Assembly (NCBI GenBank): GCA_964385525.1
Contig: CAYLPM010000199.1
Location: forward strand, 1-40,565
DNA: 40,565 bases
Direction: 5' to 3'
Source of the DNA: an uncultured Gemmatimonadaceae bacterium
GTDB lineage: Bacteria; Gemmatimonadota; Gemmatimonadetes; Gemmatimonadales; Gemmatimonadaceae
Positions 1 through 40,565 of this stretch are shown piece by piece. Both the position numbers and the translations under genes were made by a program. The notes under the pieces were generated by a model. It did not search any database. It was not told the origin of the DNA and saw only the letters and a list, made by a program, of their open reading frames with translations. Within the stretch, counting starts at the first letter, position 1. Every line of letters begins with the position of its first letter.

Positions 1-945
1 GGCCGGATCTTCCTCGCCGAGGCCAACCAGTGGCCTCCCGATGTGCGGCCCTACCTCGGCGACGGCGACGAGTGCCACATGGCGTTCCACTTCCCGCTCA
101 TGCCCCGCATGTACATGGCGCTGCGCAAGGAGGACCGGACGCCGATCATCGAGATCCTCGCCCGCACGCCGGAGATCCCCAACGAGTGCCAGTGGGCGAT
201 CTTTCTCCGCAACCACGATGAGCTCACGCTCGAGATGGTGACGGACGAGGAGCGGGACTACATGTACACCGAGTACGCGCGCGATCCCCGCATGCGCATC
301 AACGTCGGCATCCGCCGCCGGCTCGCGCCGCTGCTCGACAATGGGCGCCGGCAAATCGAGCTCATGAACGCTCTCCTCTTCTCGATGCCGGGGACGCCGA
401 TCGTCTATTACGGCGACGAGATCGGCATGGGCGACAACATCTATCTCGGCGATCGCAACGGCGTCCGTACCCCGATGCAGTGGTCGGCCGACCGCAACGC
501 CGGCTTCTCGGAGGCGGACAGCGCGGCGCTCTACAGCCCGCTGATCATCGATCCGCCATACGGCTACCAGGGGATCAACGTCGAGGCGCAGGAGCGGACG
601 CAGACCTCGCTGTTGCGGTGGACGCGGCGGATCATTCAGCTCCGCAAGCAGTATCGGGCGTTCGCGCGCGGCCGCTTCGAGCCGCTGCACCCCCACAACC
701 GGCGCGTACTCGTCTTCATCCGCTGCCTCGACGACGAGACGATCCTGTGCGTGAGCAACCTCTCGCGCTACGCGCAGTTCGTCGAGCTCGACCTGAGCCG
801 CTTCAACGGGTGGACGCCGATCGAACTGTGGAGCAGGTCGCACTTCCCGAAGATCGGGGAACTGCCCTATCTCCTCACCATGGGCCCACACGGATTCTAC
901 TGGTTCAAGCTCGAGCCGCCCGGGTCCGACGTGCCGGAGGAGTGA
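1..945 (+). CDS. treS: Trehalose synthase / maltose alpha-D-glucosyltransferase (GH13), C-terminal ~314 aa; 5' end cut by the window edge
   Basis: Frame 1 is open from nt 1 (GRIFLAEANQWPPDVRPYLGDGDECHMAFHFPLMPR...). The listed ORF 43..945 is only its Met-initiated part. LRNHDELTLEMVTDEERDYMY and GTPIVYYGDEIGMGDN are typical TreS blocks. The TGA stop at 943-945 shares 1 nt with the next ATG. Confidence 0.93.
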   Translation, partial: GRIFLAEANQWPPDVRPYLGDGDECHMAFHFPLMPRMYMALRKEDRTPIIEILARTPEIPNECQWAIFLRNHDELTLEMVTDEERDYMYTEYARDPRMRINVGIRRRLAPLLDNGRRQIELMNALLFSMPGTPIVYYGDEIGMGDNIYLGDRNGVRTPMQWSADRNAGFSEADSAALYSPLIIDPPYGYQGINVEAQERTQTSLLRWTRRIIQLRKQYRAFARGRFEPLHPHNRRVLVFIRCLDDETILCVSNLSRYAQFVELDLSRFNGWTPIELWSRSHFPKIGELPYLLTMGPHGFYWFKLEPPGSDVPEE

Positions 946-2528
946 TGTCCGTCGCCTCGGCGCTACCCACGCTGCGCGTTCACGATCCGCTCGAGGCCGC
1001 GCTCGCCCCCGCCGTGCTCACGGGGCTCGCCCAGGAGGAGCTCCGTGCCTTCCTGCAACCGCGCCGGTGGTTCGGGGCCAAAGGGCGCACGCTCGAGTCG
1101 ATTCGCATTGCCACCGCGGTCCCGCTGCGGTGGGAGTCGTTGCGGGCGGCGATCGCCGTCATCGAGGTCGGCTTCGAGGGCGGCCGCGTGGAGCGCTATC
1201 AGCTGCCGCTGGCGGTGCGCCGCGACGGCGCCGACGGGGAACCGCCGCGCGCGGTGCTCGCGCGTGTCGAGAGCGACCACGAGCATGGCGTGCTGTTCGA
1301 TGCCACGGAAGATGCCACGTTTCGCCGGCAACTCGGCGCATCGCTCGAGCACAGCGCCACGTTCGAGGACGGCGGACGGACCTGGGCGGCCGAACCGATC
1401 GGCGATGGCGCTGCCGGCCTTGGCGCGATCGTCGACACGCGGGTCATCGCCTCCGAGCAGAGCAACACGTCGATCATCTTCGGCGACCGCGCCATCCTGA
1501 AGCTCTTCCGCCGTCTGGAGGCGGGCGAGCACCCCGATGTCGAGATCTCGCGCTTCCTCACGCTGCACACCGAATTCCGGAACACGCCGCCGCTCCTCGG
1601 CACGCTGCGGTTCGAGGAGGCCGATGGCACGTCGAGCGTGACGGGAATGCTCCAGCAGTTCCTGCCCGGCTCGGCCGACGCCTGGCGCGCGACGCTCGAC
1701 GCGAACCGTGCATTCTTCGCCGCTCCCGCCGACGCCCGGCAATCCAATCCGTTTCGCGCCGATGCCGAGCGGCTCGGCGCGATCACCCGCGAGATGCACG
1801 AGGCGCTCGCCTCGCGCGCGGCCCACGAGGATCCGGCGTTCACACCGGTTGCCGTCACACCGAAGGACCTCGCGGCCTGGTCGGAGGAAGTTCGCCGCAT
1901 GGCCGGAGATGCGCTGGCGCTTCTGCAGCAGCACCTCGACGCGGGGACGCTGCCGTCCAACCGCATCCCCGACGCAGCGGTCGTCGCGCGCCGGCATGCC
2001 GACTACGTCGCGAACATCGAGGCCATGGCGGCGAGGCTCGGCACCGCACTCGGCGAGCGCATCCGGCACCATGGCGACTACCACCTCGGCCAGGTGCTCC
2101 GTACCGCCGACGGCGACTTCATGATCATTGATTTCGAGGGTGAGCCGGCGCGTCCGCTGGCCGAGCGCCGGGCGCCGAATTCGCCGTTGCGCGATGTGGC
2201 GGGAATGTTGCGCTCCTTCGCCTACGCGGCGGCGACGCTCGCGATCGGGCAACGCGAGGCGCTGCCGCCGCGCGTGCTCGAGCCCCGTGCCCACGTCTGG
2301 GAGCGCGAGGCGCGGGATGCGTTCCTCGCCGGATATCTCGGGGACACCCACGCGGCGTTTCTCCCGGTGTCGCGTCCCGCGATCGAGCAGCTGCTCGCCT
2401 TGTTCGAGACGGAGAAGGTGTTCTACGAGCTGTCCTACGAGTTGAACAACCGGCCCGACTGGATCTGGATCCCTCTGCGCGGGATCTCGAAGCTCCTGGT
2501 CTCCTCCAGTGGCGAGGGCCGCGCATGA
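945..2528 (+). CDS. mak: Maltokinase (maltose 1-phosphate-forming; Pep2/Mak, aminoglycoside-phosphotransferase-like fold)
   Basis: Internal ATG at 945 (MSVASALPTLRVHDP...) of listed ORF 480..2528; the upstream part of that ORF overlaps treS. Kinase core HGDYHLGQVLRTADGDFMIIDFEGEPARPLAERR...SPLRDVAGMLRSFAYAA is characteristic of Mak/Pep2. It sits directly after treS, as in GlgE-pathway loci. Confidence 0.88.
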   Translation: MSVASALPTLRVHDPLEAALAPAVLTGLAQEELRAFLQPRRWFGAKGRTLESIRIATAVPLRWESLRAAIAVIEVGFEGGRVERYQLPLAVRRDGADGEPPRAVLARVESDHEHGVLFDATEDATFRRQLGASLEHSATFEDGGRTWAAEPIGDGAAGLGAIVDTRVIASEQSNTSIIFGDRAILKLFRRLEAGEHPDVEISRFLTLHTEFRNTPPLLGTLRFEEADGTSSVTGMLQQFLPGSADAWRATLDANRAFFAAPADARQSNPFRADAERLGAITREMHEALASRAAHEDPAFTPVAVTPKDLAAWSEEVRRMAGDALALLQQHLDAGTLPSNRIPDAAVVARRHADYVANIEAMAARLGTALGERIRHHGDYHLGQVLRTADGDFMIIDFEGEPARPLAERRAPNSPLRDVAGMLRSFAYAAATLAIGQREALPPRVLEPRAHVWEREARDAFLAGYLGDTHAAFLPVSRPAIEQLLALFETEKVFYELSYELNNRPDWIWIPLRGISKLLVSSSGEGRA

Positions 2529-4441
2529 GTTTCGGCTGGTCGCTCGAGCGTGGCGCGAACGTCGCCGCGGGCGAAGCGGTGAGGTTCGCGGTGTGGGCGC
2601 CGCGGGCCACGCGCGTCCGCGTCGCGGTGCATCAGGGAGACGCCAGCACCGAGCACGACATGGAGCGCGCCGACGGAGGCGTCTGGGAAGCGACCGTGGC
2701 CGGCGCCGGACCTGGCACCCTCTACACGTACCGCCTCGATGATGGGCCCGCGGCCGGGCACCCCGATCCGTGCAGCCGCTCACAGCCGAGCGGCGTCCAC
2801 GGTCCGTCGGAGGTCGTGCGGCCGGCCGACTTCGAGTGGCACGATCGCGAGTGGACGGGGCTCGCGATGGCGGACTGCATCATCTACGAGCTCCATGTCG
2901 GAACGTTCACCGAGGCAGGGACCTTCGATGCCGCGATCGAGCGGCTCGACGAGCTGCGCGACCTCGGTATCACCGCGATCGAGATCATGCCGGTCGCGGA
3001 GTTTCCGGGGGCGCGCAACTGGGGGTACGACGGAGTCCACCTCTACGCGCCGCACTCGGCGTACGGTGGGCCGGCGGGGCTCAAGCGGCTGGTGAACGCC
3101 ACGCATGCGGCCGGACTCGCGGTCGTGCTCGATGTCGTGTACAACCACGTCGGGCCCGAGGGGAACTATCTCGGTCTCTACGGTCCGTACTTCACGGACA
3201 CGTATCGCACGCCGTGGGGACCTGCGGTGAACTACGATGGCGCCGACAGCGACCAGGTGCGGCGGTTCGTGATCGACAACGCGCTCTACTGGATCACCGA
3301 ATATCACTGCGACGGTCTGCGACTCGACGCCGTGCACGGGATCTACGACTTCAGTGCGCTGCACGTGCTCCAGGAGCTCACGGAGGCCGTGCACGCGCAG
3401 GGCGCGCAGCTCGGCCGCGAGGTCCAGGTGATCGCGGAGAGCGATCTGAACGATCCGCGGCTGGTCCGGTCCACGGAGCGCGGCGGCTACGGGATGGATG
3501 CGCAGTGGGCGGATGATCTGCATCACACGCTTCACGCGACGCTCACCGGGGAGCGCTCGGGCTACTACGCGGATTTCGCCGGCGGCGTCGCCGAGGTCGC
3601 GACCGCCCTGTCCGACCGGTTCGTGTACGCCGGGCGCCATTCGGCGCACCGCCGGCGCCGCCACGGCGCGCCGGCGACCGACGTGTCCGCCGACCACTTC
3701 ATCGTCTGCATCCAGAACCACGATCAGGTGGGCAACCGTGCGGCGGGCGAGCGCCTCACGGCGCTGGTCTCGTTCGAGCGACAGAAGCTGGGCGCGGCCC
3801 TCTACCTGTTGTCCCCGTACGTGCCAATGCTCTTCATGGGCGAGGAGTACGGCGAGACGAATCCGTTCCAGTACTTCGTGAGCCATTCCGACCAGGAGCT
3901 CGCCGACGCCGTGCGACGGGGACGGCGCAAGGAGTTCGAGTCGTTCGGGTGGGGTGACGACGTACCGGACCCGATGGCGGAGGAGACGTTCCGTCGTTCG
4001 AAGCTCGAGTGGGAGCGCGCGCGCCGGGGCGGGCACGCGGAGCTGCGCACGCTCTATCGCGACCTCCTCCACCTCCGGTCGCGCGAGCGGGCGCTGCGTC
4101 CGGGCGACGCGCGCGTCCGTGTCACGCACGACGGGCCGATGGGGTGGATCCTGCTCGAGCTCGTTCCGTCGTACGCGGACACGCTCGTCGTGCTGTTCAA
4201 CCTGTCCGAGGAGATGCGGGAGGTTCCGCTGGCAAGGAGCGAGTCCGCGCGCTGGTCCATCGTGCTCTCCACGGCGGATCCGCGCTACGAGCTGCACGGA
4301 GAGCGGCGCCGCTCAGCGTTGACCTCGAGTCCGCCGGAGCCCGACGACCGGCGGCGGGTGCCGCAGCACGGTGATCCGGCCTGGCGAACGATCATGGTGA
4401 CACCACTTTCGGCGGTCGTCTGCCGGCGGGAGCGGCTCTAG
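2525..4441 (+). CDS. treZ: Malto-oligosyltrehalose trehalohydrolase (GH13)
   Basis: ATGA overlap with the mak stop (2525-2528). N-terminal E-set RFAVWAPRATRVRV, then GH13 blocks GITAIEIMPVAEFPGARNWGYDGV, VVLDVVYNHVGPEGNYL, CDGLRLDAVH, VIAESDLNDPR and IQNHDQVGNR. Confidence 0.92.
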   Translation: MSFGWSLERGANVAAGEAVRFAVWAPRATRVRVAVHQGDASTEHDMERADGGVWEATVAGAGPGTLYTYRLDDGPAAGHPDPCSRSQPSGVHGPSEVVRPADFEWHDREWTGLAMADCIIYELHVGTFTEAGTFDAAIERLDELRDLGITAIEIMPVAEFPGARNWGYDGVHLYAPHSAYGGPAGLKRLVNATHAAGLAVVLDVVYNHVGPEGNYLGLYGPYFTDTYRTPWGPAVNYDGADSDQVRRFVIDNALYWITEYHCDGLRLDAVHGIYDFSALHVLQELTEAVHAQGAQLGREVQVIAESDLNDPRLVRSTERGGYGMDAQWADDLHHTLHATLTGERSGYYADFAGGVAEVATALSDRFVYAGRHSAHRRRRHGAPATDVSADHFIVCIQNHDQVGNRAAGERLTALVSFERQKLGAALYLLSPYVPMLFMGEEYGETNPFQYFVSHSDQELADAVRRGRRKEFESFGWGDDVPDPMAEETFRRSKLEWERARRGGHAELRTLYRDLLHLRSRERALRPGDARVRVTHDGPMGWILLELVPSYADTLVVLFNLSEEMREVPLARSESARWSIVLSTADPRYELHGERRRSALTSSPPEPDDRRRVPQHGDPAWRTIMVTPLSAVVCRRERL

Positions 4442-6595
4442 ATGCGCGTCTGGCCCGGTTCCCCCTATCCACTCGGCGCCACGTGGGATGGCGAGGGCGT
4501 GAACTTCGCGCTCTTCTCCCAGAACGCGACCCGGGTCGATCTCTGCCTGTTCAACCGGCACGAGGATGCCGACGAGTTCGCGCGCGTCCAGGTGCGCGAG
4601 CGCACCGATCAGATCTGGCATTGCTACCTGCCCGATGCACGCCCCGGTCAGCTTTACGGATACCGCGTCCACGGTCCGTACGTCCCCCAGGACGGGCACC
4701 GCTTCAACCCGGTCCAACTCATCATCGACCCGTATGCGAAGGCGATCAGCGGGACGATCCGGTGGAGCGATGCGCTGTTCGCGTACAAGGTCGGCGGCCC
4801 GCGGGAGGATCTCGAGCCATCCACGACGAACAGCGCCGGCGGACTGCCGAAGTCGATCGTGGTCGATCCCGCGTTCACGTGGGGCGACGACAGGCTGCTG
4901 CGCACCCCGTGGAATCGCACGGTGATCTACGAGGCGCACGTCAAGGGGATGACGCAGCTGCATCCGGATGTCCCCGAGCACATGCGCGGCCGGTATCTCG
5001 GCCTTGCCACCGAGCCGATCGTCGACCACCTGCTATCGCTCGGCGTCACCGCGATCGAGCTGCTCCCGGTTCACCACTTCGTGGTGGACCGACACCTCGC
5101 CGAGAAGGGCCTCACGAACTACTGGGGCTACAATTCGATCGGGTTCTTTGCGCCCGATGTGCGCTATGCGACCGGCGGGCTGATGCATCAGGTCTACGAG
5201 TTCAAGACCATGGTCAAGAAGCTGCACAGCGCCGGGATCGAGGTGCTCCTGGACGTCGTCTACAACCACACCGGCGAGGGCAATCACCTGGGGCCGACGC
5301 TTTCGTTCCGCGGGATCGACAACCAGGCGTACTACCGGCTCGTGCCGGAGAAGCCGCGCTTTTACATGGACTTCACCGGGACGGGCAACTCCCTGAACAT
5401 GCTGCACCCGAGGGCGATCCAGCTCATCATGGATTCGCTGCGCTACTGGGTGCTGGAGATGCACGTCGATGGCTTCCGGTTCGACCTCGCGCCGGCGCTC
5501 GCGCGGGAGTTGTTCGAGGTGAACCGGCTCGGGACGTTCTTCGACATCATTCAGCAGGATCCGGTGCTGTCCCAGGTGAAGCTGATTGCCGAGCCGTGGG
5601 ATGTCGGGCCCGGCGGATACCAGGTGGGGAATTTCCCGATCGGGTGGGCCGAGTGGAACGGGAAGTATCGCGATGCGGTGCGGCACGTCTGGCGCGGCGA
5701 CCGCGGTCACATTCCGGAGTTCGCGTCCCGGCTCGCCGGCAGCAGCGATCTGTACCAGTGGACCGACCGCTCGCAGTACGCGCGCGTGAACTTCGTCACG
5801 GCGCACGATGGCTACACGCTGCATGATCTGGTGAGCTACGAGCGCAAGCACAACGAGGCGAACGGGGAGAACAACCGCGACGGCCACGACGACAACATCA
5901 GCCGCAATTGGGGGGTCGAGGGGGAGGCGGATGATCCCGAAATCCTCGACGTCCGCTACCGCGTGATGCGGAACTGCCTTGCCACGCTCGCGTTCTCGCA
6001 GGGGGTTCCGATGCTCTCGCACGGGGACGAGATCGCGCGTACCCAGCGCGGCAACAACAATGCGTACGCGCAGGACAACGAGATCACGTGGGTGAACTGG
6101 ACCCTCGATGACCGGCGGCGGCGACTGCTCGCTTTCACACGCCAGGTCTTCGCGATCCGGCACGCGAGCCCCGTGCTGCGCCGGCGGCACTTCTTTCGCG
6201 GTCAGGAAGTCGTGGAGGGGCTCAAGGACCTGACGTGGGTCCGCGCCGACGGCCAGGAGATGCGGGAGAGCGACTGGCGCTCGCCGAATCTGCGCACACT
6301 CGGGATGCTGATCTACGGCCAGGCGACCGATGAGCGCGATGACCGCGGCCGCCCCGTGCAGGGTGACACGATGTTGCTGATCGTGAACAATGGCGACGCC
6401 GACGTGCCCTTCGGGTTTCCGACGCTCGACGAGCCCGGGGTCTGGGTGGAGATTGTGGATACCGCGCACGGCGGGCGCCGGCAGGTGTCGAGTGATAGGG
6501 TACAGCTGCCGGCGCACTCCCTGATGCTCATGCGGCATGCGGTGGAACGACGCCTGCCCAGCGATTCGCCGCAGCGGAACGAGGAGACGCGATGA
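4442..6595 (+). CDS. glgX: Glycogen debranching enzyme GlgX/TreX (isoamylase-type GH13)
   Basis: The ATG directly abuts the treZ TAG (4439-4441). MRVWPGSPYPLGATWDGEGVNFALFS, YWGYNSIGFFAPDVRYA, VLLDVVYNHTGEGN, VDGFRFDLA, LIAEPWD and FVTAHDGYTLHDLVSY are canonical GlgX blocks. Confidence 0.95.
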   Translation: MRVWPGSPYPLGATWDGEGVNFALFSQNATRVDLCLFNRHEDADEFARVQVRERTDQIWHCYLPDARPGQLYGYRVHGPYVPQDGHRFNPVQLIIDPYAKAISGTIRWSDALFAYKVGGPREDLEPSTTNSAGGLPKSIVVDPAFTWGDDRLLRTPWNRTVIYEAHVKGMTQLHPDVPEHMRGRYLGLATEPIVDHLLSLGVTAIELLPVHHFVVDRHLAEKGLTNYWGYNSIGFFAPDVRYATGGLMHQVYEFKTMVKKLHSAGIEVLLDVVYNHTGEGNHLGPTLSFRGIDNQAYYRLVPEKPRFYMDFTGTGNSLNMLHPRAIQLIMDSLRYWVLEMHVDGFRFDLAPALARELFEVNRLGTFFDIIQQDPVLSQVKLIAEPWDVGPGGYQVGNFPIGWAEWNGKYRDAVRHVWRGDRGHIPEFASRLAGSSDLYQWTDRSQYARVNFVTAHDGYTLHDLVSYERKHNEANGENNRDGHDDNISRNWGVEGEADDPEILDVRYRVMRNCLATLAFSQGVPMLSHGDEIARTQRGNNNAYAQDNEITWVNWTLDDRRRRLLAFTRQVFAIRHASPVLRRRHFFRGQEVVEGLKDLTWVRADGQEMRESDWRSPNLRTLGMLIYGQATDERDDRGRPVQGDTMLLIVNNGDADVPFGFPTLDEPGVWVEIVDTAHGGRRQVSSDRVQLPAHSLMLMRHAVERRLPSDSPQRNEETR

Positions 6596-9012
6596 CCAAG
6601 GACGGACGAAACCACGACCGGTGGAGTGAGAAGCCCGAGGGCGAGGCACCGGCGCGCGACGAATCCCGCGAGGAGGAGCGCCCGAGCGAACGCGAACAGC
6701 AGCGCCGCGCCGCCCCCGTGGCCGACATGATCTCGGACCGCGTGATCGAGGCGATGATCGAGCGCCGCGAGCGCGACCTGTCGTCCGGGGAGCGCCCTTC
6801 GCTGCCGCCGCTGGATCCGCTCGATACGGCGCGGCTCGTCGCCGGCGAGCACGATCATCCGCACGCCATCCTCGGGGCGCACCCCGCCGCCGTCGGCGGC
6901 CGGAAGGGGATCGTGATCCGCGCCGCGCACCCCGACGCGGCGCGCGTGCAGTGTCTGCTCGGCGACGGCTCGACGGTCGACATGCAGCAGGCGATCGCGG
7001 GCGTGTTCGAGGTCTTCCTTCCCGAAGCGGCATTCCCGGTGCGATACCGGCTGCGTTTCCAGTTTCCGGACGGCTCGGAGTGGGAGCGAGGCGATCCCTA
7101 CTCGTTCCTCCCCACCATCGGGGAGGTCGATCTGCACCTGTTCAACGAAGGGACGCACCGCCGGCTGTGGGAAAAGCTCGGCGCGCATCTGCGCACCATC
7201 GACGGCGTGGAGGGGGTGGCGTTCGCCGTCTGGGCGCCGAACGCGCGCCGCGTGAGCGTGATCGGTGACTTCTGCGGATGGGATGGACGCCTCTTTCCGA
7301 TGCGGCAGCTCGGCAGCTCGGGGGTGTTCGAGCTGTTCATCCCCGACATCGGCGAGCACACGCTCTACAAGTACGAGCTCCTGACGCGCGAAGGGGTGCC
7401 GCGGGTCAAGACGGATCCGTTCGCCCACAAGCTGCAGCAGGCACCGGAGACCGCGTCGATCGTCGTGCAGTCCCGCTATGCGTGGGCCGATGATGAGTGG
7501 ATGGTGCGCCGTCCCCACATTGACTGGCCTCGGGAGGCCATGTCCATCTACGAAGTGCACCTCGGCTCGTGGGCCCGGAAGCCGGACGACGACGACCGGC
7601 CGCTGAGCTACACCGAGATCGCGCCGCGCCTCGCGCAGCACGTGCAGAAGCTCGGCTTCACGCACGTCGAGCTCCTCCCCATCGCCGAGCATCCGTTCAC
7701 CGGGTCGTGGGGCTACCAGGTCTCCGGCTACTTCGCGCCGACGTCACGGTTCGGGTCGCCCGATGACTTCCGCTTTCTCGTCGACACGCTGCACCAGCAC
7801 GGGATCGGCGTCATTCTCGACTGGGTCCCGGCGCACTTCCCCAAGGATGACTGGGCGCTCCGACGGTTCGACGGCACCGCGCTGTACGAGCACGAGGACC
7901 CGCGGCTCGGCGAGCACCCCGACTGGGGAACGCTGATCTTCAACTTCGGGCGCAGCGAGGTGCGGAACTTCCTCATCGCCAACGCGCTCTACTGGCTCGA
8001 CGAGTTCCACATCGACGGGCTGCGCGTCGACGCCGTGGCGTCGATGCTCTACCTCGACTACTCGCGAGAGGCGGGGCAGTGGCTGCGGAACCGCTACGGC
8101 GGACGGGAGAATCTCGAGGCGATCGAATTCCTGAAGCAGATGACGGAGACTGTGCGCACCGAGTGTCCGGGCTGCATCACGATCGCCGAGGAGTCCACGG
8201 CGTGGCCGGGTGTCACCAAACCGGCGAACGAAGGCGGACTGGGGTTCACGTTCAAGTGGAACATGGGGTGGATGCACGACACCCTGACGTATTTCTCGAA
8301 GGACCCGATCTATCGGCCGCATCACCACGACCAGCTGACGTTCGCGATGATGTACGAGTACAGCGAGCGCTTCATCATGCCGCTGTCGCACGATGAGGTC
8401 GTGCATCTCAAGAAGTCGCTGCTGGACAAGATGCCTGGCGATGTGTGGCAGAAGTTCGCCAATCTCCGGCTGCTGTTCACCTATCAGTACACGCGGCCGG
8501 GCAAGAAGCTGATGTTCATGGGCAGCGAGCTGGCCACGTGGCGCGAATGGAACCACGACATCAGCCTCGACTGGCATCTGGCGACGCAGCCGCTGCACGG
8601 CGGGCTCCACTTCATGCTCCAGGAGCTGGGACGGATTTACGGCGGAGAGTCCGCGTTCTGGCGGCTCGATCACGATCCCGCCGGCTTCCAGTGGATCGAT
8701 GTCCACGACCGGGACAACTCGGTGCTCTCGTACATGCGACGCGATGGGGACCGGCACGCCGTGGTGGTGCTGAACATGACTCCCTTGCCACGCGACGAGT
8801 ACCGGATCGGGGCGCCGGAGATGGGGACATACGTGCAGGTGTTCTCGACCGACGATCCGCGCTTCGGCGGGAGCGGCTACCGGACGCGCGAACGCGTAGA
8901 GGTGGACCCCTCGCCGTTCCACGGCTTCGCGCAGTCGATGCGGCTCAAGCTGCCGCCTCTCGGCGCGATCGTGCTGGTGCCGGAGGGGCAGGCCCGCGAA
9001 GCGGCCGAGTGA
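6592..9012 (+). CDS. glgB: 1,4-alpha-glucan branching enzyme (GH13_9) with a charged N-terminal extension of ~70 aa
   Basis: ATGA overlap with the glgX stop. GVAFAVWAPNARRVSVIGDFCGWDG, WGYQVSGYFAPTSRFG, GVILDWVPAHFPKD, IDGLRVDAVASMLY, ITIAEESTAWPGV and LSHDEVVH. An alternative internal start, MISDRV at 6727, is possible. Confidence 0.93.
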   Translation: MTKDGRNHDRWSEKPEGEAPARDESREEERPSEREQQRRAAPVADMISDRVIEAMIERRERDLSSGERPSLPPLDPLDTARLVAGEHDHPHAILGAHPAAVGGRKGIVIRAAHPDAARVQCLLGDGSTVDMQQAIAGVFEVFLPEAAFPVRYRLRFQFPDGSEWERGDPYSFLPTIGEVDLHLFNEGTHRRLWEKLGAHLRTIDGVEGVAFAVWAPNARRVSVIGDFCGWDGRLFPMRQLGSSGVFELFIPDIGEHTLYKYELLTREGVPRVKTDPFAHKLQQAPETASIVVQSRYAWADDEWMVRRPHIDWPREAMSIYEVHLGSWARKPDDDDRPLSYTEIAPRLAQHVQKLGFTHVELLPIAEHPFTGSWGYQVSGYFAPTSRFGSPDDFRFLVDTLHQHGIGVILDWVPAHFPKDDWALRRFDGTALYEHEDPRLGEHPDWGTLIFNFGRSEVRNFLIANALYWLDEFHIDGLRVDAVASMLYLDYSREAGQWLRNRYGGRENLEAIEFLKQMTETVRTECPGCITIAEESTAWPGVTKPANEGGLGFTFKWNMGWMHDTLTYFSKDPIYRPHHHDQLTFAMMYEYSERFIMPLSHDEVVHLKKSLLDKMPGDVWQKFANLRLLFTYQYTRPGKKLMFMGSELATWREWNHDISLDWHLATQPLHGGLHFMLQELGRIYGGESAFWRLDHDPAGFQWIDVHDRDNSVLSYMRRDGDRHAVVVLNMTPLPRDEYRIGAPEMGTYVQVFSTDDPRFGGSGYRTRERVEVDPSPFHGFAQSMRLKLPPLGAIVLVPEGQAREAAE

Positions 9013-9020
9013 ACCGGTGA

Positions 9021-9046
9021 GGGAACGGCGCTGACTGGCCGTTCCC
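9021..9046 (+). terminator. GC-rich hairpin just after glgB (9-bp stem GGGAACGGC / GCCGTTCCC, 8-nt loop), no T-tract
   Basis: Read directly: gggaacggc-gctgactg-gccgttccc, 9 nt after the glgB stop. The right arm recurs at 9056-9064, so alternative pairings are possible. Confidence 0.3.
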
Positions 9047-9076
9047 GCGGTTCCCGCCGTTCCCGCGGTTCCCGTT
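9041..9076. repeat. Tandem 9-bp repeat GTTCCCGCN, three full units plus one degenerate unit
   Basis: gttcccgcg gttcccgcc gttcccgcg gttcccgtt, read directly in the 133-bp glgB-malQ spacer. Confidence 0.85.
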
Positions 9077-9145
9077 CCGGCCCCTCGTGAGATCGAGGGC
9101 GGCCCCGCACTTGCCAGTGCCCAAAGCCTCGCTCCCCACTCCTTC

Positions 9146-11376
9146 ATGCCCCGACCCTCCCCTCTCCGCGCGCTTGCCGACCGCGTCGGTATCGTCTCGG
9201 AGTATCTGGACCAGACCGGTTCGGCGGTCCGGCGGACGAGCGATGCGACCCGCATCGCCATCCTCCGCGCCATGGGAATCGCCGCGGCCACGACACGTGA
9301 AGCCAAGGCGGCTCTCGCGGCGCTCGATGCGCAGGATGCCGCGCGCCTCCTCGAACCCGTCCGCGTCGTGCCCCTCCGGCGAGCACGGTCGATGCGTATC
9401 GGGCTCACGCTCCCGGAGCGCCTCCGCGGCCAGCCGGTGCGCTGGGAGCTCCAGTTGCGTGAGGAACAGGGTCGCCGTCGCACCACCCGCGGCCGCACCC
9501 GCGCATCGCGTGCGCAGACTCTCAGCATCCCGATCCCGGCCGTCCGCGAGACCGGTTATCACCGACTGACGCTCCGGCTCTTCGGCGCCGCCGACGAGGA
9601 CGGCGAAGCGAGCGAAGCCGAGCAGTCGCTGATCGTCGTCCCCTCCACCTGCCCGGCGCCACGCCAGCGCCTCGGCGGACGCCGCGTGATGGGAATCACC
9701 GCCAACCTCTACACGCTGCGGAGCGCGCGGAACTGGGGGGTCGGCGATCTCGAGGATCTGGCGCGGCTGCTCGTCTGGAGCGGCGCGATCGGTGCGGAGT
9801 TCGTCGGCGTGAACCCGCTCCACGCGCTGCGCAATCGCGGCACCGACGTCAGTCCGTACAGTCCGGTGAGCCGCATCTATCGCAACCCCATCTACATCGA
9901 TCCGGCGAGCGTCCCCGAGCTCGCGGAATCGGCGGTGGCGCGCGACCTCATCGCCTCGACCGACGTGCAACGGGAGCTCGATGGCCTGCGCACGGGCGAT
10001 CGCGTCAAGTACGAGCACGTGTGGACGATCAAGCGCGCGGCCCTTCGTGCGCTGCACGCGACGTTCGCCACCATACACCGTGGACGCGAGACCGAGCGCG
10101 GCCGGAGATACGCCGCGTGGTGCCGCGTCGAGGGCGACCGACTCGTGCAGTTCGCCACCTTCATGGCGCTGGATGAGCACTTCACGCGCGAGGGTCGGGA
10201 CGGCGGCTTCCGCTCGTGGCCGAAAGCGTTCGGCAACCCGGCCTCGGGCGCCGTGCGCGAGTTCGTCGAGTCCCACCCCGAGGAGATCGACTTTCATTGC
10301 TGGGTGCAATACGAGCTGGACTGCCAGATCGCCGCGGCCGCCGAACGCGGCGCACGAGCCGGGCTCGACCTCGGCCTGTATCAGGATCTGGCAATCGGCA
10401 CCTCGCCATCCGGAAGCGACGTCTGGAGCTTCCCCGATCTGTTCGTCCAGGGGGCGAGTATCGGCGCACCTCCCGATCCGTATTCGGCTACGGGGCAGAA
10501 CTGGGGACTGCCGCCGATCGATCCCCGCAAACTGCGCGAGGACGGCTACCGGTACTGGATCACGCTCGTCCGCGCGTCGCTGCGGCATGCGGGTGCACTG
10601 CGGATCGACCATGTGATGGGACTATTCCGACAGTTCTGGATTCCGGATGGCATGTCCGGAACGGAGGGCGCGTACGTCGAGTTCCCGGCCGACGATCTGC
10701 TCGGCGTCCTCGCGCTCGAGAGCACGCGTGCCGGCGCCCTCGTGGTCGGCGAGGATCTCGGCACCGTCCCACCCGAGGTGCCGCCGGCGCTCGCGCGATG
10801 GGGAATCCTGTCGTCCAAGGTGCTCTACTTCGAGCGCGACGAGCGCGGGCGGTTTCTGCCCGGCGCCCACTACCCGGCGTGGTCGCTCGCCACCGCCAAC
10901 ACCCACGACATGCCGACGATCGCCGGCTTCTGGTCGGGGCGCGACATCGAGCTCCGCGAGCAGGTGGGGCTGTGCGATGCCGATCAGGCGCGCGAGGCGC
11001 GGCGGCAGCGTCAACGGGAGCGCGAGCAGCTCGTGGCGCGTTTCGTGGCGGAAGGAGCACTGCCGGACACGGACGACTCCGACGAGCCCGATGAGCCGCG
11101 CGTCCGGGCTGCCGCGCATGCCTTCCTCTGCGGCACTCCCGCGGTGCTCGTCGGCCTCGCGCTCGACGATCTCGGCGGCGAAACCGATCCCGTGAACGTT
11201 CCCGGCGTCGGGTCGGACAAGTATCCGAGCTGGACCCGCCGCATGCGCCTCTCGCTCGAGGAGATCGCGTTCGATGCGGACGTCGCTGCCGGGCTCCGGT
11301 GCGGAGCGCGTGAACGCAGGACCCGCCGGCCCGCGCGCGCGAAGGCGAAGCGCGGCAAACCGGGGAGGAAGCGCTC

Positions 11377-11380
<4 letters not shown>
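9146..11380 (+). CDS. malQ: 4-alpha-glucanotransferase (amylomaltase, GH77), long form with an N-terminal domain and a basic C-terminal tail
   Basis: GITANLYTLRSARNWGVGDLEDLARLL, RIDHVMGLFRQFWIP, VVGEDLGTVPPEV and TANTHDMPTIAGFW are GH77 blocks. At 744 aa it resembles the long actinobacterial-type MalQ. Confidence 0.92.
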
Positions 11381-14316
<2,936 letters not shown>

Positions 14317-14404
14317 CCTTCTAGCGTGCAACCGGTCGACCGCTCATTCGTCAAGAGCGGTAGCGGGCCGGAGCACCTGGTGATAGCGTGAATATCAGGC
14401 TCAT

Positions 14405-14437
14405 GCGCGCCGAGGTCCCTCGCGCGCTTTCGGTTTT
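14405..14437 (+). terminator. Intrinsic-terminator-like or attenuator-like hairpin plus T-tract between treY and the phosphorylase gene
   Basis: gcgcgc(c)gag-gtcc-ctcgcgcgc, followed immediately by tttcggtttt. It is oriented for the + strand, ~90 nt after the treY stop and ~60 nt before the ATG at 14500. Confidence 0.45.
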
Positions 14438-14499
14438 CACGTGCGCCAATTCTGCGACCGGGGGCACCACGCCCGGTCCTGCACTGCTAGAGGACTCCC

Positions 14500-16230
14500 A
14501 TGAACTTCGCAGCGGACACGACCATCGCGTACTTCTCCATGGAGATGTGCCTCAACGAGGCGCTCCCGACCTACAGCGGCGGTCTCGGTGTGCTGGCGGG
14601 CGACACCTTGCGGTCCGGCGCCGATCTGGGTGTGCCGATGATCGGGGTGACACTCCTGCACCGGAAGGGCTACTTCGTCCAGAAGCTCGATCCTCAGGGG
14701 AACCAGACCGAGACCCCGGCCGTCTGGGATCCGGCCAGTCTGCTCGAGCCGATGGAGCCGACGGTGACGGTCGAGATCGAGGGCCGCCGCGTGGAGATCC
14801 GTGCCTGGCGCTTCCTCGTCCGCGGCAGCGGCGGCCACGAGGTGCCTGTCTATCTGCTCGACACCGCTCTGCCCTCCAACTCCGCGTTCGACCAGACGAT
14901 CACGGATACGCTGTACGGCGGCGACTTCCACTACCGGCTGTGTCAGGAGGTCGTGCTCGGGATGGGCGGCGCGGCGATGCTGCGTGCGCTCGGATACGAG
15001 GGCGACATCATCCATCACATCAACGAGGGCCACGCCTCCCTTCTCACACTGTGCCTGCTCGAGCGCCGGCTCGGCACGCGCGGGGCGTGGGAGATGAACG
15101 ACGCCGACATCGACGCGGTGCGCCGTCAGACGGTCTTCACGACCCACACACCGGTGCCGGCGGGGCACGACAAGTTCCTGCCGGAGCTCGCGCGCCAGGT
15201 GCTCGGGCAGGCGAGGATGGACGTGCTCGAGCGTGCGCGCGCGCTCGACGGCGGGACGCTCAACATGACGCATCTCGCGCTGCGCTTCGCGCGCTACGTG
15301 AACGCGGTCGCAATGCGCCACCAGGATGTCTCGCGCGAGATGTTCCCCGGCGTGCCGATCGATGCCGTGACGAACGGCGTGCACGCCGTGACCTGGACCT
15401 CGGAATCCTTTCGCGCGCTGTTCGACCGATACATTCCGGAGTGGCGGCACGACAACCTCTATCTCCGCTACGCGGGGAAGATCCCGCTCGACGAGATTCG
15501 CGAGGCGCACCGCGAGTCGAAGCGCGCCCTGTTCGCCGAGATCGAGCGGCGCACGTCGTCGACGTTCGATCCGGCGGTGATGACGATCGGCTTCGCGCGT
15601 CGGTCGACGCCGTACAAGCGCGCGGATCTGATCTTCACCGATCTCGACCGGCTCAAGGCCGTGACGCGACACGTCGGCGCGCTGCAGATCGTGTTCGCGG
15701 GCAAGGCCCACCCGCGCGACGACTTCGGCAAGGGACTGATCAAGCGCATCTTCGAGGCGTCGGCCGCCCTCGGCACCGCGCTGCGCGTGGTCTACCTCGA
15801 GAACTACGACATGCGCCTCGGGCACATGCTGACGTCGGGGGTGGACCTCTGGCTCAACAACCCGCTGCGACCACTGGAGGCGAGCGGCACGAGCGGGATG
15901 AAGGCCGCGCTCAACGGTGTCCCGAGCGCCAGCGTGCTCGACGGCTGGTGGATCGAGGGCCACATCGAGGGCGTCACCGGCTGGTCGATTGGCCGCGACG
16001 ATCCGCTCCCGCAGGATCCCTCGTCGGACGTGTTCGACCTGTATGCCAAGCTCGAGCAGCGGATCCTGCCGCTCTACTACGGCATGCCATACGCTTGGGC
16101 CGAGATGATGCGCCACGCGATCGCGATCAACGGTTCCTGCTTCAACACGCAGCGGATGCTGATGCAGTATCTGCGCAATGCGTACTTTCCGCCTGGCGGC
16201 ATCATGGCGGCAGAGGAAGTCGCGGTCTGA
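14500..16230 (+). CDS. glgP: Alpha-glucan (maltodextrin/glycogen) phosphorylase, short GT35 alpha-glucan phosphorylase family
   Basis: GAGGA-type RBS (ctagaggactcccATG). YFSMEMCL..PTYSGGLGVLAGDTLRSGADLGVPMIGVTLLHRKGYF, and the PLP-lysine block EASGTSGMKAALNG. Confidence 0.92.
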   Translation: MNFAADTTIAYFSMEMCLNEALPTYSGGLGVLAGDTLRSGADLGVPMIGVTLLHRKGYFVQKLDPQGNQTETPAVWDPASLLEPMEPTVTVEIEGRRVEIRAWRFLVRGSGGHEVPVYLLDTALPSNSAFDQTITDTLYGGDFHYRLCQEVVLGMGGAAMLRALGYEGDIIHHINEGHASLLTLCLLERRLGTRGAWEMNDADIDAVRRQTVFTTHTPVPAGHDKFLPELARQVLGQARMDVLERARALDGGTLNMTHLALRFARYVNAVAMRHQDVSREMFPGVPIDAVTNGVHAVTWTSESFRALFDRYIPEWRHDNLYLRYAGKIPLDEIREAHRESKRALFAEIERRTSSTFDPAVMTIGFARRSTPYKRADLIFTDLDRLKAVTRHVGALQIVFAGKAHPRDDFGKGLIKRIFEASAALGTALRVVYLENYDMRLGHMLTSGVDLWLNNPLRPLEASGTSGMKAALNGVPSASVLDGWWIEGHIEGVTGWSIGRDDPLPQDPSSDVFDLYAKLEQRILPLYYGMPYAWAEMMRHAIAINGSCFNTQRMLMQYLRNAYFPPGGIMAAEEVAV

Positions 16231-16380
16231 TGGACCGGCAGGCTTGCGGGGCGAAAAGCCAGGTGGTCAGTTGTCGGTAGCAGTCGTCAGTGGACCTTCG
16301 GCGCCAGGTCGGGCATCGCGGGCCGCTGCTGACCGCTGACCGAACACTGACCACTTCGACTTTCACCACCCGTCCCCATC

Positions 16381-17274
16381 ATGCGCGTCGCGATCACGGG
16401 GTCCACAGGTTTCATCGGCTCGCGGCTCGTCGCGTCGCTCCTGCGCGACGGTCACGAGGTTCGGCGCATCGTTCGCTCGAAGGCGAGGGACGGCGACATC
16501 GAGTGGTCGCCGTCGGAGCGGCGCATCGATGCGGCGGCGCTCGAGGGGGTCGAAGCCGCCATCCACCTCGCCGGCGAGAACATCGCGCAGCGGTGGACCG
16601 ACGCCGTCAAGCGACGCATCCGCGAGAGTCGGGAGATCGGCACGCGTCTCCTCGCCACGACCCTCGCGGCGCTCGCGCCTCCTCCGCGCGTGCTCATCAG
16701 CGCATCCGCGATCGGCTTCTACGGCGCCGACCGCGGCGATGACGTCCTCGACGAGACGAGTGCCCCGGGCGATGACTTCCTCGCCGACATCGCCGTCGCG
16801 TGGGAGGCAGCGACCGAGCCGGCGGCGGTGCGAGGGATCCGCGTCGTCCGCGCTCGCTTCGGGGTCGTGCTACACCCGGCCGGAGGCATGCTGCGGCGCG
16901 TGCTCCCGGTCTTCCGTCTCGGACTCGGCGGAAAGCTCGGCGATGGATCGAACTGGATGAGCTGGATCTCCCTCACCGATCTCATCGAGATCGTGCGCTT
17001 CAGCCTCAGAACGCCGACGTTCGCCGGCGCCGTGAACGTCACCGCGCCCACGCCGGTCCGCAACGCCGAGTTCACGGATGCGCTCGGCCTGGCGCTGCAC
17101 CGTCCCACCATCGCCGTCGTCCCCGCGTTCGCGCTCCGCGCCGTCTACGGCGAGATGGCCGACGGGACCATCCTCGCCAGCCAGCGCGTCCTGCCTCGCC
17201 GGCTCACCGAGGCCGGCTACCGGTTCGAGCACCCGAGAGTGGAGGGGGCGCTGAGGGCCGAACTCAGGACGTGA
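16381..17274 (+). CDS. TIGR01777/YfcH-type NAD-dependent epimerase family protein (SDR with a DUF1731-like C-terminus)
   Basis: Rossmann motif MRVAITGSTGFIGSRLV. The length (297 aa) and the C-terminal RVLPRRLTEAGYRFEHP block match the atypical SDR39U1/YfcH family. Confidence 0.85.
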   Translation: MRVAITGSTGFIGSRLVASLLRDGHEVRRIVRSKARDGDIEWSPSERRIDAAALEGVEAAIHLAGENIAQRWTDAVKRRIRESREIGTRLLATTLAALAPPPRVLISASAIGFYGADRGDDVLDETSAPGDDFLADIAVAWEAATEPAAVRGIRVVRARFGVVLHPAGGMLRRVLPVFRLGLGGKLGDGSNWMSWISLTDLIEIVRFSLRTPTFAGAVNVTAPTPVRNAEFTDALGLALHRPTIAVVPAFALRAVYGEMADGTILASQRVLPRRLTEAGYRFEHPRVEGALRAELRT

Positions 17275-17346
17275 CGTTCGGAAGGGAAACGAGGCTCGAG
17301 TCGTCCCCACCGGTGGCCACGGCTCCCATGCCGTGATGTGCCGACG

Positions 17347-19086
17347 CTATCCCAGCGCCGGATGCCGGACGTGAAAATCCGTCGCCCGCTGGTACGCGCT
17401 CGCGACCGCCAGCAGCTTCGCCTCCTCGTACAGCCCGCCGAGAAAGGTGATCGACACCGGCGTGCCGTTCTCGCGGAAGCCGTTGGGGAGGATCACCGCC
17501 GGATGGCCCGTGAGGTTGGTCGCCGTGAGCTGAGCGCCCGAGGTTGGCGTGATGATGACGTCGACCGTCGAGAACAGCGCCGCCCACGCCTCGAGCGCGA
17601 GCGTGCGCGCGCGGTTCGCGTTGATGTACTCCACGGCGGGGATGAAGCGCGCGGTGCGGAATGTGTTCGGCCACGCGCCCCGACCTTGTTGCGCCAACAG
17701 ATCATCACGCCCGGACCGCGTGAGCTCGTCGAAGGCCGCCGCGGCCTCGGCGCTGAGCACGAGCCGCATGGCACCATAGTTCAGGTCCGGTATCTCGACC
17801 GGGACCAGCTCCACGCCGAGCCCGCGCAGCACGGCGAGGGAGGCGTCGTCGAACGCCTGCTGCGCGTACTCGCGATCGAACGCGCTGCGCAGGTAGCCGA
17901 CGCGGATCGAGCGCAGCGGGACGGTAGCATCCCACGTGAACGGCGCGTTCACCGCCGATCGGTCGCGCCCATCGGCGCCGTGAATGGCGTCGAGCACCAT
18001 CGCGCAATCCTCCACGCTCCGGCAGATCGGCCCGATCTTGTCCATCGTCCACGACAGCGCCATCGCGCCGGTTCGCGGCACGCGTCCGTAGGTCGGGCGC
18101 AGCCCGGTCGTCCCGCACCGCGTCGACGGCGAGGAGATCGAGCCGAGCGTTTCCGTGCCGATCGCGAAGCCGACGAGCCCGGCCGCGGTGGCCGCGGCGG
18201 ATCCGGCCGATGATCCACTCGAGCCCTGCTCGACGCGCCACGGATTCTTGGTCTGTCCGCCGAACCAGGTGTCCCCCTGCGCAAGCTCGCCGAGGGTGAG
18301 CTTGGCGACCAGCACCGCGCCGGCCGCATCGAGCCGCTTCACGACCTCGGCATCCTCGTCGAACCGCTGTTCGCGATAGGGCGTCGTGCCCCACGTCGTC
18401 GGATGCCCCGCGACGGCGAGCAGATCCTTCGCGCCCCACGGGATGCCGTGGAGGGGTCCGCGAAGGCGTCCAGCCGCGATCTCCGAATCCGCCTCACGTG
18501 CCTGGCGCAACGCGCGCTCCGGCGTCAGCGTGACGACGCACTGGAGCACCGAATCCAATCGCTCGAGCCGCCGCAAGTACATCTCGGTGAGGCGCACCGA
18601 GGTCACCTGCCGCTGGCGCACGAGCTCTGACAGCTCGGTCACCGGGAGAAACGCGAGATCCTCGAGGTTCGACGGCACACTGCGGCGCGCGACCGCCGTG
18701 CGCGTCATCCGCCCGCGCGTCGGCGGCGTGTCCGGCGGCGCGGTGCCACCGGGCGGGATCGGGTCGAAGCGTATCGCCGGCGCCACCGCGTTCGGGAGCG
18801 CGATCTCGCGGAGCCCCTCGTACTGCCGCTGATAGTTCTGGAGCCCGCTGAGCATCATCTCCCGCTCCTCGTCGGTGAACGAGAGGCCGGCGATCTCTTC
18901 CGCGCACCTGATCGTCTCGAGCGTGATCTCCGCGGCGCTGACCTCAGCGCTCGCCGCGCCGGCCGCGGGCGGCGCGGCGGTCGTTGCCTGTGACCAGAGC
19001 ACGCCGGGAAGCAGTGTCGCGCCGAGGCCGATGCTCGAGAAGTACGCCATGAAGGCGCGTCGGTCGTAGCGAGTCTGTTCGCTCAT
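17347..19086 (-). CDS. Amidase-signature family amidase with a twin-arginine (Tat) signal peptide
   Basis: N-terminus MSEQTRYDRRAFMAYFSSIGLGATLLPG, i.e. an RRxF Tat motif plus an h-region. AS-family blocks GAKDLLAVAGHPTTWG and GSSGSSAGSAAATAAGLVGFAIGTETLGSISSPS. Confidence 0.9.
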   Translation of the reverse strand: MSEQTRYDRRAFMAYFSSIGLGATLLPGVLWSQATTAAPPAAGAASAEVSAAEITLETIRCAEEIAGLSFTDEEREMMLSGLQNYQRQYEGLREIALPNAVAPAIRFDPIPPGGTAPPDTPPTRGRMTRTAVARRSVPSNLEDLAFLPVTELSELVRQRQVTSVRLTEMYLRRLERLDSVLQCVVTLTPERALRQAREADSEIAAGRLRGPLHGIPWGAKDLLAVAGHPTTWGTTPYREQRFDEDAEVVKRLDAAGAVLVAKLTLGELAQGDTWFGGQTKNPWRVEQGSSGSSAGSAAATAAGLVGFAIGTETLGSISSPSTRCGTTGLRPTYGRVPRTGAMALSWTMDKIGPICRSVEDCAMVLDAIHGADGRDRSAVNAPFTWDATVPLRSIRVGYLRSAFDREYAQQAFDDASLAVLRGLGVELVPVEIPDLNYGAMRLVLSAEAAAAFDELTRSGRDDLLAQQGRGAWPNTFRTARFIPAVEYINANRARTLALEAWAALFSTVDVIITPTSGAQLTATNLTGHPAVILPNGFRENGTPVSITFLGGLYEEAKLLAVASAYQRATDFHVRHPALG

Positions 19087-19190
19087 GGCTGGCCAGGGGA
19101 GAGGAGGGAGGGGTGGTGTGGGTCCAGCGCGCTCCGGGTCCGGATATACTGCTGCAGGGCGCGCGCGGCTTCAATGCCTATCTTACCGGA

Positions 19191-20672
19191 ATGCTTCCCT
19201 CGGAGCCCGTTCCCACCGCGCTGCTGCTCGCGACCATCGGCGTGCTGATGACGCTGAGCGTCCTGTTCAGCCGGGCCTCGGGTCGCATCGGGGTCCCCAT
19301 CGCACTGCTCTTCCTGCTTCTCGGAATGGCGGCCGGCTCCGAGGGGATCGGCGGACTCGAGTACGACGACTACGCGTTCACCTTCCGCCTGGGGACGATC
19401 GCGCTCGCGCTCATCCTGTTCGACGGCGGACTGAACACGCCGCTGACCGCCGTCAGGCGCGTGTTCGGGCCGGCGATCGTGCTCGCCACGGTCGGCGTAG
19501 CCGGCACCGCCGCGATGATGGCGTTTGGCGCGAATCTCCTGGGATTCTCGTGGCCAGTTGCGTTGCTGCTGGGCGCCGTGGTGTCGTCGACCGATGCCGC
19601 GGCCGTCTTCCTCGTGCTGCGCGGCTCGGGCATCAGCCTCAAGAAACGCGTCGGGAGCACGCTCGAGCTGGAGTCCGGACTCAACGATCCGCTGGCGATC
19701 ATCCTCACCGTTTCCCTCACCGGTGCGATTCTCGGCATCGGTCCCGCGGTCGGCTGGCCGCTCGTCGGGGGCATTCTCCTCCAGCTCGGCGTCGGGCTGG
19801 TCGGTGGCGTCGTGCTCGGATACGCGGCGGTCGCGCTCCTGTCGCGCGTCCGGCTGCAGGCCGGCGGACTGTATCCCGTACTCACGCTGGCCGTCGCCTT
19901 CCTCGCGTTCAGTCTGCCGACGCTCCTGCTCGGCAGCGGATTTCTCGCCGTCTACGTCGCGGCGGTGGTGATCGGGAACGCGAAGCTGCCGTACCGCGGC
20001 GGCATCCTGCGCGTGCACGACGCGATGGCGTGGTTCAGTCAGATCGTGATGTTCCTCGTGCTGGGGCTGCTCGTGTATCCGTCGCAGCTGTTCGACGTCG
20101 CGGCGGCGGGCCTCGGCCTCGCGCTCTTCCTTGCCTTCGTCGCGCGTCCGGTCGTGGTCATGCTCTGTCTCGCGCCGTTCCGCTACCCGATACGCGAGGT
20201 CGCGTACGGTGCCTGGGTCGGGCTGCGCGGCGCCGTTCCGATCATCCTCGCGACGTATCCGATTCTCGCGCAGGTGCCGGGTGGGCAGCGGATGTTCCAC
20301 ATCGTTTTCTTCGTCGTCGTCGTGAACGCCCTCGTTCCCGGCGGTACCGTGCGCTGGGTGACGCGCTGGCTCGACCTCGAGGCGCACGAGCCGCCCCCGC
20401 CGCCGGCGGTGCTGGAGATCAACTCGATCAAGGTGCTGAGCGGCGACATTCACTCGTTCTTCATCGATCCCGCGGTCGCGGTCGCTGGCATGCCCATCCA
20501 GGAGCTGCCGTTTCCGCCGGGATCCTCGGTGCTGCTGATCGTTCGCGGCGACGAGCTCATCGCGCCCAAGGGCTCGACCATCCTGCAGCCGGGTGATCAC
20601 GCCTATCTCTTCGCGCCTCCCGAGGAGGCGGACTTTCTGCGGCTGATGTTCGGCAGGTCGCAGGGCGAGTGA
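19191..20672 (+). CDS. nhaP2: K+/H+ (cation/proton) antiporter, CPA1 NhaP2/CvrA type, with a C-terminal TrkA-C (RCK_C) domain
   Basis: I prefer the ATG at 19191 (MLPSEPVPTALLLATIGVLMTLSV...) within listed ORF 19113..20672, whose GTG start adds non-membrane residues. The protein is multi-TM, with GLNDPLAIILT. The C-terminal GSSVLLIVRGDELIAPKGSTILQPGDHAYLF is a TrkA-C fold. Confidence 0.88.
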   Translation: MLPSEPVPTALLLATIGVLMTLSVLFSRASGRIGVPIALLFLLLGMAAGSEGIGGLEYDDYAFTFRLGTIALALILFDGGLNTPLTAVRRVFGPAIVLATVGVAGTAAMMAFGANLLGFSWPVALLLGAVVSSTDAAAVFLVLRGSGISLKKRVGSTLELESGLNDPLAIILTVSLTGAILGIGPAVGWPLVGGILLQLGVGLVGGVVLGYAAVALLSRVRLQAGGLYPVLTLAVAFLAFSLPTLLLGSGFLAVYVAAVVIGNAKLPYRGGILRVHDAMAWFSQIVMFLVLGLLVYPSQLFDVAAAGLGLALFLAFVARPVVVMLCLAPFRYPIREVAYGAWVGLRGAVPIILATYPILAQVPGGQRMFHIVFFVVVVNALVPGGTVRWVTRWLDLEAHEPPPPPAVLEINSIKVLSGDIHSFFIDPAVAVAGMPIQELPFPPGSSVLLIVRGDELIAPKGSTILQPGDHAYLFAPPEEADFLRLMFGRSQGE

Positions 20673-20723
20673 GCGAAGCGCCAGGACTCGATTCCCCCCG
20701 CCCGGCGAGTTAGCTTGCGCCGC

Positions 20724-21230
20724 ATGCCCAAGGGTCTCTTCGAGTCGCTCCCCGATTCCTCGCGCGTCTGGGTTTTCGGGAGCGAGCACCCGGTCACCGA
20801 CGTCGCCGCCGAGCGGTTGCTCGAGCGCGTGGATGCTTTTCTGGAGAGCTGGGCGGCGCACGGCGCGCCTCTCCGGTCGGGACGCGACTGGCGCGAGCAC
20901 CGGTTCCTGACGATCGCGGTGGATCAGTCGACGGCCGGCGCGTCCGGCTGCTCGATCGATGGTCTGTTCCGCATCCTGCGCGAGACCGAGGCGCTGGTGG
21001 GGACGACGCTCGTCGGCGGTGGCCGCGTGTACTATCGCGAGTCGGACGGTTCGGTCGTCTCGTCCACGCGCGAGCTGTTCGCGGCGCTCGGCGTCGCTGG
21101 TGAGGTGGATGCGCAGACGCGAGTGTTCGATACGACGGTGCAGACCCTCGGCGAGTGGCGCGAGCGGTTCGAGACCTCACTCGCGAGCTCGTGGCACGCG
21201 CAGCTGGTGGAGGCGGAACTGAAGCGCTGA
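20724..21230 (+). CDS. Conserved protein of unknown function, from a family I recall being mislabelled ABC transporter ATPase in Bacteroidota
   Basis: The listed ORF starts at TTG 20715; the in-frame ATG at 20724 gives MPKGLFESLPDSSRVWVFGS. Blocks FLESWAAHGAPL and AGASGCSIDGLFR match my memory of that family. There is no Walker motif. Confidence 0.65.
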   Translation: MPKGLFESLPDSSRVWVFGSEHPVTDVAAERLLERVDAFLESWAAHGAPLRSGRDWREHRFLTIAVDQSTAGASGCSIDGLFRILRETEALVGTTLVGGGRVYYRESDGSVVSSTRELFAALGVAGEVDAQTRVFDTTVQTLGEWRERFETSLASSWHAQLVEAELKR

Positions 21231-21252
21231 TCGACCAACCGGTCGGAACGAA

Positions 21253-21288
21253 GATCGGGACGCGCCCATGGGAGGGCGCGTCCCGATC
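21253..21288. terminator. Perfect 15-bp-stem hairpin between convergent genes (candidate bidirectional terminator)
   Basis: gatcgggacgcgccc-atggga-gggcgcgtcccgatc, read directly. It lies between the stop at 21230 (+) and the stop at 21316 (-). Confidence 0.6.
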
Positions 21289-21315
21289 GTCGTTCGAGGG
21301 GGAGGCGAGCGAGCG

Positions 21316-21858
21316 TCAGTTCCTGCCGTTGCCGACCCCTGCCTGCTCCGACAGCAGGCGCGTCGTGTAGCGCTGCCCCTCGGAGATCCGCTCGATCTCG
21401 ACCGCCATCGTCTCCACCGCGTGCTCGATACGCTCCAGGCGATCGACCACCTCACCCGCCGGGAGCGCGGCGGCTGCCGACTGCCGATCCATCCGCCGTG
21501 CCGTGGCGCGCGCGATCGGAAAGGCGATCACGATGAGGAAGATGAGCGCGAGCGAGCCGAGCACGAGGCCGAGCAGTTCGCCGGGGATGTGCGGCGGAAA
21601 GATGAACGGCTCCTGGAATCCCTGGAACGCCGCCCCCACGCCCGACACGATGTCCGCGTCGATGGCTTTGAGATGCTCGAGCTGCTCGAGGTGTTCCAAC
21701 TGCTCCAGCTGCTTCAGTTGCTGGATCCGCTCGACGAGGTCCTCCATGCCGGGCGGCGCCTCCATCGGCACCCCCTCCGCGGGCGGCGGGGGCGGTACCG
21801 CGGGCGCTTGCGCTGGTGCTGGTGCTTGTACGACAGTCTGGACGAAAGGATTCGGCAT
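21316..21858 (-). CDS. Small single-pass membrane protein: Pro/Ala-rich N-terminus, QLxQLExL repeat, TM helix, coiled C-terminus
   Basis: The listed ORF 21316..21900 starts at GTG. The internal ATG at 21858 has a GAGG RBS 5 nt upstream (ttcGAGGtcgatATG). TM segment LLGLVLGSLALIFLIVIAFPI. The C-terminal VVDRLERIEHAVETMAVEIERISEGQRY loosely resembles the PspB-like architecture. Confidence 0.6.
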   Translation of the reverse strand: MPNPFVQTVVQAPAPAQAPAVPPPPPAEGVPMEAPPGMEDLVERIQQLKQLEQLEHLEQLEHLKAIDADIVSGVGAAFQGFQEPFIFPPHIPGELLGLVLGSLALIFLIVIAFPIARATARRMDRQSAAAALPAGEVVDRLERIEHAVETMAVEIERISEGQRYTTRLLSEQAGVGNGRN

Positions 21859-22007
21859 ATCGACCTCGAAAACACGGACCATCAGCGAAGAGCTTCCCAC
21901 CCTACGGCGCCGGGAGGCGCGGGGTTCCAGAAGGGCGGGTTGCTACGAAGCGCCCGTCGTTCGTCCTCCCCGCGGCGTCGCGGGGCAGCTCACTGGCGAG
22001 CTGAAAG

Positions 22008-22748
22008 CTACCGTCCCAGCGCTGCCAGGGCAGCGGGGAGTGCGAGCCTCGCCCACCGCGTGTATTGCGCCCCCGAAGGGTGCAGGCCATCCCCGGCAAC
22101 CAGCGTCGAGTCCCTTGCCGCCTCGCGCGAGACGGGCGTCACGTCGACGTACCACGCACCGGCACGCTGCGCCTCCTCTCGATTGATCGCATTGAAGGCG
22201 TCGATCTCAGTCGCGATCTGGTCGCGGTCCCGGCCCTCGGCGAACGGCATCACGCCCCAATCGGGGATCGAGAGCACGATCACGCGCTCCGCGTCGCCGC
22301 CGGCGAATCCGATCGACTGATCGAGTCGCTCGCGAAACTGCACGCGATATTCCGCGGCACCGCGTCCGCGGTACTGGTTGTTCACGCCGATCAACAGCGA
22401 CACCAGCTCGAACGAACCCTCGGGTCGCCGCTCGGCGATCCCTGCGGCCAGCTCGTCCGTCGTCCACCCGGTACGCGCTATGATCTGGACGGACTGCACG
22501 TTCACGCCGCGCTCGCGGAGCATCTCGCCCAGCTGCACAGGCCAGCGCTCCGGCTCTGGGACGCTCTCGCCGATGGTGTACGAGTCACCAAGCGCGAGGA
22601 AGTTCACGGGCGTCGAGTCGATTGGTGTGGCGGATGCTCCCGAGTCCGAGCCGCCACCGTCGCCGCCTCTGCCCGCGCACGCGGCGAGCGAGATCGAAAG
22701 GAACGCCATCAGTGCGAGCCAGTTCTCGGAGCGCTCGGCTGCGAGCAT
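22008..22748 (-). CDS. SGNH/GDSL-family hydrolase, predicted lipoprotein
   Basis: The ATG at 22748 is preceded by GGAGGA (ggaggaagacgggtATG). The signal/lipobox is MLAAERSENWLALMAFLSISLAAC. SGNH blocks are ALGDSYTIGESV, GVNNQY and DGLHPS. Confidence 0.88.
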   Translation of the reverse strand: MLAAERSENWLALMAFLSISLAACAGRGGDGGGSDSGASATPIDSTPVNFLALGDSYTIGESVPEPERWPVQLGEMLRERGVNVQSVQIIARTGWTTDELAAGIAERRPEGSFELVSLLIGVNNQYRGRGAAEYRVQFRERLDQSIGFAGGDAERVIVLSIPDWGVMPFAEGRDRDQIATEIDAFNAINREEAQRAGAWYVDVTPVSREAARDSTLVAGDGLHPSGAQYTRWARLALPAALAALGR

Positions 22749-22820
22749 ACCCGTCTTCCTCCGTCGGAGTGTCAGCGGTCGCACGCGCGCGGCGCGTGGA
22801 GCAGGTCGGGTGAAGTGCGC

Positions 22821-23045
22821 TCAACGGCGCCAGCGCAGCTGGAACTCGAGCTCGTCGAGTCCGCCTGCGCGTTCGTGCTCGATGTTGAACTCCGCGCCGG
22901 CTGGTATCCGCAGCGCCTCGCCGGCCACCTGGATCGAGAAGGGACGTCCCTTCTCGATCGCGTCGGCAAGGCGGCGAAGCTTTGCGGCGAACTGGCGGGC
23001 GGTGTAGGTGCGCTCGAGATCGCGAGGGGAACGGCGTGCAGGCAT
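22821..23045 (-). CDS. Amphi-Trp domain-containing small protein
   Basis: 74 aa. AAKLRRLADAIEKGRPFSIQVAGEALRIPAGAEFNIEHERAGGLDELEFQLRW fits the amphi-Trp domain pattern as I remember it. Confidence 0.7.
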   Translation of the reverse strand: MPARRSPRDLERTYTARQFAAKLRRLADAIEKGRPFSIQVAGEALRIPAGAEFNIEHERAGGLDELEFQLRWRR

Positions 23046-23075
23046 GGGTGGGAGTGGAGGAGTGAGGGAGAATGG

Positions 23076-23511
23076 TCAGTCAGGCTGCGAATCCGCAGAG
23101 GGGAGGCGTGTCAGCGATTTCCTGAGATAGTACTGCCGGTGCCCTGGCGGGTAGTCCTCGAGGATTCCGAAGATGCTGTATCCCTCACGTTCGTAGAAGG
23201 GGAGGGCCTGGAAGTCGAGGGTGTCGAGATACACGTGTCCGCATCCCCGCTGCGCCGCCTCCTCCTCGGCCGCGATACGCGTCGTCGACCCAGAGCAGAT
23301 CGACGTGGAGCCATTTCCACCCCGTCTCGCCGACGAGTCCACCCACCACGGTGCCGGCGTCGCTGCGTGCGGCGACCGTCAGTGGACGGAAGTCGGGCGC
23401 CTCGGCGTTCCGGCGGTTGAAGCGCCGAAGACCGTCGAGCACGAGCTCGCGAGTCGCCGCCGCGGGCTCCTGCTCGATGCGAATCGAGATCGCTCCATCG
23501 AGGTCCGGCAC
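23076..23511 (-). pseudogene. GNAT N-acetyltransferase disrupted by a frame-shifting deletion at ~23268-23277
   Basis: The N-terminal half is in ORF 23185..23511 (...GWKWLHVDLLWVDDAYRG). The C-terminal half is in another frame, ORF 23076..23342 (...AAEEEAAQRGCGHVYLDTLDFQALPFYEREGYSIFG...). The two homology segments abut with no room for the R/Q-x-x-G-x-G/A acetyl-CoA loop. Confidence 0.7.
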
Positions 23512-23534
23512 GCGTGGCGTTCTAACGGACGACG

Positions 23535-24512
23535 CTATTGCGCGCGCTCGCGCGCGCTCAGCCCGCGGATGGCACCCTCGATCATGCGGTTCACGGCCGC
23601 GATCGACAGACCGTCCTCGTCCCGCATCGGGATGGTCGCGAAGCCGATCGCCGATGCCTTCGGGTAGCGTTTGAAGATCTCCTCGAACAGCCGCGCGAGC
23701 TGCTCGCTCGACGGTCCGTTCGGGACCTTGTTGCCGTGGCCCATGACTTCGCGCGGGTCGAGGACATCCATGTCGATGTGCACGTAGATCTTGTCGCTGA
23801 TGCGGTCGAGGCGGTCGAGCTGGGCGAACACCGCGGGCGACATCGTCCGCAGGTCATCGACGCTGAGCTGCTCGATGCGCGACTCGTCGATGATGTGCTG
23901 CTCGAGCGGATCGTTGAGGCGTACGCCGCCCATCACCACGTGACGATCCGAGAGCGGCACCTCGAGCTTGGCGTCCCGCCGGATCACGTGCAGCGCGCGC
24001 CCGGTCGCGACGGCCACCGGCATCCCGCCAAGCGATCCGCTGCGCGTCGTCTCCGGGGTGTTGATGTCGCCGTGCGCGTCCAGCCAGAGCATCCCGATGC
24101 GGATCGGCTCGTGCGTCGGTCCGGAGCGCTGGAGTCCGGCGACGAGCCCCGGCATCGACGGACACGTGGCGAGCAGTCCGACGGTGAAGTAGCCCTCGCG
24201 CTCGTTCCGCTCGACGATGTCCGCGAAGTGGCCGAGGGCCATGCCGAGCCGCTTCCACCCGCCATACTCGGCGTCCTGTTCGCTCGTCAGCGCGGCGGCA
24301 TCGACGCGCACGCTCGCCCCAAGACCGCCGAGGATCTGCTGGATGCCGCCCGTCGCCATCCGGTCGGGGCCGGCCGAGATGCCGTTGGGGGAGAAGGGCT
24401 GTTTGGAGAGCGCGACGCGCAGCGTGCCATCGGCCGCCGTATACCGTTGGGCGTCGGCGACGGCCGCGGCGGCGAGAAGCAGCGCGAATGCGGAGGCGAG
24501 AGTCGAGCGCAT
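23535..24512 (-). CDS. Arginase/agmatinase/formiminoglutamase (ureohydrolase) fold protein with a Sec signal peptide and an atypical first metal motif
   Basis: Signal MRSTLASAFALLLAAAAVADA/Q. Ureohydrolase blocks LWLDAHGDINTPETTRSGSLGGMP and YVHIDMDVLDP are present. The position expected for GGDHS reads GLLATCPS. Confidence 0.82.
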   Translation of the reverse strand: MRSTLASAFALLLAAAAVADAQRYTAADGTLRVALSKQPFSPNGISAGPDRMATGGIQQILGGLGASVRVDAAALTSEQDAEYGGWKRLGMALGHFADIVERNEREGYFTVGLLATCPSMPGLVAGLQRSGPTHEPIRIGMLWLDAHGDINTPETTRSGSLGGMPVAVATGRALHVIRRDAKLEVPLSDRHVVMGGVRLNDPLEQHIIDESRIEQLSVDDLRTMSPAVFAQLDRLDRISDKIYVHIDMDVLDPREVMGHGNKVPNGPSSEQLARLFEEIFKRYPKASAIGFATIPMRDEDGLSIAAVNRMIEGAIRGLSARERAQ

Positions 24513-24572
24513 GTGGGGGATCCTGGAGAGTGCTCCCTACATCTACCGCGAATCGCGCCCCATCGCCAATCG

Positions 24573-25040
24573 TCAGTCGGTCCTGTCGCGCACCTGCTCG
24601 GATTGCCGGGTGCGCCGGGCATCCATCGCGACGTGATCGACGCGCGGCTCGGGCAATTCCCGCGGCTTCGCACCGGCGGCGGAGCTCCCGGCATCGGCGG
24701 GCTGTGACACCTGGATGCCGGCGCCCGCCGCGCCGAGACGCGGCCGGAGGATCAGCCAGGCGAGCCACAGAAGGAGCGGGGGACCGGCGACCCAGAGCGC
24801 CATCGCGCCGAGTGATGTCGTGCCCGACCAGACCGTCGTGGCTCCCTCGACCACGGTGAGGTACGCGACGCCGTCATCGATTCCGGCGGACACCGTCCCG
24901 GGCCTCGCGGGATCGCCTGCGAAGCGCGACACCTCGAGCGCGGCCGGCCCGAAGGTGACTGCCGCGAGACCCGCCAGGTAGGTGCCCCATGCCGCGAGAA
25001 TGTGTGGCGGCCGCCAGGTGCGGAGAGAGAGCAGCTTCAT
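24573..25040 (-). CDS. Hypothetical membrane protein (two predicted TM segments)
   Basis: ATG start, high GC3, hydrophobic segments ILAAWGTYLAGLAAVTF and LGAMALWVAGPPLLLWLAWLIL. I recognised no family. Confidence 0.55.
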   Translation of the reverse strand: MKLLSLRTWRPPHILAAWGTYLAGLAAVTFGPAALEVSRFAGDPARPGTVSAGIDDGVAYLTVVEGATTVWSGTTSLGAMALWVAGPPLLLWLAWLILRPRLGAAGAGIQVSQPADAGSSAAGAKPRELPEPRVDHVAMDARRTRQSEQVRDRTD

Positions 25041-25215
25041 TTCACGCCGTGCGAGTGCGACGCCCTGCGGGTGGCGCCGGGAGATCCAATGCGGAGAACG
25101 ACATGCAGGAGAGCGTCATCGTCCGAGAACGTAACGGTACTGCCGATCGGCCGAGGAGGTTCCAATCGGACTCATGTCCGAGGCGGCGTCGATCCAGCGG
25201 CGGAGGCCTGGCCGC

Positions 25216-26313
25216 TCAGGCAGTGGGCCGAACCGCGACGACCGTGTGGCCCGCCCGGCGCAGCGCCGCGAGCGCCGGCGGCACATCGCGTTCGCGCACG
25301 AGCAAGTAATCCGTGTCGTACGTCGCGATCGGAAGGACCGGCACCCCTGCCTCGGCGAGCGGTCCGGCGAGCGACGCGATCACGCCGACGAGCGTCAGGG
25401 GCAGCGGGCCCTCGACTCGCAGCACGCGATAGCCGCGCTGCGCCGACACCGTCGGTGGCACCACGTGCTCATCGGCCATGATCGAGAGCTCCGTCGGGGT
25501 GCGACTGACCGTCAGGAAGTGGATGGCCTCGGCGGTCCACGCGGGCACGGGGGCGTCGACGGGTGCCTGGCACAGCGCGACGCGGGTCGGCAGGAGTGCG
25601 ATGGCGAGGGCGTGCACGGTATCCGGGGAACGAGGTGCGTCTCGGTGCGCCACCACGAACGGCGTCCCTGCCGACGCGCGCGCGAGGAATGTGAGTCCCC
25701 AGATCGGCGTGAGCACGATCGCCACTCGCTCGAAGCTTCCGGCGAATCCGCTTGGCTGCGTACTCCAGATCGCGTAGATCGTGACGCACACGACGATCAG
25801 GAGGGCCATGATCCGCGAGTACGCCGCCCAGCCGCGCCAGTGCGGATCGTCCGTGAAGCGCGATGCCATCACCACGAGTCCGAGAGCCAGACACGCGACG
25901 CCCACGGCGGCGGCGAACAGATGGACCAGCCCGAGCGGTGTCGGCCCCGTCAGCGCCAACCGCGCCGGATCGTAGCCCGGTGCGGGGTCCTGCCGGACGA
26001 ATCCGCACACGACTATGCTGACGCCCGCGATGCCCGTGAGCACGGGATACATCGTCTCGCCTCGTCCGCCGGCGAGAATCCTCCGCCAGACCACGACCGT
26101 GGCGAGAATGACGGCGCCAAGGACGATCATGTTGATCTGATGTACCCACCCGCCCGGACCGAGGCTCAGCGCACTGACGGATTGATGCCAGGCATCAAAT
26201 CCGTCTCGTGTTGCCCCGGCGACCAGGGAAATCACCATGAACAGCATCATGCCGCTGAGCGCGAACCACAGCCGCAGCAGGTCCCTGCGCGGAACGGGCA
26301 TCGTGTCGCTCAT
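25216..26313 (-). CDS. Fusion protein: DUF998-like multi-TM domain plus a C-terminal ACT_7-type ACT domain
   Basis: The ATG at 26313 (MSDTMPVPRRDLL...) overlaps the upstream gene's TGA (ATGA). The rest of listed ORF 25216..26616 is upstream read-through. The DUF998-like block is WHQSVSALSLGPGGWVHQINMIVLGAVIL. The ACT_7-like block is FLTVSRTPTELSIMADEHV...GYRVLRVEGPLPLTLVGVIASLAGPLAEAGVPVLPIATYDTDYLLV. Confidence 0.75.
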   Translation of the reverse strand: MSDTMPVPRRDLLRLWFALSGMMLFMVISLVAGATRDGFDAWHQSVSALSLGPGGWVHQINMIVLGAVILATVVVWRRILAGGRGETMYPVLTGIAGVSIVVCGFVRQDPAPGYDPARLALTGPTPLGLVHLFAAAVGVACLALGLVVMASRFTDDPHWRGWAAYSRIMALLIVVCVTIYAIWSTQPSGFAGSFERVAIVLTPIWGLTFLARASAGTPFVVAHRDAPRSPDTVHALAIALLPTRVALCQAPVDAPVPAWTAEAIHFLTVSRTPTELSIMADEHVVPPTVSAQRGYRVLRVEGPLPLTLVGVIASLAGPLAEAGVPVLPIATYDTDYLLVRERDVPPALAALRRAGHTVVAVRPTA

Positions 26314-26885
26314 GACCGCAGGAACTCGTCCCGGGTGAGCTCCCAGACCATCGTGGGCCTCGGATTGCCTTCCGGCGTGACGGCATCGTGCTGGAGAGTC
26401 GCCACGTGCCGGTAGCCGAGCCGGCGCGGGACGCCCGCGCTCGCGACGTTGCGTGGATCGCACCGGATCTCGAGGCGCTCGATCTCCGGATGCGCGAACG
26501 CCGTTTCCGTGAGCGCCCCCGCCGCTTCCGTCGCGTACCCGCGCCGGCACAGCACGCGCTGCACCCAGTATCCGATCTCGAGCGAGCCCAGGCCAATGCG
26601 TGGGTGCAGGCCGCACCCACCGATCAGCGTCTCCTCATCCGCGGAGAAGATGCCGAAGAGCCATTCCGATCCGGCCGTGAAGTCCGCCGCGAAGCGGGCC
26701 AGACGCTCCTCGATCACCGGCAGCGGCGACGGTTCGCCGATCGCCCAGGGCATCCAGGCGCGCAGGTGCTCCAGGTTCGCATCGAGGGCAGCCTTCAACC
26801 GTGGCGCGTCGGAGACCTGCCACGATCGAAGAACCAGCCGGCTCGTCGCGATGCACTCCGGAATGTCGGACTCGATGCGCGACAT
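26310..26885 (-). CDS. GNAT N-acetyltransferase, RimJ/RimL-like
   Basis: MSRIESDIPECIATSRLVLRSWQVSDAPRLKAAL..., then LEIGYWVQRVLCRRGYATEAAGALTETAF and RLEIRCDPRNVASAGVPRRLGY. I prefer the ATG at 26885 to the GTG at 26972, because the GTG start would overlap the upstream peptidase gene by 32 nt. Confidence 0.82.
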   Translation of the reverse strand: MSRIESDIPECIATSRLVLRSWQVSDAPRLKAALDANLEHLRAWMPWAIGEPSPLPVIEERLARFAADFTAGSEWLFGIFSADEETLIGGCGLHPRIGLGSLEIGYWVQRVLCRRGYATEAAGALTETAFAHPEIERLEIRCDPRNVASAGVPRRLGYRHVATLQHDAVTPEGNPRPTMVWELTRDEFLRS

Positions 26886-26940
26886 GACACGTGTGGTGTG
26901 CGTGACGAAAGAGCCCGGACTCGTCGATGGTCGCGCCGGC

Positions 26941-27936
26941 TCATTCCAGCGCCATTCCCGACTCCGAGGCACCGCGGACGATGGTCCACAGCCAGTCGGC
27001 GTAGGCCGCCGTCCCGACCCATGGGAAGTCCGCCCGCCACTCGTCGGATGGCTGATGATAATGGTCGAACCGGCTCATGGCCTCCGCGCGCGCTGCCTCG
27101 CTGTACCCCTTCCACGCCGCGCCGGGAATCGGGAAGAGGATCGGAACCCCGTGCTGCGAGAACATGAAGACGTCCGAGATCGGACGCGGCGCGGTCGACG
27201 TGGTCGTCCATCCACGCGCGCGAGCTAGCGAGTCGGCGAGCCGGGCACCGGGATGCTCCGGGAGCGCGCCCATGAGCTGCCACTCGATCGCTTCGCCGGC
27301 CGGGGAGCCGGCGTCGACGCCGACGAGCAGGCGGAGCCGGCGGAGGACGGGCGGCGCATCGTGCCGCGCGACCAGGGCCCGTGCTACAAGCAGCCCCTGC
27401 TCCTCGAGGTTGAAGAACATCACGGCGAGCGGACGATCGCCCGGGAACCGGGCGTATCGCGCCGCGACGTCCAGGACCATCGCCATGGGGACCGCCGCAT
27501 CGAGGAAGCCGTTGTGCACGGAGTCTCCTGATGCATCGGGCTCGCCGATGCCGAGGTGATCCAGGTGCGCTGTGATGCCGACGAGCTCTCCGGCGGTCGT
27601 GCCGTGGCGGCCCGGCAGCACTCCGACGACGTTGTACACGGTGTCCCGCGGGCGCGCCGCCGTGGTGAACGGCACGAGCAGGCTGGTTCCGAAGAGCGGC
27701 CGGGCCCGGAGTCGCTCGAGCTGCGCGGCAAGCCGGCGAGCGACTCGCTCGTTCTCCGCCGTCCATGGCCCGCGACCACGCAGGGAGTCCGCGGCCAGGG
27801 CGCGCGCCATGGTGGCGATCGCCACCGTGTCCACGTGTGTCGGATCGCGCCGTCCGTCGGGCGGGACCTCGAGCGAGGGGGCGCGCTGCACGCATGACGC
27901 GATCACCACGAGCGCGGCCGCGGTCGGGATCCGCAT
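26941..27936 (-). CDS. M28-family metallopeptidase (aminopeptidase-like), predicted lipoprotein
   Basis: Signal/lipobox MRIPTAAALVVIASC. M28-like ligand blocks are GITAHLDHLG, NGFLDAAVPMAMVLDVA, FFNLEEQGLL and DHYHQPSDE. Confidence 0.8.
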   Translation of the reverse strand: MRIPTAAALVVIASCVQRAPSLEVPPDGRRDPTHVDTVAIATMARALAADSLRGRGPWTAENERVARRLAAQLERLRARPLFGTSLLVPFTTAARPRDTVYNVVGVLPGRHGTTAGELVGITAHLDHLGIGEPDASGDSVHNGFLDAAVPMAMVLDVAARYARFPGDRPLAVMFFNLEEQGLLVARALVARHDAPPVLRRLRLLVGVDAGSPAGEAIEWQLMGALPEHPGARLADSLARARGWTTTSTAPRPISDVFMFSQHGVPILFPIPGAAWKGYSEAARAEAMSRFDHYHQPSDEWRADFPWVGTAAYADWLWTIVRGASESGMALE

Positions 27937-27941
27937 CGCCC

Positions 27942-28361
27942 TCAGGCCGTATGCGTCCGGGTGACGTGCTCGACGGACTCGTTGATCAGTTGCTCGAGCA
28001 CCTCGAGATCGACATCGGCGAGCTTCCTGACGTACAGACAGGACTTGCCCGTCTTGTACTTGCCGAGGCGCTGCATCAGGCTTTCGTAGCGGGTGAAGCC
28101 GGCCATGATGTAGAGCGTCAGCGCGCCCTTCCTGGGCGAGAAGCCGGTCAGGAACCAGTCACCTTCGCGACCGCTCGCGTACTTGTAGTGGTAGTCGCCG
28201 AAGCCGACGATGCTGGGCCCCCACATCTTCGGCTCGCTCTTCGTCGCGCCCTTCATCAGCCCGAGCAGCGTGCGGCAGTCCCGGCGGCGCGTCTCGTCGG
28301 CGATGTCGTCGAGAAATGCGTCGACGTCGACAGTGGTGGGCTTGGTCTTCAGCTCTGCCAT
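27942..28361 (-). CDS. DUF1801 (YdhG-like) domain protein
   Basis: VDAFLDDIADETRRRDCRTLLGLMKGATKSEPKMWGPSIVGFGDYHYKYASGREGDWFLTGFSPRKGALTLYI is the typical DUF1801 pattern. The stop lies 5 nt before the M28 start. Confidence 0.85.
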   Translation of the reverse strand: MAELKTKPTTVDVDAFLDDIADETRRRDCRTLLGLMKGATKSEPKMWGPSIVGFGDYHYKYASGREGDWFLTGFSPRKGALTLYIMAGFTRYESLMQRLGKYKTGKSCLYVRKLADVDLEVLEQLINESVEHVTRTHTA

Positions 28362-28450
28362 GATGAATTCGTCGGGATGCGGACTCGATCTCGGAGAACC
28401 CTACCGAACGCGTGAAGAATGCAGGGCGGCGCGACCGGCCGCAACGCACC

Positions 28451-28969
28451 TCAGGCAGGTGGCGCATCGAACGCGGCCGCGACGGCTTCGTAGCGCTCGT
28501 CCGTCAGCCACTCGGCGAGGCGGGTCAGCGCCTCCGCACCGGCGTGCGCAAGCCACGACTTCACGTGCGAGGGATACCCCGATTCGGCGATCACCGACAG
28601 CAGGCCGGTCCGCGAGATGATCCCTGAGCGATGTCGCGAGACGATGACCGCGAAGCGATCCTGGTCCAGGATCAACGGCAGGAGCTCGAACGTGAGCTCG
28701 GCGCTCCGCGTCCGGTGCAGGCAGCCGACGATGCGCCGCGCGCGCGTCCGCACGGCATCGCTGTCGACGGACTCGGACTCGAACAGGTAGACGATTCGCC
28801 AGAAGAGACGCGTCTCGGCGTGCGCGTGATCCCACGGCGCGCTGTCGCTGGCCTCGACATCGAGCGGGTCCGCGGTGAGCACCGGCAGCAGTCGCGCATG
28901 AATCGCTTCCAGGTCCAGCCGGCCATCGGCATACGTGTCGAGTAGCGTCGCGAGGTCGTCGAGGTTCAT
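28451..28969 (-). CDS. Hypothetical cytosolic protein (172 aa), probably all-alpha, no recognised family
   Basis: ATG start, strong GC3 bias, no TM segment or signal peptide. The sequence is MNLDDLATLLDTYADGRLDLEAIHARLLPVL... Confidence 0.6.
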   Translation of the reverse strand: MNLDDLATLLDTYADGRLDLEAIHARLLPVLTADPLDVEASDSAPWDHAHAETRLFWRIVYLFESESVDSDAVRTRARRIVGCLHRTRSAELTFELLPLILDQDRFAVIVSRHRSGIISRTGLLSVIAESGYPSHVKSWLAHAGAEALTRLAEWLTDERYEAVAAAFDAPPA

Positions 28970-29120
28970 CGTGCGCGAGATCCCCTCGTGTGACCGGGCG
29001 CTCGAGAGGCGCGCCGTTCCGGCGAGCCCCGGCGCTGAATCGGCCGATCATGCCTGGCCTTGCGGGACGCCTGCCTCGCGACGAGCGGCGGCCGAGGCCT
29101 TTCGCCGATGACGGCGAGCC

Positions 29121-29642
29121 TCAGGAGATCCAGTCCATGCGGCACTCGGTGATCTCCCACCCGCCATCCAGCCGCCGCCCCGTACACGTCCAGCCGGCGG
29201 CGGAGAGCCCATGCTCGTAGTATCCGAGTTCGACCGTGAACGAGCCGTCGGCGGCGAAGCGGGGATCCGATGCCGACACACGGATGCCGCGCCGTCCGGT
29301 GAGCGGATCGACGATCAACGGCGGACCCGGAGGTGCATTGTCGAGCGGCTGCTGTTCGCACGCCGAGATGGGTTGAACGATGAGCGAGTCGATCTCCCGC
29401 AGGTGTGCGAGGACCGCCTCGGGCGGGTCCGTCCACTCGCGAACGCCGTGAGCGACGCACACGAGGCGCGGGTGCGAAGCACGATACGAGGTCCGCGTCC
29501 CGTGCTCGACGGCCGTCGTGAAGATCACGATCGCGAGCTGGAGACTGTCCGCCTCGGACAAAGGTCCCACGGTGCGGCCGGATGACCATTTCGCGCATCC
29601 GGGGGACGGGACGAGTCCGACCAGCAGGACCCACGCGATCAT
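29121..29642 (-). CDS. Hypothetical lipoprotein (173 aa from ATG 29642)
   Basis: Listed ORF 29121..29687 starts at TTG. The in-frame ATG gives MIAWVLLVGLVPSPGC, a signal plus lipobox-like Cys. The mature part contains several Cys. Confidence 0.6.
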   Translation of the reverse strand: MIAWVLLVGLVPSPGCAKWSSGRTVGPLSEADSLQLAIVIFTTAVEHGTRTSYRASHPRLVCVAHGVREWTDPPEAVLAHLREIDSLIVQPISACEQQPLDNAPPGPPLIVDPLTGRRGIRVSASDPRFAADGSFTVELGYYEHGLSAAGWTCTGRRLDGGWEITECRMDWIS

Positions 29643-29689
29643 GCCGCGGCGATGGATGGCACGCACGTAAGGTGGCGCGCTCCGCAAGG

Positions 29690-30118
29690 CTAGCGGCGCG
29701 TGAGCGTCATCTGAATGAAGGTACCGAAGAACATTCGATCCCCCACGAGCGTCTCGCCGACCACGGTGAGCGGCACGTCACCGAGAAACGCGTCGGCGGT
29801 GCTCTCGAGGGTCACGGTATTGCCGCTCAACCTCCACGTGCCGTCGAGGCTCAGGTCGAGATCGCCACCGCCCTCATCGCCCTGCGGCACGAAGAGCACC
29901 CCGAACGCCGCTCCATCGGTCTCGAGCTCGAGCGCGATCTCGGCGCCAGCCGCGAGCTCATCGGTGGAGACGCCGCCAGTGATCGTGGTGAACCGGGTCG
30001 CCTGATACGAACCCGCGACCTCCGCCATCGATGGGCCTGCCGGGTCCCCGCCGCAGGCGACGACGAGCATCGCGAACCACAGCAGCACCGCGCCGTGCCG
30101 GACCGCGTATTTCCGCAT
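29690..30118 (-). CDS. Hypothetical small lipoprotein (142 aa), beta-rich
   Basis: A very strong RBS (GGAGGAGGAAcgATG) precedes the signal/lipobox MRKYAVRHGAVLLWFAMLVVAC-GG. Confidence 0.72.
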   Translation of the reverse strand: MRKYAVRHGAVLLWFAMLVVACGGDPAGPSMAEVAGSYQATRFTTITGGVSTDELAAGAEIALELETDGAAFGVLFVPQGDEGGGDLDLSLDGTWRLSGNTVTLESTADAFLGDVPLTVVGETLVGDRMFFGTFIQMTLTRR

Positions 30119-30167
30119 CGTTCCTCCTCCCTGAAGCGACAGGCGTGCGCGGCGAGCTCGCGATCGA

Positions 30168-30575
30168 CTACACCGACTCCGGTCGGCTCTCCCGCCGCCG
30201 GAGCCGCGACGCGAGCGTCTGCACCCGCTCGTTCAGCTTCGGATGTGCCACCAGATCGAAGTGTGTCAGAACGATCGGCGACGAGATCTCCCGGTCGTGA
30301 GAGAGATCGGCGGCCACTTCCTCGGCGAGGACGGGCCAGTCCTCGATCCCTATCGGGCCGCGCGGCCAACCGTAGTTCCGCGCATCGATCCAGCCATCCC
30401 AGAACGCGAGGGCGATGTGCAGTCGACCCAGCTCGGGCGCCGTTCCGGTGGGAAACCGATTCTCGAGGCTATCGAAGCGCCGACCGATCTCGTCGTAGTG
30501 CTTGGCCGCGTGGGCGCGGGCATCGCCGCGAAGCTGCTCGACGAGCGTGTCGCGAGCGGCAGCGTAGGTCAACAT
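30168..30575 (-). CDS. Hypothetical cytosolic protein (135 aa), no recognised family
   Basis: ATG start and high GC3. Contains LHIALAFWDGWIDARNYGWPRGPIGIEDWP. No TM segment or signal peptide. Confidence 0.6.
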   Translation of the reverse strand: MLTYAAARDTLVEQLRGDARAHAAKHYDEIGRRFDSLENRFPTGTAPELGRLHIALAFWDGWIDARNYGWPRGPIGIEDWPVLAEEVAADLSHDREISSPIVLTHFDLVAHPKLNERVQTLASRLRRRESRPESV

Positions 30576-30815
30576 GCATGCAAAGTAGCGCCAGACCCGG
30601 GTGCCATGCTATCGCCGGTGCCGCGTTCGGTACCCGACCACGGCGAGGCGCGGAGCTCGATGCGTGGGACCCAGCACCAGGGAGTCCGCCCGGGCGCTTT
30701 CCGCGTGACCCCTGGCGTGCTACCCGCGGGCGAGCCGCTGGGCGATGGTCGTCATGGTCAGTTCCTTCGTCGAGTCAATGCTCGAGGAGCACCACGGTAT
30801 CCCATCCGTAGGAGA

Positions 30816-31508
30816 TCAAACGGCCTCGGCGGGACTGACGCGACCGATGCCCCGGACGGACTGTCTGATGCGGACGCGCCAGAGCCAGTAGACCATGGTC
30901 ACGAGGATTGCCAGCACAGGAAGCGCGAGCAGGGGCATGATCCGGAGAGCGCTCGGGAATTCGTCCGCCTGGCCGATGAAGAACGACATCGCCGCGATGA
31001 ACAGCGCGACGCACATGCGCCACAGGTGCCGGGCGAGGCGACGCCCGCCCGTGTAGGCCCCGGCCCGCATCATTCGCACGTCGCCCAGGCTCCCCAGCAG
31101 TCCGATCACGCCGAACAGGAAGAAGGGGAACGCGGGGATTCCGTTCCTCTGGCCGCCGTTGGCGAGCGCCTCGAGTCCGAACGTGAGACACATGAGACCC
31201 GTTGCCGACGCTACCAGCAGGGTACCGAAGCCCAGCCAGCGCGAGCCGCGAACAACGGGTCGCACTGTGGTCAGCGCGGTGATCACCAGGTAGGCGCTGA
31301 TCACCCCCGCCGGGATGTTGACCTCCCGCCACACGCCCCGCACGGCCGCGAGGATGATGCCCGCAACGCACATCGTGAGCATCGTGCAGACGAACACCAT
31401 CCCCGCCTTGCGATGCACCGGAGCGCCCTTCGCCGAGTAGAGCGCGATGTAGCCCGAAGCGAGTCCCAGCCCGCCGGCGGCGATGTGGACGATCAGCGTC
31501 ATGCGCAT
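30816..31508 (-). CDS. Integral membrane protein of unknown function (about six TM segments; possibly DUF2306/DUF2269-like)
   Basis: The ATG at 31508 (MRMTLIVHIAAGGLGLASGYIALYSAKGAPVHRKAGMVF...) lies within listed ORF 30816..31613 and is 37 nt downstream of the ADOP permease stop. Several hydrophobic helices are present. Confidence 0.7.
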   Translation of the reverse strand: MRMTLIVHIAAGGLGLASGYIALYSAKGAPVHRKAGMVFVCTMLTMCVAGIILAAVRGVWREVNIPAGVISAYLVITALTTVRPVVRGSRWLGFGTLLVASATGLMCLTFGLEALANGGQRNGIPAFPFFLFGVIGLLGSLGDVRMMRAGAYTGGRRLARHLWRMCVALFIAAMSFFIGQADEFPSALRIMPLLALPVLAILVTMVYWLWRVRIRQSVRGIGRVSPAEAV

Positions 31509-31545
31509 GTCCGTCCCCTCGGCACGCTTGTGTTCCCGCCCATGT

Positions 31546-34239
31546 CTACTGAGCGCGCATGGTGATGGCCGGATCGATGCGCGCGGCCCGAAGTGCCGGA
31601 ATCCAGCACGCACCGATCCCGATCGCGCCCATCATCGCCGCCACGCCGATGAGCGTGGCCGGGTCGTGCGGCGCGACACCGAACAGCAGTCCGCGAATGG
31701 ACTGCGCGGCGACCCAGGCGCCGCCAACACCCAGCACGAGGCCGATCGCCAGCAGCACGCCCCCTTCACCCAGGATCATCCGCTGGACCCGGCCGCCGTC
31801 CGCGCCGAGGCTCATCCGGATGCCGATCTCGTTGGTGCGCGCGCTCACCGAGAACGCCAGGACGCCGGCAATCCCCACCGCTGCGACGACGACGGCCAAT
31901 ATCCCGAACGACGAGATGAGTGCCGCGTTCAGGCGCCGGGGAGAGATGCTGCGGTCCTTGTACTGCTCGATCGTCATCACGTTCTCGATCGGCGCCGTCG
32001 GCGCGATGCGCCGCACGATACGCGTCGCCGCGGGGATCAGTGCCGCGACGTTGCTGTCGGCGCGAATCACCAGCCCGCCGCCCATCGCCAGCATCTGCGT
32101 GAACGGCATGAACACGACGGCACTCGGCTCGGCGTCCAGCCCACCGTCACGCGTGTTGCCGGTGACGCCGACGATCGTGCGCCAATCGGCGCTGATCGGC
32201 GTGAAGCGCAGGACTTCGCCCGTCCACGCGATCCGCTTGCCGACCGGATCTTCGCCGGGGAACATCCGGTCGGCGAGAAACCGGTTGAGGATCACGACCT
32301 TCTCGGAGTTGACGCGGTCGGTGATTGAGAACGTGCGACCCTGAAGCAGCGGAATCCCCGCCGCGCGAAAGAACTCGGGACCGGCGGTGCGCAGCTCGGC
32401 ACGCGGCAGCGCTTCGCCGACGGCCGGAGATCTGCCTTCGACCTTGACGTCGAACCGCACGTCCGATGCACGCAGCGGCATGGGCGAACCCACACCGACC
32501 TCGATGACACCGGGGAGCGCCGCCATCGCGCGACGCATCTGCTCGTACCGCTCCTTGGCCGTGATGTCGGCCGAGGGCTCGAAGAGCAACTCGGTCGGGG
32601 TCAGGAGGGGCACCTGCATCGTGAGGATCTCCTCGGCCCGGAGGCCGGTGTCCACGTCCGCGAGACGGAGCATCGTCCGGGTCAGCAGTCCGGCGCTCGC
32701 GAGCAGTACCACCGAGACCGCGACCTGCACGACGACGAGCGCACGCTGGAGCCGGTGTTTCCCGAGGCTTCCGCTCACTCGCTGCGCACCGGCCAGGATC
32801 CGGGACGCGAAGCGACCCTCGCGCGGCAGCGATGCCAGGAACGACAGCATCAGCCCGACGCTCACCGACAGCGCGAGCATGAATCCGAAGACCGTTCCGT
32901 CGAGCCGGATCTCACCCGCCCGCGGCGAGTAGCGCTCGGCGAGCGACGTCAGCAGCCCGACGCCGCCTGAGGCGATCGCCATTCCGAGTGCCGCGCCGAG
33001 GAAGGCCAGCAGGAGATTCTCCACCAGCAGCAGCCGGCGCAGGCGTGCCACACCGGCGCCGAGCGCCGCGCGGATCACGAGCTCGTGCTCCCGGCGCACA
33101 CCGCGCATGAGTGTCAGGTTGGCGACGCTCGACACCGAGATGATCAGGACGAACGCGGCGGCGCCCATCAGGAGCCACAGCGTGAGGCGTGCGCGCTCGC
33201 CGAGCACCTCGTGAAACGGGATGACCGCGACGCGTGGGTTGCTCGCGGGGTCATAGGCTTCCTGGTACTGGCTGCGCAGCCGTGCATACACGGCGTCGAC
33301 CTCGGCCCGCGCCTGCTCGATGCTGGTGCCGCCTCCGATGCGGGCGACGACCTCGGTCATGCGATGCGTCCGGCCTTCCACCATCATCGCGCTCAGGTGA
33401 TGATCGCTGTTCACCATGTTGAGCAGCGCATCGATGCGATCCGGGAAGAACGGCGCTGGCTGGAGCACGCCGATCACGGTCACCCATTTCTTGTCCAGCA
33501 TGAGTTGACGGCCGACGATGCCCGAGTCGCCACCGAAGCGCTGCCTCCAGAAGTCGTGCGTCAGCACGGCCACGCGCGGCACACCCTGTCCATCATCGCT
33601 CGGCTGCGTGACCCGGCCGAGAACCGGCGCGAGTCCCATGACCTCGAAGTAGTTGCCGGTGACGAGACCGACACTGATGCGGGTGGCTCCCTCATCGGCC
33701 TGGTAGATCATGGACCACGGGGAGTACTCGGCGATGCCGGCGAGCGACGGAACGCCCTCGCGAAGGTCGCGAACCTCCGGAACCGAGAAGTTCAGGTTCG
33801 CGCCGCCTGCAACGTCGCTCGACTGTCGGAGGTAGACGAGCCGGTCGCCGTCGCGATGGGGCAGCGGCTTGAGGAGCACGCCCCGCACGACGGTGAAGAT
33901 CGCCGTGTTGGCGCCAATGCCGAGCGCCAGTGTGACCACGACGACGAGGGTGAACACGGGGCTTCGTCGCAGGATGCGCACCGCATACCGGACGTCGGAG
34001 GCGAGCGTCTCGATCCACGGCAACCCGCGCTGGTCTCGAACCGCCTCGGCCGCCTGTGTGAGGCCGCCTGCCGCCAGCCGCGCCCTGCGTCGTGCATCGG
34101 CGGGAGACATTCCGCGCCGGATGTACTCCGCCGTCTCCATCTCGAGGTGGGCTTCCAGTTCCTCGCGGAGATCGTCGTCCGCCCGGCGCCCGGTGAAGAC
34201 GCCGGCGATGCGCGCGAGCGCGGCGCGTACGTGTCTCAT
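31546..34239 (-). CDS. ADOP-family duplicated permease (MacB/FtsX-like, two FtsX modules), 897 aa
   Basis: The ATG at 34239 overlaps the padR TGA (ATGA). The N-terminus is MRHVRAALARIAGVFTGRRADDDLREELEAHLEMETAEYIRRGMSPADARRRARLAAGG...DVRYAVRILRRSPVFT. The C-terminus is RAARIDPAITMRAQ. Both are hallmark ADOP (TIGR03434-type) features. The listed 1334-aa ORF is read-through upstream of the true start. Confidence 0.9.
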   Translation of the reverse strand: MRHVRAALARIAGVFTGRRADDDLREELEAHLEMETAEYIRRGMSPADARRRARLAAGGLTQAAEAVRDQRGLPWIETLASDVRYAVRILRRSPVFTLVVVVTLALGIGANTAIFTVVRGVLLKPLPHRDGDRLVYLRQSSDVAGGANLNFSVPEVRDLREGVPSLAGIAEYSPWSMIYQADEGATRISVGLVTGNYFEVMGLAPVLGRVTQPSDDGQGVPRVAVLTHDFWRQRFGGDSGIVGRQLMLDKKWVTVIGVLQPAPFFPDRIDALLNMVNSDHHLSAMMVEGRTHRMTEVVARIGGGTSIEQARAEVDAVYARLRSQYQEAYDPASNPRVAVIPFHEVLGERARLTLWLLMGAAAFVLIISVSSVANLTLMRGVRREHELVIRAALGAGVARLRRLLLVENLLLAFLGAALGMAIASGGVGLLTSLAERYSPRAGEIRLDGTVFGFMLALSVSVGLMLSFLASLPREGRFASRILAGAQRVSGSLGKHRLQRALVVVQVAVSVVLLASAGLLTRTMLRLADVDTGLRAEEILTMQVPLLTPTELLFEPSADITAKERYEQMRRAMAALPGVIEVGVGSPMPLRASDVRFDVKVEGRSPAVGEALPRAELRTAGPEFFRAAGIPLLQGRTFSITDRVNSEKVVILNRFLADRMFPGEDPVGKRIAWTGEVLRFTPISADWRTIVGVTGNTRDGGLDAEPSAVVFMPFTQMLAMGGGLVIRADSNVAALIPAATRIVRRIAPTAPIENVMTIEQYKDRSISPRRLNAALISSFGILAVVVAAVGIAGVLAFSVSARTNEIGIRMSLGADGGRVQRMILGEGGVLLAIGLVLGVGGAWVAAQSIRGLLFGVAPHDPATLIGVAAMMGAIGIGACWIPALRAARIDPAITMRAQ

Positions 34240-34580
34240 CGTGCCTCCCGTCGCGGCGCGAGAAATGCAGCGATCAGATCGGCGGTCTGATGCCACTCGC
34301 GGGCTTCGCGCTCCAGCTGCTTGCGCCCGGCGACGGTGAGCGAGTAGAACTTCGCTCGACGATTGTTCTCGGACTGTCCCCACTCCGCGGTGATGAAGCC
34401 CTCCTGTTCGAGCTTGAGGAGCGCGGGGTACAGCGTGCCGTAGTTCAGCGTCAGACGGTTCTTGCTCGTCTCCTCGATGCGGCGCGCGACGCCGTAACCG
34501 TGCAGCGGCCCGAGGACCTCGAGGGTCTTGAGTATCATCAGGGCGAGCGTGCCCTGCTTCACGTCCAGCTTGTCCGCCAT
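34236..34580 (-). CDS. PadR-family transcriptional regulator
   Basis: Winged-helix block ALMILKTLEVLGPLHGYGVARRIEE...GTLYPALLKLEQEGFITAEWGQSENNRRAKFYSLT. Confidence 0.93.
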   Translation of the reverse strand: MADKLDVKQGTLALMILKTLEVLGPLHGYGVARRIEETSKNRLTLNYGTLYPALLKLEQEGFITAEWGQSENNRRAKFYSLTVAGRKQLEREAREWHQTADLIAAFLAPRREAR

Positions 34581-34585
34581 GGTAC

Positions 34586-34610
34586 CGTCCTATGGGATGC
34601 CCATACGACG
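34586..34610. promoter_or_regulatory. Inverted repeat (11-bp arms, 1 mismatch, 3-nt spacer) 6-30 nt upstream of the padR ATG; candidate PadR operator or leader hairpin
   Basis: cgtccTATGGG-atg-CCCATAcgacg, read directly. On the minus strand it overlaps the AGGA RBS of padR. Confidence 0.35.
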
Positions 34611-35040
34611 GTAATGTCCGGACCCGGATCGCGCAATAGCGGGCGTGCGGTGCGGGAGGTTCCCTGACTTGTTCGGCGCGCTTGCGCGGACTACGTTCTC
34701 GTCGGCGACGTCCCACCGGCAAGGGTGTGCGGATGATGATGCGTGTTCCTCCAGGCAGCAGGCTCCGATTCGACGCGCCAGGCTCGAGCAGTTCGCCGGC
34801 GGTTGCGCGCAGCGCGCGATCGACTCGCGGCCGCGGTCGGCTCGAGCCCGGTGGCCGTCCCGGCGAGGCTCGCACGTGCCACCGCAGGGCCGCAACGAAC
34901 GGCCTTTCCGGATCGTGACGGGCGTCTCGTTCACGACCGCCGGTACGCGTATCGTCGAGTCGATCGCGGCGCTTCGGCAGACGCACGAATCGACGCTGGA
35001 CACGGTCGTCGTCGAGTCGCCGCTCCCTGGCGGAGCGGCG

Positions 35041-36918
35041 GTGTTCGTTCGCTTCCTGCTCAATACCGTTCCGTCCTGGGTCCAGCTCGGCGGGATCCTC
35101 GTGGGCGCGATCCTGGGCGTTCTCGTCCTCGTGATGCTCGTCCGCCGCCGCGGTGCGATCGGCGCGTGGGTCACGGCGCAAAGCCGCGCCGCCAAGATCG
35201 CGCTCGCGGTCGTCGCCGTGGTGCTCCTCGCGGGCGTCGCGACTGCGGGCGCCGCGACCTGGAACTACACACAGCACAGCAATGATTTCTGCACGGGGTG
35301 TCACGTGATGAGCCCCGCGTTCGAGCAATTCTCGGGTACCGAGAACAAGCACGCCGAGCTGTCGTGCCACGCCTGCCACCAGCAGCCCCTGTCCGCCAGC
35401 GCGCGCCAGCTCTACCTGTGGGTCGCCGAGCGCCCGGAGGGGATCGGCGAACACGCTCCAGTCGACAATCGCGTGTGCGAGACCTGCCACGCGACCGCCG
35501 ACACGGCGCAGTGGCAGCGCGTCGTGACCACGGCGGGGCACCGGGTGCACCTCGAATCGGATTCGGCGTCACTGAGGGACCTGCAGTGCGTCAGGTGCCA
35601 CGGGGTGGAGGTGCACCGCTTCCGGCCCGTGGCCGAGACGTGCGGTCAGAGCGGCTGCCACGGCACGGAGGACACCGAGATCGTCCTCGGCCGGATGGCC
35701 AGTCAGACCATGGCCCATTGCGCGAGCTGTCACGAGTTCACCGCACCCGTGCCCGCGCTCGCCACTCGCGATTCAGCGTCCGGGACGCTGGTGCCCGGCA
35801 GGGTGCAGTGCATGGGGTGCCACGAGATGCGTGCGGTCCTGGCGGAGTTCGACGAAGGCAGGGATCCGCATGGCGGAAAGTGCGGTTCGTGTCACAATCC
35901 GCATACGCAGACGACGCCGGCAGCGGCGAGCGAGTCGTGCGCGACCTGCCACACGGACTGGCGCGATGAGCCGTTCCACGTGAGTGCGAACCACCGGCGC
36001 GTCGGCGAACGCTGTCTCACGTGCCACCTGCCGCACCAGGCGAAGGTCGACGCGAGCGACTGCCAGGCCTGTCACGAGAGTGTCCGCGCGCGCGGCACCC
36101 TCCGACCGCCGCTGCCCTTTGATAGCAGTGCCGCACTGCGGCGGAGCGATACCACCGCCGCCATGCCGGTGCCGACCGCGGCCCCGGTCGGTCCGTACCA
36201 TGCCGCGCCGGCGCCGTCGCACCGCGGCGGCCCGTTCGTGCCCGATCCCGGCGATGACGCGATGCCGGCCGTTGACGCTCATTTTCCTCGCCCGGCAGTC
36301 GCCGATACGTTTCCGCACGAGCGTCACGTGACGCTCTCGTGCCTCGTGTGTCACCGGACGGGAGCGGGCCAGGGTCGCCTCACCTTCGAGCGTCCTCGCG
36401 GGTGCGACATCTGCCACCACCAGGCGCCGCGGCAAGCCCGGTGCGAGGCGTGCCACCGCACCGACGAGTACGAGCGTCCCGCTCCGCGGACGATCGCCAT
36501 CACGGTGGCCGGTCATCCGCCCCGGCCGCGAAGCGTCGACTTCCTGCACGCACGACACGCCGAGCGGCCGTGCCTCGAGTGCCATACCGAGCCGGTCTCG
36601 CTCGCGCTCGCGCCGGAGAAGGCGCAGTGCACCGACTGCCACGCCGAGCACCATGCCGTCGGCCTGAGTTGTTCATCGTGCCATCCGATCGCCGAACCAC
36701 GACTTGCCCACCCGACGCTCGAGAGCGCGCACCAGCGCTGCGACGTCTGTCACACGCGCGCGACAGTGGAGCAGCTGACGCCCACGCGCGCGTTCTGCAG
36801 TACCTGCCATGCGTCGTCGCACACCAACCACTACGAGCCCCGCGAGTGCACGGTGTGCCACCTGCTCGCGGAACCGGCGGTCTATCGGTCGGAGCTCGTC
36901 ACTCCGCCACCAGGGTGA
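35041..36918 (+). CDS. Membrane-anchored multihaem c-type cytochrome (19 CxxCH + 1 CxxxxCH): NapC/NirT-like N-module, Pro-rich linker, c7/c3-type C-module
   Basis: The ORF is open from GTG 34645. I prefer GTG 35041 because GGAG lies 5 nt upstream and two TM helices follow immediately. GTG 34915 is also possible. The first motif, FCTGCHVMSPAFEQF, resembles the NapC/NirT CxxCHxM signature. FPHERHVTLSCLVCH and FLHARHAERPCLECH resemble cytochrome c7/c3 motifs. Confidence 0.85.
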   Translation: MFVRFLLNTVPSWVQLGGILVGAILGVLVLVMLVRRRGAIGAWVTAQSRAAKIALAVVAVVLLAGVATAGAATWNYTQHSNDFCTGCHVMSPAFEQFSGTENKHAELSCHACHQQPLSASARQLYLWVAERPEGIGEHAPVDNRVCETCHATADTAQWQRVVTTAGHRVHLESDSASLRDLQCVRCHGVEVHRFRPVAETCGQSGCHGTEDTEIVLGRMASQTMAHCASCHEFTAPVPALATRDSASGTLVPGRVQCMGCHEMRAVLAEFDEGRDPHGGKCGSCHNPHTQTTPAAASESCATCHTDWRDEPFHVSANHRRVGERCLTCHLPHQAKVDASDCQACHESVRARGTLRPPLPFDSSAALRRSDTTAAMPVPTAAPVGPYHAAPAPSHRGGPFVPDPGDDAMPAVDAHFPRPAVADTFPHERHVTLSCLVCHRTGAGQGRLTFERPRGCDICHHQAPRQARCEACHRTDEYERPAPRTIAITVAGHPPRPRSVDFLHARHAERPCLECHTEPVSLALAPEKAQCTDCHAEHHAVGLSCSSCHPIAEPRLAHPTLESAHQRCDVCHTRATVEQLTPTRAFCSTCHASSHTNHYEPRECTVCHLLAEPAVYRSELVTPPPG

Positions 36919-36949
36919 ATCGCCGCGCGCGCTGAAGCCTGCCCACGCC

Positions 36950-37255
36950 CTAGATGACCTTGGCGAGCTCGCCGAGCGGCGCAATGGCGACTCCGTCCTG
37001 CACACACCACCACGACCCGCCACGGTACCAGAGCGGGTGGTTGGCATGCCGGGGGCAGGCGGGCCAGGTCGTATCGACGAACGTGTCATGGAAGTGCTGC
37101 TGCACGTCGTTGACCAGCTTCTCGCCGGTGTCCGCGATGCCGAGCTCCCGGACATCCGCGGCCGTGTCTTCAATGAGGCGATCGTACGACGCGCCGAGTG
37201 TAGTCGACACGTCGCGCTCGAGGAGCGGGATCACCTGTGCCAGGTCAGGCGGCAT
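36950..37255 (-). CDS. Hypothetical small protein (101 aa) with a WPACPRH...HPLW...WWC motif
   Basis: ATG start, high GC3, convergent with the cytochrome gene. No recognised family. Confidence 0.6.
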   Translation of the reverse strand: MPPDLAQVIPLLERDVSTTLGASYDRLIEDTAADVRELGIADTGEKLVNDVQQHFHDTFVDTTWPACPRHANHPLWYRGGSWWCVQDGVAIAPLGELAKVI

Positions 37256-37716
37256 CGACGCACTTCCGTGTTGTCAGGGTGACTTCAGGCTCCAGGCTGA
37301 CGCGCGACCGAGATCCCGGCGACGATCGAAGTCCCATCGTGGCGAGCGCAATGAACCACGGCCGATGCATTGGTTCGCTTCGAAAAGCGGATGCGAAGAT
37401 CGGGGTCGCGATCGGCATGACTCTCCATCCCGTGTTGCTTTCACGCAGAGTCCAGTTGCGGCCCTCGTGCGTCGGGCAGTGTTCAGGGCAGCCCGGGCCA
37501 TGGTGAATCTGGAGTGTCGAGGGACGTTGAACCAGATCCGCCGATATGGCGTCGGCCGGTCGATCCGGACGACTCTCGCGGCGTCACCCCGCCGCCGGTA
37601 TCATCCCGGGATCGCCGATGCGGCGAACCGGGTCCGCATCGCATTGCAGCTCACCCCTCCCGACCCAGACTTCAGCCGACGGGCGCGATCCCGCGCGCCG
37701 AGCGAGGCGTGTCCAC

Positions 37717-38232
37717 ATGCACGGAGGCCTGTACGTCGTGATGGGCGTCGCTGGTGCGGGCAAGAGCGCCATCGGCTCCGCCCTCGCGCGGGCCCTGGAC
37801 GTCGCCTTCGTCGAGGGAGATGCATTCCACCCGCCGGAGAACATCGCGAAGATGTCCCTCGGCGTTCCTCTCACCGACCACGATCGCGCGGGATGGCTCC
37901 GCGCGCTCGCGAGCCGCATCGCTGAGGCGAGTCACGCCGGCACCGGCCTCGTCGTGGCCTGCTCGGCGCTCAAGCGGGCGTATCGCGACATCCTGCGTGC
38001 GGCAGCTCCCGAAGGCGACTTGCAGTTCGTCTTCCTGCAGGGCCCCCGGCCCGTGCTCGCCGAGCGGCTGTCCGGGCGTCGCGGCCACTTCATGCCGCCC
38101 GCGCTGCTCGACAGCCAGCTCGCGACGCTCGAACCACCAACGCCCGATGAAGAGGCCTGGGTCTGCGACATCACGCAGTCGCCGGACGAGATCCTCGCCG
38201 GCCTGCTGACGCGCGTGCGCCATGACGTCTGA
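37717..38232 (+). CDS. gntK: Gluconokinase
   Basis: ATG at 37717 within listed ORF 37546..38232. The P-loop is VMGVAGAGKS. GDAFHPPENIAKMSLGVPLTDHDRAGWL and ACSALKRAYRDIL are GntK/IdnK blocks. Confidence 0.9.
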   Translation: MHGGLYVVMGVAGAGKSAIGSALARALDVAFVEGDAFHPPENIAKMSLGVPLTDHDRAGWLRALASRIAEASHAGTGLVVACSALKRAYRDILRAAAPEGDLQFVFLQGPRPVLAERLSGRRGHFMPPALLDSQLATLEPPTPDEEAWVCDITQSPDEILAGLLTRVRHDV

Positions 38233-39571
38233 CGCCCGCCTGCTGCTCTACGCGGTGGTGGCCGTCGTCGCGCTAATCCTCCTCATCGCCCGTGCCAAAT
38301 GGCACCCGTTCATCGCGCTCGTCGTCGTCTCCCTGGGCATGGGCGTGCTAGCCGGGATGCCGCCGACCGAGATCGCCGGCGCGTTCCAGTCCGGCGTCGG
38401 CAACGCTCTCGGCTTCGTCGCGGTCGTGCTCGGCCTCGGCACGATGCTCGGCAAGATCATGGCGGAATCGGGCGCGGCCACGCGGATTGCGGAAACGCTG
38501 ATCCGCGCGTTCGGCGAGCAGCGCGTGCACTGGGCGATCACGGTCGTCGCGTTCATCGTCGGCATCCCGGTGTTCTTCCAGGTCGGATTCGTGCTGCTCA
38601 TCCCGCTCGTGTTCACGATCGCCCGCCGGACCGGGATGTCACTCGTGAAGATCGGCATTCCGCTCGTCGCCGGGCTGTCTGTCGTGCACGGGATGCTGCC
38701 GCCGCATCCGGCGGCCATGCTCGCCGTCGGCGCGTACGAGGCGGACCTCGGGCTGACGATCCTGTATGGGCTGCTCGTCGGCTTGCCGACGGCCGCACTC
38801 GCCGGTCCCGTGTTCGCGACCTGGGTCGCGCCGCACATCACCCTGCGCCGTGAGAATCCGATGGCGGCCCAGCTCGAGGGATCGTCCGGGTCCTCCGACG
38901 AGATGCCCGGATTCGCCATCTCGGTCTTCACGGTCCTGATCCCCGTGATCCTGATGCTGCTCGCGAGCGCGGCGCAGGTGCTGCTCCCGGAGACGAATCC
39001 GGCGCGCGCGACGCTGTCGTTCGTCGGGCATCCGATCGTCGCCCTGCTCCTCGCGCTGCTCTTCTCCTTCTGGTCGCTGGGGCGCGCCCGGCGATTCACG
39101 CGCGATCAGCTACTCGCCTTCTGCAACGAGTGTCTCGCGCCCACCGCGGCCATCATCCTCGTCATCGGTGCAGGCGGCGGCTTCAACGGGGTGCTGGTGG
39201 GGAGCGGCGTCGGGCGCGCGGTGGCGTCGATGGCCGAAGGCGCGCAGCTCTCGCCGCTGCTGCTGGCCTGGCTCGTCGCCGCTATGATCCGCGTCGCCAC
39301 CGGTTCGGCGACGGTCGCGATGATCACGAGCGCCGGCATCGTCGCGCCGATCGCGCTCGCCGCACCGGACACGAGCCCGGAGCTCCTCGTGCTGGCGACC
39401 GGTGCCGGATCGCTCGTGCTGTCGCACGTCAACGACGCCGGGTTCTGGCTGATCAAGGAGTTCTTCGACATGACTGTCGCGCAGACGCTGAAGACGTGGA
39501 CGGTGGCGGAAACGATCATCGGCGTGGCGGGACTGGCGTTCACCGTGCTGCTCGGCCTGCTGCTCGGATGA
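38222..39571 (+). CDS. gntP: Gluconate:H+ symporter, GntP family
   Basis: Overlaps the gntK end by 11 nt. 449 aa and multi-TM, with WHPFIALVVVSLGMGVLAGMP, GTMLGKIMAESGAA and VLSHVNDAGFWLIKEFF, all typical of GntP permeases. Confidence 0.92.
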   Translation: MTSDARLLLYAVVAVVALILLIARAKWHPFIALVVVSLGMGVLAGMPPTEIAGAFQSGVGNALGFVAVVLGLGTMLGKIMAESGAATRIAETLIRAFGEQRVHWAITVVAFIVGIPVFFQVGFVLLIPLVFTIARRTGMSLVKIGIPLVAGLSVVHGMLPPHPAAMLAVGAYEADLGLTILYGLLVGLPTAALAGPVFATWVAPHITLRRENPMAAQLEGSSGSSDEMPGFAISVFTVLIPVILMLLASAAQVLLPETNPARATLSFVGHPIVALLLALLFSFWSLGRARRFTRDQLLAFCNECLAPTAAIILVIGAGGGFNGVLVGSGVGRAVASMAEGAQLSPLLLAWLVAAMIRVATGSATVAMITSAGIVAPIALAAPDTSPELLVLATGAGSLVLSHVNDAGFWLIKEFFDMTVAQTLKTWTVAETIIGVAGLAFTVLLGLLLG

Positions 39572-40323
39572 GCGCACCCACACTCTGCACCCGGCGACTC
39601 CACATGCGACTACCGGCCCTCCTGCTCGCCCTCTCGCTCGCCTGTACTCCTCGGCCTCCGGCAACCACGTCCGCCGAGTCGGACTGGGAGGACATCACCG
39701 CGCTGCTCGACCCGCGGACGACGCCGGTGTACGAGGGCGACGCGCCCATGTCCTTCGAGTTCCTTCGCGACATGCGGACCGGCGATCCGTTGACGTTGTC
39801 GGCGTATTCGCTCGGTGCGCACAGTGGCACGCACATCGATGCGCCAATGCACTTCATCCGCGACGGCGCGTCGATCGATCGCGTGCCGCTCGACGCGTTG
39901 ATCGGACCGGCCCTCGTGATCGAGATCGCCGATTCGGTGCAGATCATCGATGCCGCGGAGCTCGAGCGTCACCCCTGGCGCGGCGCGGCGCGGGTGCTCT
40001 TCCGCACGAGAAGCTCGGAGCGCGGCTGGATGAGGTCCGCGGCCTTCCACCGGGACTTCGCCTACATTGCGCCCGAGGCGGCGCAGCTGCTCGCGGACGC
40101 CGGTGTGCAGCTCGTCGGGATCGACTACCTCTCCGCCGAGCAGTTCGGTGCTGCGGCGCCGAGGACGCACCAGATCCTGCTGGGTGCGGGCATTCCGATC
40201 GTCGAAGGGTTGTCGCTGGAACAGATCCGCGCCGGCGAGTACGAGCTGATCGTGCTGCCGATCAAGGTCGCGGGACACGAGGGAGCGCCGGCGCGGGCAG
40301 TCTTGCGTGCGCGCGGGCGGTGA
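39568..40323 (+). CDS. Cyclase-family protein (kynurenine formamidase/isatin hydrolase fold) with an N-terminal signal or lipoprotein-like leader
   Basis: ATGA overlap with the gntP stop. The leader is MSAPTLCTRRLHMRLPALLLALSLAC, with an alternative ATG at 39604. The metal motif HSGTHIDAPMHF is diagnostic of the cyclase (PF04199-type) family. The rest of listed ORF 39130.. lies inside gntP. Confidence 0.85.
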   Translation: MSAPTLCTRRLHMRLPALLLALSLACTPRPPATTSAESDWEDITALLDPRTTPVYEGDAPMSFEFLRDMRTGDPLTLSAYSLGAHSGTHIDAPMHFIRDGASIDRVPLDALIGPALVIEIADSVQIIDAAELERHPWRGAARVLFRTRSSERGWMRSAAFHRDFAYIAPEAAQLLADAGVQLVGIDYLSAEQFGAAAPRTHQILLGAGIPIVEGLSLEQIRAGEYELIVLPIKVAGHEGAPARAVLRARGR

Positions 40324-40353
40324 CTGCAGTGGGGCCTCGGCGGCTGACCACCC

Positions 40354-40565
40354 TCACGCCAGCCAGGAGTCCAATCGTGCCGCTACCCAGGCATCATCGG
40401 CCAGCTCGGGGTACTGACGCGCTGCGCGATCGATCTCCTCGCGCTGACCCGGCGAGAGCGTCTCCGCCGGATCGAGACACCAGATGCCGCGCAGCAACCC
40501 CTGTCGGCGCAGGACCTCGTGTATCCCCGGAATGCACCCCGCGAACCCGTGCGCCGCGTCGAAGA
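40354..40565 (-). CDS. Partial CDS (C-terminal ~70 aa; start lies beyond the window), possibly a DapA-like aldolase family C-terminus
   Basis: It is not in the ORF track because no start codon lies inside the window. Hand translation of the minus strand gives FDAAHGFAGCIPGIHEVLRRQGLLRGIWCLDPAETLSPGQREEIDRAARQYPELADDAWVAARLDSWLA, with the stop (TGA) at 40354-40356. GC3 is high. The family guess comes from memory only. Confidence 0.5.
   Translation of the reverse strand, partial: FDAAHGFAGCIPGIHEVLRRQGLLRGIWCLDPAETLSPGQREEIDRAARQYPELADDAWVAARLDSWLA

Follow-up and report, generated by a model that had tools for sequence, protein, structure and literature searches.

The window (the whole stretch of DNA analysed, 40,565 nucleotides in length) carries on its plus strand a gene for a candidate 20-haem c-type cytochrome, whose most likely coding sequence runs from a GTG start at 34915 to 36918 and specifies 667 amino acids plus a stop. 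The original prediction counted 19 CxxCH motifs and one CGQSGCH in this frame, and a recount returned the same 20; when all six frames of the 40.5-kb window were searched, every CxxCH motif (n = 19) fell within the cytochrome ORF. Shuffling the residues of the protein gave a mean of 0.17 CxxCH motifs and a maximum of 2, so that the presence of 19 is far beyond chance. The haem density is about one per 33 residues over the 667 amino acids, and in an alignment of 74 sequences all 20 haem motifs are invariant, as are Met132 and 21 spare histidines. The gene is real and intact, and its product would be expected to incorporate haem at these motifs.

The same frame had been listed as an ORF at 34645..36918 (plus strand, 757 codons counted from the first GTG); that open frame does exist, but its start was placed some 270 nucleotides too far upstream. 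The GC3 coding signal is missing from the 5' ~270 nucleotides of the listed ORF and begins only at ~34915-34990 (GC3 being 0.84-0.9 from ~34915), while the N-termini of homologues (MIGTQFSAVA...AALQQ.H) line up from the GTG at 34915. These two lines of evidence together make 34915..36918 the likely coding sequence; they led to rejection of the starts at 34645 and 34669, point to the GTG at 34915 rather than that at 34645 as most likely the true start, and suggest that the first ~270 nucleotides of the ORF are probably noncoding. Another possible start is the GTG at 34876 (680 amino acids), which is the gene caller's choice for a 98%-identical twin protein (P0001), but conservation begins only near 34915, i.e. 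downstream of it. A start at the ATG at 35134, which would leave an NrfH-like protein with one helix, was rejected because the peptide upstream is better conserved than the helices.

As had been claimed, the gene diverges from a PadR/ADOP operon, made up of a PadR-family regulator (34236..34580, minus strand; PF03551 in the twin locus) and, downstream of this, an ADOP-type permease (31546..34239, minus strand). The 1334-aa ORF listed as extending to 35550 is not a gene but a high-GC open frame. The other flank is occupied by sugar-acid genes, and a convergent gene for a 101-aa protein of no Pfam family (36950..37255, minus strand) follows the cytochrome gene both here and in the twin copy. Pfam scans, together with tblastn searches using the partner proteins described below, agree with the original prediction in finding no ccm genes, porin or second cytochrome in the window.

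The domain architecture (all coordinates on the plus strand) begins with a conserved N-terminal peptide at residues 25-57 (DTVVVESPLPGG..VRFLLNTVPSWVQ; 34987..35085), in which D29, V33, S35, P36, L37, P38, G40, P53 and Q57 are invariant and the mean column identity, at 0.81, is above that of the transmembrane helices. There follow membrane helix 1 (residues ~58-78; 35086..35148), for which the 19-residue Kyte-Doolittle mean reaches 2.9, a short basic loop (RRRG...SRAAK; 35149..35190), and membrane helix 2 (residues ~93-118; 35191..35268), an NrfH-type anchor that aligns to the transmembrane helix of NrfH and ends 8 residues before C126 of haem 1. The claim that two hydrophobic helices precede FCTGCHVM holds good, since the Kyte-Doolittle peaks (residues ~61-75 and ~95-108) both lie before this motif and AlphaFold places helices at 54-77 and 91-121, with pLDDT >90 over most of their span. 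Residues 78-93 carry three positive and no negative charges, as against three positive and four negative in the N-terminal tail, and by the positive-inside rule the loop between the helices is predicted to be cytoplasmic.

Residues 119-240 (35269..35634) constitute a four-haem head, with the motifs CTGCHVM (haem 1, including Met132), CHACH, CETCH and CVRCH. Its proposed likeness to NapC/NirT proteins is upheld by several comparisons. Taken as an isolated 178-aa module, it scored 27.1 bits on PF03264 (Cytochrom_NNT) against a gathering score of 24.1 (E 4e-6), with only model positions 6-73 of 174 aligned, whereas the whole protein scored 19.6 bits, below that gathering score of 24.1; within the family, 12 of 18 heads matched PF03264 at E<0.01. 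The best match to a solved structure is NrfH (2j7a_C), at E 5.4e-9 with the full profile and 5.6e-8 with the head profile, the alignment spanning the transmembrane helix and haems 1-3. Moreover, C126, C129, H130 and M132 of the CxxCHxM first haem site are invariant in the 74 sequences. At the level of sequence profiles, then, homology of the head to NapC/NirT/NrfH is supported. The protein is nonetheless not NrfH proper: TIGR03153, the NCBIfam NrfH equivalog, gave 21.4 bits against a cut-off of 134.2 (model positions 3-133 of 138 aligned), and nrfA is absent from the window and from the clusters found in relatives. More distant relatives of the head align along all 138 positions of the NrfH model, scoring 30-47 bits. 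The head module marks a wider superfamily whose members fall into classes of 10-12, 20 and 30-34 haems and which current family databases do not separate.

The head is followed by a seven-haem block (residues 241-395; 35635..36099) containing the invariant motifs CGQSGCH, CASCH, CMGCH, CGSCH, CATCH, CLTCH and CQACH, then by a variable tether rich in Ala, Pro, Ser and Arg (residues 396-465; 36100..36309), and finally by a nine-haem module (residues 466-655; 36310..36879) resembling cytochrome c3 and nine-haem cytochromes in profile matches to the PDB. The original description of the C-terminal part as c7/c3-like agrees with the scores on PF14522 (53.7, gathering 24.8), PF14537 (40.6, gathering 25) and PF02085 (26.1, gathering 22.9), and with profile searches of the PDB, in which the tail matched nine-haem cytochrome c (1ofw/19hc, E 4e-5) as well as the C-terminus of HmcA. 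The segment on which Cytochrome_C7 and c3_2 score best, ORF residues 410-478, belongs to the seven-haem block, and this block also shows a weak similarity to the DmsE family, but 36.2 bits on TIGR03508 (MtrA/DmsE decahaem) against a cut-off of 192.2 sets the protein outside that group.

How far these haems make up a single long wire, as had been proposed, is a question on which the tether bears. All 20 motifs are there, but a stretch that varies from 56 to 136 residues among homologues (median 101, counted from haem 11 to haem 12) splits haems 1-11 from haems 12-20, and it may interrupt the haem chain. Column identity in the tether is 0.48, as against ~0.8 in the haem modules, and its pLDDT is <50. 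The AlphaFold2 model of the cytochrome, made with the 74-sequence alignment as input, is confident only in the two membrane helices (pLDDT 50 and pTM 0.36 overall), and a Foldseek search with it gave no match at E<=0.001, those listed having TM-scores <=0.06 relative to the model.

A homologue search returned 1308 matches, the best 120 of which are all full length with 57-98% identity. Relatives occur in 318 species-representative genomes, and the best 80 of these 318 are nearly all Gemmatimonadales; the 80 best loci all come from MAGs, with no cultivable strain identified among them; judged by the sequences retrieved, this is a large, soil-associated family specific to that order. Fusion of head to tail is kept in all full-length homologues, and it is therefore not the product of a missed stop or an assembly error; the original prediction had named separate genes for the NapC-like and c7-like parts in homologues as the observation that would count against it, and the homologues have them fused.

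The description of the gene as an orphan is correct for the window locus but does not extend to the family. In relatives the usual order of genes is a nine-haem cytochrome, the 20-haem cytochrome, a protein of ~493 amino acids and, usually, a 16-haem cytochrome. Of 106 informative loci, 102 have the ~493-aa gene directly after the 20-haem cytochrome gene, and 95 of 103 have the nine-haem gene directly before it. The ~493-aa protein has no match in Pfam, NCBIfam or PDB sequence searches, and its nature was revealed only by a structure model: a barrel of about 22-24 strands (pLDDT 77.6, pTM 0.70), for which Foldseek returned 338 matches at E<=1e-3, the 50 listed being all outer-membrane beta-barrel proteins, with MtrB (6r2q_B) matched at 1.6e-7. 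Its assignment as an outer-membrane barrel is supported by this model. The cytochrome and barrel genes overlap or are closely spaced. Of 74 loci, 67 have a lipobox in the upstream cytochrome and 71 have nine haem motifs in it; this cytochrome is weakly similar to OcwA (6i5b) and MtrA. The arrangement in relatives is of the porin-cytochrome type, and such a conserved four-gene cluster implies that the family is part of a multi-protein pathway rather than a replacement for one; the suggestion that a single polypeptide does a job normally shared among several proteins needs amending on this point, the gene in relatives being one part of a cluster of four.

One alternative is that the protein serves as a NapC-like hub in the reduction of nitrogen oxides or other oxyanions in the periplasm, delivering electrons to a NapA-like molybdoenzyme or other periplasmic reductases and not to the cell exterior. 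A scan of 88 loci showed that in roughly 30 of them a NapA-like operon adjoins the cluster, usually divergently, encoding a Tat-signal molybdopterin subunit (732 bits on the NapA model, cut-off 904), two small cytochromes (one a faint NapB match), a 4Fe-4S protein and an NrfD protein, and some family members bear the JGI label 'nitrate/TMAO reductase-like tetraheme cytochrome c subunit'. However, this operon has a quinol-interacting FeS/NrfD pair and cytochromes of its own, most of the 88 loci have the four-gene cluster but lack a Nap-like operon within 10 kb, and the window contains no molybdoenzyme; a Nap hub would also leave the tightly linked outer-membrane barrel and lipoprotein cytochrome unexplained. 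Such a role is considered distinctly unlikely.

Comparison with characterised systems helps to define what is unusual here. Like NrfH, NapC and CymA (2J7A/2VR0), the protein has an anchoring helix directly before a CxxCHxM haem and four haem motifs within about 110 residues; unlike them, it has 16 more haems, a second N-terminal helix and the conserved N-terminal peptide, and no NrfA, NapAB or Tor partner adjoins the window gene. A precedent for fusing a NapC-type head to a haem domain that reaches a partner is provided by TorC/DorC, pentahaem members of the NapC family in which an extra C-terminal haem domain docks to the reductase, but where TorC has a single haem more, the present protein has 16 and a long tether. 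Another inner-membrane multihaem cytochrome with a NapC/NirT-like segment and extra N-terminal helices is the quinol oxidase ImcH of Geobacter, which takes part in extracellular electron transfer (PMC6295460). Its published description nevertheless sets it apart: within 495-519 amino acids ImcH has 6-10 haems, three helices and a first motif of the atypical form CX3CH, and a look at the surroundings of imcH showed no mtrAB/mtoAB porin-cytochrome genes (PMC6295460), whereas the window protein has two helices, a CxxCHxM first motif and 20 haems, and its relatives have a barrel gene immediately downstream.

The gene order in relatives, namely multihaem cytochrome, barrel, and lipoprotein or secreted multihaem cytochrome, is that of MtrCAB, DmsEF and the Geobacter OmaB-OmbB-OmcB/Ext conduits, although the window copy itself has neither a barrel nor a lipoprotein/extracellular cytochrome in the window. 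The known conduits pair their barrel with a soluble periplasmic cytochrome of 8-12 haems and leave the quinol-dehydrogenase step to another protein (CymA, CbcL, ImcH); in this family, by contrast, the cytochrome whose gene adjoins that of the barrel carries its own membrane anchor and a quinol-dehydrogenase-like head. The concept is shared with the PCC3 clusters that He et al. 2017 (PMC5566968) described in iron oxidisers, in which a barrel is accompanied by very haem-rich cytochromes thought to span the periplasm (median 21 haems for the periplasmic one). PCC3 systems occur in Proteobacteria, their cytochromes are repeat-rich and of low complexity, and they have a separate five-helix di-haem-b quinone module (PMC5566968); here the quinone module is instead the fused NrfH-like head, and neither the window nor any inspected cluster has a gene for a five-helix di-haem-b membrane protein, so that membership of PCC3 was rejected.

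The explanation preferred, which is rated as reasonably probable, is that this is a functional inner-membrane 20-haem cytochrome in which quinol oxidation would feed a trans-periplasmic haem relay. Helix 2 would hold the head at the periplasmic face of the membrane, and the head, acting as a quinol dehydrogenase of NapC/NirT/NrfH type with haem 1 in its CxxCHxM site, would exchange electrons with the quinol pool, the quinone of Gemmatimonas being menaquinone. The membrane-proximal block of 11 haems would carry electrons onward, and the nine-haem c3-like tail, on a flexible tether of roughly 70-100 residues, would pass them to a partner. In relatives the partners would be those encoded in cis (the upstream nine-haem lipoprotein, the downstream barrel and the 16-haem cytochrome), which may together take electrons across the envelope in the manner of a porin-cytochrome system, extracellular electron transfer being the most likely purpose. 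For the window copy, a conduit role is extrapolated from these relatives.

The same machinery might also run in reverse, with the conduit taking up electrons from extracellular Fe(II), Mn(II) or minerals and the head reducing the quinone pool or feeding an oxidase, as proposed for iron oxidisers of the Mto/CymA type. Cultured Gemmatimonadaceae are aerobes, which counts in favour of such a flow. NapC/CymA-type and porin-cytochrome systems are, besides, known or proposed to be bidirectional (PMC6295460; PMC5566968), and a literature search that found no description of the family yielded as its sole mention an 'mto-like' system in a Gemmatimonas-like MAG (PMC6137239). Against this, the sequence itself gives no sign of direction, Fe(II) can reduce menaquinone only in an energetically uphill step, and carbon-fixation or cupredoxin/oxidase genes are not fixed neighbours either in the window or in the clusters. 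Reverse flow is regarded as rather unlikely, and outward flow from quinol is the reading retained.

NapC/CymA-type quinol dehydrogenases and porin-cytochrome conduits are both well established as distinct proteins that soluble shuttles connect; in this family the quinol module appears to be fused to a 20-haem relay. The family is spread over hundreds of Gemmatimonadales species from soils and sediments and, in relatives, is encoded directly before a barrel gene. If functional, it would offer a genetic handle on whether the abundant but poorly understood Gemmatimonadales exchange electrons with minerals, humics or other cells, and a compact "one-protein" periplasmic wire for bio-electrochemical engineering. 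A bolder extension can be put forward tentatively, as possible but on the doubtful side: that a trans-envelope conduit of ~45 haems is almost universal in the Gemmatimonadales, which are abundant in soil and are viewed as aerobic heterotrophs, and that in it one polypeptide would do both the work of CymA, as quinol dehydrogenase, and that of MtrA and the periplasmic shuttles, as the wire spanning the periplasm, its tethered nine-haem tail plugging into or docking under the ~24-strand barrel, and that the window copy might be a free-standing wire recruited for another acceptor.

At the window locus the gene is isolated, which makes it an exception within its family, and it could be asked whether this copy is functional in its own right or is instead the decaying remains of a disrupted cluster or an assembly chimera. 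The neighbours found in 102 of 106 loci are indeed missing here, and scans around the gene showed no promoter-like or terminator-like site. However, the frame is intact and retains the 20 haem motifs and every family-invariant residue, and tblastn at E<=1 found no pseudogene remnants of the partners in the window. An independent metagenome contig (locus L007) carries the twin copy in the same PadR/ADOP context, with 98% protein identity and a dS of 0.03, which speaks for the detached state being real. The dN/dS ratio is 0.31 between the window copy and L007 and 0.27 between it and locus L008, much as in comparisons with and between clustered copies (0.29-0.32). A non-functional relic or chimera is very improbable. 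The window copy, its twin and a relative of 75% identity are under purifying selection, with dN/dS about 0.3, so the window copy presumably relies on partners encoded at another site or on a soluble acceptor in the periplasm; in this lineage the gene would have been separated from its cluster neighbours and still kept by selection. A metagenome scan for other close relatives of the detached lineage, at >70% identity over the full gene, turned up none. The 75% relative is itself detached from the cluster and lies in other surroundings, and this suggests that a stand-alone lineage has been maintained.

The open reading frame proposed to encode a multihaem cytochrome (34645..36918, + strand) does exist, and on translation its list of haem motifs, 19 CxxCH sites together with one CGQSGCH site, proves to be exact. 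Six-frame translation of all 40,565 bases places 19 of the 19 CxxCH motifs of the window in this one frame, and shuffling the residues of the cytochrome gives a mean of 0.17 motifs with a maximum of 2, so that the signal is not a by-product of the 68–70% G+C content. The start at 34645 is too far 5', however: third-position G+C reaches coding level only from about 34915–34990, and homologue N-termini (consensus xIGxxxSAxA...AALQQxH..DSVVVESPLPGG) line up with the product of a GTG at 34915. Because of these two features the coding sequence is taken to be 34915..36918 (667 aa), with GTG 34876, the start assigned to a 98%-identical protein by automated gene calling, as a possible alternative. The haem density, originally put at about one per 30 residues, becomes about one per 33 for the corrected product.

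With residues numbered from GTG 34915, the protein has a strongly conserved N-terminal peptide (residues 25–57, DTVVVESPLPGG..VRFLLNTVPSWVQ), whose mean column identity of 0.81 is above that of the membrane helices. There follow two hydrophobic helices (residues about 58–78 and 93–118) separated by a basic loop starting RRRG. Charges are 3+/4- in the N-tail, 3+/0- in residues 78–93 and 0+/2- directly after helix 2, for which the positive-inside rule would predict a cytoplasmic loop, with the N-tail and haem domain both periplasmic; an AlphaFold model is confident only over the helix region (pLDDT >90 at residues ~60–110). Beyond the helices lie a four-haem head (residues 119–240), seven further haems, the CX4CH site among them (241–395), a tether rich in Ala, Pro, Ser and Arg (396–465) and a nine-haem C-terminal block (466–655). 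Among homologues the spacing from the His of haem 11 to the Cys of haem 12 runs from 56 to 136 residues (median 101), and column identity in the tether is 0.48, as against about 0.8 for the haem blocks. All haem-motif Cys and His are invariant in a 74-sequence alignment, as are Met132 and 21 additional histidines; spare His had been suggested as distal ligands, and on this pattern of conservation they should suffice to give practically every haem two His ligands.

The head had been likened to NapC/NirT, and several lines of evidence bear this out. The sequence FCTGCHVM is the CxxCHxM signature of the first haem of NapC/NirT/NrfH, and a family profile run against 177,635 PDB sequences has as its best match NrfH of Desulfovibrio vulgaris (2j7a_C, E 5.4e-9), which a head-only profile also matches (E 5.6e-8) in an alignment extending from the membrane helix to haems 1, 2 and 3. 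The whole cytochrome scores 19.6 bits on the Pfam NapC/NirT model, under the gathering score of 24.1; the isolated window head exceeds the gathering score of PF03264 (27.1 bits), which matches 12 of 18 family heads. With the NCBIfam NrfH model, positions 3–133 of 138 are aligned and the score is 21 bits against a cut-off of 134; the head is not an orthologue of NrfH, NapC or CymA. When the head was searched against 1.84 billion 50%-identity cluster representatives, 312 matches were found at E<=1e-3 (161 of these at E<=1e-10), falling into size classes of 10–12 haems (~260–325 aa), 20 haems (540–700 aa, one or two helices) and 30–34 haems (650–770 aa), and the remoter relatives align to the entire NrfH model at 30–47 bits. 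Taken together, the Pfam, NCBIfam, PDB-profile and wider-superfamily results indicate that the head is a genuine, divergent member of the NapC/NirT/NrfH superfamily. The 10–12-haem class corresponds to the first 11 haems of the window protein, so that the architecture may be read as an 11-haem membrane cytochrome, a tether and a nine-haem c3-type module. The wider superfamily set by the head module (proteins P0241–P0390, representative-library matches to window 35167–35700) is unnamed, and in its 30–34-haem members the head is followed by long tandem arrays of tightly spaced CxxCH.

The c7/c3-like character of the C-terminal part is likewise upheld: the Pfam models Cytochrome_C7 (53.7 bits), c3_2 and class III all score above threshold, and in a PDB profile search the block resembles nine-haem cytochrome c (1ofw/19hc, E about 5e-5) and the C-terminus of HmcA. 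Whether the two parts belong in one gene was checked in homologues, of which a search of 5.8 billion clustered proteins gave 1308; the top 120 are all full length (616–716 aa, query coverage 87–100%, identity 53–98%). Homologues carry 20 haem motifs in all but one case (which has 19), and most have two CX4CH sites, one of these positions being CX2CH in the window sub-lineage. Source names, where given, point to Gemmatimonadaceae, with the annotations ‘hypothetical protein’ or ‘nitrate/TMAO reductase-like tetraheme cytochrome c subunit’. With each GTDB species represented by a single genome, a scan found relatives encoded in 318 genomes, the best 80 of which are MAGs labelled Gemmatimonadales, Gemmatimonadaceae or Gemmatimonadota, except for three contigs binned elsewhere. 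These comparisons show that the fusion of head and tail is real.

In every long contig inspected, the relatives lie within the same four co-directional genes, encoding a cytochrome of about 520 aa, the 20-haem cytochrome, a ~493-aa protein, the start of which often overlaps the end of the 20-haem gene or lies just past it, and a cytochrome of about 490 aa. The 493-aa gene is directly downstream of the 20-haem gene at 102 of 106 informative loci and the 520-aa gene directly upstream at 95 of 103; of the eight loci that seemed to lack the upstream gene, at least five (L017, L041, L047, L081 and L098) do have it and are distance-filter artefacts. Of 74 upstream cytochromes, 67 carry a lipoprotein signal (e.g. 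LAGC, LASC) and 71 have nine haem motifs; the protein weakly resembles OcwA, a nonahaem cytochrome of the cell surface (6i5b, E 3.7e-6), and MtrA (6r2q_A). The downstream cytochrome usually has 16 motifs. No sequence match to the 493-aa protein was found in Pfam, NCBIfam or PDB; its model, from a 50-sequence alignment (pLDDT 77.6, pTM 0.70), has a signal helix and then about 24 antiparallel strands. Foldseek gave 338 PDB matches to this model at E<=1e-3, and all 50 of those listed are outer-membrane beta-barrels (MOMP, Occ porins, AlgE, the FimD usher barrel, and MtrB at 1.6e-7), TM-scores being mostly 0.3–0.45, as expected for barrels differing in strand number. From the cluster cytochromes and the barrel model, the native context is therefore a porin-cytochrome-type cluster of about 45 haems. 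The label ‘orphan’ in the original prediction is true at the window locus, where these partners are absent, but misleading for the family.

Some variation among the clusters may be recorded here. The nine-haem lipoprotein cytochrome gene is in tandem duplicate upstream of the 20-haem gene at L041 (214–3441) and L047 (6914–9919). MAG LejiaD_68_15 has two complete four-gene clusters, each with a Nap-like operon (L015, JBBDYA010000010; L023, JBBDYA010000006), whose 20-haem proteins have 63% and 61% identity to the window protein; these could reflect real paralogy or a mixed bin. Contigs L026, L038 and L087 carry the usual cluster in bins labelled Binatia or Vicinamibacterales, which could be due to mis-binning or horizontal transfer. 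Only the C-terminal part of a 49%-identical relative is present on contig L127 (8–622 and downstream), and no barrel gene follows it there; it may be another detached copy or belong to another type of cluster.

At roughly one third of the loci scanned (e.g. L001 1956–8050, L005 1678–7927) a Nap-like operon adjoins the cluster, with ccmF and ccmH past it. Its products are a molybdopterin subunit with a Tat signal (scoring 732 bits against the NapA cut-off of 904), two small cytochromes, a 4Fe-4S protein resembling DsrO/NrfC, a membrane protein resembling DsrP/NrfD and a Band-7 protein. From these sequences the operon appears to specify a Nap-like reductase in which an NrfCD-type quinol module takes the place of NapC or NapGH. 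An alternative role for the 20-haem cytochrome would be a NapC-like one, serving this adjoining enzyme, where proximity at these loci has to be set beside the operon's own apparent quinol module.

The mechanism preferred here is one of transfer across the envelope. The head is homologous to NrfH, a quinol oxidiser, and shares with it the anchoring helix and the CxxCHxM site of haem 1, which suggests that on the periplasmic side of the membrane it would trade electrons with the quinol pool. The haem layout is of 11 closely spaced invariant sites, a variable tether and nine more; electrons might hop through the proximal block and then to the tethered distal block, which could meet its partner through swinging movements that the tether allows, or because a complex holds it in place. 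In relatives the gene is tightly linked to those for the outer-membrane barrel, the lipoprotein cytochrome and the 16-haem cytochrome, and these cytochromes and the barrel may let electrons cross the envelope, whether towards a substrate outside the cell or from it.

Among known systems, NrfH, NapC and CymA are nearest by head homology, Mtr/Pcc conduits are also among the nearest families, and TorC-type NapC proteins with an extra haem domain provide a precedent for fusion. ImcH is similar in its extra helices and NapC-like segment and differs in having 6–10 haems and a CX3CH first site, and no mtrAB/mtoAB genes were found adjoining imcH (PMC6295460); ‘PCC3’ clusters have a periplasmic cytochrome of about 21 haems and a separate di-haem-b membrane protein (PMC5566968). 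None of these joins a head of quinol-dehydrogenase type to a 20-haem relay encoded directly 5' of a barrel gene, and no description of the 20-haem family was found in the literature. Inward electron flow from metals is an alternative for such a conduit. An ‘mto-like’ system is noted for a Gemmatimonas-like MAG in one study (PMC6137239). Apart from its start codon, then, the original observation is confirmed and its architectural reading supported, and the family-level result merits experimental follow-up.

The window locus itself is an atypical, detached member of the family. It holds no porin or second cytochrome, as originally noted, and tblastn of all cluster proteins against the window (E<=1) found no partner remnants outside the cytochrome ORF. 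The copy here would retain the same head-and-wire chemistry, working with a soluble acceptor or with partners whose genes lie elsewhere. Its isolation is not an assembly artefact, since L007, a 6.6-kb contig from a different metagenome, repeats the gene context with a 98%-identical protein (dS 0.03). In a neighbour-joining tree the window copy and this twin are joined next by P0002 (75% identity), likewise detached in an unrelated context, while the next relatives, P0003 and P0005 (69–70%), have the usual cluster, so that the detached state is derived, and belongs to one small lineage. An alternative is that the window copy is a relic gene; its dN/dS is 0.31 vs the twin and 0.27 vs P0002, beside reference values of 0.29 (window vs clustered P0003) and 0.32 (P0003 vs P0005, both clustered), and the detached lineage remains under purifying selection.

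As to the surroundings, window 1–16230 carries glycogen and maltodextrin genes, including five alpha-amylase-family ORFs (a GlgB-like gene at 6499–9012 among them), MalQ (9035–11380) and a phosphorylase-like gene (14491–16230). After 16 kb come housekeeping genes and then, divergent from the cytochrome as originally described, PadR (34236–34580, - strand) and an ADOP-type permease (31546 to ~34239, -). A 1334-aa ORF at 31546–35550 (-) was rejected as a high-GC artefact, the real genes being the permease and PadR and the rest an open stretch on the strand opposite the cytochrome gene. Downstream of the cytochrome lie a convergent 101-aa gene (36950–37255, -), without a family match, which adjoins it in the independent twin contig L007 too (4738–5043), and gluconokinase-like and GntP-like permease genes. 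AT skew is strongly negative at 19000–21000 (-0.25 to -0.30) and 38000–40000 (about -0.2), stretches that coincide with the + strand Na+/H+ exchanger and GntP-like permease genes, and probably reflects T-rich codons of hydrophobic residues.
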